In this document: piece by piece, positions 1 to 64,000 of the stretch
Layout: each line of letters opens with the position of its first letter
Position numbering within the stretch: position 1 is the first letter of the stretch
Assembly (NCBI GenBank): GCA_010909165.1
Contig: MU008188.1
Location: 496,001-560,000 of the forward strand
Reading direction: 5' to 3'
From: Anthoceros angustus
Lineage: Eukaryota > Plantae > Anthocerotophyta
Length of the DNA: 64,000 nt
Program-made: the position numbers and the translations under genes
The notes under the pieces: model-generated
Databases searched by the model: none
Told to the model about the DNA's origin: nothing
The model's input: the letters and a program-made list of their open reading frames with translations, nothing else

Positions 1-685
1 AACACAAGAGGCCGCATGCATCACTCGCGAACTCTTGACTAGTGAGCGAGGTGCACATTTCTTGGCATGGAACCCTGAGGTCGAGAACATAAGACTTGTA
101 TAGATCGGGTCACGGATCATTGCGTTGAACTCATATGGCCCGGTGGTGCAAAAACGTAAACTCGGGCTCCCCTCATTCATATCCATTGTTGCCCAGTTAA
201 CCAAATTGCTTTTGATTGGGCAAAGCCCCTATACCCCATTATCCGAGTTTCAGGGCGCCCATGCCGCTTTCCGATGCGGATCCTGGACGAGCATCCAATC
301 CTTCTGCAAAATGAGCGAGGTCAATCGGCCACCCGGTCTGGATGTGCACGCCTCGAAGGTGATTAATTGGGGGTGGCACCGGATGCTTTGAACTTTTTGG
401 TGCCTTCCCCACCCCTTGCCCGCCAGCAGCCTTTGTTTGGCTAGTCTTCCCTGAAGACATGCTCCCAGATTTTGCCTCCCCAGCCGAGGCTTTATGCCCT
501 CCCACACCTCCTGGATGTGCAGAGTGCGCTCCCAGATTGCCTTGCGCCCCTACCTCGCTGGTGGCGCCTCCGTAACTTCTTCTCCGGTGTTCGCATGGCC
601 GCCTTGTTTCCGATTTCTCGCCACGCGGTGGCGCGGGGATCGCCACTACCGCCAGTCCTTCTTGCTCCGCCTCCCGCTCGCCATC
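1..685 (-). repeat. Copy of an unknown ORF-like segment (starts MASGRRS...), duplicated at ~1725-2445; runs off the left edge of the window
   Basis: 1-685 aligns by eye with ~1725-2445 (shared gaacataagacttgtatagatc, cttcctgaagacatgctcccagattttgcc-type and cttgctccgcctcccgctcgccatc blocks), with many small indels. Confidence 0.85.
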
Positions 686-1074
686 TCTTCGCGGATGCCG
701 ACAACGCAGAAGATGATGAAGCGAAGGCCACAGCGGTGGCAACCGATGTAGTAGAATTGAACGCATGCGCAACATGGCGATTGTTTTAGATTGAAGCCAC
801 CCAAGCGCGATGAGTCTCGGATCGGTCACTTTGAGGATCTTTGTAGAGGAAAGACTATATTCGAGGGACGGAAGAGGGTTTTGAAAGCGTGATATCGATT
901 TTCTTTCATTACTTGTGTCAAAGCATAGCAAGGATACTCTGGCGGCGCCCGGCCAGCCGCGGATAAAACCTCTGTTTTATGAATTGTGAAATATCAATGT
1001 TTTTTCCCTTTCGTATTTAGCATGGTCTTTGTTAACGGAGGATTCGCGTATTTTGCATTTCGAGCGGTGTCTTT

Positions 1075-1137
1075 TTGTGAAGGGGTTTGTTGTGCGGAAG
1101 GGGTTTGTATATTAACCCCTTCCAAGATTATCATGTT
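1075..1137 (-). mobile_element. Terminus of a Sola-like family element (left-end type, reverse orientation)
   Basis: 1115-1137 accccttccaagattatcatgtt matches the TIR cccccttcaaaaattatcgtgtt (29662-29684) at 19/23. The two inner gaagggg motifs and the tatat spacer mirror the reverse complement of the left end at 26219-26280. Confidence 0.65.
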
Positions 1138-1139
1138 TC

Positions 1140-2443
1140 TGCTCAACCCCTGTCGCATCGCCTCTTTCCTCGGGATCCAACAACAACACCTCTTCCCTTG
1201 GTCGTGGAAGGGCTCTGGCAGTGGCTCTACCGGGCCGTGACCGGCCTAACCCCCATCTCCTGTTGAAATTGGATAAACCGATTGGGATCCGGAGTGCAAG
1301 GCAGAGTGGGACTGCTCCACCCTTCATCACACACGGCGCCGTGGCCCAAGACCAATTGTAGTCAATGGTTGGGACAACCATTGGCGCACCATCATTATTT
1401 GGCGCATCCCTATCTTTGTCTTGTCCCCGGACACTTCTTCATCGAATGGCCGACCACGTCTAGAATGGGGCCATCTTCCTCATCGATGGGCCAAGTTCAC
1501 TCCGGGATCCGGGGCTCCGGGATCGCCTCTTCAATAATTCTTTGATGGGCTGCTCTCACCCTTCTCATTGATAGCTCCCTCCACACAGTCCAGTCGGTAA
1601 TCTTCCCACAGATAGCCCTGATGAGGGCCATTCCGACTAACGGTGGCTGGAAAAGAGAAGAAGCGAAAGTCACGTCAGTCATCGAAGTCTCATGGTTTTG
1701 AAAAAGACAGTCATTTGAGACAACTTACAGTATGCTGTCGCATGCACTCGCGGAACTCTTCGACTAGTGAGCGAAGTGCACATTTCTTGGCATGGAACCC
1801 TCGGAGGCTGAGAACATAAGACTTGTATAGATCAGGGTCCTGGATCATTGCGTTGAACTCATATGGCCTGGTGGTGCAAAACAACGTAAACTCGGGCTCC
1901 CCCTCATTCATCCATGTTATTTACGGATTACCTTGCTCTTTGATTGGGCAAAGCCCCTATACCCCATTATCGAGTTTCGGCAAGGCGTCCATCTGCTTTG
2001 TTTCCTCTTACGGATGTGGATCTGAGCATCAATCCTTCTCGCAAAATGAGCGAGGTCAATCGCCCAGCAGTCTGCGGATGTGCAGTTTCCTCGCGGTGGT
2101 AGCGGGTGGGGGTGTACGGATGCTTTGAACTTTTTGGTGCCTTCCCCACCCCTTGACCGCCAGCAGCCTTTGTTCAGCTAGTCTTCCCTGAAGACATGCT
2201 CCCAGATTTTGCCTCCCCAGCCGAGGCTTTATGCCCTCCCACACCTCCTGGATGTGCAGAGTGCGCTCCCAGATTGCCTTGCACTCCTGACCTCGCTGGT
2301 GGCGCCTCCGTAACTTCTTCTCCGGTGTTCGCAGCCGCCTTCGCCTTGTTTCCAGCCTTCGATTTCTTCTGCCGCTGCGGCGGCGCTGGGGGATCGGCCA
2401 CTGCCTCTGCCAGGTCCTTCTTGCTCCGCCTCCCGCTCGCCAT
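1140..2443 (-). pseudogene. Frameshifted ORF of unknown, probably transposon-associated, family
   Basis: Consecutive minus-strand ORF pieces: MASGRRSKKDLAEAVADPP (ATG at 2443), MNEGEPEFTLFCTTRPYEFN (1711-1911), ALIRAICGKITDWTVWRELSMRRVRA (1497-1682). A related motif occurs at ~34085-34180. Confidence 0.5.
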
Positions 2444-3399
2444 CTTCAATAGCGACGGCTGGCAATCGGTCGGCTAGCGAAACGAAACCTGCAGACTGCG
2501 CGAGAAATGCAAGGAAGGTGACACTCTGTTCACATGAAGAGGGCCGGACCTCTCTCGCAAAATGCCGATTCGCGCTGCGATCGATGGCTTCCGACCGCCT
2601 CAAAACCTCACCATCGTAGTTGCTCAATTCTCTCAAAGGGAGGATGCCTGGAATTCCACTGCAATTGTCCTCCAAATCGCCGAGCAACACACGCTGTATG
2701 CACTCGCCCTTGTTACTTCTCCTCGACTGGAAATACGCCCCACAACGCCACACCGTCACGCGAACTGGCAAGAGAAAGAGGGTTGTAATTAGGGTTTCCT
2801 CACCCCAGGCATTTATAGCCCAAAAACTTGCCTGAATTACCTTATGACACCATATTTCGATATGCCCTAATATAAACTCCTCTCTATCCATAATCACATT
2901 GACTTTCGTGACGGCTGGCCGAGGCATCAATAATTGTCGACCATAAAAAGGCATGACGGCGCGGTCTACCGTTGGATATCTCTCACTGATAGTCCATCAT
3001 GATCTCGTAACTACACAGAAAAATAATGTCCTTCATATCTTTGCGATAGGCCTACTAAGGCACAGCCGCCATTCGCATGCATCTTCCTTGTCCATTCTCC
3101 TCGTTACTGAAGTTGTCTTGCGGGACGCCTGTAGGCCTGTCTGCCTCTTCCATGTCCACGGCGGGGGCGCTCACAATCAAGGTTCTTCTGAACAACGTGG
3201 GCATACAATGTTGCGCCTCACCCACACTCCGGAAGGAGAAGAGGTTTGAGTTCTTTCCTTCTGCAAGGCTGACTTCCTTTCCCTCGTCGGTCTTGTTTTA
3301 GGATTCTGAGTTAAGTTATTTTCGATTCTGGATTCATCGGCTTTCAGGATCATCTCTGGGCACAACACAAGCCTTCCCAATGTCCGAGTGCTTCATATA

Positions 3400-6300
3400 A
3401 AAAAAGAGAAGGGAAGAGGCTAGCTGTACAGGCCGCCACATCACCGGCATATGTCGCAACCCGTCGTGTGCATTTTGCCATTGCAGAAGAATGTAGGGAT
3501 GATGAAGGTTCGATTTGTTCCCTTCAGATTGGTAGTGATGATGCTCGTTGTGAAAATCCATATTGTGAAAATCCATATAAGGAAAGCGGTCACACATGTC
3601 ATGGGAGCGACTCCTATGCGCTGCTGCTTGAAGGCCTTCAAAAGAGTGTATTGCCTTGGGCACAGGAGGTATGAGGAGCTAAAGAGCAGAGTCATTCTGG
3701 AATCACCTTGGGATGGATTCGGACCAAACCCGAAGGCACAATCTACTTATCGCTTGATGCCATTTTCTTGGATGGACAATGCTTTTACGTTTATGGCCGA
3801 GCGGCTTCCTAATTTGGAAGTTTTCAATCTACCCGACACTACAAAGTTGGAAATATGGCGTTGTACAAGCGTCGGTCAAGCTCTACGCATTCTATGAAGT
3901 ATCCATGGTTCTTAAAAGTGTGGAGAAGCAACTTCCCAAGAGTAAAATCCGAAGTCCAACAGATTTTCAACATGCTCGCTTTGTGCAGTGAAGAGCACTA
4001 TAAGGAATACAAAGCACAAGCAAGATCAAGGTAAATTGCACCAATGTGTCCTCCATGTGCTTGTTCCTCTTGTTGAATGCCACTATCATCATGCACGGAT
4101 GTTCCTCTTGTGTCTCTTCATAATGGATGCATGTCTTGCATGTGCAATACTTACCATGGATTGGGTTTCCCAAAAAGCGCTTCCAGGGCGCCGGTGGCCG
4201 CGCCTCAGCGATAAAGCCCCTCTCGGATGAGGCGCGGCCGGCCGGCGCTGAACTCCTGATGATGATTGACCCCTCCAAATCATCATGAGCGAAGGGGAAG
4301 GCGCCGGCCGGCGCCCCCACTCTCGTGCATGAATGATTGGTAGCGGCGAAAAAAGCTTTTGTATAGGTTGGATGGTTCTCTGTCGGGTGATGGAGATGGG
4401 GGTCTATTTTATTGCTGATTATGATGTTTTGTAGGCACGAGAAATTTAGTTGCCTTGGAAGCACATCGTGCGGCTCCACCGAGGCAATGAAAATGGCTAA
4501 ACAGGAGCAAGAGCTATGTGGAGCCACATAAGTATATCTGCTATCAATTGATGGAATGGACCAAAAAGACAGAGATACCTCATCTTCTCCGGTAGAAAAC
4601 CTAGAGAGTGTCGTATTCGATCCACGTGGTTGGGTGCATGATTCACAACTATACGCTTAAAAGCTAGAGCCTATTTGCATTATGCGAATTTGCGGAGCAG
4701 CGAATCTTCGATCACCATTATTCGGGCGTTATACATAATTACGAGGGTGTCTGCCAAGAGTTTTGTATTTGCGGTTGGACAACACATGCGGGAGAATAAG
4801 AACCAGCTTTTGCTATCGAACATGCTTGTTGATATGGGTACTTTTGAAAAGTGAAAGTGGGATTCCTTTTGGTCGGACATACTCATGATCAAATCGACGG
4901 ATGTTTTCTTGCTTCTCCAAAAGCTTGAAACATAAAGAAGCTCACGCTTCCGCATTGTCGAGATCTTGATGCAAGCGTACACTCCAACACCGAGGTCAAG
5001 GTATTGGTAGTGGCGACTTCGGTCATATGTGTGGCCCATTACACAAGGCCGAGAGGACTCGATTATGGGCGGCGAAAGATTGAACAACCTATCGTTCCGG
5101 CCGGTTTAAAATAACACGTGAAGAGAAAGCGGACCGTGGGTTTGTGATGTTAAGGAGCAAGCAATACTCGACCTCGCCTCGATTGGGAAGCGAAGGGGTT
5201 TGGAGTTTTGAAATTTGTGCCTTGGACACTATAATTGCGCCCTTGATGCGGTCGAGGATAAAAAGGAAGCCAGATATTATCTCCAAGCTGCGTTGCTCAT
5301 CTAAAGGGCGGTCTTGGAACTTAGGCCTTATGTGACATCAAGGAGTTTTATGGTGGGAAGCTTTACGGGTGGACCAGAGGAGATTCTTATTGTGTGGAAA
5401 ACAACATTGGCCTTGTGCTACACAAAACCTTGGAGGTGGTACTCGGATCGAAGTGGATGCAGTAACCTCTGCATGTTCGGATGAAGCACTCCTGGAGGAG
5501 GCATTCTTGAGGAGCTCCCACAGATATGTATTTGGGAGCATACCAAAACCAGGAGGCAACAACAAGAAATGTCACGGTTGAATGGTGATATCGCGAGAAA
5601 GCGGGAATGTTAGTTGCGGTTCCAGCGGACACAGACGCAAAATAGACCCTTTTGGATTGGGAAGGTGACCGTGTTAAACTACATGCACCAGCCTCACTTC
5701 CTTGTTCATTGGTACAGGCCGAACACAGATGCGTATGAAGGAGGAGTCGTGGAAGAATATTTAATCGGAGGGATGGCAGCAGCGGGAGAAGGGGCGAAGG
5801 CTATCCATCGAAAGAATATCCAACAAGTTTTTGTTCACCAAGCGGTCATCCTCTATTATGGGTTCACTTGACTAGCGGAAACATTTATGCGTTGTGGATA
5901 AGAAGGCCATAAGATAAGTTAATTGAATTGCGAGGCTTTATTCAACCGGTGAGTCAAAGTGCAACCGAGGGCGTGAAGATGATGGTCATGATCAAGCGAA
6001 GATGATGGCGTGGAGTCGGTAAGAGTAGAAACACTCGAATGTTGGGTCATCTTGACGGGCAATTGATGGTGAGGTTATCGTCAAGCTCCATTCACAGTAG
6101 TTTGAGTGCACATTTCTGCGGTGCAAATTTCGAATAGTGTCGCCCATGATAGGATTTTGGTTGTGGCTATCCTCGTGAAGTTGTAGACTTGACATAGTTA
6201 ATATCTTCCAATTTTCAAGAGTTTTCCATTACATTCGGAAGGACATGTGGGGAGTGTGGCCATAGGGCGCGGCATTCGGCATAATGTAAGGCATACGTTG

Positions 6301-6866
6301 GAGGTGGCATGTTGTTCCTCATGCGTCATGTCGGGAACTAGTTTCGCACACTTTTTAAGTTCATCGATTGCGGCGTGAGCATGTGAATATATTTTGCCAC
6401 AATTGAGGGTCGGAAGCCATCCCCCACCCCAATCCTAAAGTCTTTTGTAAACAAATCCCACTAAGGCACCCCTCTCCGCCATTCGCAAGGATCGTCACAT
6501 GCGGAGAAGGGCCGGGCGTCCTTCCTCTCCTGCTGCTTGCCCGGCGGGTCATGTCATCAAAGTTCATCACCGTTCTTTTTGGATTTCTTTTTTTGTTGAG
6601 CGAAAAGGCGTGATTCTGCGGCAATGGCCCTTGTCATGGGTCTTAAATGTGCCCCAAATGAGGTTAACTCTTACACCATAACCCTTCGCGGGCATGAAAT
6701 GGATCTTAAATCACTGGTTCATACGAATTGTCACCCTTCTTTTCTGCCTTAAATTGACCCATACCCCAAAAACCACGAGTTCAATACCCATGTGAAACCC
6801 CTTCAGGAGATATATGTCACAAAACCCTCTTCGTGAACATTCACCCCCTTCGAAAGATATCATGTT
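3400..6866 (+). mobile_element. Degenerate Sola-like DDD transposase element with right terminus at 6866
   Basis: Frameshifted motifs: WRSNFPRVKIRSPTDFQ-CxxC (~3920-3990), SIDGMDQ (4544-4565), LPRVLYLRLDNTC-ENKNQ (4751-4806), KVGFLLVGHTHDQID-MFSCFSK (~4850-4922), PHFLVHWYRP (~5690). Probable intron ~4031-4434. Terminal 23-mer cccccttcgaaagatatcatgtt (6844-6866) matches the nested element's TIR at 19/23. Left end not found. Confidence 0.75.
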
Positions 6867-6939
6867 TAGCGCTCCCTTCACCGGAGCCGCCAGATCTTAA
6901 CGGCACGCTCCCGCACCCAGTATTCTTGCTGAATTGCAA

Positions 6940-7185
6940 GCTTTATAATGAGCTCCCACTGTCCCCCGAGGATCCGCGCCTCCCCATCCCCGCTGAATTG
7001 CAAGCTATGTAATGAGCTCCCACCGTCCCCCAAGGATCTGCGCCTCCCCTTTGCGCGGCAAGATGGTGCACCTCTCCTCCACGCGCATGGGCTACAACCC
7101 CGCGTCCCCCAAGGATCTGCGCCTCCCCTTTGCGTGGCAAGATGGTGCGCCTCTCCTCCACGCGCATGGGCTACAACCCCGCGGA
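6940..7185. repeat. Two adjacent short tandem duplications (~61 bp x2 and ~79 bp x2)
   Basis: gcaagct..taatgagctccca..ggatc.gcgcctcccc occurs twice; cccccaaggatctgcgcctcccctttgcg.ggcaagatggtgc.cctctcctccacgcgcatgggctacaaccccgcg occurs twice. Confidence 0.9.
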
Positions 7186-7424
7186 GGGGAGACACAGTGT
7201 CTTCAATGATGTTTAAAGGTTTTGAATATATTTATAAACGAACAAGCTACTTGCATGAAAACCAGCTTAGTGAGTTGGCCGGTACACTAGACTTGCATAG
7301 CCCGATTGTGCAGCGGGTTGGAGTCCAAGAGCCATTTTATTAATTAGAAATAATGCAAAAGGTCTATGGTACCGGTGCTACTATTATGTGGTCGGTTTCA
7401 CTTGGAGCCAGTCTCATGGGGTTT

Positions 7425-7830
7425 CATGAGGTGGTCATTATTATATTATAAATTTAAATTTCAAAGTCTTATTAGATTTAATGAGGTGGCCATTATTAAA
7501 TTACAAATTTAAATTTCAAAGTCTCCTCATGGGATGTCATAGGTTTGAGACAGCCATCTATTATATTTAAGGTTTAAATTTCAAGTCTCCTAGACCTCCA
7601 AGTAGTAACTATATTTTAAGTTTAAATTTTAAGTCTCCTAGGATTTAATGAGGTGCGATTATTATATTTTAAGTGTCTCTTGGTGTTTATGAGGTTGCAA
7701 TTGTTATATTTTAAGTTTGAATTTCAAAGTCTTTAGGATTTAATGATGATATGGGTTTTAATATTGAATATTTTAAGATTAAAATTTAAAAGTTAAATAT
7801 ATTAATTTTTTAAGTTCAAATTTTACTTCT
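7425..7830. repeat. AT-rich degenerate tandem repeat (~50-60 bp unit)
   Basis: Recurring gatttaatgagg...ttata.tttaa.tttaaatttcaagtct units. Confidence 0.7.
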
Positions 7831-8164
7831 AGGGTTCAATTACTATCCGATTTATTTTATTTCTTCACTCCAAAGTTTAATATTATTAAAATCTAGAGAA
7901 ATTATTAGAGTTCAGTGACCAGGCGTGTGTGGAGGGAAAGAGAAGAGAGAAAGTGATAAATGTTGAAGTAGGTGGCACTTTTTCATGTGGAGAAAGAGGA
8001 GACAAGGTAATAAATGTTAAGTTTGTTGAGATGTTCTAGTTGCTTTCTTTTGATATGGGAGATACCAAGACTAGGCAAAGAAGAAGAGAAATGGATGTAA
8101 GGGTGGGGAGGCGGGACCCATATGTTATCATTTCAATTGCCTTTGAACATGGCACTTCCATTCC

Positions 8165-8538
8165 ATGCCTCTCTCCCATGCCAAAAGTGTAATATTAAAG
8201 TGTTACAAAGTTAGGCTTGTATGTCATGTCTCTCTCCCATGCCAAAAGTGTAATATTAAAGTGTAATATTAAAGTGTTACAAAGTTAGGCTTGTATGTCA
8301 TGTCTCTCACCCATGCCAAAAGTGTAATATTAAAGTGTAATATTAAAGTGTTACAAAGTTAGGCTTGTCATGTCTCTCTCCCATGCCAAAAGTGTAATAT
8401 TAAAGTGTAATATTAAAGTGTTACAAAGTTAGGCTTGTATGTCATGTCTCTCACCCATGCCAAAAGTGTAATATTAAAGTGTAATATTAAAGTGTTACAA
8501 AGTTAGGCTTGTATGTCATGTCTCTCTCCCATGCCAAA
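8165..8538. repeat. Minisatellite, ~74-bp unit, about 5 copies
   Basis: atgtcatgtctctc(t/a)cccatgccaaaagtgtaatattaaagtgtaatattaaagtgttacaaagttaggcttgt is repeated nearly perfectly. Confidence 0.95.
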
Positions 8539-8689
8539 GTTTATTACGCTTTTGAAGACCATAACAACTACTGTAACAGAAAAGCGTAACATCAACCCCC
8601 TGTTTCTAGTAGTGAGTGAAGAAAGCGTCGGGTCTCCACCAAGAGAGGTTAAAGGAAACCAAGCGGAGGATCCAAACCGTAGCTGGGAC

Positions 8690-9140
8690 CACAGAGCATG
8701 TGTTAGGGTGACGAGGTACAAGCTAAAGGTTTCATTCAAACCAAGAACAGATGACTTCATCTTTGTCGAGGTACATTGCTTGGTCACTGATGCTGACACA
8801 TTTAATGTCTTGTTGGGAGTGGACGCTTTGTACAAACATGGAGTCATGGTGGATTTGTGGACGGAGACAAACTATTATTGACCAGGTTGGAGAAGCTATA
8901 GCAAAACCGATGAACGGATTGCTCGCATCCCTTTGCAACTGCATGGCAAGGATCATGAGAACCTCATTACCAATAGCGTCTACCCAGTATTTGGGGCCGT
9001 GGTGACGGACATGCCATACCTGCTCAAACATCTTGGGGTGTGTGTGAAAACCGCAACCGACCTAAGGAAGGATTTCGACGAGGAGGATGAAGACAAGCTA
9101 GGGTTGCAACCACTCTCAGAGGAGGTTCTTCAAGTCAACT
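8690..9140 (+). mobile_element. Ty3/gypsy retropepsin-like remnant
   Basis: VEVHCLVTDADTFNVLLGVDALYKHGVMVDLWTETNYY*PGW resembles the C-terminal half of gypsy aspartic proteases (DVLLG-type motif); interrupted by a stop. Confidence 0.55.
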
Positions 9141-10441
9141 GAACAAAGCTAGTGACTACAGCAATGAGCTGTACAAAAGCGGTGGAGGATGGTGCAAGAG
9201 GACCAGTGTCCTATGGGCCGAAGAACTGCTGTAAGTTCTTGCCTAGGGTTGAGCATGTTTGTGACCTTAACATCGAGGTGATCACATGGTGACCTCGGGA
9301 TTGCTAACTTACAGGCCAATAGACCTCTTTTGAATATGAGGACATCTAACATCTACAAGTTTCAATTAAAGGAAGAAAACCATTAGGTCTTCGGCTTAAC
9401 CTTAGAACACCGAATCACTCAAATTGTCTTTCAGCATACACTCTGCCCTCGTGATTTTTTTTACAGAGGTTTCGGTGCTAGAAGCTTTGAGTGAATTCTC
9501 CGGCCATATTGGGAGGATAACAAATTTTCAGCCTTAGAAAATGAGCATGTCTACTATCGCCCACAACACCTTGAAGTTCGAAATTTCGAAAAATATCGTT
9601 GAACCCTGGTTTAGTATCTACGGTTGTAAACATTCAGCGTTTTTGTGGTATGCAAAATAACAGTATTGACTATGCAACTATGTTCTAGATTTGGTGGGGA
9701 TGTGCATCTTGTTGTGATTTGCCTCCCTTAGGGAACCACAGATGTCGATACCTTGAGAATGCTTTTTGTGTGGAATGTTTTTTTGTTTTTGTTATGTAGA
9801 GTGAAAATAAGGATTTGTTAGGGTTTTAGACCCAAGTAGCGGGAAGAGCGAGCAAGGTGGTGCGTCCAACCACCGTGGGGCAAAATCATGGGCATGGTGG
9901 TTCAGCTACCATTGTCCAACCACGATGGGACAAAATTGTGGGCATGGTGGTTCAGCCACGTGGTCCAATTTTACAGAAAGAATGATTTTATATTTTCATG
10001 TTGTAAAATCAGATAATAACTAAAATTCCAAAAAATTGTAAAGGATTGGAAGAGATATTAAATGATGTTCAAACCAACAAAAACAACTAATTGTAGATGT
10101 CAACGGTGCACCTACCGAATATGACTACTTATAAGGGAAGGATGAAAAATAGACTCATAGGAAGGTGCAATGTAAGAGTTTAGACACTATCTGAATGCAA
10201 GACATGACTATTTTATCTGTAAATGCTCATAAGACTAATGTTATCTAAACAAGGGTAAACCCATAAGGGTTTACGGTTAAGATGTTGTTGCTCCTAACTA
10301 GAATGGTTAAGTTCACATATAGTTGGATAGGTGTCTTATTACATATTACATACATGTTGCAATACAAGATCTATTGATGGAGAACCTTAGGGCACATTAG
10401 GGAACATCGATGGATACAGTCACTATAACTACTTCGATGTT

Positions 10442-10536
10442 GCTAGATGGGTTTTGTTGCTACAAGAGTTTGATATTGATGTGGAAACAAGGCCAGGAAA
10501 GCAGCATCAAGAATGCTGATTTTGTTTCTCGACTGA
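10442..10536 (+). mobile_element. Ty3/gypsy RNase H C-terminal remnant
   Basis: Translates ARWVLLLQEFDIDVETRPGKQHQ-NADFVSRL, the typical gypsy RT-RNaseH end motif. Confidence 0.8.
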
Positions 10537-11231
10537 GGGCTGGAGAGCGACTTGAGGCTACAGATGACCAATTTTCCGATGACTAATCACTCATATTTCG
10601 ACACCAACAATATAATTCGCCTACTCTCGCAGCCGCCAACGCTCCCTCTGCATCCTCCTACCAATTGAAGTGTAGTTGTAAGGTTGGGAGTTGTTGGTTG
10701 CGACCCATGAAGAAGGGTGCAAGTAGAGGAGGACCTCATAATTGTGGCGCTGAGAACAGCTCCATCAGCTTTTTTTATGAGTTAATTATAAATTAAAAAC
10801 TATAATTCACCCTTAAGAAGCCAAAACTCCCTTCAGCGTTATGGGGTTAATCTTGGCCTACCTACTGAACAACGAGTGCTCAAGGAAAAGCCGGGTGTGA
10901 TTAGGTACTAGGTATCCTTGAATGAAACTTAGCTGAATATAACTTGCACCTGGGTCATATGTTCCACGACCGGTTGCTACGTGTAAGGCCAACGAACGAG
11001 ATGTGTACACTTCGGCGTATTTCTATCCCGTTCATTGGAGGCGTAGAAGGTCTGAAGTTTGGAAGGTGGGGAGCGGTGAGCAAGGTGTGTTTGGCAGAAG
11101 GGCGTGGTGCCATACGTTAGACGCTGCTGGGCAAAAGCAGGTTCAGGTACCAATGGCGTCATCGTTCAGTTTGTGGCGTGGTGGCGGCCATCGCTGTCTC
11201 CTCGTCTAGCCACGGGCCACAGCACTCTCCC

Positions 11232-14200
11232 ATGTCTGTCCGTATGCCGGAGCACACGAGCTTATGGCTGGCATCGGCTTCTCTGCCCGGCGTCCCTCCC
11301 GTCTGCCCTCTCCCTAGGTATCAAGCTGCAGCCGCTCGGCGTTCCAGGCAATTCTCCCATAACGCTCCTGCTACATTCACTTGCTTGTATCCGGCATGGA
11401 ATCGGACTGTGTCCTCCTCGCTCGCCCGGCGGAACCTTCCTTCTCTGCGGACGACAGGTGGTGCCAGCAGACCGGCGCGGACGCCACTTCTCCTCCTCTC
11501 TTATTGCGCGTTCTCGGATTCCCGGGGGACGTGGAAAATTTCTAGGATATCCTCCCACGGCAGAATTCACCATGGCCACACTCACACGGACGAGGGAGCA
11601 GGTGGGCATCACGACCAGCATGACGGCCATGAAGCGCGCGAAGGTGCTGAGAACTGTTGTGCCCATGAGCACGAGCATGAGCATGAGCATGAGCATGGGC
11701 ACGGGCAGGGGCAGGGGAATGAGCATGGCCATGGGAATGGGCACCATGGGCATTCGCACTCCCACCACACAGGTCATTCGCATGAGACCACGCGATTGAA
11801 TTCGATGCAACAGGCTCTGCAGAAGCTGGCGCAAGTGCTGTGGATCACTAAGGTTGCTGATGTCTTGCGGGAGAATCTCTCTGTCTGCTTAATTTCCTTG
11901 GCTCTGCTGCTCGTGGGAGCAGCCGTGCCGCTGGTGTGGCGCAATCCGCTCGCCACCACTCTGCAGACTGCGCTTGCGGTGGTGGCATTTCCTTTGACCG
12001 CGGTACCGTCTCTCTCTCTTGGTTAAATCACGCTCGCATTCGCCTCTTCTCTTTCGATTAAAATCGTATTGGATGGAGGAGGAAATTGGTATCTCTCGCC
12101 CATGACTATAAGTGTGTCAGGCAATGGCAAGCTCCCTCCGAGCACTGGTGGCCTGCTTTCTCAGTAATTTGTTTTTTGGAACTTCATTTTCACACAGGTG
12201 TCAGGGGTATTGGACTCGACAATTGCCATCGCTGGCGGAAAAATTGACATCCATGTTCTCATGGCACTCGCATCAGTTGCCTCTGTGTTCATGGGGAACA
12301 TCTGGGAGGGTGGCCTGCTTTTGACAATGTTCAGCCTGTCCCATCTCGGTATTTCGCAAGACGCATCGCTGTTGTGGTCGTATGGGTCTCTGAGTCCGGT
12401 TTGAGGTACAGTAGGAAGCTGTGTTGCGTCATGATCGGCATTCATGCAGCAAAACACAAGATCTTTTTCCTTGGTGTTACGGGATCGTGAGACGTCGAGG
12501 TTTTGTGCCATGTTGCCACTGCTCTGTGATAGGTTCATGCTTTTCAGTGTAGAGGATGGTTAAGTCCATTCAATCGATTTCTTGTGTGTTGTTTGATCTT
12601 CTTAAGTTTGAACCTGCAGTGGAAGAAGGCTTTACCAGGCGAGCATTAGGCGACGTGAAGGCGTTAAGGGACAGCAATCCAGAGTCTGCTCTTGTCCTGG
12701 ACGACTTTGATAACTTATCTTGGGCAGCTCTATCGACTGCAGCTTACAAGTCTTTGCCAGTTACTCGGGTGGAGGCTGGATCGTATCTTCTGGTGAAGGC
12801 GGGTGAGGTATGCACACTCCAGTGTCATATGAGACTGCTGCCACCATTGATATAGCTGTACTCCATGGAAGTACTTCCGGACCAAGTTAAATTGTTCATG
12901 CGCAAAATGGCAATGCTGGAGATGTGGAAATGAATCCAAACGTGAATACTTCTGTGCTTAAGACCTGTAGCTCTCACACCGCAGAAATGCAAGGTGCTTT
13001 CTCAGTGGGTTTCTTGCTTTCCTTGAGAACAAGAGTTAGAGCCTCGACAATACTCAGAGTGAAGCATTTTATCAGAGATATATGGACACGTCAGTCTTTT
13101 GCAAAGTTGTTTGTTTCAGCATTTCTGACGTTCTGCTCTTTGGTCTCAGACAGTACCTGTAGATGGGGAGGTAGCTATGGGGCATTCCATGATAACGGTA
13201 GAACATCTTACTGGTGAAGTGTACCCTCTGGAGAAGAAAATAGGTGATTTGGTTCCTGGAGGAGCCAGAAACTTGGACGGCATGATGGTAGTGAAGGTTA
13301 GCTTGTCTGTTGTCAAAGACTATGGCAAGTACAGTGCAACACGTTTGGAGAACGTTATTATTAATAATTAATTTCTTTGTATGTACTAACAGGCTACCAA
13401 ATCATGGAATGATTCCACTGTTGCAAGGATTATGAAAATTACAGAAGATGCCCAGCTGAACCGCCCTGTTTTGCAAAGATGGCTGGATCAGTTCGGGGAG
13501 CAATATAGCAAGGTGGTAATTGCACTGTCTGTTGTGCTTGCTGTTTTGGGCCCAGTCATCTTCAAGTGGCCCTTATTGGGTTCATCAGGTCAGCAATGAC
13601 ATGCTTGCCTCAGTAGTTTGGTTAATGGCCTTTGCTCTCTGCGGGCGTTCTCTCTTTTGTCTTGGTGGGCGAGAACTGAGATTTTGTGTGCATGCGCCAG
13701 GGGTACGGGGCTCAATCTACAGAGGGCTGGCTTTGATGGTTTCAGCTTCTCCATGTGCGCTAGCCGTTGCTCCACTTGCCTATGCAACTGCCATCAGTGC
13801 TTGTGCAAACAAGGTCCAGTAACATGCTCTCTTCCACACTTTGTAGTTTTGACCAGAAGTGGCTCTGAGATGCTGTGAGGTAACTATCATGGAGCCACAT
13901 TCAAGTTTCTCTATCATTGGCCACACAAAGATTGAGGATTCTTGAAGCTTGGAAAGTCCTCCTTTCAGTGAACGAAAGGATTCTTCTTGCAGTAGTGGGT
14001 AGAATCAGTCCTCCTATTGTTCACCATATGTGTTTCATTGCAGGGTATCCTTCTGAGAGGTGGTGAAGTCCTAGATTCTGTGAGTGCATGTGACACGATT
14101 GCATTTGACAAAACAGGTACCCTTACCACTGGTGAGCTTGAGTGCAAGGCAATTGAACCTCTCCATGGCCATCTGAACCAAGGCCAGAGTGGTACACCGG

Positions 14201-16281
14201 ATGGCATTTGTTGCAATCCCAGCTGTGTTGCAGAAGCTCTTGCTGTTGCGGCAGCTCTGGAAAGGGGTGCCACTCACCCTATTGCTCAGTAAGCTCCAGC
14301 TTTGCTTAAATGGTTTTCCAGTAAAGTGAACGTACCTGGGAGTGACCTTCAAAGGTGTCTGTCATTCCAAAACCTTGATCACTATTTCCATGACCATCTT
14401 ACAGGGCAGTATTGGAGTACAGCGAGGGGAAAAAGTTGCCTCCTTTTGTTGTTCAGAACTTTGAATCATTTCCGGGCAAAGGATTGGCTGCAGATATCGC
14501 ACCAGTAGAGGTATACATTCCAGATTGCTTGGTTAGCTTATTTTTAACCGAGTCAAACAAGTTCATAAATTTTTCACGTCATAGATCTCTGAAATGCATA
14601 TTGACCGGTCAAGTTAACTTTACACATTTTCCCGAGATGGCTACGCAATTGACTGAGATGCTCAGGTTCTAGCTATGACTGTAATTCATTCCTACTGCTT
14701 TAATCTTTGAGTTGAGTCTTGTGAATGTGTTTTCTGTTTCAAGCGGTTCCTTGATTTTTTATAGTCAGGTGATGGGGCTTCGCACAGAGCATATCTGGGA
14801 TCTCTGGAATTCGTTGGATCGTCATCTGGCTTTGATACAAGCTCTCGGCGGCTTGAGGACTCACTAGAAGCATCGCCTTTTAGCAGCGAACTTGTGCGGG
14901 CAGCTCTCTCTGTTAATAGCAAGGTCTTGGCCTAAATCAGAAGTGGGGTTTTCAAGTGCTTTTATCTGGTCTGTACACTATTAACACGTGCCTTGCTGTG
15001 AGATGCAGATCACCATCTTTCACTTGGAAGACAAGTTGCGGGCACATAGTGCTGATGTGATCTCATCCTTAAGAAGGCACGAGGGCCTGAGGTTGATGAT
15101 GTTGACGGGGGATCATCTGGCTAGTGCTCAAAGGGTTGCTAGAGCAGTTGGTATTGATGAAGTCTACTCAGGTCTGAAGCCTGAAGAAAAGCTGCAAAAA
15201 GCAAGAAGTTTCTCTGGTAAGAGTGCCCTGGCTGTGCAGATTTGTATCTGTTGAAGACTGAATGCAAAACTGGTTTTGATGGAGGGAGGGATGGTTTTGG
15301 TGCTCCTCTGATGATTCTAGTGGCCTGCTATCTGACATTCATATGTTACATTGTTGAGCAATGACAGTGTGTTGTGATTTTTCTCCAATCTTCTCTTGTT
15401 GGGGATTCTGCACGCAGCCTGCCTGTGATGACAACTGGTGTGTCTGACTCGAGTGCTATGCAGCCCGGGATGGCTCAGGAGGCCTCATTATGGTTGGCGA
15501 CGGAATCAATGATGCACCAGCCTTAGCAGCTGCGACAGTTGGAGTTGTGCTTGCACAGCGTGCAAGTGCAACAGCTGTGGCTGTTGCAGATGTGCTCCTC
15601 CTCCAGGACAATATTGACGGAGTGCCATTTCTGATTGCAAAAGCTCATCAGACTACAGCAGTGGTATGCTCTATTTTGAAGTCACATCTTATCTGATTTG
15701 GCTGGCAATCTGTCTCGTAGACTAAGCGCTTTATCCTCGCCATTGCTTGTCATGCAGGTCAAACAAAGTGTGTTTCTTGCACTTTTTTCGATCCTGGTTG
15801 CATCTCTACCTTCAGTCTTGGGAATGCTGCCACTTTGGCTCACGGTTTGTTCCTTTGGTCCCCAGGACTCCGTGTGTTATGTACTTGTTTTAAGTGCATC
15901 TGCTTTTCGTGTTCAGATGTGAACGTTCATCGTTCTGAATCTGTACAAGATACATGAATCATGAAGCCAGAATTCGATGTTACGGGGTGGCTCTTTGTGC
16001 TAGACAGCCTAGATACCACCTCCCACCTCTTTATATGTCTTTGAAACTTATGTAACTTGAGTCTGTTCTACGCTTGACAGGTGTTGTTGCACGAAGGCGG
16101 TACCTTACTGGTGTGCCTGAATTCAGCCCGTCCTTTGAGGAGTCCAAGTGACGCGTGGGTTTTATCCCGTTCAGGCAAGGTATCTAAATTCCGTAGTCGA
16201 ACTGCTCACTTATGGAAACAGCTGGTAAAACGGCTGATGAGCAGGTCAAGCAGGCCTAACTTGCAATCTGGTCCTGCATGA
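11232..16281 (+). CDS. HMA1: Chloroplast heavy-metal P1B-4 ATPase (HMA1 orthologue), multi-exon
   Basis: Exon 1 (first in-frame ATG 11232, to 12002) encodes a transit-peptide-like region and a His-rich tract. Later GT-AG exons give IHVLMALASVASVFMGN, EHLTGE, GARNLDG, MVSASPCALAVAPLAYATAIS (SPC motif), DKTGTLT, LMMLTGDH, GDGINDAPALAAATVG and LLHEGGTLLVCLNS; stop at 16281. Closely parallels AtHMA1 as I recall it. Confidence 0.97.
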
Positions 16282-17402
16282 TCTTCACAACTTGGCCGAT
16301 CTGGGTGGGCCGCTCCTAGATAGACGGCATAGAGTTAAGCGTCTCCAGATTGGCTCTTAAACAACGTGGGTGTGGTTGCCTAATGTGCGGAGCATCATGA
16401 CAAGTATTGTATCGGCGATGAGTCACGAAGATCTTGGTGACGCAACTTACGTGGGGCGGTGCGGCTGTCTGAGTTATTTTTTCTTCTTATCCGCACCGAC
16501 AACGGACGAGGTGTCCCATCCGCTATGAATCAGAATCTGCATTATTCCAGTACTTATAAGCTTCGCAGATCCCGATCTCTCTTACGTGGATTCTCATTTC
16601 TAATGTATAAAATATGTATTAATATGTAGAATATAATCTATGCCCTGCAGGAGGCCGTGACCCTTCAAAGTCCGCGAGTCTCTATACCGTTGTTTACTGG
16701 GTAGGCAAAAACGCATTTAGCTTATGCTAAGGGGGTATTCGGGACGACATCAAAATTTGCGCCCATAGAAATGGGAGCCGCTCACTAAAATTCGTCGGGG
16801 GTTTAATGCTTGGTTGCCTTGATGTGGCGGGGCCTACCATCTGTCTCTCTCATCCGTGACTTGCGACCCGGAGCGCGAGCCGAGAGCCGGGTGAGTGGCT
16901 TTCCCATTGATACCCGATGGCCATTAAGGCAAATACGGTCTGCACACCCGTGCGGACGCGCAACCCGATGTACCGCGCAACCCGATGAACCGGCTTCATA
17001 TCGACATACACGACATAGCAGCAACATCAGTTTGTGGTTCCCGTCGCATACTCGGGTTTTTGCACTCGTTCTCTGTACCTGCATTTCCATACCCGGCTTT
17101 CCATACCCGGGATGAAAGAATTCCAAACCCGTCGGTTTGAAGTCCAGGTTTCAAATCAGGTTTTCAAAGCTATGCACTTCTCATCGCGGTGAACCGATCT
17201 GAAAAGAAAGCGGTGCAGATGCGACAAGACGCCTAATATGCTGCCCGGTGCAGATGCGGAGACCAGGCCTAAAACCATGTTCATGAGAGACCATCTGGAT
17301 TCACCGCGCATGTAGATCAGTACCTCGCAGTGAGTGCAAAAACTCGCATCTCACGTCCTCTTGTTAGTTTTGAGAGACTATTCCTTCACACGATACTGTT
17401 CC

Positions 17403-17614
17403 TTCAATTGCAGGACTCATTTGTGTTCATCTCCTTGTTGATGTTCCTCTTGTGACAGGTGAAGAAGAGGACCTCGAATGACAACACTTACAGATCTGGC
17501 TCACATGTTTCAATTGCAGGACTCATTTGTGTTCATCTCCTTGTTGATGTTCCTCTTGTGACAGGTGAAGAAGAGGACCTCGAATGACAACACTTACAGA
17601 TCTGGCTCACATGT
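17403..17614 (+). repeat. Perfect 106-bp tandem duplication containing splice-acceptor-like sites
   Basis: ttcaattgcaggactcatttgtg...gtgacaggtgaagaagagg...ggctcacatgt occurs twice (17403-17508 and 17509-17614). Confidence 0.9.
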
Positions 17615-18225
17615 GATGCACACGCTTAACAAATTATCTCTCTTCTTAGGCTATGACCCTCTGAATGCGAACGCCAGCCTACCTTGTTGAACATGGGCAT
17701 TTTAACAATCGCCAGTCCGGCCGTGAATCAGAGGACCTGCAATTGGCACAAGGTACAAGCATCATTACTCTTCATGTGGATTTTCTGAACTTTGGAAGGG
17801 ACGAGGGTAACTAGTTTTGCATGTCGACATCGATCCTTCTCTGACTGCGCCGATTTTCCAGCAGCATTCACGGAAGGGTCGCTTTGAACAAAGTGAAAGC
17901 CGCGACATGGCAAGAATAATGTCTCGGGAGAAGGTGGCTGGGTCCCGAAGGTGCGGTATGCGGCAGCGGTGCCGATCGATGATCGGTGGTAGGAATGGGC
18001 ACCTCTTACAGCAGGCTTTAGTGCTTAAGTTTCCTCACGGGTTTGGAGGAGTTCTTGTACATAGTGCATGCTGGCATTGAGCATTCTCACCTTCTAAAAC
18101 CAAGAGTGGATTCGACCTTCTAAGACGAAAAGCGAATTGACCCGATCAAACCGAGTGCTATCTCGCTATCTCCTCTCAAGACCCTACAAAAGTAGATTGG
18201 TCACTTCTAAAACCAAAAGCCTATT

Positions 18226-21090
18226 TCAGCTCATCAATCCACCCTTTATCAACCGCCTATGTTCCACTTCACCGTCTTTTCTTCTTACACACAACTTCCT
18301 CCAAACCAACATATCGTTCATTGCTCGTGCCTCATTCTCAGCAAAAGTTTCCAACACTTGTTTCCGTTGAGGTTCTTCGTCTGCCTGTGCCACTAACTGT
18401 CTCAGCTTCTGTTGAGTTTGCTCCATAATGCAGGCTATCCCAAAAGCTAAATCTGAACGCTCAAATGCGGTATCACATACTTCAGCACATGCCGTTTTAA
18501 TAAAATCCAACCGTTTTTCTTTTGCCATCTCCAATTTTGTCTTACATATTGGTGCCACCAAGGTTACTAGGCAACACAATGTGTGGAGCTTCTTGATTCG
18601 CATCCAAAAGCCATAGCCAAGTTGTTGGTATCACTACTTTCAACATACGCTCCATTTGTTCTTCCATTTTGCCTAGTCACTCCATCCTTGTGTATGCCAA
18701 GGAGTTGTTGAACTTTCACCACATGCTTGCAGATGAAACCTTTGTTCCCCATTGGACATGAGCATGTAGCCCAAGGAGAGTAAACATGTTCAATCACATA
18801 CCACAAGTTAGGGGTCGATGAAGACAAACAATGTGCAACAACATTTTCGGCATGCGGTAAAATAACTGAGCTAATAGGAATAGTTTCTGCACCCTTCATA
18901 GCGGTTTCCTCCAAAGCCTCCAGCTTCTTGTTATGCCTGTATCCCCCTTCTTTTGTGAAGTGCTGGTACCAATAATGTCGGGCAACCACATTCACTAATT
19001 GGTGTAGTAACCAGTCTAGTTTACGGCCAGGCAAACTTGACTTGCTAAATGCTGCACGTTCTTTTATAAATCTATGGAATCCTTCCACAGCTGAAGTTGT
19101 ATGTTGCCCTGCATGAGGCAACATTCTAGCATTACACAACCACATATCTATAGTCTCTCCCATTGGACCTTCATATATCTCACAAAGTCTCCTTCACTTG
19201 TTCCCCACTTGTCATAAAAATTGTGTAGCATACTTCTTCCTATGGAAACACACTGAAGATGTGCTTGCCTCGTGACATACATAATATCCCTAGCTCGCCC
19301 ATATTGAAATTCGATTACTTTGTGAGTGCACTTTCTTCAATAAATTCGTCTCCACGCTTTCCGCACATGCCACAAGCATAATAATATAGGCATATTATGA
19401 TTCCACATCGAGCGAATAGCGTAAATCTACGCGATCATCAACAAGGAATGAACTAGGTGTCCAATCCTTGTTGATCTTTTCAACCTTCTTCCAGAACTGA
19501 AAGCCACGACAAGTGACTCAAGAGTAGCATCTTTTGTAATAGCCCATGCGAACACCGCTCAAGTAATGGTCAAAACCCATCACGTGAATAAGTGGTAGCG
19601 ATACACTGCTCAACCCAAAAGTTGCATCCATAGCTAGCACATTACCATTCCCATAAAGCAACATGCAATTTAACATAAAAGGAGTTTGAATACCCAAAGC
19701 GAAAGGTTGATTCTCGCTTGATTGGTGGAAGACTATAGACGATTTTGCTCCAACCACGTGACACCGATGTGGCATCATCCGGCTAGCTTCCATTCACCAA
19801 CTTCAACTTGTGTAAGATATTGAGAACATCATATCTTTGCATATAATCATCTCTTACTAGTTTATATACCGTCGATTGTTGATTCGAGCATACAATGCAT
19901 CTTGATGCCGACGCATTATTTCATCACAGAACTTTGCAATATAGGCAATGCCCGATCCAATCCTTCTTTTCTTGTGAAAGCCATGCGCTCGACATCACGG
20001 GTAAGCCTTCGCACCTGTGCCCATGACATATAGCATTTGAAAGGTCGATGCCTATGTTCAAAAGACCAATCTCAAGAACCTTAGGCCACGGAGAAGTTTC
20101 TTCACCCTAAAATTTGCTTGGCAACCATGCTTGACACTCTCTCCACGGAGGACCTTACATTTAGCTGTATTAGCACCACGTGACACTCCCACCTCCTTTT
20201 GGCGAAAGTCTTCCGGGCCGTAAGAACACCAATACCTGCAAGCCAGCCTCACAATGTTAATGCCTCCCTAAGTAATAAAACAATTTACATACTTCAAACC
20301 TTCTTACCTAACATATGATGCAGCTGTATGCACTGTCGGTACTGCAGGGCGAGGTAAACTCCCCGGCCCCTTAGAATCCTTCTTGTAGAAGTTCGTAGGA
20401 TGGGAACTTATAGCACTCATTCCCCCAATAAAGTCTCCCACTCTAGAAAAGAGTATGTGAGCCACCTTCACATGTTTTTGCTGCCCTGGTGCCCTAGAAT
20501 GGTCATATTGAGAAGAAACCCGCTTTAGGTCAAGATGCCTATGTTCAAAAGACCAATCTCAAGAACCTTAGGCCACGGAGAAGTTTCTTCACCCTAAAAT
20601 TTGCTTGGCAACCATGCTTGACACTCTCTCCACGGAGGACCTTACATTTAGTATTAGCACCACGTGACACTCCCACCTCCTTTTGGCGAAAGTCTTCCGG
20701 CCGTAAGAACACCAATACCGCAAGCCACCTCACAATGTTAATGCCTCCTAAGTAATAAAACAATTTACATACTTCAAACCTTCTTACCTAACATATGATG
20801 CAGTATGCCTTTATCGATCAGTAGGTAAACTCCCCCTTAGAATCCTTCTTGTAGAAGTTCATAGGATGGGAACTTATAGCACTCATTCCCCCAATAAAGT
20901 CTCCCACTTTAGAAAAGAGTATGTGAGCCACCTTCACATGATTTTGCTACCCTGGTGCCCTAGAATGGTCATATTGAGAAGAAACCCAGTTTAGGTCAGT
21001 ATGGTTAAATAACCGTAATTTAGGAAGCTGCACCACAAAAGGTGTGTTAGTTGGTAACTCTTCTAAGTTAATACAAGAACTCAAATCCAT
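18226..21090 (-). pseudogene. MULE/SWIM transposase gene A (disrupted, with an internal ~480-bp tandem duplication)
   Basis: ATG at 21090 (MDLSSCINLEELP..DLNWV..VAHILFSKVGDFIGG), YWCSYGPED..KHGCQANF, GNGNVLAMDATFG, HAGQHTTSAVEGFH, SWIM CSCPMGNKGFICKH. Several frameshifts and stops. Confidence 0.85.
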
Positions 21091-21160
21091 ATTATTATTA
21101 TCCGTAAATCACATTCCCCTATCCCAAAGAGAAAAACCCTAACCCTAACCCTAATCTCAA

Positions 21161-24100
21161 CCTTTAACCAAAATCCCTATCCCTAATCACAAGAGCGCTT
21201 GAAAGCAAAGATTGAACATGCCGCTCTAAACTCGCATCTCACGCTATGCAAATGACGGAGTTCACATACCATAAGCTTGTGAGCGTGGTGCACTTTGGAG
21301 CCTTAAACAAGTATTATTAGTAACGTAAGGGTAGGGACGAGCGGCTTTCTCATGTCCCGTGTTGGTGGTATGTAGCACAGGCCAAAACTTTTGGCCACCG
21401 GTTCGGATTATGCATGACTCACCATAGCATGGTGATGGGCAAGCACATACATAGGTACATGTCGTGGCCGTGGAGGGCCGTCATGACACACGTACCTTAA
21501 TGGCCATCTGCATCCATTTGCAAGCGGGTGAGTGCACCATACACATGGAAACACGTGACCGTTGCGAACACATGGGCACATACATGAGAACAGGGACGAC
21601 ACCGTGAGTGGCGAAGAATCCAAAGATGTAGAGCACGTGGGAGTGAGGCCTGGTATACGAGATGCACGTTATTATACATATCTTTTGCTGGACATAACCG
21701 AATTTTGGTACAGGGTAATCAAATTGAAGCTTGTCTGAAGGGCGACAGGATGAGCTATTGCTCAAAGCCAAAAATATAGAGCATTCGAGGTTTAGGCCTG
21801 GTAACACAGATGCTCATTTTTGTTCATAACTTATGCTAGACACAACTAAAATGTAATACAGGGCAATTAAATTGAAGCTTGTTCAGAGGGCTACAGAATG
21901 AGCTATAGCTCATTCCGTGTAAACATATGTGGAACGCGTACTGAGAGTTTGAAATTCAGAGAGCACAAATTGTTCAGCGGGCAATTTTGACGAACACCAA
22001 TATCCAAGTTCGCATACAGATAGCTGAACATGATGAGTTTGAAACTGGCTTTTCGATGACCTATCTTACGAAATTTATGGCCAAGTAAAGCATGAACTAG
22101 CCACAAATCTCATCCTTCCCTCTCTTCAAGATAACTACTTTCAGCACCTTGGTGCAACACCTCTAGCATCTTTGGCTTCTGCCGGCGGGTTGCAGGCTTC
22201 CAAGTAGTCATCTCCACAATACATTTTTTCCTCTTCAAAGAATCTCCAAAGCCATTGTCCAATTTGAGTAAATGGCCTTGAAATGTGGACACTACACCAT
22301 TGACACATTTTCGTGCCTGCAACTGTTTAACTTGGAGAAGCAACATAGAAGCTGCTGCATGAGTATGCTGGAGCAAGGAAGCATCAGCATGCACCATTCC
22401 CCACACTTCTTTACATATATTCTCCAAGCTCTGGTATGATGCAACGGCCTTCACTTGTGGCTTTACGTTGCCAAATGGCAGTGCTGTTGGCAATGATTCA
22501 GTGTCTTCCTGAGTTGTGAAAATAGGCGTGTCCGCCTCGTGCACCGCCTGTTCACAAGGCATATGTACTGGTCCAACAGAATGCGGAGAGACATGGACAT
22601 GTCCTCTTCTAGCCATAGCATAACTAGCTGTGTGTGGATACCAATTCCCCTTTGAGGTATAATATCTTAGCTTGGTGCTTGCAAAAGAAACCTTGAGTGC
22701 CTCTGGGACAATTAGAAGTCCAATCTGCACTTACAATGAAGATGGTATAGATCAACGATCGTGCAACTCCTCACAAAAGCTAGTCCATCAATTGTGGTTG
22801 GTAATGTGACAGAGTCGGAATGGATTGGGAACCCAAGATTGCATTGTCCACGATTGCTGCTTCCCTTGCATTGTACCTGAATCCATGCTCCTTTGTGAAA
22901 TGCTTATACCAGTAGATTTTGCTTACTGTTTCCACGAGAGTGTGGAGCAACCAATCCAACCATCTTCCTCGCAGCCTAACAAAATCATGGCACAAAGCAA
23001 AGACTTCAAAACCCATGCAAGGCTTCGATAGCAGAGTTACAATCTTGGCTGCGTGCCTCATAGTTCGACACCCTTTAACCAAAATCCCTATCCCTAATCA
23101 CAAGAGCGCTTGAAAACAAAGATTGAACATGCCGCTCTAAACTCGCATCTCATGCTATGCAAATGACGGGAGTTCACATACCATAAGCTTGTGAGCCAGG
23201 ATGCACTTGGAGCCTTAAACAAGTATTATTAGTAATGTGTAAGTGGGTAGGGACGAGCGGTTTTCTCATGTCCCGTGTTGGTGGTACGTAGCGCATGGGC
23301 GTCAAAACTTTTGGCCACCGGTTCGGATTATGCATGACTCACCATAGCATGGTGATGGGCAAACACATACATAGGTACATGTCGTGGCCGTGGAGGGCCG
23401 TGCGGACACACGTGCCGGCCTTAATGGCCATCGGGTATCCATTTGCAAGCGGGTGAGTGCACCATACACATGGAAACACGTGACCGTTGCGAACACATGG
23501 GCACATACATGAGAACAGGGACGCATACCGTGTGAGTGGCGAAGAATCCAAAGATGTAGAGCACGTGGGAGTGAGGCCTGGTATACGAGATGCACGTTAT
23601 TATACATATCTTTTGCTGGACATAACCGAATTTTGGTACAGGGTAATCAAATTGAAGCTTGTCTGAAGGGCGACAGGATGAGCTATTGCTCAAAGCCAAA
23701 AATATAGAGCATTCGAGGTTTAGGCCTGGTAACACAGATGCTCATTTTTGTTCATAACTTATGCTAGACACAACTAAAATGTAATACAGGGCAATTAAAT
23801 TGAAGCTTGTTCAGAGGGCTACAGAATGAGCTATAGCTCATTCCGTGTAAACATATGTGGAACACGTCGAGAGTTTGAAATTCAGAGCACAAATTGTTCA
23901 GCGGGCAATTTTTGAACACCAATATCCAAGTTCGCATACAGATAGCTGAACATGATGAGTTTGAAACTGGCTTCGATGACCTATCTTACGAAATTTATAG
24001 CCAAGTAAAGCATGAACTAGCCACAAATCTCATCCTTCCTCTCTTCAAGATAACTACTTTCAGCACCTTGGTGCAACACCTCTAGCATCTTTGGCTTCGC

Positions 24101-24992
24101 GGGTTGCAGCTTCCAAGTAGTCATCTCCATTTTTCCTCTTCAAAGAATCTCCAAAGCCATTGTCCAATTTGAGTAAATGGCCTTGAAATGTGGACACTAC
24201 ACCATTGACACATTTTCGTGCAACTGTTTAACTTGGAGAAGCAACATAGAAGCTGCTGCATGAGTATGCTGGAGCAAGGAAGCATCAGCATGCACCATTC
24301 CCCACACTTCTTTCCATATATTCTCCAAGCTCTGGTATGAAGCAACGGCCTTCACTTGTGGCTTTACGTTGCCAAATGGCAGTGCTGGCAATGATTCAGT
24401 GTCTTCCTGAGTTGTGAAAATAGGCGTGTCCGCCTCGTGCACCGCCTGTTCACAAGGCATATGTACTGGTCCAACAGAATGCGGAGAGACATGGACATGT
24501 CCTCTTCTAGCCATAGTAACTAGCTGTGTGTGGATACCAATTCCCCTTTGAGGTATAATATCTTAGCTTGCTGCTTGCAAAAGAAACCTTGAGTGCCTCT
24601 GGGACAATTACAGCAAGTCCAATCTGCACTTACAGTGAAGATGGTATAGATCAACTTCTGATCAGTGCAACTCCTCACAAAAGCTAGTCCATCAATTGTG
24701 GTTGGTAATGTGACAGCCGAGTCGGGAATGGATTGGGAACCCAAGATTGCATTGTCCACGATTGCTGCTTCCCTTGCATTGTACTTGAATCCATGCTCCT
24801 TTGTGAAATGCTTATACCAGTAGATTTTGCTTACTGTTTCCACGAGAGTGTGGAGCAACCAATCCAACCGTCTTCCTCGCAGCCTAACAAAATCATGGCA
24901 CATAGCAAAGACTTCAAAAACCCATGCAAGGCTTCGATAGCAGAGTTACAATCTTGGCCTGCGTGCCTCATAGTTCTGACACCCTTTAACCA
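21161..24992. repeat. 1,911-bp tandem duplication bounded by the 10-bp microhomology cctttaacca
   Basis: cctttaacca at 21161, 23072 and 24983. 21161-23071 aligns with 23072-24982, including the 3' part of transposase C. Confidence 0.9.
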
Positions 24993-26644
24993 TAAGGGAA
25001 GCACACTGTGCCATTGTTTCTTGAAATACTCAATGAAACTCGGAGCGCTGTCTCCAAAATCTACATACACTTGTTGTAGCATTTTGTGGGCCTCATCTTT
25101 AGTTTGCCACCGTCGGGATAGGTACATAATGTGACCAAGGCGCTGGAAGATTGCAACCCGAACTTCCCAGTTCCAGACCTTCAATAACAAATGTCGTAAC
25201 CAGCACTTTCTGACATGCCACAAGCATAACAACACTGGAACTGTCACGCCCCATACATTGTGAATGGCTGCAATTTCTGCAGCTGCATCGTCTACCAGAA
25301 AGGCACTTGGTTGCCATTCCTGGCAGTGCCTACCAATATGGTCCTTGAAAGCTTGCAACCAAGAGTGAATATCTACTGTCCCACTATCTGTAACAATCCA
25401 GGCAACAGGCATTCCGTTATAGTAACTATCAAACACCAAAAGTGTGTACAAGTGAAACTTGTATTTGTTGGTCCCGAACGTGGCGTCCATGGATATGACA
25501 TTCCCATTCCCAAACTGCAGAATCATGGAACGCTGGAAATCAGTTTGCAAGCCAATCACTAAGGGGGAGGAAACAGAATGATACCAGACAAGGTCCTTGT
25601 GAGCCTCTATCCACAAACCAACACTAATCTCATCGTTGGGGTGATACTGATAGAACCCTGGAAACAATTGAGAGGCAATGTTGTTAATGTCGTGCGGCTG
25701 TAAAAAATCATCGCGACAAGGTTCATAATCACTAGCTTGTGCTTTCAATTCTACTTGCTCCACATGCTCGAGGTATATCTGCCTCTTTGTTACACCAGCA
25801 AATAGAGGCTGTCTCATAGCAGCACGGATGTCCTCACTTAAACGGGCAGCAAACCTTGAGCGAGGGTCTGCAGTATACTGAAGTCCGTGGCAGATTTGTC
25901 CAGATTGGTCTACATGTTCAAATGAATCACGAAACACAACTGCTAGTTGTGGCGGATAGCAAGTCGCTTCACATCAAAGTGGTACTCGCAACCATGTTTG
26001 ATACTCTGACCTCTCAAGATCTTGGCTTTGCGTTTTCCTACACCGCTTGAAGCCTGCTTTTGTCGCATTATCACGAAGATCGCCTTTCCCAAATGCACAC
26101 CAGTATTTCGTGTGGCACAAATAAGCCCAAACATTAGTTTTACGGCTGCTGTTGGAGGCAACTTGCTTCTTATCCGTCTCCTTCCAAAAGTATGTGGGGA
26201 ACTGCACATTCTTGCCTTAATACGATAATTTTTGAAGGGGGGATATACTGACCCCCTTCGGCCGAGACAGCACCCCCTTGTCACGAAGAACACCTTACCT
26301 AGAACAGCATATGTGCCCTACTTTGATAATGCACACACCTTTCTCGAGGTCATATCTTTGATAAAAGATGCACTTTCAAGTCTACACCCGAGAACTGGAG
26401 CATGAGGGTGTGGGCCCGCTTATGCTTTAGTAGAATGCATAGAGGGCTGCCATTTTCATATGTTTATTACAACCGAAAACTTTTACTTTCAAGTGGTGGA
26501 ACACAATGAAAACAATCTGTACTAGCGGAGTCTCATTTAAGTGGTCGTGAGAACATTGCAACAAACAATCAAGGAGGAAGTGGTCATCAAGATCGACAAT
26601 AGCCATTCAAGAGTGCGGCTGGCGACTCATCCATGCCTTGCGCC

Positions 26645-28858
26645 AACCGAGTCAAGTACCACCGCCATATTCGAGGCGGTCCATATCCTCCGCCTCGGTT
26701 GTCGCTCTCCATTGCTTGCTCGCCTTCAATAGTATCATTCTTGGGCCCCGACGGTGTCGATCGCCACACAAAGATCTAGGGTCTCACCTCATCCAAAAGG
26801 TCGCCATGTGGTCTTCAACCTTCCGCACTCAATGCAACCACTTGGGCTTTAAGGCAATGCCAACGTCCTTAAAATGAACAAAGTTAGTTGCCCATGCGCC
26901 CATGCAAGCATCCTTAAAATCAACAAAATTGAATTGTTGAGGAGGCACGAGGTTTGAACACAAACCTATTCATTACTACACTTATTTCCCAAACACTAGA
27001 CCAACAGTCCATGGTTGAAATAATTCTTGAGGCGCTAAATATTTATTTTCTGGAAGCAGGTAGAGGAGGCGCCGGCCGGCGCCCATGGGCAAGGCATGGC
27101 GTGTTGGTGGGGGCGGCCGGCCCATGGGCGGCGGCCGGCGCGCCATGGGCGGTGTGCTAGGAGGGCGCTGGCCGGCCGGCGCCCATGGTGTGCTAGGGGA
27201 GGCGCCGGCCGCCCATGTGGTGTGTTAGGGGAGGCGCCGGCCGGCGCCCATGGGCGGTGTGCTAGGGGAGGCGCCGGCCGCGCCCATGGGTGGTGTGTTA
27301 GGGGCGCCGGCGGCCGGCGCCCATGGGCAAGGCATGGCGTGTTGGGGAGGCGCCGGCGCGCCCTTAGCACCATCCTACGGTGCATACGGTGAAGCTAGGG
27401 GGACAAGAAGGAACGGCAGTATCCTATCACCGATGGAAGGTGTGGCCCATTTGCGTGAAGGGTTAAAAGATTTGCATCCATAGGTGACGCTGAAGAGTAT
27501 AAGTGGTGGGAAGCCTTTGGACCGGAAGGAGATTGCTATCATTGTGGAGAATAACATTGGGCTAGTGCTACGTCCTTGGAAGTGGTTTTCACGTGCGAAG
27601 TGGATCATACTGACCACTTCAAGTGCGGATGAAGCTTTGCTAGATGAGGCATTATTGAGGGACCTCCACGTGATATGTATTTGGGGCATATCAAAATGCG
27701 GAAGGCAACTGGAAATGGCACGGATGAATGGGGACATAACAAAACCGAGTCAAGTACCACCGCCATATTCGAGGCGGTCCATATCCTCCGCCTCGTTGTC
27801 GCTCTCCTCCATTGCTTGCTCGCCTTCAATAGTATCATTCTTGACGGTGTCGATCGCCACAAAGATCTAGGGTCTCACGACCCTCATCCAAAAGGTCGCC
27901 AATGTGGTCTTCAACCTTCCGCACTCAATGCAACCACTTGGGCTTTAAGGCAATGCCAACGTCCTTAAAATGAACAAAGTTAGTTGCCCATGCGCCCATG
28001 CAAGCATCCTTAAAATCAACAAAATTGAACTGAGGAGGCACGAGGTTTGAACACAAACCTATTCATTACTACACTTATTTCCCAAACACTAGACCAACAA
28101 TCCATGGTTGAAATAATTCTTGAGGCGCTAAATATTTATTTTCATGAGGTGGGGAGGGCGCTGGCCGGCGCCCATGGGCAAGGCATGGCGTGTTGGGGGG
28201 CCGGCCCGGCCCATGGGCAAGGCATGGCGTGTTAGGGGAGGCGCCGGCCGCCCATGGGCAGTGTGCTAGGGGAGGCGCCGGCCGCCCATGGTGGTGTGCT
28301 AGGGAGGCCGGCCGGCCCATGGGCGGTGTGCTAGGGAGGCGCCGGCCGGCCCATGGGCAAGGCATGGCGTGTTGGTGGGGGCGCCGGCCGGCCCATGGGT
28401 GGTGGTGTGCTAGGGAGGCGCCGCCGGCCGGCGCCCATGGGCGGTGTGCTAGGGAGGCGCCCGGCGGCGCCTCCCTTAGCACCATCCTACGGTGCATACG
28501 GGTGAAGCTAGGGGGACAAGAAGGAACGGCAGTATCCTATCACCGATGGAAGGTGTGGCCCATTTGCGAAGGGTTAAAAGATTTGCATCCATAGGTGATC
28601 AAGAGTATAAGTGGTGGGAAGCCTTGGACCGGAAGGAGATTGCTATCATTGTGGAGAATAACATTGGGCTAGTGCTACAGCCTTGGAAGTGGTTTTCACG
28701 CGTAAGTGGATCATACTGACCACTTCAAGTGCGGATGAAGCTTTGCTAGATGAGGCATTATTGAGGGACCTCCCACGTGATATGTATTTGGGGCATATCA
28801 AAATGCGGAAGGCAAGCTGGGAAATGGCACGGATGAATGGGGACATAACGGAACCGAG
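26645..28858. repeat. ~1.1-kb tandem duplication inside the nested element (aaccgag microhomology)
   Basis: aaccgag at 26645, 27743 and 28852; the two units align. Confidence 0.88.
27068..27363. repeat. GC-rich array of palindromic motifs (GGCGCCGGCCGGCGCC and CCCATGGG); second array ~28156-28473
   Basis: Repeated ggcgccggccggcgcccatggg-type units separated by tgtgctagggagg or caaggcatggcgtgttgg spacers. Confidence 0.9.
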
Positions 28859-30581
28859 AGGGATGTTTACGGCGGTGCCGTGCAATACGGACATGCATAA
28901 CAGGCCATTACGGATTGGGAGGTCATTGACGTGAAGCTAAACGCACCACGACCTCACTTTCTTATCCACTAGTATCGGACCGAGCACATAGATGCGTATG
29001 AAGGAGATATGTGCAGAACATAGTCCGCCAGAGTGGTAACCCATCCGTCCAATGCCGAGGAAAAAGGGAATAAGATCCATTACCTAAAAACATACAGAGG
29101 TATTTGTGAATGAAACATATCCCAGACATGGGTTTGTGTTGAACGACAAAACATCCGTATGTGGACAAAAAGCGATAAGGGATAAGCTCATGAGTTGCGT
29201 GGCTTCATACAACTGCGAGTGAAAGTGTCATCAAGATAGTGATGACAATGGAGGAGAAGTCGGACCAAGTGATGACGATGGATTGAACTCGGGATGAGTG
29301 AAACCGAAATCTGCTTTTTCCGGGTCCCGAGTTAATGTTGTAAGTCCGGTCGATGTTTCGTGTTAGGAAATACCGTCTGTGGCTTTTGTGGTGTCATAAC
29401 AAAACCACATTTCCATCCCAAACCGAAGTTTACTGCTCGCCCGGCAGAACGGCCTTCCTCACCGCTCCTACTTTGCATCATTCCCTAGGTTCGAGTTTCA
29501 TACCACCATTCGACACAAACATTGCCGGATGGAAAGTAGTAACTTTCCGGGTGACACCTTTTTGGAGCTGTTTTCCGCAATGCCTTCAAAACGCTGTTTT
29601 AGGGCCCATCAAAAACCCCCTTCAGAGATTATTTGCGGAAAACCCCCTTCGAGATTATTCACCCCCTTCAAAAATTATCGTGTTCCTTCTCCTAACACCA
29701 AGTCAGACACCCTGTTCCATGGAATAATGGCAAATCTAGAGATAGCGGGCACACAATCCTTAGAAGCAACTTGATACCGTCTTGCTATAACAGTGGGTGA
29801 AAACTTGAGATGTTGCGTGTTGAACAAGCCACCTGGCGGCTCTTGCACCTCCCAACCGTAGGGAAGATCTTCAATCTCCATCTTAGTTGCCATTTCAAGT
29901 CACAATTCGGTGTTCAGAACACGGGCTGCACGGAGGTATTGCTTAATCGAGTTCAGTGTGAAGTGAACCCGCCAAAAATGATGCTTACTTTCTATTTCAA
30001 ATGGAAACGTGTTTTAGGGTTTGTTTCGCCTCTGGTTATGTATGACATGCATGCCATGCGCAAGCAGACATGGTCATAGCATGACGTCATGCTCATGACA
30101 TGAGGCATGACATGAGCCTCTTGGCGCTTAAGACCGGCAGGCCGTGCCGGTGGCAACGGAGAGGAGAGAGACTGAGTGGTGGGCCCCACTAGATCAAGGC
30201 AACCTCGCATTAAACCCCCGACGAACTATAGTGACCGGGGAAATGGGATGCCATCGGGGTTCTGGATATACCCCACACACGTTTCGATCTTGGTATATTT
30301 CCATTGCTAGCTTGATGCTCAACAACAAAAGCAATGATATTTATGTCCACTAAGGGTAGCTGTCCTTTTTCGGCACATAAAAAAACTTAAAATTAAATTG
30401 GGTAGAGTCAAGTTAGAAAGTACCTAAACGAAGTGGGCCCTTCTAGTATTTAAGCCGACGTGAGAAAACTGATATTACACTGAAAACTTGAACTAGTTCT
30501 ACTGATTATTATCTATTAGTTGTACATCAAATAACATGCTAGCCTTGCTATAGATTTTCTGTCAGTTTAACGTCAAACGAC

Positions 30582-32379
30582 ATGGTCGCTTTACAACCCT
30601 TTGGCTATAAGAGGATTTCAAGTTTCCACAATATGGCTAAAGTATCGAGAGAGCATTATATCTTTATTGTTGGAACAATATGGATGTCAATGTTTGCGAT
30701 AGCTTGGGTGTCACTCCTTGCTTTGATTTTCTCTCGTACTGTACTAGGAGGTGAACAAGGCGCTCATTTGCAGGTATGCATGATTCCTTTAGTTTTCCAT
30801 ATCTCAAAACTTGGTAACATTTTGACCAACAAAATCATATGAATTGAAATCACATTTGATCAGGTTGAGAATGGCTTTGTTATAACACAAACTTTAGAAA
30901 TTGTGAAGAAATCAACAAGCATCATCACACAAGCGAGCAAAATGATTACAGTGAGCTTGGAAGATGATGGTTCTGATTTCAAGTACATCCAAGATGCTAT
31001 TAATAGTGTGCCTGATAATAATGATGCTCAGATCATCATCAAGATTGCACCCGGTTTCTATATGTGAGTATCATATTACAAGTATATCTAACTTCTAGCA
31101 GTGGAATATGTTGTTGGGTGCCTAACATATAATATGTTTATGTAGGGAAAAAATAAAAATTCCTTCTACCAAACCCTACATAACATTAGAGGGATCAGGG
31201 ACATCAACAACTAAAATTACATGGAATGATATTGCAGCAACTGCAGGTACTTACAATAGTGCAACAATAGGTATCGATGCTAATAATTTCATCGCGACTA
31301 ATATAACTTTTGAGGTATGTAAGATTTTCTCATTCTATATTTTTATGTGAAACTTATGATTGATTAACTCATATCTAACTGATGCTTGTTTGATTTATAA
31401 GAATTCAGCACGAGTTGCACTTCCAGGCGAAGTAGGGGAGCAAGCGGTTGCATTAAGAATAGGCGGGGACAAAGCTCAATTTGTCAATTGTAATTTTATT
31501 GGTGGTCAAGACACTCTTTTTGATTTCTCAGGAAGACATTATTTTTTGAACTGTATAATCATTGGTACGGTTGATTTTATTTTTGGTAACGGTCAATCTA
31601 TATATCAGGTATTTTTTCATAGCCGTGATCATTTGGAAATTGAATTTCTTATGATTATATGTGATTTATGCTTTTGAGTTCATGTATCTGATGAAGTACA
31701 CCTCATTTATACTTAAAATATGCTCGTTTTATAGGGTTGTACCATTCAATCTATTGCAAACACCACTGGAGCAATAAGCGCCCAAAAGAGAGACTATGAG
31801 TATGAAAGCACTGGATTTGTTTTCAATGATTGTTGGGTGAATGGAACTGGCTCAAACTACTTAGGTAGAGCGTGGGGAAATGCCTCTCGGGTAATATATG
31901 CAAATTCATATATTGAGGACATAATTGACCCACAAGGGTGGAGCGATTTTAACGTCCCTATTAGAGACAAGTAAGTTATCTTCCCTGACAAGAGTTTACT
32001 TTAAAATAATTCACAACTATGAAGATAGGTTCATGATTTATGCTTATTCACATCATAGTCTTCGGCAAATAAACTTCTAAGCATTCATATCTATAGTTCA
32101 CTTTAGACATTATATAAGATATTTCATATTTTTTAGACATAATTTTGTTAGTTAGTCCTAGTTAAAACCAATTTTGTAAAGCTTGTGCTAAATCTGTTTT
32201 GTTTTTTTAGAACTGCTTTTTATGGGATGTACCAATGCTATGGTCCAGGTGCCAATAGTACTAACTTTGTCACTTGGGCACATGAGCTAACATGGGAACA
32301 AGCAGCTCCTTTTCTTAATCTGACTTTTATAGACATTGAGAACGAAGGATGGGTTACATTTGGTGAAACTATATATTGA
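30582..32379 (+). CDS. Pectin methylesterase without PMEI pro-domain, 6 exons
   Basis: Exons ~30582-30773, 30864-31063, 31146-31314, 31402-31608, 31735-31970 and 32211-32379 splice in frame at GT-AG sites. Motifs [42 protein letters not shown] and GWSDF; hydrophobic N-terminal segment. The start could be 30582 or a later Met. Confidence 0.95.
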
Positions 32380-32640
32380 CTCATAAAATTATCCATTTTT
32401 ATATAATTATTTTTCTTATATAGAGGAACGTTTTACAAATATGATTTTCAATAATAAATTGAGTTCTCAAAATTACTTTGTATGTATCAAAGTAAAAGGA
32501 CGTGATGTAGCACACATTGTAAATAGGGAGAAATATTTTACAACTTGGATTTATTATTTTAAATTTCAAAACTACTTTGTAAGTAGCATCTTATTGCTCA
32601 GGCGCACTGGTCAGTGTCCTATGCAACAAGGTTTCCTCTA

Positions 32641-32811
32641 GAGTATCCACCTTGTCAAAGGTTCAGGATGATTGTACAAGAGAAGGCTGGGATTCCTTTG
32701 TCAAAATTCCAATTTCACACAATGCAGGAAATCAAAAGTATGTTATTGCAAGTAACTCTTGCTTTACACGTAGCACAAAAAGCTTATGGATTCGAGCATC
32801 GTGACCTCCAT
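32641..32811 (+). pseudogene. Haspin-like kinase fragment
   Basis: IKSMLLQVTLALHVAQKAYGFEHRDLH resembles the haspin catalytic loop region (FEHRDLHWGN) but breaks after HRDLH; no other kinase subdomains are nearby. Confidence 0.6.
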
Positions 32812-32999
32812 AACCCAATCAAAAGCAATATAACCCGCATTTTAAAGTAGATTGTAAATTAACAATCTATTGTAATCTGCATTGTAAAATTTAGTTTTTG
32901 AGAAAAATCCAAGCTAAGCGAGAATAAAGTTATAGAAATTACTCAAATAGTCTCCGATAATGAGGAATACATTGGCATTTATCCAAAACAGAATTTTGA

Positions 33000-34200
33000 T
33001 TGGTGTGGGGCCTTCTCCGCGGGGTTTTGCATTTGGCTTTTGAAGAATTGTCCAAGGATGTGTTTGCTCCGTCCTTAGCAGATGTCGAGAAGTGTGTCTT
33101 TACAACGTCTCTCCAGCTTCTCTTCAAGCAGCGTGCACAAATGATCTTCAAACTCGGTGACTATCTACTCTGGCTCCGCCTCCAAGAACATCCCGAGGTT
33201 AATGACGCGGTCTACACACAACTTTAAATTTTATGGGCCAGCCTCTAATACATAGCGCCAAACTCCAATCCTGGAGCCAGGTCTTTTCTCTTCATGGGTT
33301 GGAGCAAGTTCCACGACTTTATTTGTCTAAACAAGCTAACAATTTGCAATGACAAGCTCTTGGAAGGTATCACCGCGCGCTTTGACCACCCTGCTCACCA
33401 CCCTCAAGCTTCCGACTCCTAAACTCGAAGGTAAGCAGGGAATTACAGAACTACGGCTCATCCTCATTCATCTTACCTAGTTGGTTGAGCATTACAACTT
33501 CTTCGGCCTCGCGATGGTTGAAAGCTTGGATGCCGATATGAATTTGGAGCTGTCGAATGAAGAAAAAAAATCGACACCTACACGAGGGGCGGCTAAGCAA
33601 TTCTTTTGTTGGTGGCTAAGATTCGTCATCTCCCCTCTCAATTAGTAGGTGTCTTTGGGTTCTTGGATTTGGCCAAATAAAACCGATTCATGTGTGAGGA
33701 ATGGGTTGAAAACATCCTCTCAGTTATGGCCCTCAAGCACACCCTCTTTGATGTGTCTCAATACTACAAAGAGGAACTCGACCAAGTCACCTCTGGTCAA
33801 GATTTGGCCAGGCGCATCACTAACGATGTGTTTCACATGGTGCCAAAGTGTTTGAAGTCCAAAATTATAGCAAAGCTCAAGGACCAGGTGAAGGCCCTTG
33901 AGACGTGGAAATCCAGGGGAGACTCCCTTCCATGGCCCCTTGGGATTCCTATCGAGCGTGATAAGGATTCGATGTATTGAAGTCCATCGATCTAGAGCAT
34001 TGTTCGTTGGTGTCTAAAACATACCATTTCTTTGTGGATGTTCCTCTACCTGTTGTGTGTTTTGCAAGATGTGCAGAAAGCAAGGGCACTAATCATGACC
34101 ATTTGTGGGAAGGTCACGGAATCCGTTGTCCAACATAGGAGAGAAATGTCTCAACGCTGAGTCAGAGCCAGCTTCGAAAGGATGCCCAGGATGGGAATAA
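33000..34200 (+). pseudogene. Degenerate ORF, distant relative of the unknown ORF at 1140-2443
   Basis: 34085-34180 reads ALIMTICGKVTESVVQHRREMSQR*VRASFERM versus ALIRAICGKITDWTVWRELSMRRVRAAHQRI (17 of 33 aligned positions identical). Confidence 0.45.
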
Positions 34201-34229
34201 CGATGACCAGCACAGTGCAGATAGTGAGC

Positions 34230-35300
34230 TGGGCCCATCAGATGAGGAGGAGGTTTATCAATGGCCTTCCTGCATGGGGGTGTACTTGTAAACCTTGGCT
34301 GTCGCGATGATATGCTCGTAAATGGTATCCCGGTTAGGGTCTGTTACAACCACATCTACAACAGAGACCTGGTCCCCTCGTGTCAAAAATAAGTCATCCG
34401 TAAGAGAACCGCTATCGAGCAAAGGATATAGGCACTCCGTGAAAGGAAAGAATCCGCTCTCCTTGGCCATGGAGAACATGACATATCGGATATCGATATG
34501 TTACGATGTGCTGCCCACCAGTTGAGCAGTGATCTAGGTGGGTCCCAGAGTCGTCGAGGGGGGCCCCATAACTGCAAGTCGTGACAGAATAAGCGAGAAG
34601 CTAGACCGAGCCTAGGCGGAACCTCATCGCGGTAAAAAAGAAGCTGGTGCGATTCGGAAGGCCTCGATGCGAGTTTGGGCCAAAAGCTAGGAACCTGCTC
34701 CCTTCCCCGAGCAAGAGCAGAGGCAAGCTTGTGCGGGTTGGAAATGAAGGGAATTCTAGAATCAAAGCCTATTTCGCCTCCCATACTGCTTCTCTTGGAG
34801 CGAGGCTTGAACCCACATAGACCATCCACAAGAAACGAGGAGGAAGGAGGCATGACCTTCCTAGCCTGAGAGGATAAGAAGCCCCTAGCCAACCTTAAGG
34901 ACACAAAGCCCTCCAAGATGCCTCAATGCCCGAGACGAGGCTTTCCAAGATGTAGGAATCCCTCATCACGAAGCGAGAAGCCAAGATAGGGGCAGAGAGG
35001 GCCCAGCTTCCTAGAAAGGCTGCTGGCGTAGAGGCCTCCGTGGCCAATATTAATAAACTAATGCTCCCAAATTTGACCATTAGAGACGCTTGCTGCCATG
35101 CTAGATCCCCCGCAACACATTCCAAGGTACTTAGGCCGATGATGTCTCTCAACGCCTGCATGATTTGGTTATTGAAGTCCCTCAGGCTAAATAAATCAAC
35201 CGGAGAGGGAGGCACAGTTTGAATAAAATACCTCAATGAAGTAGAAAGAGAGGATACCAAACGCCATATAAGGGTCCCCTAATAAGAGAAAGGCCACCGA
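34230..35300 (-). mobile_element. Degenerate non-LTR retrotransposon 3' end, CRE/REL-endonuclease type
   Basis: Across frameshifts: WQQASL..PAAFLGSWAL, then ARARLCSCSGKGAGSWLLA-like, a G-LDDSGTHLDHCSTGG zinc-finger-like stretch, MFSMAKESG, and DLFLTRGDQVSVVDVVVTDP. This is the usual order of RT C-terminus, zinc finger and REL nuclease. Confidence 0.7.
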
Positions 35301-37557
35301 TGTGAGTCAAGTCTTCCTTCAAAGCTGCATCCACGTATTCATGTATAATTAAGCATATAGGAATACCTACATATTTCCTTCTTGATTAGGGTTCCACATA
35401 ATGATGAGATTGATTCCATATTTTGTTGCCTATGTGTTACAATGGCACATACTTAATAATCTCTTTTGAATTTATAAAAATCAATGTGGAGGAGAAGCAA
35501 TTAGAATTGAAGAAGAGTAGCTTTATGTTTCAAGAGGAGTTGGCAAAGAAAGTTCCAAACTTGCCAGCTATGAAACGCCTTGTAGGACGGCCAAGGAAGA
35601 CAATGGTGGGAGCATTAGTGCCTCAAAGCACAAATCACAATGGCCCTACTCTAGATTTTGTGGACATTATAGTCCGTGTTGAAGATGGAGATGTAGGGAG
35701 AACGAAAAGGAAGCGAAGGGGTACTTTTATTAATTCTTTTGCGGATAACCCATGGTCTCCAATCACTGTAGAAATATGAAGACCCACAAGATCAACATGC
35801 CAACTCTACAATACTTGAAGACAACACATATGAGAATAAGAGGAGAGAGTTAACACATGCATGGTTATTTAGAGATTCATTGTATGATTGCTTTTTTCCA
35901 AGTAGTGAGTTGAAACTACATTGCGAGCGTGGCTCCTATTGAATGAAAATATGATTTGCAAAAGATTTTCACCACTTAGCTAATAAAGAGGGCTACCCAA
36001 AACTTAAGAAGGAGATTTGAGATGTCTTATTGACTACAACGTCCGACTTTGTAGGGTTACAATTATGTGCGCCTATTGTCCAAGAAATCATTCTTAGTAT
36101 TTTTGAGGCAAGGACTCTATATCTGCAAATAATATCAACAATGTGGTGGGTTCAAGGTCAGTTTGCTATGAATAAGAGCATTCATGAAAAAAGAGTTTGG
36201 TTGGTCATTACGCATGGCAACAACTTCCAAGTTGTAACCCTTCAGATTGGGAGGCTCTTGGTACTATCATGACTTGACGAATTGCTTATGTAGTGAAGGC
36301 TTACACAATTTTGGAAGCATTACTGAACATTTTGAGCAAATAGATATCTATTTACTACTTATGAATGGACACTTGGGACGAAAAAAATAGCCAAAGATGT
36401 TAAGGTGTTAAGAATGGATGACAAAGGACAAATTATAGTTGTTGTAAATCATGCGCAGCCATTTCCATTACCATTTTCGTATAAGATCTCTCGCGCTTCC
36501 AAACTTACACTAGAGAGTCCCGCGCATCCAGGAAACTGAGACGAAAATAGTTATCTGAGAAGTACGTTCTCTTTACCTTTCCAGGTTATCAATTGTGAAA
36601 GGGAAGACTCAACGTTCACTTCTAAGGGTGAGAGGGGTTGTGAAAAAGGTTGAGTTCCCACATTTGTAATTATGTTAGATTGTGTGGAATAGTGTTTTCT
36701 TTAACCAGATCCAAGTGATACCATCAATTGGTAGTCGTTGTCGGGAAAAGCACGAATTACCCGAGCACTTCAAAGGATACAAGGTATTCAATAATCACAA
36801 TTTTTTTTAGCGTAAATTCCCCTTTCGTAAGTGGCAAAAACATTGTACATTAGTTGCCCGTGACAGGTAGCGGATAAAAGCGGGGGTTGCCTAGGGGTAA
36901 AAGAAAAACCAAACTGCCTACATGTCTACTACATGGGGCTGCATCTACAGCACTTAAAGCTCCCTCGCTACCTCGCGGTTTAAGGGCCAGGTCTGTCCAT
37001 TAGAGTTGAAACTCCTTTAGATAGTGCGTTTCACCAAGTGGCACTAGGCCAATCATGAATTTCTTGTTTGCTGCATGAAGGAAGCAATTGGCCCAAGTAG
37101 ATATAGCGCTAGTTCCCTCCTCGCAATGGATTTGGACCAAGAGATCAAAATCCACATTCAGAGAAGGACTGAGGCCTACCTCCAAGGCATAATCTCTAGA
37201 TTCACATAAACTCCTCTTTAGTGAGTCCAGCAACACCCAACTACCATATCCGTAAGAATGGGGTAGGTCTTGACCTATCATGGGTGGTGGCTTTCTTCTG
37301 GCAATGTGTTTCCACAATTCTGTAGAGGGCATTGGCAAACGCAATCCCCAAGATGACTTCGAATACGGGAGATGCAGCCTCTTTAGACTACGATATTTTG
37401 GGGGCGGAAGGTAGCTTTAGCGTAAACAATTGCGGGGTCTACTAGTCGTCCTTGGCTTAGGGCCCTTTAGTGGATTGTTCCTCACTGCCTGAGTTTAGAT
37501 GGGATTTCCCATCTCTGCATATTTATAAAGTCTCCATCCCTCTTAACTATAAATATG

Positions 37558-37671
37558 AATAAATAAATAAATAAATAAATAAATATGCAGAGATGGAAGT
37601 TCCATCTACACCAAGGCAATACAGAACAACCCACTAGAGGGCCCCGGACAAAGGGACTAGTCCCGCTATTG

Positions 37672-37736
<65 letters not shown>
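37558..37736. repeat. Microsatellites (TAAA)n and compound (CT)n(TA)n
   Basis: Direct reading: taaa run ~37558-37584; ct run then ta run ~37672-37736. Confidence 0.95.
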
Positions 37737-37738
<2 letters not shown>

Positions 37739-38004
37739 AAGTACCTAATTTTATAAATTATTTTACTTTGCCTAATGCCTACCCCAAAAACAATACTCCG
37801 TTAGGCAATAGGGTGCCTAATAGTGATATCAACTACGGTAAATAATAAATAACATAAAAACGGAGAACCGGTCTCCTTTACGTTTTAGGACTCCATTTCA
37901 CCCATCCAAGTTTTTTTTTTAATTTATATATTCTGAAAATAAATCAGAAGAACGGGGGAAGAAATCTTTTAGCAAGGTTTCTGATTCCCCTATGTTTTCA
38001 CATT

Positions 38005-38110
38005 GTAGCATCGTAGGAGAGAGAGGCCGTACTCCCCAAGTAGCATCGTAGGAGAGGGAGGCCGTACTCCCCAAGTAGCATCGTAGGAGAGGGAGGCCGT
38101 ACTCCCCAAG
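38005..38110. repeat. 35-bp tandem repeat x3
   Basis: gtagcatcgtaggagag(a/g)gaggccgtactccccaa at 38005, 38040 and 38075. Confidence 0.95.
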
Positions 38111-38207
38111 CTCGTGCCTAGGTACCATCGCAGGTTCTGTGGGACTTGGGAAGAACTCCCTCACCAGCTAAAACTCCCCACGGATCCAAGTTGACACATT
38201 TTCTGGA

Positions 38208-38310
38208 CTCCGGTGTATCATCCATTTGACCGAGCTTAGTGTTAGGCACATTTTTTAACTCCGGTGTATCATCCATTTGACCGAGCTTAGTGTTAGGCAC
38301 ATTTTTTAAC
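38208..38310. repeat. 51-bp tandem repeat x2
   Basis: ctccggtgtatcatccatttgaccgagcttagtgttaggcacattttttaa occurs twice. Confidence 0.95.
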
Positions 38311-38809
38311 AGCCATTTCCTGGGCTCGGTGTGCAGAGTGCACTCACAACGGCGGCTATACGTGTGACTTGCCCTCCGCACCAATCACAGGGCGGCACGC
38401 ATGTATTGTCATGCTGATGGCATACATTATCATGCTGATAACTTACAGTGTGTCCAGATATTTGCTTTTATAATATTGGTGAATTTGGTGTGTAATTCTC
38501 CATTCACCTCGATCGCAATTCGCAACCTAGCGATACTGGGCTTAGTTTCGGCCAAGTCCAAAAGTAGGTTCAACGTGCTTGAGAAACGGACTACAGGTGG
38601 CGGTATACGGGTGGCCAACGAGTCCCGCAGTTCTGGCGTGGTTGGGGTCCGGTGGGGTTGCGTAATCCCTCTCGACGGGCCTTTGGCAACGCGTGAGCTC
38701 AACACTGTTTCCTCGCGGACTTTCCATCTTTCTGCCGATCGCCCGCCCATCATAGCAGGAGCGTGCTGCGTGTTCAAGACGTTGCGGGTGTTTGTCTGAG
38801 GGGATTCCG

Positions 38810-39883
38810 ATGAATTATGCACGTTACTCGGTTCGTGGGGATGACTTTGAAGTGTATGCCAAGTACTTACCTATTGCTCCGGTTGGTACTGGGGCCTACG
38901 GTGATGTATGCTCCTTCACAGACACTGAGACTGGGGAAAAGGTGGCTATAAAGAAGATAGCGAGGGCGTTCCAGGACAATCTCACTGCGCGACGCACGCT
39001 CCGGGAGATCATGCTGCTGCGCCACACTGATCACGATAATGTTATCCCCATTCGTGATATTATTGTTCCAGCTGCAAGGGAAAACTTTCACGATGCTTAC
39101 ATCGTCTACGAGCTCATGGACACTGATCTCTATCAGATCATTCAGTCCTCGAAGCTGGATGAGGATTATTGCCAGTTTTTCCTGTATCAGCTTCTCCGGG
39201 GCCTGAAGTACATACACTCTGCCAACATTCTTCATCGAGATCTGAAGCCCAGCAATATACTCATTAACTGCAATGACTGTCTACTAAAAATCTGTGATTT
39301 TGGTCTGGCCCGCACTTCCTCGGAGGATGAAAACCTTACCGAGTATGTGGTCACAAGGCCATACAGGGCCCCGGAGCTTCTACTGGGCAGTACAATGTAT
39401 ACTGCCGCTGTGGATATGTGGTCAGTTGGCTGCATCTTTGTGGAGATGCTCACTGGTGAACCTTTGTTCCCTACACGGTCGAGGCAAGAGCATCCAGTGA
39501 ATCATCTGAAGCTTATTACTGAACTTTTAGGGTCACCAGATGACACAGATTTAGCTTTTCTTACTCATGAAGAATCACGGAGAAGGATACACAGTGCATT
39601 GACAGGGCAGGAGCGAAAGCCACTTGCGGCAAGATATCCATATTCAACGTCCCAAGCCTGGGATCTGGCTGAAAAGTTGCTCTGCTTTGATCCAGCCAAA
39701 CGTGTTACAGCTGAGGAAGCACTGGGGCATAGCTACCTTGCATCACTGCATGATGTGACTGATGAACCAGTCTGTCGTACTGTCTTTGACTTTGATGTCT
39801 ACCATCCAAGTCTCACAGAAGAACATGTTAAGCAGTTAATCTGGAAAGAGGCAGCTGTCTTAAACCCCCACATGCGGTTCTAA
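38810..39883 (+). CDS. Intronless mitogen-activated protein kinase, TEY type (group A/B-like, divergent)
   Basis: Single 357-aa ORF: [33 protein letters not shown] and CD-domain [10 protein letters not shown]. Confidence 0.95.
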
Positions 39884-40614
39884 TCCCTTTGAACTATGAC
39901 TGGCTAGGGCGCCATGGTGTAAAGAGGTGAAGATTTCACCCTTTCCTTTCAGGTTGCTGTCCTGCGGGTATGATGGCACAACAGCCAGCAGATTCATGAG
40001 CGTCCTTGACTGCCTTCGCCGACATTTGTGAGGTTTGCAAGCAGTGACCTTTCATCAGGCTACCAAAGTTGGAGCTTGCCTATTATTTATACTTGGGGAG
40101 CCCACATACATCACAAGTGGCTGTGGAAAGCCTGTAGGTTGACATGTCTAGTGTGGTTCATCTGCATCTTTGGAGTTTGGGACGGTCTATGCCGTAGAGC
40201 TGCTACCAACATTCATGCTATGTGGGCTGATATCTAACTCTGGTATACAACAGTACAAGTTAAGTGATCAATTGGTGCTGGTTTCGATAATTGAGCCCTT
40301 TTTCTTTGTACCAGCTGCTTGTACATGATGGTTTCCATGTAGGTTTTCAGATGAATCAAGGGTTGATGATCAGAGTCCATTAGATGTACTAACATTGATA
40401 TCACCCGCTTCGGCATCTAGGTAGTGCTATAATTGTGCAATTTAATTTGAGCTGGGTAAGAAATTTATGGCCACCTTGCAAGCCCGACCCTGGAGATTGA
40501 AAATCATGGTCTGGATAGATGGTGAATGACACAGCAGGAGGAGTCTCGAACCCAAGCGTGCGTGAGTACATGGTATGCGGAGGAGCTGCTCAGTAGAGTT
40601 ATTCTCTAGAGGCT

Positions 40615-40757
40615 GCTGAGAAACAGGGTGGGTTCTCAGTGGGTTCCATGCTTTTCTTGAGAACCAGAGTTAGAGCCTCGACAATACTTAGAGTGAAGCG
40701 TTCTATCAGAGATCTATGGACACCTCAGTTTTTTGCAGAGTTGTTGTTTAAGCATTT
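40615..40757 (+). repeat. Extra copy of an HMA1 intron segment
   Basis: ttcttgagaaccagagttagagcctcgacaatacttagagtgaagc...tttgcagagttgt matches ~12990-13130 and ~41735-41880. Confidence 0.85.
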
Positions 40758-40761
40758 CTGA

Positions 40762-43170
40762 AACCGTCTCTCTTTTGTTTAAATCACGCCCACCTTCGCC
40801 TCTTTTCTTTTCATTGAAAACATCTTTCGTAAAGGAGAAAGTTTACTTCCTTTCCCTCTTCGCCGACGACGTTAAGTGTGACAGGCAATGGCAAGCCAGT
40901 CCTTTGAGCACTGGTGGCCTGCTTTCCAATGACTTGTCTTTTGGATCTTCATTGTCACACAGGTGTCAGTGGCATTGGACTTGACAATGGCCATTCCTGG
41001 TGGAACAAATGACATTCATGTTCTCTTGGCACTCGTGTTGCCTTTGTAGTTGTGGGGAACATCTGGGAGGATGGCTTGCTTTCGACAACGTTCACCCTGT
41101 CCCATCGGGTATTTCGCAAAACATGTTGCATGTCGCTGTTCTGTTCGTATGGGTCTGAGTCTGGGTTGAGGCACATTAAGAACCTATGTTGCGTCATGAT
41201 TGGCATTCATGCAGCAAAACACAGAAGCTTCTTCCTTGGGTTACGGAATCGTAAGATCTCAAAGATTTTGTGCCATGTTGCTACTTCACCGTGATAGGGT
41301 CATACATTTCAGTTTAGATTTTTGTTAAGTCCTTTCAAGAGATTTCTTGTATGCTGTTTGAACCTCTTAAGTTTGAACCTGCAGTGGAAGAATGCTTTTC
41401 CAGGTGAGCATCAGGTGATGTGAACGCATTAAGGGACAGCAATTCAGAGTCTGCTGTTGTCCTGGACGACTTTGATAACTTAGCTTGGACGGCTTTATCC
41501 ACGGCAGCTTACAATTCTCTTGCCAGTTACACAGGTGGAGGCTTGCTCGTAGCTCCTGGTGAAGGCGGGTGAGGTATGCACACTCCAGTGTCATATGGGA
41601 TTGCTTCCACCGTTGATATGGCTGTACTCCGTGGAAATACTTCTGGGCCAAGTTAAATTGTTCATGCTCAAAATGGCAATTTGAGATGTGGAAGTAAACC
41701 CAAACGTGAACACTTTTGTGGTTCAGACCTGCAGAAATGCAAGGCGCTTGTTCAATGGGTCCTTTGCTTTTCTTGAGAACCAGAGTTAGAGCCTCAACAG
41801 TACTCAGAGTGAAGCATCTTATCAGAGATCTATGGACTCCGTCAGTTTTTTGCAGAGTTGTTTGTTTCAGCATGTTTATGTTCTGCTCTTTGGTCTCGGA
41901 CAGTTCCTGTATCGAGGAGGTAGCTCTGGGGCATTCCATGATCATGGTAGAACATCTTACTGGTAAAGTGTCCCCTCTGGAGACGAAAATAGGTGATTTC
42001 GTTCCTGAAGGAGCCAGAAACCGTGGAGGACATGATGGTGGTGAAGGTTAGCTCTTCTGTTGACATCAACTATGCCAAGCACATTGTGACCTTCGCTGCT
42101 GAACAACACCATTAGAGAACGCGATTAATTTTCTTGTCTGGGCTAACTGGCTACCAAATCGTGGAATGTTTCATCTGGGTTAGCTCATTTGTACCGAGTC
42201 AAAAACGTCATCAGATTCCTCAGTCCATAGATCTCTGAATGCATTTTGACCAGTTGAGTTATCTTTTTCCACTTTTGTGATATGGCTAGGTGATTGACTT
42301 AGATGCTCAGTGCCTTGCTATGACTGTGGATTCATGCCTGCTGCCTTTATCTTCTAGTTGAGACTCGTGAATGTGTTTTCTGTTCAAGCCGATCTTTGAT
42401 TTTTGATAGTCAGGTGATGGAGCTTTGTAAAGAGCTTATCTGGCATCCTTGGAATCCGTTGGATCGTCATGTGACTTTGATACAAGCTCTCGATGGCTGG
42501 AGGATTCACTGGAAGAATCACCTTTCAGCAGCGAACTGGTGCGGGCAGCTCTCTTTGTTTACAGCAAGGTCTTGGCCTTATTAAGAAGTGGATTTTCAGT
42601 TGCTTTCATCTGTTCTGTGCACATTATTAACACGTTCCTTACTGTGAGATGCAGATCACCATCTTTCACTTGGAGGACAAATTGCGGGCACACAGTGGTG
42701 ATGTGATCTCATCCTTAAGAATCCATGAGGGCCTGAGGATGATGATGTTGATGGGGGATCATTTGGCTCGTGCTCAAGGGGTTGCTAGAGCAGTTGGTAT
42801 TGATGAGCCTACTCAGGTCTAAAGCCTGAAGAAAAGCTGCGAAAGCAAGAAGCTTCTCTGGTATGGTACGAGAGCCTTGGGTAGCCGCTGTGCACATTTG
42901 CATCTGTTGATGTTGAGTATTATGCAAACACTGAACGCAAAAACTTTTAAGGTTTTTAATGGAAGGAGGGTTTTGATGCTCCCCCGATGACTTTAGTGGC
43001 CTGCTATCTAACATCCATAGGTTACATTCTAGTGGTGTGTGCCATTTCGAAGTCACAAGATGATCTTGATAACTTTGCTGGTCTGGGTGGGCCGCTGCTA
43101 GAGAGAGCATAAGTAAAGCATGATTTGGTTCTTAAAGAACGTGGGTATGGTTTCTGAATGTGCGGAGTTT
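40762..43170 (+). pseudogene. HMA1 (pseudogene): Truncated, intron-retaining HMA1 duplicate
   Basis: Begins at the equivalent of HMA1 intron 1 (~12004) and follows exons and introns. Frameshift in exon 2. Jumps from ~13410 to ~14528 (loses SPC and DKTGT), from ~15352 to ~15660, and from ~15686 to ~16278; ends in 3' UTR-equivalent sequence. Confidence 0.92.
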
Positions 43171-44559
43171 TATCAGAAATATTTGGTGCTGGACGTAAGT
43201 CGTGTCTAAGTTTACGACGAAGGTAACAATGCAAACCTAAATCTCAAGTATGTTCCGAAGCAGATACCGTGGGGGCCTACACTTTTCGGGGTAAATTAAA
43301 TTATTTTTATTTTTGCAGAATTTTTAATTTTCATTAATATCTATTAAAAAGTAAAAAGTTATTTCATATTATTTCGAGAATTAAGTATGACAAGCTATTC
43401 TAATGCAAGTGATCCTCAGCGCTTGTATTACATTAAAAACAGAATTTTCCCTAAGTTGAGTAAAAGTTACGCTTAAACTTAAGAGCGCAACAAGCGTAGG
43501 AGACGTGGCATGATCAGTACCAACTGTAGGTAGGTCTTTCCTCATCTCGGACCATGACATAATCGGGGCGGTAGGTAGCTTCGGGGTTAGTATTTGTGGG
43601 AGCTAGGCTAGCCCCTTGGTTCTCGGCCCTTAAGTGGGTTGTCCCCCCTCGGTTTCGGATAGATGAGTTTTCCCATCTCTTCTTTTTCATAAAGTCTCCA
43701 TTGTATGACTTAAACTTAGGACCTATGTCTAGGAGTTTGCGTAATATGTGTTAACCTCCCATGACACGTGTTATATACCTTAGCTGGGTTTCTTGGTGCA
43801 ATATATAAAATGACTTCAACGACTGAAACCTCGGTGTAGAATGCTCGCACATAGAGTATAAGATAAGTAGAGTATAAGATAAGTAGGCCCATCACGAGGT
43901 AGAAATGCCAGCATTACACGGGAGGAGAGGAATGGTAGGTAGAATGCTCGCACATAGAATATAAGATAAGTGGGCCCATCACGAGGTAGAAATGCAGGCA
44001 TTAGACGGGGCGGGTCATAGTCTTGCCTCGCGTATTCGTCACCTTCCTCCAGAAAGCACAGGCTTGCTTCTCCTCCTCTTGTTCGCGAAATTCCAACTCG
44101 CCCTTCCTCCACGCTTGCAGCCCCACAATTCCGAGCTCCGAGAGTGGCTTGCGCTCATATGTCGCACTCTCCTTGCACTCGCAACCGCTAGTGCCGCCAA
44201 CTTACTTCCCAAGGTGCTTCAAACCCTGGCTAACCAAGGGTTTATCAGGTACATGCAAATCTTAACTTGGATTTCTTCAGTTCTGCCCCACCGCGATGCT
44301 CGCCACGTGGCCTCATCGACGATGCCATTGTTCAAACTTGATTTCGTATATCCGGATCCCCATGATGCATATGTAGCCTTCCTGCATGAGCATTAATTTC
44401 GAGGTCCAAGGAAGTTGCCTTCCTTCCTTCTCGAAATGCTTTTTCCACCTTTTCATAGCTATATTTTTGCCTGACCGAAGACTTGGTCTTCCGACTGGTC
44501 TTCCGAAGACAAGTCTTTTGTCTAACTTTGGGGGTCTAGTTAGGTGGTAGACTGCCTAT

Positions 44560-44980
44560 CTATGCAATACCTTTGTTTACACATCTGTCCCTACATTCTA
44601 TCACTCCCTCGCTAGATCCTAAGTGACTAAACTTTCTCGTTCCACAGGTAGCATATAGTAGGTAAATGGGGGAAAATCCTATTGTCAAATTGGTCGCCTT
44701 GTTACAGGCAAATTCCACGCAATGCAAACAACTTTCCCAAGAATCCTGCGGGTGGGCTGCATATGCGCATAGGGCTGTCTCAATACTTTGGTTCATACGT
44801 TCTGCGAGACCATTTGTTTGGGGGTGGTAAGTAGAGGAAATGGAGATGGTAGTGCCAAGCATGTGATGAAGATCTGTCCAAAAATGGCTGAGGAGCCTGG
44901 GGGCATGCGATCCGATACAATAACTCTAGGCAGGCTATGGAGGAAGTAGACATGCCACATATACAGGTAGTCGATCATGC
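44560..44980 (-). mobile_element. Ty3/gypsy integrase core remnant
   Basis: LHSLPRVIVSDR-(frameshift)-LGTTISISSTYHPQTNGLAERMNQSIETAL..EFACN..TIGFSP. Confidence 0.9.
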
Positions 44981-46788
44981 AACACCTGAAGGACCTAATC
45001 TATTTGACTGTTCTCCGAATGCTCCAGTTGATCTCCTGCTAACCCCATCCTGGAATGAAGGATTCCAGAGTCGGGGGTGGACCTAGCACCCTGCCGCTTG
45101 AGGAAGTTGCCCCGTCGGGCCCTCGCAGGCTGTGCCTCGGCCCTGGCTTGCATGATATATTGCGTCCTTACTCAGTGCCCCAAGCAACTCCTTTTGAAAT
45201 CAGTCTCTTCTAGACACATACTTGGATAGCATGCGTTCCCTTTATTCAAAGAACATACCACTGCAGGCGCTTCCCAGGTGCCAAAACACGCAAATTCTTG
45301 AGCAACCGTCCACGGGTGATCAAGGGCAGCAACTTTTAAAAACAGAGTCTCGTTCATTAGGCCTTTCCAGAAAAACTGGGTTGCACCAACCACCACTCTT
45401 ACACAATCCAATAGTTGGACTGGAGTTTGTTGCCCCTGTTTGCTCTACTATTATAATCTCCCAGTAAGAGTAGAGGTTTGTTCCTATGGCTGGCTCTAAT
45501 GCATACTACCTACTCAACACTTGGGGGTCTCTGAACCAATATATTATAAACCAACTGTCCTCATCCACATTCTTCCACATTTGTATCAAAGATTTGAAAT
45601 CCAACCACATGAGTCAACTTCCAGCTTGATACTCAAAGCAAACTTGAAATTAAACCTTTCTATTTAAAAAACTTATTGTCCAATTCATTGTCATTGTATC
45701 CAGCCTCCTTCAAGTCCCATACATAAGTTTGGCTGACATCTCCTTTCCTCCCACACAAGCGAAACAAGCTCCGACGTAATGGACTTAGGGCTCGGATAAG
45801 TGATTTGCTTACGATAGTGAGCTTTCAACTCAGGAATCCTGTCTAGCCATGTGAGCCACTGCATCGGTCTCCTCATCTATTGAATGTATCCCATTATTAA
45901 AAAAAAATCGATTGTTACAACTAGGCTCACCTTCATTCCCAAAGTAGGCAAAGGGCTTAGCTTTTAGATTGTTCCTCTTTTCCACGACAATGCATTTATG
46001 GAGAGACATCCCTTGTTGAACCTTCACTCCCTTCTCTGCCAAAATTTCATTATACATGTCAAGAGTAATGTCATAAGGGTTGTACTTCGTGGGATAATCA
46101 ACAGAAAGGAACAAGCACGCAAGATTGTACTTCCAACATTCGATTATGTTGGAGAACATTTGATCACACACATGTGCCATTGTCCAGCAGCGACCCCCAT
46201 CTCTATGGGTGGAGCATTGTTTTACTCATTGCTCTAAACCAAAAAAATGTTGCATTGCCCGTCGACACCGGAATTGCATCACTTGGTAGCTTAGTGTATT
46301 ATCCTTGATCCAACCTACAAGGGCAAAGTTATGGAAGCAATTAGTGATGAGAACGGCATGAAGGGACCATAAGACTGCATTTTGGACCAACCGTCTTGGC
46401 CTATGCTTCCATAAGACCTGCATTTATCACAATCCTCGTATTATTAAAGTGGGACATATTAAAGAAACTTGAAATGAAAGATGTTCCGAGAACAGTGCAA
46501 AATCAAACTGAGATACCATACGGACTTCACAAAAAAGACAAAGCAAGCAGTTGAGCAATTGAGATTTAATCAAAATTTAATTTTAAAAATGTATAATTTT
46601 AAGTGTTCAAGATTTCTTCTTATGCTTAACGCCACCGTGTTAGATGGGTGGAGTTTCAATCAACCGTAATTTTGCACCCAACACAGTGATAGGAGTTCGA
46701 ACTCTAAGTTCGTCCAGAGGCAGGATGTGAGGAATGATAAACCTCCAGAAATAATATTACACCGGCTTTGTGGGGTGGAGGCGCTGAG

Positions 46789-48456
46789 CTAGCCATGCTG
46801 CAGATGCTGGCTCGGCAGCAGCGGATCAGGAGGCCTGTTCTTCCTCTCTCTGGGTTGCGGTTCAGAACCGATCCCGAAAGTATGCGGGCCGTAGGGCCAG
46901 AGGGGCGACAAAGCGACCACCCGTCCTATAATGATGAGGGTTGGAGAGACTAACTGCTGTGCGGCAACGTCTCCGGGCAAATTGTGGAGATGCGCGAAAA
47001 CCTGCCACATCAACGGTGCCTTCACAATTCAGAGACAAGACGAAAGGCAGACGAGTGTGAAGCAAATTACGATTGTGATAGCTAGGGACATACGATGCGT
47101 TGATGGGCTGTGGTGCCTCTCTCCACTGCCACAGCTGGAGTGTCGGGCGCCAGACCATTAGCCAGGAGCTTGGCAGCTAACCCAGGTAGCGTGGCAAGGC
47201 CCATGTAGATTACCAGGGTGGAGTCGGGATCTGCAGCTTGCTCTGCAACGTAGAGTGGATCCTCTCCGCCCTTCCGACTGTGTCCCGTGAGAAACCTGAC
47301 GCTGCAAGGCAAGCAGTGAAGCGCAGTACAGTGAAGGGTGCATCAGTACACTCTCAAATGTCAGAAGGATGGTACATGCATAGCAGGCCGTGAAAGCAAG
47401 CAAAGCACCTGCTCACCTGTTTGCGGCACCTCTGTGGGTGAGAGGGATGCCGAGCTCTGCCCCGATTCCAGAGGCAGCCGTGATCCCTGCATGCCATGCC
47501 AGCATGTGATTAGGAACGGGGAATGTGGAAAATGAGGGGAATCAGGGATGTGCGGAAGAGGCAGAGTAGTACCAGGCACTACGTTCACCTCCACGCCCCG
47601 TGCCTGTAAGAAATCCATTTCCTCACCACCTCGGCCGAAAACCTGTCGTAAGGAAAGGCGAGGCAAGCTGAGCAAATCTGTGGTAGGACTGGCACCAGGG
47701 ATATGACAAGGAAAGAGATAGGATGGAAAGTTGGTTTACCAAAGGATCCCCACCCTTGAGTCTCAAAACCGTGGCACCGGCCTCTGCAAAATTGAGCAGC
47801 AGCTCATGGATTTCATCCTGCAAGAAGTGGCACACAATTAGCATGCTCATAGGAATCCTGACATGACAGTTGGAAGTCGGGTTGAGGGAGTCATTCACCT
47901 GGGTGCGGCTGTGGAAACCGGATGTCTTGCCCACGTACAGCAGGCGGGCCTGGTCGTGAACCAGTCTCAAGATATCAGTAGACACCAATCGATCGTAGAG
48001 CACCAAATCGGCCTGTTGCATCAAGCGCACAGCCTTGAGAGTGAGCAGCTCGGGGTCGCCAGGTCCCGTGCCCACCAGGAACACATTGCCAGTGCCCCGC
48101 TTGCCGCCATTGCCGGAGGCGGGGTCCTGCTCCTGCGCCAGACGTCTGCTTCTGAGCAGGCGCAGAAGATCTCGCAGCTCCGGCAGACGCTCCTCCAAAT
48201 CCAGTTCTTCCTCCACCTGAAGCAGATCGGGTCCCGAGTAGTGACTGCTGCTGCAGTTGCGGGACCGTTGCACCCATCGGATCCCGGTGAAGGGGCCCCG
48301 GGAGGAGCTCAGCTCTGCACGCCACTCGCAACTCTTCCGCACCGCCCAAGCCCCCGCCCATTTGCGAGGCACCACGGATGGTACCCTCACGCCATTTGAT
48401 AACTCGAAAGGAATGCCCAGTGCAATCCTCGAGCTGGGCACTTGAGCAGCGCTCAT
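46789..48456 (-). CDS. UPM1: Uroporphyrinogen-III C-methyltransferase (plastid; sirohaem pathway), multi-exon
   Basis: VFLVGTGPGDPELLTLKA, VLYDRLVS, VLRLKGGDP, VFGRGGEE, VRFLTGH, LVIYMGL, TPAVAVERGTT, PTLIIIGRVVAL; transit-peptide-like N-terminus. Confidence 0.96.
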
Positions 48457-48597
48457 CTCGCACCTCGTCACCCTGATGTAGGGCTGTGCTTCTATAAATC
48501 ACCGGAATCTGCACGCTGGACGTGGCGAACTGGCAAGTCCATCCCGCCCAGTTCCGAAGAGTCAGTAATCAGTTAAACTGTGGTGTGGGCAGCAGCC
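48457..48597. promoter_or_regulatory. Putative bidirectional promoter (141 bp between start codons)
   Basis: Divergent ATGs at 48456 (-) and 48598 (+); TATAAAT at 48493-48499 and G-box-like GACGTGGC at 48519-48526. Confidence 0.6.
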
Positions 48598-50732
48598 ATG
48601 GCGCCGCTACGTTCCGTGGCACACTTGGCTTCCAGATTTCATCAGGGCAGGCAGCAGACTGTCCGCAGCTCGTCTACAGCTGCTGCAGCAGCAGCCTATC
48701 CCCTGGTACGTCGTGAGCTATTGGGTTTCACCTCTGTTGCACGAATGGTGAAGTTTCTCTGCTGTTGTGTGTGGCAGAGGGTTGGTTTCATAGGCTTGGG
48801 CAGCATGGGCTCTCGCATGGCTGCAAACCTTCTCCAGGCAGGTCATCTTCTCACTGTTCATGACAGGCATGTTGCTCTCACAACGCTGGAACGCGGTGCC
48901 CTTAACCCCTGAAGAAAACCTTCTAATCTGGCTAAACTGGAATTCATGTGATAAATCGAGCACTGGCAGGGATGCGTCAGCGTTGCAGGCGTGTTCGAGC
49001 AAGGGAGCCGCTGTTGCACAGAGTCCCCGTGGAGTAGCTGAGCAGAGCGATGTGGTAATCACGATGTTGCCATCCTCGGAGAATGTGAGTTCTGGCCTTC
49101 CTAGTTACCGGCCTTCAAAGGAAGGCTGCTGTACAAGATATGTCTTGAGATGCACGTTCTCTTTACTCTCATCGGCTTGAACTCCCTGGGTGTCCACTGT
49201 CCAAGAGGCTGACGCTTATTGTGTCCATTGCCCGGCTCTCCAGGTGATGGATGTCTACAGTGGTGACATGGGCATGTTGATCGATGGTTTACGACCATCA
49301 CTGCTCATCGATTGCTCCACTATTGAGCCTAAAGTGTCGAGAGACATAGCAGCAAAAGCTCAAACGTACAGGCTGGCAGAGTGCTCAAGTAATTTTTGGT
49401 CGACGAAAACTTTGAAGCATTTAAATTCAAGTTATCCAGCCACTACTGCACTGCAACCTTTTGCACTCTACTAGAGCGCTCAGAGAATGGATGGTGGGCA
49501 GGAGATGTTGGAGGCGGAGGTCACCCCATAGTTCTGGATGCCCCAGTATCTGGAGGGGTTATTGGAGCAGAGGCAGCGTCTCTTAGCTTTATGGTACAGT
49601 CTCTTCTCAACTCAGTCTTTCCAGTATTTCTTCCTTCTGTTCAGCAATGTGTCTGATTCACACATGGAATATGCCGTAGGTGGGTGGTCCGGAGAAGGGT
49701 TTGAAAGCTGCAGAGCCATTACTGCTGGCTATGGGGAAACGCATCATAGCATGTGGGGATTCTGGAAATGGTGCTGTAAGCGTACATCATTGTCGAACCC
49801 TTTTTTAGATTAGTTCTCAACCTGAAGTTGTGTATGCATTTGCAAGCTTGTAGCTTCATGTACTAGATAATAGGCTCGGTAGCTCCCTGTACTATGTCAG
49901 GTCAGTCTTCATTTTCTGCACACCTTTGTCATGATCATGCGGCTCAACTGCTGCTGTAGGCAGCCATGTTTGGTTGACCTGTTGTTTGGTTTTGCGCTTC
50001 TCTTACAGGCAGCAAAACTATGCAACAACATGGCTTTGGCAGTTAGCATGGCTGCCATATCTGAAGCCTTGGTCCTTGGCCAGAAGTTGGGCATAGATGC
50101 ACACACCTTGACCAGCATACTGAATTGCTCCTCGGCAAGGTGTTGGAGCAGGTATTTGCATATATAGATTACAAGGTAGCTGTAGCTGTGGCCTTCTAAG
50201 GTCTACAAAGCAACTTTAGAATCGTTTGCAATTGTCGAAGCGCTTCTGACAACTGTCCTTGTACAGCGACACTTGCAACCCTGTACCTGGGGTTATGGCC
50301 GGAGTACCTGCGTCCCGAGATTATGAAGGAGGGTTTGCCACTCAACTTATGGTGAGAATATTCGCCTTCTTTGGTAGCTCTCAGGAACTTTTATCCCGTC
50401 TCAGATTTTCATACGAATTATCAGTCAGCATTTCTGAAATGTCCTTTTCGAGATGCAGACAAAAGATTTGAAGCTCGTGCTACGAGCTGCGGAAGAAGCG
50501 GGCTGTGTGAAAACCCCTCTTGCTGCGACAGTGTATGACATGTAAGGCCTTCTCTAACTTTTGGACAGGCTGTGGACTCGAGTGGAAACTAAGAGACTGT
50601 GAGATTGGGCGATGCAGGTACTCAGAGATATGTCGTCAGGGTAATGGAAGAAAAGATTTCAGCAGCATATTTTCTTATCTGTACAGGGGACAACCAGAGT
50701 TGGTTGTAGGTGAGGAATCGTTCATCCGATAG
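48598..50732 (+). CDS. 3-hydroxyisobutyrate dehydrogenase (mitochondrial-type), multi-exon
   Basis: RVGFIGLGSMG, DVVITMLP, LLIDCSTI, LDAPVSGG, VGGPEK, AAKLCNNM, NCSSARCWS, NPVPGV..YEGGF, KDFSS; stop at 50732. Confidence 0.95.
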
Positions 50733-51564
50733 GTACAGACCGTCAGGGTCAAGTAGTTGTGACAGTGCAGAATTCTCAGCTGATGCAGCTCAAGTAGGAA
50801 GACATGGAACATAATTCTATTCCCAAATCAAGCGGTAACGAATTCATATCAGTGGCGGCAAAGTCTTTTAGCGGAGCTGAATCAGGTAGATTCCTTCAGA
50901 AGTCGGAGCTGTTGAGTAATGTTTCGAATCTGCGAGACCGTGTTTGTGTATAAATCTGCAAACGAAACACACGCATCATCACGCGAAGCATCATTCCTGG
51001 AGCACGGTTCATGTAGAAGTTCGCCAGCATAATTCAAGTGCCAGGAATTTACCATAGCAAAGGCCGTGCGCGTGCTGCAGCCAATGACCATTGGTGAAAC
51101 AACGTCGTGCAATGCAACCGCCAGGACAGGCCAAGTATCTCCACGAGGCCATAGTAAAGGCAAGAGCCTGCTAAAGAACGCGAACGCGACGAAGGGGCGT
51201 GCTCCCTGTCGGAACGTTCTCCATTGCTCCTGCCATCACAGCCTGCAAGTTCCGGCACTGTACGGGACACAGTTAGAAACATCAGAGTACCTGTGCTCAA
51301 ACTGAAATCCTGAACATTAACGAGGGTCGAAACACGAGAAGGTGCTAAGGACTAAGTGCGGACAACTAACCTAAGAAGTTGCAATCGGAGTGGTGACGCG
51401 TGAGGTGGCGAAGCGCAAACCAGAATCCGACCGACCTCTGAGAGCAATGTTCCATCCTCGAATAATATTTGCCAGCAAGGACCTGGCAAGCATGCTTGTG
51501 GTGTGCAGCAAGCTGATACTATTTATTCAGTTGCATTGCGGAAAGAACGGAGAACATTGTTCTA

Positions 51565-52391
51565 TCAGTAGCGTTGGCAGCCTTGGACGAATTTCACCTC
51601 CAGTGCATACTCGAACGAATTTGAATACTGAAAATACACACTGTGACCAGCTTCGATAGGCTTGCCGTCATTCACTAAACAATCATTGTACCTAATACGC
51701 CTGAAGGTGTTGGGAAGGACTAAATTGGCTGAAGCAAACCAGCCACAGGAAATATGCACATTGGAAATGGGGCAGTCTACGGCGCATAGGTTGAAGATCT
51801 GAACGGTAAAAGTTGGAATGCCGCTGGGAGAAGGGCTTGATTGGCCCTGAAAAATACTTATATCAGATTTGGTACAGGATTCTGCAATACGAACCACCCT
51901 GATCGAGCATGAGGAATTTGAACAAAGGCATGGTAGTAAAAAGGGAGAAACGAAAACAACACTACCAGTCCAGGCAAGAAACGTAAAGGGGAGGCAGACA
52001 GGCAGTAAGCTGGTCCAGTACTCACGCAGGAGCTTCCGGTTGCCGTGCTTGAATTTCCTAGCGCGAATCACTGCTACATCCTCCGCGGTGAGCAAATCTG
52101 GAACAAATCCCCCACTCTCATTGTGCAGCACCTGCACCGCGCGCTCCAAATCTGCAAGGAGTGAATATGCCAAGGACAAATTCAGAAGGAGACAAAGCGC
52201 GGTCTGAGTACAGGCCAAGGCACAAAAACATGTTGGACGATGAAGAGAGTTGCTGTGTCCAAGGCTTCCGGAAACAGACCTTGGCTGTCAGCAGCCTTGG
52301 ATGCGGCGAGGACGGCTGTGGGAGAGTAGAGGAGAAGGCAGAGGAGCAACAGACATCTCCGCAGCATGCGAGAAGGTTGAGCGGCTGCCAT
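51565..52391 (-). CDS. TPD1-like secreted cysteine-rich peptide, probably 3 exons
   Basis: Signal peptide MAAAQPSRMLRRCLLLLCLLLYSPTAVLA. C-terminal SCTKSDISIFQG..GIPTFTVQIFNLC..CPISNVHISCGWFASA..FRRIRYNDCLVNDGKPI..FQYSNSF matches the TAPETUM DETERMINANT1 domain. Confidence 0.9.
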
Positions 52392-52997
52392 CTCCTAAGC
52401 TATGAAATACGCGAGAAGACCACGGCGCGGAAGAGAATATATAGCCCGAGGAGCCGGTGGCGGCGCCACAATCCTGGTCGTATCGGGTTCCCGAGGCTGT
52501 GCTGGCGGCGCCGCAATCCTGGCTGTAGCGCTTGTGACTAGATACTTCCTGGCCAGAATCAGAATCGATCATAATTGGCAGCGGAGGGAAGTCGCAATCG
52601 CAGTCAAAAACTAGAATGCTTGTTCCCGCTGGCAGGCCGCCAGACGATTGTTTGCATGGAGACTGCGTTGGCTGAAGCGTCGCTCCCTGGAGCACAAACT
52701 GGCCACAAGCTGCATTCCATCCCAGTTTGGCAGTCAGTGGAAATCAAGATAGGGAGCGGAGACGAAGAGCGTTGGAAGCGACAAGATCGCGTCGCATGGC
52801 ATCTCGGGAAATTGCGGTCCCAGGACTCGGTCCGGTGAAAACGAAAAGCCACAGCACAGAAGAGAAGAGCAGGGCGGTGCGAGCTGGAGGAGGGGGAACG
52901 GCAGGCAGAATTTTGCATGGGAGGGCTGCGAGGCAGGCCCGAGCTGGGGAGCAAGCGGGAGGAAGAAATTGGCAGCGGGGGATGCTCAACTGCAGCA

Positions 52998-53161
52998 CGC
53001 GAGGCGAGGCGAGGCGAGGCGAGGGGAGGGGAGGCGAGGCGAGGCGAGGCGAGGCGAAGCGAGGGGAGGCGAGAGCGGGAAGACACTCTCGCTGGCCGCT
53101 CATGAGCCGGGAAGTGGAGCGGGTTGGGGGAAAGAGAGAGAAAGAGAGAGAGAGAGAGAGG
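52998..53161. repeat. (GCGAG)n and (GA)n simple repeats upstream of the TPD1-like gene; (GGGTC)n at ~53357-53380
   Basis: Direct reading. Confidence 0.9.
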
Positions 53162-55055
53162 TTCTGGTGGAAACGGTGAGCATAGGTAAATTTTTCTTGG
53201 CGAGGCGCGGTAAGTTTTTAGTCTTGGACGTTAAAAGTTGAGGCACACCTGGCAGGCCGTGCACGCGTTTGCGTTTTCGGCGGCCGGTGCCTGGTTAGCA
53301 GTAAAGGCTGCGGCGCGAATCAGCGATATGTGCGCTGCGGGTTTACTGTATATGTCGGGTCGGGTCGGGTCGGGTCGGGTGAATGGTCCGGGTCCGGTCC
53401 CTGAGAACTGCCGCATGGGCCATCGGAATGCTCAATCATGCCCCTTCACGCTCGTCAACGACCCGCCTTCCCACCACCACGCCATATCAGTTTCACCACT
53501 TACAAAAAGCATATGCCGTTATTACGTTACACATTCTGCTCCTTGCATGCCCATACTTGGAATGCCTATGTTCCATGTATATAAGTCAAAAAAAGCCCAA
53601 TATTCGAAGGTCAACATGTTTGTCTTGCGGGTGAGGTGAAATACTATCCAGGCTCCTATTAAATAATCCTAAGTTTTTTTTGATCATTTATGCTATTTTT
53701 AAAATAGTATTAAATATTTTAGATATATATAATTTAAAAAAAATTATATATAGTTTTTTAAAACTTAGGAATATAATATTCCAGATTTTAAATGAATCTT
53801 TACTACCTCAAGCTTTTGTTCACTAGATTATAACAAGTTTCAAAATACAAGGCGTTCGAAGATGTGTCGTTTTGAAATTGGGCTGATGATTTAAAAACCA
53901 ACAAACTACTTCAAGAACTTATGGCTCGCATTAGCCTCAAAGCAAACCCATGTTGCAAACCCATGTACCAATTGCTCGTCATGTGCATACTATTTTCCAA
54001 GAAGCGGATAAGGTGCATATCCATTTGTTGGGAAAGGATGGAGAGTTAGATAAGGCGCATATCCATTTATTAGAAAAGGATGGAGAGTTGGGGTTCTTCT
54101 TCTTGTGAGGTTTCTTGTGAAGTGTAGATGTTAGATTTGTGGATTCCTTTGATGGCATGGCCCATTTGTATCCCACTTGGGTACACAAGGAAATATTATA
54201 TCAAGAGTGTTCATATATTAGATGTGTACAAATCACTTGAATTATATTATATTATATTATATTATATTATTAGAATTAAAATTTACAAAAGCCAATAAGC
54301 ACTCGCCTGATAATTAGTGACAACGTTTATTTTCAAAACATATATGTAGGTACGGCAGTTACTTAGAGTACGAGGTAGAATTTTACAGTTGACGGCGATG
54401 ATTCGTGTGCAGACACAGTATATGTGTTGGGAGAGCGGCTGCAGAGCTCCGAGGTCCGAGGCGGAGCAGCAGGGGCCAGGGACAGGGCCGTGGGGGAGCA
54501 GGGGGTAGGGAGTCGGGACGGGCGGCCGGGCATCAGCATTGATGGAGGTGCAAGTGTCAACTGGAGTGGCTCCCGAGACAGGACCCACAGCATTTAAGGA
54601 GAGAGCTCAAAACCTTAACAAGAAATGGCATCTTCAGATTCTTGATTAAAGAAAACCAGGCTGGAATGAATGCAGGCAATGGCATGCTGGCTTCTCACAT
54701 GTGGAGCCGCTATTGAATGGCATGGGATCTGGCGCGTGAGTGATATTACAGTAATAAATTGCTTCCTCGGCTCGCCGTCCTGAACGCTGGTCATTAAGGT
54801 TAGGTGGGATGCGCGGCATGCCGGGTGAGCGGCCATCAACGCCAGATCGCACCCAGCAGCGCATCACGGCGGGGTCAGGCCGCGCCGCGCGCGCCTTCAA
54901 CCATTCAACGAGAGGGAACAGGAGAGCCTATACTCACACCTTGCTCGACACAGATCATTGATGAGATAGGTTGAAATACAGATCATCTACTCCACTCCAA
55001 TTTTGAAACCGTTACAAGGCTCGATCTCCCGCTTGTCGCGCTACTGCCTCTCTAT

Positions 55056-56958
55056 CTACATCATGAATGTTGCCTCCCCGCTGTGCCCCTCCTGCCACCC
55101 GGAGATTAGCTTGAACTTGCAAACGGGGCACGTAGCCTGCTGCCTCAGCCATTGATCAATGCAGCTGGCGTGGAACTGAAAGGCACACACATGGAACGCC
55201 TTGTCAGCAACCTTGCTGTGCGTCCACCACCACCACATGTTTTAGGTCATGGGGTAGCTAGCTCCTCACCTGATGTAAGCACGGTAAGCTGCGAACCATC
55301 TCTCCATCCACAACTTGCTCTAAACACACACTACAAGTCAGCTCCTCGTCCGAGGCTGCCTTTTTGCTTTCCGAGGTTCCCACCTCCCTTTTCTAACACA
55401 TGGAAACAACAACACCTTTAACGCCACGCACAAGAATCTCATGTTTCCCAGCAAAACACCACTTGAATTGGATACGGCAGAAAGACAGACGCACCGAGGT
55501 GATGTCCGAAGAGGATACCACACCCGCAGGTGGCATCGCAGCTACTGTGTCACTGCAGAACATGCGACATCAGGTAAGCGACCGAAGGCATAATTCCTTG
55601 ACCGGGAGAGATGAACCGCAGGATCGTATTGCCTTGCCTGAGTTCACCACTAGCAGTAGCGTCATAGCTGGATGAAGACTTGTACTTGTGTATCGGAAGG
55701 CAATTGATTTCTGCCTCGTTTAGGGCATCAACACGGGGCAAGTTGTCCCCATCAAGTGCTCGCAGTGCATCGTAGTCTACACAAAAACATGAAACACTTA
55801 GATGATTTGCCGACATACACTTCAAAAATCCAACCCATGGAACTGAAGGCTTCGGTGAACGGGGAAACACACCCAGATCATCAAACTCGCGATCTAAAAG
55901 GGCAAGCTGAAGCCTAAGCCCTTGCAGCCGACCACGAGTTGCAAATGCGATGGACGGCGGCATGCGCACACGCAACTCAGTGTGGCCCACCAATCCACCA
56001 GATCCCGCTGTGGCTGTTGCATGAGCATGGGCATGGGCTTGCGCTTGGAGCTGCTGACACATTGCATACATTCTAATACTTGTGGCCATCAAAAACACTC
56101 CAATCCCGAGCCATAACTGCAAGGACAGTGGACAAGAAACCCAGAAAGTCAGCATGAGTTGCTCATGGAGATGAGCTTATCTCATCTTGCAACAACGAAG
56201 GTATCACCGGGTCATCACATGTCACGAAACGTTCGCATTCTTATGACAGAAGTGTCAAAAAAGAGCACAGCAACCTTGTCTGCATGCCATGCTGAGAAAT
56301 TGCATTCACAATACATCTCAAACTGCATCTACAGCCCAAGTCTTGATAAAATCACCAGAAAGTTGGATGACCATTGCTGTGAGTTTAGAAGCATGAAGAG
56401 GAGCAATACTGCATTGACACACCATCCGAAAATGAGCATGTACAGTCGTGCTCTCATGCAACGAGCTGCCAGTCCTCTGAGCACTGTAGAGCAATCCTTT
56501 GCTCCCTCTAAAGTACTAACAGGAAAGGAAAAACATGTCACAGTTCTGCCCAGGGGATTAAACAAGACAAACATGTGAAAAAGATGGCCATGGGATTAGC
56601 ATTGATCGTTCGTCCTGCTCCATGGAATCTCTGCACAGGAAATTGACTGGGTGAGGAATCTGATCCTCATCACGTGAGGCTTGCAACGCAAAATAGCCTT
56701 TCCCACATGTCCCACAAAACCTAGATAGAGATAAGAAAAGAGAAAGCTGCTAACGGAAAGACAAAGACAAACAAAGATCGCTCAACATGGCTCCTTCTCA
56801 GATACTAAAAGCACAGGCACCCTACACAGCACTATCCTGCAATTTTGCTGAAGGGTAGGGTTAGAGCACACTACACTTCTCCGCTCAGGCAGGAAGTTCG
56901 AAATAGGCTGAAAACCGCTCTCCAGGTCACCTCTTGATCCCCGAAAGACAAAACTCAT
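55056..56958 (-). CDS. SDIR1: RING-H2 E3 ubiquitin ligase, SDIR1 orthologue, multi-exon
   Basis: MSFVFRGSRGDLESGF, VLLLFMLLNSQQ, LWLGIGVFLMATSIRMYAMCQQLQAQA, PPSIAFATRGRLQGLRLQLALLDREFDDL, FHASCIDQWLRQQATCPVCK..GWQE. Confidence 0.96.
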
Positions 56959-58139
56959 CCTCACAAACCGGTTGATTCTGCCTGTCACAACTGCACAGCT
57001 TGACCCCAAAACGCTCTGGGAGCTGCCGGCTACTTGAATGCCAGAAGGGCGTGACACAATAATGGCTACAACACTATCCGCCCTTGGTTGCAGGAAGTGT
57101 CTCACGACATGTCCTTTTCAGGTCTCCAACCAAGTGCCTCTGGCGAGCTGTTGACAATCCAAGTGCATTGCTGCGCTTTTTCACCCTTCTTTCATGCCCT
57201 GGACAACGTGTATGCACGCATAGCTTCTCGATTACCTGTGCACCAGAATCATCCCAGAATAAGAATTACCATGAATTTTCCAGAAAACGTTAAGCACGGC
57301 AAGCTGTAGAGTCACCCGAACGCTTGCGGCCATTCATTCGTCTCGGAGGAAAAGATCATCACAAAACGCAAATCCAACCACGTACATCAAGTAGGCCCAG
57401 AAAAGACGACTTCCCAAACCACGACCCATCTGTCCATCACTAGGTCCCAGACTCCACATAAAGAAGCTGGAGAGAGTGAAACTGGAGACACTACACGGGG
57501 CATCAGGAACTCCATGCGACGGTGGCGGAGGATGGCGTCTGCTTCAAATTCAGGCTGGAGAAGCATGCAGGACAGGCCAGGGTCTATCACGGAACACCGA
57601 AGTACGGTTGGAGGAATGAGATACGGGAAAGATGATGGATCAATCTGGCATACTTCACGCGTTCAAACTTAGAAGCCAGGAACCTGCTAGAATCTTCCCG
57701 GGAGCCGTTAGACATCTGACTCCTGCAGGAGCATCGATCGTAGAAAGTGTACCGTAAGAACCCTATGCGATTGACAGCGTGCTGGTAGCGTCCTTGTCCC
57801 AGTTCAAGGACGCAGCCCTTGGAGCTCCAACTGGAAACGCAAAGCAGCGGCTGGACGGTGTCCGTCTTGTTGATGTTATAGCGATGGCAGCCTGCATGTT
57901 CCTCGGAACATCAGGCGACCCAGAGGAAGCACATCCAGTTCGACTTGGAGTGGGAGGTCGTTCGAGATTGTGAAGTGAAACATTTCAAGAGAACTTTCTC
58001 GCTTCCCCAAAACAACGTGAAGAATAAGGAGAAAGGAAAATCATTTTATATCGAATTCTTTTGAGTTTCTTGAGAACCTTTACGACTTCTGTTCATGAAC
58101 GAGATTTTCTCATGGTTTAGCGTTCACAGCTACCTACCT

Positions 58140-61100
58140 CTTTATGGAATACCGATCTCGTCAGGAAGCCCTTTAGGGTTTTTTTCCATTGTGACCAAAG
58201 AAGGTTTCCGGCCGCATACGGCGGGAAAACTTCTGGTGCCACACACTTGACGACATCGGTCGTCGGCGCCTGCCCCTCGTGTCCCGATCTCGTCACTAAG
58301 CATGTGTTTGTGTCGGAATCTTTTGTGGTTGTGACACACAATGTTTTCGTTTTAGTGTGAGGGCATGGGCCATCGGACATCCATTCGCATGACCCCATCG
58401 CCCGTCGGTTGCCGTCGGTTGCCATCACGAAACCGTCACGGGCTTTATGGGAGATAGCGTGGAGGCACAAGGGCTGTATACTGCGGCGGGCATACGAGCC
58501 CTTGCTGATAGCGTCTGGCGCCATATGCGCCTCGCGCGCTATCGCGACCATCCGGCGTCGTGCGCTGAGGGGGCCAGCCGACCTCGCGGTGGCGCACACC
58601 ATCTTCACAACCGGCCTTTACATTCCACCACAACAAAGCCACCTGGGCTCAACTCTCAAAACGCCGAACAAACAAATCCAAATTGTCACGCTCCCGGTGA
58701 TGGTGAGCGCACAAAACACTTTTCTCCGGCCTACACCTAGCTCACTCCGGAAGCCGTCAGGCCACACGCCCCTCACACCTCGTGCACCATAGACCGCAGC
58801 AGGTGATGGCCGACGGTGGCTTGACCTCAAATCCGGTGGAGGTATTCGCAATCGTCCCTGTGCTCCTGCACTCCTGCAGTGTTGTTAGTGCCATGTGCGG
58901 CCGATACATGTCCGGAGGAAGTCCATGTCTGCAATCCCTTTGCATATGCATTGTCCTCGCCATCTGCGGTTCTGCACAACAATGATGGCCCACGATTCGA
59001 TTCCCGTGCACACGCACATGGCGGCGATCGCCCTCCCCGCCCTCCACAATCGTAACCTACAGACAAAATAAATGGGCGACTGCGATTTGCTCACCGCTCG
59101 GCAATTCTATGCAGTGGTGGTGGCATCTCGGGGCCACGCTTTGTGCATCTTGAGGCCACCACATCGAACTCCTCGCCATCGTCCTCCTCACCCCATATGC
59201 GGGTGGCTGCACCCACCCTTGTAGTCGACCTTCTTCTTGGAATGCGATAGCGAGCACATGGCGGGAATGTCCCCTGCCACGATCTTCCGCACCGGTGCCT
59301 ATTCCATACACGCCTCCAGCGCTCGAGCTCCGCCTCATCGTGGGCATGAAGGTCACGTCGGGGAATGGATGTGCCGAGGGTTGGTGATGTCGATTGTTGC
59401 TCCTCACCATATCCATCATGTACCCTTGTAGAGGAATGCCCACTTCTCTCCCAAGGACCGAAATGCTCAATCCTCTGCAACAATCCGCATTCACGGCTTC
59501 ACCGGTCATCGCTGCGAAGGAAAGCGGACCAACCTCCTAACTTTTACAGTTGTGCACGGAGGGCCGGATGAAGTTGCTTCCATGTGCCCTTGGCCTCGCT
59601 CGGTTCATATCGCCTCTATTAGGTTGTGCTCTGCTGCGTGGTCGGCCAAGATCCTGCGGATGCCCAAACTTCCTCACTTGCTTCCACATAGGCGTTGAAA
59701 ATCGTCGTTCCCGCTTGTTATCCTCCGGCACCAACGGGGGCGTAATGGGTTGCCCCATCTATGGCCCCGTGCACTCAAGTAGAATTGGTACATCTTGTCA
59801 TAAAAGCGCGAGGCAACATGCACCGTCACATTGCGATCACAACTCCGCAATCACTTCTTCCATGCACCGCCACTGCGAACCCCCCCCCCCTCACGCACTT
59901 ACAATCCATATGCCACATGTACATGGGTGTCGCATTGGTGTCTTGGGCATGATCGCCTGTCGGCAAATCGTGCCATGTGCTCGGCGCATCAAACGCGCGC
60001 CTCTCACCTGCCTCCTTGGGATTTCGATTCCATCCGATTGCGGCTCGCGCACGAATCGTATTCCGTTCGCCGTCGGTGATGGTGTGTGCGTGGCAATCGG
60101 TGCACACCTCCACGGACAACCTCCCATACACCCGCGCCATGCCGTGTGCCGATGCGGGAGCCTCGTCACCGTGCTCAAGGCTGCGACCTAGCTCCGTCGG
60201 TAGGCCTTTCAATGGTCTCCACCAGTCTTTGCCGCCAAATCATACGATTTGCGGTGTAAGGCGCGCACCCGCGTCTCCTATGCATCCCTTCTCCACCTTC
60301 CGCCTCATCCCCGGCTCCGCGGTGCACAAGTGATCACCGTCCTCGTGATGATGGCCTTGCCAAGTCCTCTTGATGCGGCCGTCTTTGCCACCTCTTCCCA
60401 CCATCTTCCTTCTTCGCCCGCCTTGCAAGGCGCGCCCAGCGTCCATGGGCACCCTTCACGCGCGTTTTGCCACGTGATGGCCAAGGTGCAAGGGTGGCCT
60501 CAACACCTCCACCTCGCCTACTTCCTCCAAATGGCGCTTTTCCGCCCATGCGCCTTCCTCCTGTTCAAACCCCAAATGCACCTCTCGCGGCGCGATTTAA
60601 TCCTCCTAACACTTTGCAGAAATGGCATGTCCGCCGCCAAAGGGTTTCTGAGCGACAGCTCGATCGGTATTAGCATGCCACTCGATTTTTGTTCCAGGGG
60701 CAGTCCGATTAAGCGCTTGCGGCGGGGTTTGCGGCATCTGCATGTAGGCACTGCGGCAAGTTCGTGGCGCGCCTAGCTATCACGGTTTCCTTCGTTTCAT
60801 TCATTCATTGTTTGAAGTGCGAACAAGTGCACTCAACACTTCAAACCAGCGCGCGCACACACCCCTGGTTGTGAACAATCTAGAATGGGCGCTTCACGGC
60901 GTCGACACACGCGCGTCCGCCCATTTCGGGCGAGGCCATCGACAATGTCGATGGCCTTCCTCTCCCTATCTTCAATCTTTGCTTAACCCGGCAAAGCAGC
61001 GAACGCCTTACCTCAATGCGCGGTTCCAGCGGTCCTCGGTGCGAACAAAAGGCATGGGATCTTCCGGCTATCGGGCGTATCGTCGACCCCCATTGTGTGG

Positions 61101-64000
61101 CATGCCACGATGATCGGTCACATGCTTCGGTTTGGAATACTCCCTCTTCGTTCGTTTGAAGTCCAAACATATGAAATGCTCCGTCTGTTGTACACGAACG
61201 GCAATGAGCGCCCACAAAAAATTGTGTTGATCCAACTCCACAGGAGGATGCTCAATGTCCCCACGCAAAGCGAGCCTCACTTGCATGTTCCATGCCGCGT
61301 GGCCCGGTCCACGAGCACATGTAACGCCGGTCCCATTCCGCCCAACCGCCTCACCACTAGCTTCCAACTCCACTTCTCCGATTGCGAACATCCATCGCTA
61401 TCATTCCCTCCACTGCGACCATAGGGTGCCATCCAACTGCTTTCCTCCACTTTCGAGCAGCGGTGATTGCGAAAAGGCGTCCTTCTCTGTGACTAAAACT
61501 CCACGAAGCCTCCATTGACTTCTCACGAGCATGGTCACGGTGGCGTTCCTATCTCGATGGTCGCACGCGATTGCAATCCGTCTTGATTGCATCCTGGCAC
61601 CAACGTGCCATGCCGATTCTTTGGCGCGTTCCGTGCCATGCGTGCATGACGGCACGCCCGGCACCTTGACTCCACCTCCAACCCGGACCTCGGTGGCATG
61701 GGCCTGTCATCCTCTCCACGGCGAAATGAAATCTTTGTGCATTGCGGACAATCTGGAACCTCAATACCATGAGTACCCATTTCCCGGACCGCATCGTGCC
61801 ACATTTCGCCTCCCGGTGCATGCCGTACGCTCCTGGAGTCGTGGAGTGGATTCTGGGGCTCTCCCACTCCCACACCGGCTCCACGTCGCCCGGCTTCAGC
61901 CTCGCTTCCACGGCCTCCTCCGCCCGCCGCCCGCCGTCGCGCATGTGCGTGATCCGCGTGGGCGCCTTCCGGCGAGGCGGCGTTCCGCCTCCCGGGGGCA
62001 GTCACGGTAGCCGCCGCCCGATGACCAAATCGCGGTGCAACCTCTCGCCTCGCGAACATGCTGCCGTCGCCGGCGGCGCATCGTGCGCCGGCCGCCCTTC
62101 CTCCACTTGTGCGCCGTGCGGCCGGGCGACCATCCACCTCGCCGCCTCACCGATCGTGCCGATGGCCCGCGTCCACGCTCTCACGTCGGTAGCGCAAACT
62201 CGAATGGATCATACTCACGCACACACAAGACTTGTGAGGCTCACCACAGGGCGCCGGCCGCAGCTTACATTTCCACCTGGATGCCCCATTGCATTTTCAC
62301 CATGCCACATTGCTTACATTTCCGTGAGGCCACATAGCCCGCTCGTGCACCGTCGTTGTGGGCGGCGTATGCCTCCTTGAGCCGTACCCAAGCATGGCGT
62401 GGGCAATGGAGACCGCCACTGTGCAATCCACCACGCAATCAGCGAGGTTTGAGAATTCATGGTGACCCGCGGATCGACGCCGCGCTGCGGTGACCACCTC
62501 TCCCACTTGGTGCACCTCCACGGATATCGGCGTCAGCGCCTCCCAAGGTGGGTGCGCCAATCGGTTGATCACCGCCGCGGCAGCTTCCACCACCTTCCGT
62601 TCGGACGGCTCGGTTGTCCATGGCGTCCCCACTCCTCCCCTCCCGCCCTCCTCGCGCCCCGCCGTCCGCGCATGTGCGGCGATCCTTCGCGTGGGCGCCT
62701 TCCGGCGGCGTTTCGCCGGGGCAGTCACGGTAGCCGCGCTTGACCAATCGCCGGTGCAACCTCTCGCCTCGCGAACATCGTCGCGGCGGCGCATCGTCTT
62801 TGCCCGGCCGCCCTTCCTCCATTCGTGCGGCTGCGGCCGGGCGACCCTCCACCTCGCCGCCTCGATCGTCGTGCGCGGTGGCGCGTCCGCCGCTCTCACA
62901 GGTCGGCGCAAACTCGAATGGATCATACTGCACACACACAAGACTTGTGAGGCTCACCGAGCCGTGACATTTCAATGCCCCATTTACATTTCACCGGATG
63001 CCACATTGCTTGTTTCACCTTTGCCACATAGCCCGCTCGTACATCGTCGTTGTGGGCGGCGTCACGCCTCCTTGAGCCGTACCCAAGCATGGCGTGGGCA
63101 ATGGAGACCGCCACTGTGCAATCCACCACGCAATCAGCGAGGTTTGAGAATTCATGGTGACCCGCGGATCGACGCCGCGCTGCGGTGACCACCTCTCCCA
63201 CTTGGTGCACCTCCACGGATATCGGCGTCAGCGCCTCCCAAGGTGGGTGCGCCAATCGGTTGATCACCGCCGCGGCAGCTTCCCACCACCTTCCGTTCGG
63301 ACGGCTCGGTTGTCCATGGCGTCCCCACTCCTCCCCTCCCGCCCTCCTCGCGCCCCGCCGTCCGCGCATGTGGGCGATCACTCGTGGGCGCCGGCAGCGT
63401 TCCGCCTCCCGGGGGCAGTCACGGTAGCCGCCGCCCGATGACCAAATCGCGGTGCAACCTCCGGTCGCCTCGAACATGCTGCGTCGCCCGGGCATCGTCT
63501 TTGCCCGGCCGCCTTCCTCCCGCCCGGCTGCCTCGGCCGGGCGCCGCGACCCTCCACCTCGCCGCCTCCACGATCGTCGTGCGGTGGCAGCGTCCCGCCA
63601 CGCTCTCACAGGTAGCGCAAACTCGAATGGATCATACTCCACAAGACTTGTGAGGCTCACCACAGGCGCCGGCCGCAGCTTACATTTCCACCTGGATGCC
63701 CCATTGCTTACATTTCCACCTTTGGATGCCACATGCTTTCACCTTGTGTAGTCGCGGTCGTTGTGGGCGGCTGCCTCCCGAGCCGTGCCCAAGCATGGCC
63801 GTGGGCAATGGAACGCCGCTGTGCAATCCACCGCAATCAGCGAGGTTTGAGAATTCATGGCCTGCGGATGCGGCATCGCGCTGCAGGCGACCACCTGTCT
63901 CCACTTCGGTGCACCTCCACGAGATATCGGCGTCTGCGCCCCTCCCAAGGTGGGTGCGCCAATCGGTTGATCCGCCACCGCCGCGGCGACTTCCACACCA
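58140..64000 (-). mobile_element. GC-rich degenerate repetitive region, probably transposon-derived; class not established
   Basis: Short repeated motifs at 58150-58440 (ccgatctcgtca twice, ccgtcggttg twice), many broken ORFs, a weak Ulp1-like stretch near 61150-61260 and tandem ~700-bp units. No terminus or TSD seen. Confidence 0.45.
61880..64000. repeat. ~700-bp tandem repeat, about 3 copies, continuing beyond the window
   Basis: aactcgaatggatcatact at ~62198, ~62911 and ~63620; gaggtttgagaattcatgg at ~62444, ~63139 and ~63842. Confidence 0.92.

Follow-up and report, generated by a model that had tools for sequence, protein, structure and literature searches.

The 13.5-kb stretch described here is a real Mutator-type transposon, yet a decayed composite of three nested transposons rather than one element. 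It lies in the window (the whole 64,000 nucleotides of Anthoceros angustus DNA that were analysed). Our main reading, to which we give a probability of about 85%, is that the locus consists of dead DNA transposons nested in three layers, whose transposases come from a land-plant MULE lineage kept in angiosperms as host genes. The earlier note had proposed a single 13.5-kb element encoding transposases, and for this we find no support: one of the two transposase genes (gene A) lies in a separate nested MULE (MULE-A) inside the outer one (MULE-B), and both genes A and B are pseudogenes. The features are as follows, in window coordinates.

16768-16776: left copy of the outer MULE-B target site duplication (TSD), GAAATGGGA, a direct repeat
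16777-16854, plus strand: outer MULE-B left terminal inverted repeat (TIR), 78 nt, 85% against the right TIR
16889-16897: left copy of the MULE-A TSD, GGGTGAGTG
16898-16930, plus strand: MULE-A left TIR, 33 nt, 88%
18567-21033, minus strand: gene A, a pseudogene with about 20 frameshifts or stops, last 198 codons open
20042-20998: two tandem copies within gene A, 20042-20532 and 20527-20998, about 490 bp each, 93%
21158-24995: two tandem copies, 21158-23084 and 23069-24995, of a 1.93-kb segment, 95% with gaps
21495-21534, minus strand: duplicated copy of the MULE-A right TIR, with a small deletion, and its TSD GGGTGAGTG at 21526-21534
23418-23450, minus strand: MULE-A right TIR
23451-23459: right copy of the MULE-A TSD, GGGTGAGTG
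24121-26214, minus strand: gene B, main part (zinc finger N-domain, MULE/RNaseH core, SWIM finger, C-terminal tail)
26215-26218 and 29685-29688: 4-bp TSD AAGG of the 3,466-bp element
26219-29684: nested non-coding TIR element, 3,466 bp, 24-nt TIRs with 1 mismatch
29689-29893, minus strand: gene B, 5' part, from the ATG at 29893 to the insertion point
30161-30239, minus strand: outer MULE-B right TIR
30240-30248: right copy of the outer MULE-B TSD, GAAATGGGA

TSDs of MULEs are 8-11 bp long, typically 9 bp. The two copies of GAAATGGGA are perfect and abut the outer TIR ends exactly, a fixed-position 9-bp match with a chance probability of about 4e-6, and the core word of the outer TIR occurs twice in the window, at the two element ends, where 0.01 occurrences are expected by chance. 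The imperfect TIRs of about 85 bp and perfect 9-bp TSD reported from the first reading are thus real, the TIR being 78 nt at 85% identity, with 16778-16854 aligned to 30161-30238. MULE-A (16898-23450, carrying gene A) sits 112 nt inside the left end of MULE-B and shows the same signature, with a 33-nt inverted repeat at 88%, a TIR word unique to these two ends, and perfect copies of GGGTGAGTG directly outside both of them. This second TSD consists of MULE-B sequence. The MULE-A TIR is short at 33 nt, which we count against our best explanation. We considered whether the 33-nt unit at 16898 might be a subterminal repeat of the outer MULE, and rejected this, as the unit is missing from the right end of the outer MULE and has an inverted partner and a flanking 9-bp direct repeat.

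Both types of TIR are multicopy. When reads and contigs were placed on 15300-17800, contigs of three species (the window's own species and two relatives) began at precisely 16777 and 16898, the sequence outside differing between them, and depth climbed from about 8 outside to 40-190 inside the TIR ends. No empty site was seen, which we also count against our best explanation: contigs of the relatives end at about 16511-16598, short of the left insertion point. The window also holds an intronless MAP kinase gene.

The third insert interrupts gene B after ...LVLGEG, and its conceptual excision restores the collinearity of gene B with its homologs; only then do AIIPWNRVSDLVLGEG and KNVQFPTYF form one contiguous motif. 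Its 4-bp TSD AAGG and 24-nt TIRs would suit a Sola-type element, which also calls for a DDD transposase or a matching autonomous partner. The interior of the insert contains no transposase but holds G+C-rich 36-37-nt repeats and a tandem duplication of about 1 kb, and the TIR word of the insert was found nowhere else in the window, 3400-6866 included. The 1.93-kb duplication takes in the 3' third of gene B together with the right end of MULE-A and the adjoining TSD; as it spans the A/B junction, it must be later than the MULE-A insertion.

Pfam searches of the minus-strand window ORFs gave matches to MULE (PF10551, 1e-11, above the curated cut-off), PF21056 (2e-10) and SWIM (PF04434, 2.6e-5). 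The motifs listed on first inspection (MDATF, LVDD, CLWH, SAIE and the SWIM finger) are confirmed, and are present in both minus-strand genes, with SAVE as the variant of SAIE in gene A, where the N-terminal zinc finger motifs are also still discernible. The D of MDATF, the D of VDD, the C.WH and the E of the window genes align with those of animal and algal MULEs. Among the window ORFs and 26 relatives, 10 of them low-ranked hits of the exhaustive search described below, Pfam detected no FAR1 (PF03101) or MuDR-type DNA-binding domain, and a search of solved structures gave no useful match. The two genes are 36% identical and very differently decayed, gene A having about 20 breaks, and gene B at least three frameshifts plus the nested insertion and the duplication. 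The core of gene B includes a 368-aa open stretch (24831-25937); its frameshifts lie near 26063, 25959 and 24901, and could partly be assembly errors, reads having been placed solely on 15300-17800. The final His of its SWIM finger is replaced by Gln. Neither gene retains the intact transposase ORF of an autonomous element, and we infer that the copies at this locus are no longer able to move on their own.

These observations, taken together, suggest how the nest may have been built. MULE-B, of about 3.4 kb with 78-nt TIRs and a single transposase gene some 770 codons long, would have landed downstream of an expressed host gene, at a distance of about 190 bp, generating the TSD GAAATGGGA. The related, distinct MULE-A (about 4.1-4.6 kb, 33-nt TIRs) would then have entered 112 nt inside the left end of MULE-B with GGGTGAGTG as its TSD, its transposase gene decaying either before or after that insertion. 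Gene B would have received the non-autonomous 3.5-kb TIR element, flanked by its 4-bp TSD, and the 1.9-kb tandem duplication would have copied the A/B junction. Only the placing of the duplication after the MULE-A insertion is fixed; the rest of the order is conjectural.

Three other explanations of the locus have to be weighed against this one. It is unlikely that the locus is a single 13.5-kb MULE, mobile as one unit, to which two diverged transposase paralogs in the same orientation belong natively. One outer TIR pair and one perfect TSD do enclose everything, the two genes are sisters in the tree, and the whole nest could have co-transposed after A entered B, since the TSDs give no order; against this, gene A is bracketed by TIRs of its own and a perfect 9-bp TSD of MULE-B sequence, the end at 16898 marks, in three species, the boundary of a multicopy family in its own right, and two genes only 36% identical have decayed to a greatly unequal extent. 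Still less credit can be given to the idea that the internal duplications and some of the frameshifts are assembly artefacts, with gene B intact and MULE-B autonomous. Each of the three frameshifts in gene B is a single-base event in a frame otherwise well conserved, the tandem duplicates are 93-95% identical, and the stretch on which reads were placed does not include gene B. However, the 3.5-kb insertion with its own TSD breaks the coding sequence in any case, the SWIM His has become Gln, and the many substitutions and indels that separate the duplicates are not what a collapsed or expanded assembly repeat would show.

Least probable of all, to the point that we consider it hardly tenable, is the idea that no transposon is present and that domesticated SWIM genes of the host form a cluster between fortuitous inverted repeats. 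The thought arises from the family consisting of host genes in angiosperms, and from loci in Riccia that showed no TIRs. Against it stand the perfect 9-bp TSDs found independently at the ends of two TIR pairs, the frameshifts throughout both genes, and the transposon-type catalytic residues of the conceptual translations; the multicopy TIRs with variable flanks already refute it. We therefore retain the nest of dead transposons as the preferred reading; taken by itself, the window locus is an ordinary example of one.

The wider interest lies in the relatives of the two genes. In an exhaustive search of 1.84 billion representatives, P0153, a representative of the At1g60560-type clade, ranks 5th with an E value of 1.2e-54, and tblastn onto gene B gave 9e-60 for P0021 and 5e-57 for P0029. 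One clade member, P0112, is labelled "like AT1G60560" by its source. Homology between the At1g60560 type (At1g60560 is annotated as a "SWIM zinc finger family protein") and the window genes is near full-length at 30-35% identity (E 1e-54 to 1e-60), with the same motif order, and in these searches it is closer than the homology to any other family. In addition to the core motifs, the alignment shows N-terminal motifs in common, namely IPxxRV..F..GE, YWC.[FY]GP, GCxCHF.VK.L and HV...G..CHG. Membership of the At1g60560-type SWIM family, as recognised in the earlier note, is therefore well founded.

In the main tree, beside which a quick tree was built, genes A and B are sisters (support 100/99) and cluster with sequences from ferns, Riccia and Ceratodon (85/97). 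Three angiosperm clades are united with 100/100 and are sister to multicopy Taxus copies (97/95), and the window genes fall outside this angiosperm host-gene clade. With the angiosperm clades sister to Taxus, and the window genes in the fern and bryophyte group, the window lineage is a cousin of the angiosperm genes and not their source, contrary to the suggestion that this family was the mobile source from which they came.

Among the best relatives of the window genes, beside the At1g60560 clade, are sequences of the fern Adiantum at 42% identity. One Adiantum member, P0007 of Adiantum nelumboides, is housed in a 5.9-kb element (L002:9332-15260) with TIRs of 291 nt at 98% and the 9-bp TSD GTGCTATGC. 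This element resembles those of the window in protein family (34-38% to gene B), 9-bp TSD and MULE architecture, but is young and apparently intact, with a 785-aa ORF and a TIR of unrelated sequence. The locus of another Adiantum member, P0009 (L004), forms one large and perfect palindrome, which may have arisen in assembly. In Taxus, there is an 18-member cluster of over 90% identity, and identical proteins are encoded on two chromosomes. The flanks of the Riccia genes P0030 and P0158 (L001 and L003) showed simple repeats only and no TIRs, so some family members outside the seed plants may also be domesticated or dead. On our main reading, both window transposases belong to a land-plant MULE lineage characterised by an N-terminal C-C-H-H zinc finger, an RNaseH-like DDE core (PF10551/PF21056) with CxxH, and a SWIM finger. 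To judge from these sequences, the lineage is mobile, now or recently, in ferns, gymnosperms and the genus of the window plant. Its angiosperm survivors are only three very conserved TIR-less host clades, each minus one catalytic signature residue.

Transposon-like members retain the D, D, CxxH and E in the alignment. In the angiosperms, the His of CxxH is changed to Arg in clades I and II, and the first Asp to His in clade III. Angiosperm orthologs, from Acorus and Magnolia through the eudicots, are 75-89% identical, and the Theobroma ortholog has no TIRs and is surrounded by ordinary host genes. The copies in the window are carried on transposons, broken and multicopy, with D/D/CxxH/E kept, whereas the angiosperm genes are intact, TIR-less and conserved, with a signature residue lost. 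Given the kinship of the window genes with them, the conserved At1g60560-type genes look like a domesticated transposase family, and we infer that the change ran from transposon to host gene. The phrase "zinc ion binding", common to the annotation of At4g13970 and that of the clade II member P0029, is an annotation-only hint that At4g13970 belongs to clade II.

A broader reading, which we offer tentatively and at slightly less than even odds, is that the At1g60560 type and its two sister clades, one probably including At4g13970, are unrecognised angiosperm-wide domesticated MULE transposases. Their ancestor would be a MULE lineage that is still carried on transposons in bryophyte-grade plants, ferns and gymnosperms; their fixation, accompanied by loss of the CxxH His or the first catalytic Asp, would predate the radiation of the angiosperms. 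The exapted-TE tables and supplements of Joly-Lopez 2017 list neither At1g60560 nor At4g13970, and in the literature searched the two genes turned up only in two unrelated papers; a prior description may exist elsewhere.

Plant MULEs of the MuDR/Jittery type, with SWIM-finger transposases, have been surveyed by Dupeyron et al. 2019 (PMC6446971). Elements of the window resemble them in TIRs of tens to hundreds of nucleotides, 9-bp TSD, near-gene insertion and nesting, and in a transposase encoded by one ORF, with a PF10551 DDE core, CxxH and C-terminal SWIM finger. They differ in giving no FAR1 (PF03101) or MuDR-type DNA-binding hit, in a core that also matches PF21056 (ZSWIM1-3 RNaseH-like), in a family-specific C-C-H-H N-finger (GCxCHF..VK..L ... 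HVD...CHG), and in a clade that covers bryophytes, ferns, gymnosperms and angiosperm host genes.

The domesticated transposases FHY3/FAR1 and MUSTANG are key plant regulators. Like FAR1/FHY3/FRS and MUSTANG, the At1g60560 type would be a MULE transposase that the host has retained as a conserved gene family, without TIRs and with changes in catalytic residues; to judge from Pfam domains and the exapted-TE tables searched, it would be a different lineage from them. If the broader reading is true, it is a counterpart to FAR1/FHY3 and MUSTANG. A very conserved, uncharacterised angiosperm family of three old paralog clades is hereby linked to relatives with TIRs and 9-bp TSDs, and the catalytic signature residue lost by each host clade is identified. 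Standard domain scans miss this ancestry, as the angiosperm members fall under the Pfam MULE threshold and SWIM alone is detected. A concrete hypothesis follows for At1g60560 and At4g13970, which would descend from a MULE transposase and bind DNA sequence-specifically, and the apparently intact fern element is a candidate for functional comparison.

The interest here lies in a family-level link between Mutator-type elements (MULEs) and the At1g60560-type genes of angiosperms and not in the locus in the window, which is a dead transposon nest of an ordinary kind. The termini proposed in the earlier note for a 13.5-kb element are upheld by 78-nt TIRs of 85% identity directly flanked by the 9-bp TSD GAAATGGGA. 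However, the single two-gene unit seen between them dissolves, as gene A belongs to a MULE of its own, delimited by a 33-nt inverted repeat that is bracketed by the identical 9 bp GGGTGAGTG. We refer to the outer element, with gene B, as MULE-B and to the one nested in it, with gene A, as MULE-A; gene B is in turn split by a third, non-coding TIR element. The features, with both genes delimited by frameshift-aware alignment of fern and angiosperm relatives, are as follows.

15463-15662, 15757-15843 and 16080-16589, plus strand: exons of the host gene left of MULE-B
16768-16776 and 30240-30248: MULE-B TSD, abutting both TIRs
16778-16854 and 30161-30238: MULE-B TIRs, inverted
16889-16897 and 23451-23459: MULE-A TSD, on both outer sides of the TIRs
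16898-16930 and, inverted, 23418-23450: MULE-A TIRs
21033 to ~18567, minus strand: gene A
21158-23084 and 23069-24995: 1.93-kb tandem duplication, 95% identical
21495-21534: twin of the MULE-A right end and TSD, within the duplicated copy
29893 to ~24121, minus strand: gene B
26219-29684: third element, a 3,466-bp insert in gene B

The 19-nt core of the MULE-B TIR occurs only at these two ends in the 64-kb window (0.01 expected by chance), and MULE-B without its later additions is ~3.4 kb long, with one gene of ~770 codons. MULE-A is nested 112 nt inside its left end. The 1.93-kb duplication covers the right end and TSD of MULE-A as well as the 3′ third of gene B, and is thus later than the MULE-A insertion. 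The third element, which has 24-nt TIRs with one mismatch, a 4-bp TSD (AAGG) and an internal duplication of ~1 kb, interrupts gene B after ...LVLGEG, and gene B becomes collinear with its homologs again when the insert is conceptually taken out. G+C-rich repeats of 36-37 nt (GGCGCCGGCCGGCGCCCATGGG...) at 27060-27360 and 28150-28480 in this element give rise, on either strand, to long but spurious ORFs rich in Pro, Ala, Gly and Arg.

The coding capacity attributed to the locus does not survive alignment with relatives. Besides the insert, gene B has at least three frameshifts (near 24901, 25959 and 26063), and its SWIM finger has Gln in place of the last His; a 368-aa open stretch (24831-25937) matches the Pfam MULE domain PF10551 (1e-11) and PF21056, the ZSWIM1-3 RNaseH-like domain (2e-10). 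Gene A is broken by about 20 frameshifts or stops and contains a duplication of ~490 bp; MDATF, LVDD, CLWH, SAVE and the SWIM finger are still present, the Pfam match to SWIM (PF04434) falling in a 198-aa stretch at 18567-19163. In the left part of MULE-A, a low-depth contig from a possibly-RNA run (X2) covers 17043-17333, beside two perfect tandem copies of a 106-nt unit (17403-17508 and 17509-17614).

Contigs from sequencing runs of the window species (X1) and two related species (X10 and X11) were aligned to 15300-17800. Several contigs per run start precisely at 16776-16779 and further ones precisely at 16898, the sequence outside differing each time, and the summed depth of contigs, ~8 in the flank, climbs to 40-190 within the element. 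The ends of MULE-B and MULE-A are therefore both boundaries of multicopy families common to the genus, and the TIRs do recur elsewhere, with varying flanks in all three species. Flank-covering contigs of the two relatives end at 16511-16598, short of the insertion point, and no empty site turned up. The host gene to the left is spliced and expressed, as seen in an RNA-type contig with GT..AG introns whose last exon ends at 16589, placing MULE-B ~190 bp past the 3′ end of the gene. Two related species have orthologs of it that are ~94-95% identical, and another contig form omits 15352-16278. Further left, at 11100-14300 on the plus strand, ORFs rich in His and in Met, with transmembrane-like sequence after them, resemble the N-terminal portion of a gene for a heavy-metal P-type ATPase.

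Adiantum proteins of ~40% identity came up in word-based searches and led on to angiosperm proteins of ~700-800 aa annotated as “SWIM-type” or “zinc ion binding”. This bland annotation reflects the fact that the angiosperm members fall under the Pfam MULE cut-off, so that SWIM alone is detected. A Mangifera member used as query gave 624 matches; among the matches listed were 120 angiosperm orthologs 75-89% identical to it, including those of Magnolia, Acorus and Nelumbo and one that its source calls “like AT1G60560”. The 368-aa stretch of gene B, searched exhaustively with phmmer against 1.84 billion representatives, returned 1,933 matches, 37 of them below 1e-30. Adiantum P0016 (42%) is the top match, and the representative of the At1g60560 clade ranks fifth (E 1.2e-54), confirming the assignment to the At1g60560-type SWIM family; Riccia, Cryptomeria, Amborella, Magnolia and Hevea also supply top matches. 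The cluster of a Cryptomeria protein, P0165, includes a 37-aa Pseudomonas phage protein, apparently an artefact of how the collection was clustered. Lower-ranked matches are proteins with both PF10551 and PF21056 from Mesostigma, ticks and insects, and P0246, a 1420-aa protein of an Ostreococcus-type alga (marine metagenomes), in which a Ulp1 protease domain (PF02902) is fused upstream of the MULE core, recalling the Ulp1-carrying plant MULEs. No FAR1 or MuDR-type DNA-binding domain was found in the 26 relatives scanned. Among open papers, At1g60560 and At4g13970 appear in just two, both unrelated, and they are absent from the exapted-TE tables and supplements searched; it is therefore plausible but unproven that the domestication link between the MULE family and the At1g60560-type genes is new.

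The relationships were resolved with IQ-TREE (LG+G4, SH-aLRT and ultrafast bootstrap; 42 rows, 697 columns), with Mesostigma and animal MULEs as the root, and leaving out ten partial, redundant or very-long-branch rows of a quick tree (P0035, P0019, P0028, P0031, P0020, P0018, P0168, P0240, P0201 and P0246). The tree supports the land-plant family at 99/96 and pairs genes A and B as sisters (100/99), placing them in one group with Ceratodon, two Riccia proteins and ferns (85/97). Three clades, jointly supported at 100/100, hold the angiosperm proteins; together with an Amborella protein, these have the multicopy copies of Taxus as their sister group (97/95). The 48-row quick tree agrees on the gene A/B pair and the three angiosperm clades, but in it the angiosperms are nested within gymnosperm copies (Taxus, then Cryptomeria) instead of being just the sister of Taxus. 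By this placement, the window lineage is a cousin of the angiosperm genes and not, as had been suggested, their direct source.

The mobile state of the family is evident from the multicopy TIR ends in three species and from Adiantum P0007, an apparently intact protein of 785 aa within an element of 5.9 kb whose 291-nt TIRs are 98% identical and whose 9-bp TSD, GTGCTATGC, is perfect. In Taxus, 18 proteins more than 90% identical form one cluster spread over many chromosomes, with one identical protein on two of them. The Theobroma ortholog is neighboured by ESCRT-II, Med26, DnaJ and Arf genes, and inverted repeats looked for around it were not found; the Nelumbo gene spans 11.9 kb. In Adiantum nelumboides (L004:8616-22712), a palindrome of ~14 kb, perfect at 100%, holds two copies of the coding sequence of P0009; it is either an artefact of the assembly or an inverted duplication of very recent date.

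Catalytic residues by group.
Transposon-like members (window, ferns, most Riccia, Taxus, Cryptomeria P0034): D1 (MDATFG), D2 (DD), CxxH (C.WH) and E all kept
Angiosperm clade I (At1g60560-type, ~720 aa): D1 kept except in the sampled monocots, which have H; D2 mostly kept (DN in Hibiscus); CxxH with H to R, often C to S; E kept
Angiosperm clade II (“zinc ion binding”, 800-1140 aa): D1 kept; D2 kept in the rows seen; CxxH with H to R, often C to S; E kept
Angiosperm clade III (~695 aa): D1 with D to H; D2 kept in Cannabis (the row seen); CxxH kept; E kept

In all groups compared, both the SWIM finger and the C-C-H-H finger at the N-terminus are conserved, and the residue pattern, as read from the aligned sequences, is what would be expected from domestication with DNA binding retained and catalysis lost.

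Follow-up and report, generated by a model that had tools for sequence, protein, structure and literature searches.

A gene-less transposon of probable Sola1 type splits a MULE transposase gene in Anthoceros angustus

Results

The window, that is the whole 64-kb stretch of DNA analysed here, holds a transposase gene of the MULE / ZSWIM type (At1g60560-like), an element nested in that gene and, ending at 6866, a partner element that is related to the nested one (Table 1). The host gene belongs to the MULE / ZSWIM-type transposase family and its catalytic domain lies inside an element bounded by terminal inverted repeats (TIRs), which are 71 bp long (16782-16851 / 30164-30234) and 86% identical. 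Its catalytic region revealed matches to Pfam MULE (1e-11) and PF21056 (2e-10) and has homologues in ferns and Ginkgo. The gene displays one stop, one frameshift and a 1.9-kb tandem duplication.

Table 1. Positions in the window of the nested element, the interrupted host gene and the partner element
Feature	Position	Strand	Remark
Partner, decayed Sola1/DUF7869-type transposase (putative)	3580-4925	+
Partner, transposase N-terminal exon	3583-3894	+
Partner, D1 'SIDGMDQ'	4532-4657	+
Partner, D2 'RLDNTCG'	within 4739-4885	+
Partner, 'ENKNQ..'	4792-4851	+
Partner, D3 'VGHTHDQID'	4848-4925	+
Partner, right terminus, AACATGATATCTTTCGAAGGGGGTG.. read inward	6775-6866	-	flanked by TAGC
Host, MULE / ZSWIM RNaseH-like catalytic region	24834-25937	-	368 codons
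Host, in-frame stop after the downstream piece	25974-25976	-
Host, piece downstream of the insertion, GKNVQFPTYF..	25977-26216	-	80 codons
Left TSD copy CCTT	26215-26218		preceding base G, unlike the base before the right copy
Left TIR AATACGATAATTTTTGAAGGGGG	26219-26241	+	22/23 complementary to right TIR
Left subterminal GAAGGGGG / CCCCCTTC motif copies	26234-26280		hairpin-forming pair and a variant copy
Internal tandem duplication, two units of ~1.1 kb	26645-28858	+	26645-27749 and 27743-28858, 88% identical
GC-rich 36-bp minisatellite, unit 1	27127-27328
GC-rich 34-39-bp minisatellite, unit 2	28165-28468
Remnant homologous to the partner's 3' coding region	28598-29006	+	~400 bp; partner 5337-5743, 71%
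Right subterminal CCCCCTTC repeats	29614-29661		third copy inside TIR
Right TIR (reverse complement AACACGATAATTTTTGAAGGGGG)	29662-29684	-	22/23 match to left TIR
Right TSD copy CCTT	29685-29688
Host, MULE/SWIM-family gene, N-terminal piece upstream of the insertion	29687-29893	-	69 codons, ends ..LVLGE

The nested element has a length of 3,466 bp (26219-29684) and starts with AACAYGAT, its two ends reading AACACG.. and AATACG..; its 23-nt TIR is AAYAYGATAATTTTTGAAGGGGG, and the ends of the element family can be written as 5'-AACAYGATAATTTT. A preliminary description of this DNA had reported 23-bp TIRs with one mismatch and a CCTT duplication, and both are real, with 22 of the 23 positions agreeing and CCTT standing on either side. 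Since the bases outside the two CCTT copies differ, the direct repeat measures 4 bp and no more. Inverted repeats with a match of 22/23 or better, spaced by less than 10 kb, occur at three places in the 64-kb window, while none of this quality was found within 10 kb in ten locally shuffled windows, and the 20-mer core of the TIR gave two matches against 0.01 expected. As the window contains one complete copy, both TSD length and termini were defined from one insertion only.

Several superfamilies were rejected on the borders themselves. CACTA/EnSpm elements have CACTA ends and a 3-bp TSD, and ends placed at CACGA/TACGA would give the flanks TAA and TTC; PIF/Harbinger, piggyBac and Kolobok have TTA/TAA or TTAA TSDs, and the right border, GTGTT/CCTT, is without a TTA/TTAA repeat. 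For hAT and Mutator, with TSDs of 8 bp or 9-11 bp, the direct repeat ends too early, at 4 bp.

Deletion of 26219-29688 in silico left a minus strand that reads ...IPWNRVSDLVLGEGKNVQFPTYFWKETDKK..., in a frame of 530 codons running from the ATG at 29893 to 24834 with one stop, listed in Table 1; the reconstructed empty site is ..GGAGAAGGCAAG... For a test of this junction, the two host pieces were searched apart and homologues were taken from a second search with P0001, a first homologue set being N-terminally truncated and excluded from the test. In the homologues P0028, P0030, and P0032, the upstream piece extends to residue 62 and the downstream piece begins at residue 63, and the pieces adjoin likewise in P0026 and P0027, which makes five intact homologues in all. 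Found in ferns and flowering plants, the intact homologues of the host gene keep the motif spacing GE-xx-NxxxPTxF, with GE-SS-NPECPASF, GE-CS-NVECPTRF, and GE-CT-KEDWPTQF as compared with GE-GK-NVQFPTYF in the window. The restored frame that had been claimed is thus confirmed by the alignment of both pieces to consecutive homologue residues, and the motif spacing given in the preliminary description was right. The additional claim that the restored frame fixes the TSD length did not hold: what it fixes is the sum of element and TSD (3,470 bp), and the TSD length follows instead from how far the direct repeat reaches and from the symmetry between the two ends.

Analysis of the seven ORFs of the nested element revealed no Pfam domains. 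The element is non-autonomous, carrying no transposase ORF and just the ~400-bp remnant that matches the 3' region of the partner, a second copy of which lies at 27504-27737; remnant and partner share the readings ..ENNIGLVL.., ..EMARMNGDI.., and ..NRPxxIG... The motif copies in the left subterminal region are probably transposase binding sites.

The partner extends leftwards beyond the window, and it has a dead transposase with a catalytic core spread over shifted frames. The right ends of the two elements align over ~90 nt, sharing the same TIR and three subterminal GAAGGGG repeats, and an internal stretch of ~400 bp is 71% identical between them. The D3 piece of the partner (26 aa) matched positions 92-111 of the Pfam DUF7869 profile (E = 5e-6; 26.6 bits against a cut-off of 26), and the D2 piece matches profile positions 55-77, collinear with D3. 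An HMMER search of 1.84 billion proteins with the N-terminal exon yielded four relatives (best E = 2e-7), all short unnamed fragments, and no full-length named relative. Scores in an ESM Atlas look-up were all under 0.9 and thus too low to be informative, and a search for related loci in metagenomes gave none; the TIR pattern had one chance match there, L001 (31% GC), which showed no other similarity.

Discussion

The Sola superfamily of Bao et al. 2009 reportedly has a 4-bp TSD and terminal inverted repeats, and both traits are present in the nested element, the TSD in a single copy. We consider it very probable that 26219-29684 is a non-autonomous, rearranged Sola1-type cut-and-paste transposon, which inserted into the MULE transposase gene and duplicated CCTT. 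The sequence comparisons lend indirect support to an assignment to Sola1, a known but uncommon type of DNA transposon. The earlier reading of a Sola-like, non-autonomous element with a 4-bp TSD gains support from ORFs devoid of Pfam domains and from termini and an internal stretch in common with the DUF7869-bearing partner. The partner core, too, would be Sola1, judging from motifs that agree by eye with those of a published Sola1 protein.

That protein belongs to Sola1-1_Ec32 of Ectocarpus (Genome Biol 2025; PMC12477816), an element of 21.5 kb with 282-bp TIRs, AACCG-CGGTT termini, and a 4-bp TSD, whose best blastp match is the Repbase moss element Sola1-1_PPa (PMC12477816, suppl. 3). In the Ectocarpus Sola1, a ParB-methyltransferase gene is paired with the transposase (PMC12477816). 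Compared by eye, the transposase stretch QVDNTVAENKNN..MVGHTHIQIDQIF of Sola1-1_Ec32 is identical to RLDNTCG/ENKNQ../LVGHTHDQIDGCF of the window at about 20 of 48 positions, and the core motifs DG..Q, (Q/R)xDNT..ENKN, and VGHTHxQID are common to Sola1-1_Ec32 and the partner. 'VGHTH' and 'ENKN' occur once each in the TE protein library of PMC12477816, both in the file part with the Sola1 transposase. Homology to Sola1-1_Ec32 was judged from these motifs together with Pfam DUF7869. Like Sola1-1_Ec32 and Sola1-1_PPa, the nested element displays a 4-bp TSD and ends starting with AAC, these first three bases alone being shared with the AACCG of Sola1-1_Ec32. In contrast to the latter, it is 3.5 kb long and gene-less, has 23-nt TIRs and the TSD CCTT, and resides in a land plant.

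Such elements had been said to be rarely annotated in land plants; they are indeed uncommon, but not new there, as seen from the moss Sola1-1_PPa and from the fern Ceratopteris, for which 2,739 Sola copies are listed (PMC6890710). Insect Sola1 elements have ends reading GGACCG.. and an AWWT target preference that was called a hallmark, and their Sola1_NA MITEs are non-autonomous, 200-700 bp long, flanked by a 4-bp TSD and mobilised in trans (PMC3845634). The nested element resembles these MITEs in being non-autonomous and in its 4-bp TSD, but differs from them in its 3.5 kb, its AACAYGAT start, and a target other than AWWT. Neither the TSD CCTT nor the right flank of the partner, TAGC, follows the AWWT preference, which is not universal since the Ectocarpus Sola1 departs from it too, with Ectocarpus TSDs being biased to end in A (PMC12477816).

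Acting in trans, a Sola1 transposase (DDD, RNase H-like) may have bound the terminal and subterminal repeats with GAAGGGGG and excised the element. Insertion at a 4-bp staggered cut, followed by repair, would have duplicated CCTT. The element splits the minus-strand MULE/SWIM transposase gene at codons 69-70, and its remnant of an autonomous relative's 3' coding region stands there twice since the 1.1-kb tandem duplication. The earlier statement that it was mobilised after insertion of the MULE goes too far. As to this order of events only, the element might have entered an ancestral MULE copy that later transposed here and carried it along, as nested insertions fixed among copies are known from the giant elements of Ectocarpus (PMC12477816) and the host MULE keeps recognisable 71-bp TIRs. 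We regard this as somewhat unlikely: the 86% identity of those TIRs and a gene that is damaged by a stop and a frameshift and carries a 1.9-kb tandem duplication suggest an old, dead copy, whereas the TIRs of the nested element are identical at 22/23 positions and its TSD is perfect.

The 4-bp TSD might also belong to a true TIR transposon of another or unclassified superfamily (e.g., Ginger1, Academ, or a new one), with the similarity to the partner representing captured sequence and not a common transposase. The Sola1 link was made by comparing motifs by eye, CCTT is not AWWT, and the partner N-terminal exon has just four weak relatives among 1.84 billion proteins, all of which would suit such an origin. 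However, the similarity extends over termini and subterminal repeats, the very parts that a transposase recognises; the partner core reaches DUF7869 and matches motifs of Sola1-1_Ec32 found once each in the TE protein library; the ends of Sola1-1_Ec32 likewise start with AAC next to 4-bp TSDs; and neither an integrase (Ginger) nor a helicase (Academ) signal was seen, so that we judge another superfamily to be quite improbable. That the 3.47 kb are no transposon insertion at all, but an intron, or a rearrangement in which the inverted repeat arose by chance, is hardly conceivable: although any deletion of suitable length joins the frames in one third of cases, the minus-strand borders are GAAGG/AACACG and TATT/AAGGCAAG, the 5' side lacking a GT, the shuffled windows were without inverted repeats of such quality, no residue is gained or lost at the junction, which lies within a conserved motif, and the window holds a homologous terminus at another place.

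With the nested element taken as a Sola1-type insertion, the AACAYGAT-ended elements could conceivably form a Sola1 lineage of land plants whose target choice is relaxed and non-palindromic, and which was active after the decay of the host MULE and is perhaps still mobilised by an intact transposase encoded elsewhere in the genome; we think this rather improbable, yet if true, a land plant would harbour a live Sola1 system. As in nested DNA transposons described from plant MULEs and other large TEs, the transposase gene of one TE is interrupted by a second TE, and the TSD allows the empty site to be reconstructed, but the inserted superfamily is seldom reported in land plants. The nested element reveals no new mechanism and is a clean but ordinary example of a described type. 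It provides a cleanly bounded reference copy of a family mostly missed by standard plant repeat libraries, covering termini, TSD, subterminal repeats, and a homologue-verified empty site, and thereby aids annotation of the genome.

Ends and interior of the nested element

The minus-strand MULE/SWIM gene of the window is interrupted by a gene-less transposon of 3,466 bp, whose family reportedly carries the end signature 5'-AACAYGATAATTTT. Its terminal inverted repeats (TIRs), differing at one position over 23 nt, and the CCTT copies flanking them were all found as claimed in the preliminary description. The direct repeat extends over exactly 4 bp, since different bases adjoin the CCTT copies. 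A chance origin of the inverted repeat is unlikely: the 20-nt TIR core matches the window twice, where 0.01 matches are expected, and inverted repeats pairing at 22/23 or better over no more than 10 kb, of which the 64-kb window has three, were absent from all 10 locally shuffled versions.

None of the seven ORFs of the element revealed a Pfam domain. The interior consists of two units of about 1.1 kb (26645-27749 and 27743-28858; 88% identical), each with a GC-rich minisatellite of 34-39 bp. Both ends display GAAGGGGG/CCCCCTTC motifs, which are putative transposase binding sites. In metagenome scans, nothing related turned up.

Coordinates of the nested element and of its host, relative to the window
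Feature	Position	Remarks
Left TIR, nested element	26219-26241	23 nt, reads AATACGAT..
Right TIR, nested element	29662-29684	23 nt, reads AACACGAT..
Target-site duplication (TSD) copies, CCTT	26215-26218 and 29685-29688	abutting both element ends
Left-end motif copies, nested element		TIR copy and an inverted copy 9 nt further inward
Right-end motif copies, nested element	29617, 29644, 29663	three, direct orientation
Inverted repeats bounding the ~13.5-kb Mutator-like host	16782-16851 and 30164-30234	71 bp, 86% identical
Host-gene lesion, in-frame stop	25974-25976	
Host-gene lesion, frame change	near 24900	read from ORF list
Host-gene lesion, 1.9-kb tandem duplication	21158-23084 vs 23069-24995	95% identical; spans 3' (SWIM-side) part

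Restoration of the host frame

Deletion of 26219-29688 joins ...IPWNRVSDLVLGE directly to GKNVQFPTYFWKETDKK... on the minus strand, and the restored frame runs from an ATG at 29893 to 24834, comprising 530 codons with a single stop, the one listed in the table. As a frame match alone has a one-in-three chance, collinearity with intact relatives was tested, the two flanking pieces being searched one by one. A first homologue search gave only proteins of ferns and Ginkgo that were truncated at the N-terminus; a second one, with the fern protein P0001 as query, gave full-length family members (690-840 aa) of fern, liverwort, conifer, and angiosperm origin. The upstream piece (29687-29893, minus strand) stops at residue 62 of the homologues P0028, P0030, and P0032, in all three of which the downstream piece (25977-26216, minus strand) begins at residue 63; in P0026 and P0027, the pieces adjoin likewise. 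At the junction, the homologues read GE-SS-NPECPASF, GE-CS-NVECPTRF, GE-CT-KEDWPTQF, and GE-SE-RSDAPTNF and the window GE-GK-NVQFPTYF, with no residue gained or lost; the family-motif spacing given in the preliminary description was correct.

Frame restoration had also been taken to fix the termini together with the TSD length. It does fix the sum of element and TSD (3,470 bp), but not the TSD length, because an element of 3,467 bp and a TSD of 3 bp would yield the identical product; the length of 4 bp is indicated by how far the direct repeat reaches and by the symmetry of the AA..TT ends.

Superfamily assignment

A second transposon, visible at 3580-6866 with its left end before the window start, has its right end at 6866, begins with AACATGATATCTTTCGAAGGGGGTG when read inward, and is flanked by TAGC. 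Its right ~90 nt align to the right end of the nested element, the TIR and the three subterminal repeats being common to both, and identity is 71% between its stretch 5337-5743 and the stretch 28598-29006 of the nested element, where a second copy lies at 27504-27737. The plus-strand transposase of this partner is dead, broken by several stops and frameshifts. For its N-terminal exon (3583-3894), a search of 1.84 billion representative proteins gave only four relatives at E < 0.001, each a short unnamed fragment. Three catalytic pieces were recognized in shifted frames, namely SIDGMDQ, RLDNTCG followed by ENKNQLLLSNMLVDMGTFEK, and KVKVGFLLVGHTHDQIDGCF. The last piece (26 aa) matches Pfam DUF7869 at profile positions 92-111 (E = 5e-6; 26.6 bits, cut-off 26), collinear with the DNT piece at positions 55-77. 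Upstream of the transposase, inside or beside the same large element, lies a direct repeat of ~700 bp (18-686 and 1740-2445; 85% identical).

The Ectocarpus element Sola1-1_Ec32 has AACCG-CGGTT termini, a 4-bp TSD, and the moss element Sola1-1_PPa of Repbase as its best blastp match (PMC12477816 supplement); its transposase is printed with ..MMDGANQ.. and ..QVDNTVAENKNNYLMGILAAMVGRGIMRTVTLCFMMVGHTHIQIDQIF.. (PMC12477816). Compared by eye, the transposase pieces of the window are identical to its core at ~20 of 48 positions, and the motifs 'VGHTH' and 'ENKN' have a single occurrence each in the whole TE protein library of that study, both in the Sola1-transposase part. This apparent link to Sola1, made by eye, is the weakest of the argument. 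Together with the ends shared with the partner and the DUF7869 match, these motifs support the Sola-like interpretation proposed earlier; the observation of the nested element itself is confirmed.

Other superfamilies were ruled out at the target site: CACTA, whose ends would leave TAA and TTC as flanking triplets; MULE and hAT, which need TSDs of 9-11 bp and 8 bp; PIF, which needs TTA/TAA; and piggyBac and Kolobok, which need TTAA, these target sequences being absent.

Insect Sola1 elements start with GGACCG and insert preferentially at AWWT (PMC3845634), and TSDs of Ectocarpus Sola1 are biased toward a final A (PMC12477816); in comparison, the nested element has CCTT and the partner TAGC at its right flank. 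Sola had been described as rarely annotated in land plants; it is uncommon but not new there, given that Repbase contains a moss Sola1 and that a listing for the fern Ceratopteris includes 2,739 copies of Sola (PMC6890710).

Host element, order of events, and other features

The interrupted gene reveals a MULE/ZSWIM RNaseH-like domain (Pfam 1e-11 and 2e-10) and is itself decayed. The insertion necessarily postdates the sequence of the host gene. On the evidence of a single window, insertion into this MULE copy at its present locus is only mildly favoured over carriage within the MULE, because the host is decayed while the nested element has nearly perfect TIRs and a nearly perfect TSD.

The host MULE also contains a near-perfect inverted repeat of 26 nt (GATACCCGATGGCCATTAAGGC core; 16906-16931 and 23417-23442, 6.5 kb apart), and just outside it, a pectin-methylesterase-like ORF (31360-31677, plus strand) is apparently an exon of a host-genome gene. 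Another repeat family of ~2.3 kb has two dispersed copies (12011-15352 and 40767-43028; about 81% identical), and a GC-rich (65%) tandem array at 61917-64000, with a period of ~730 bp and units about 80-82% identical, continues past the window end.
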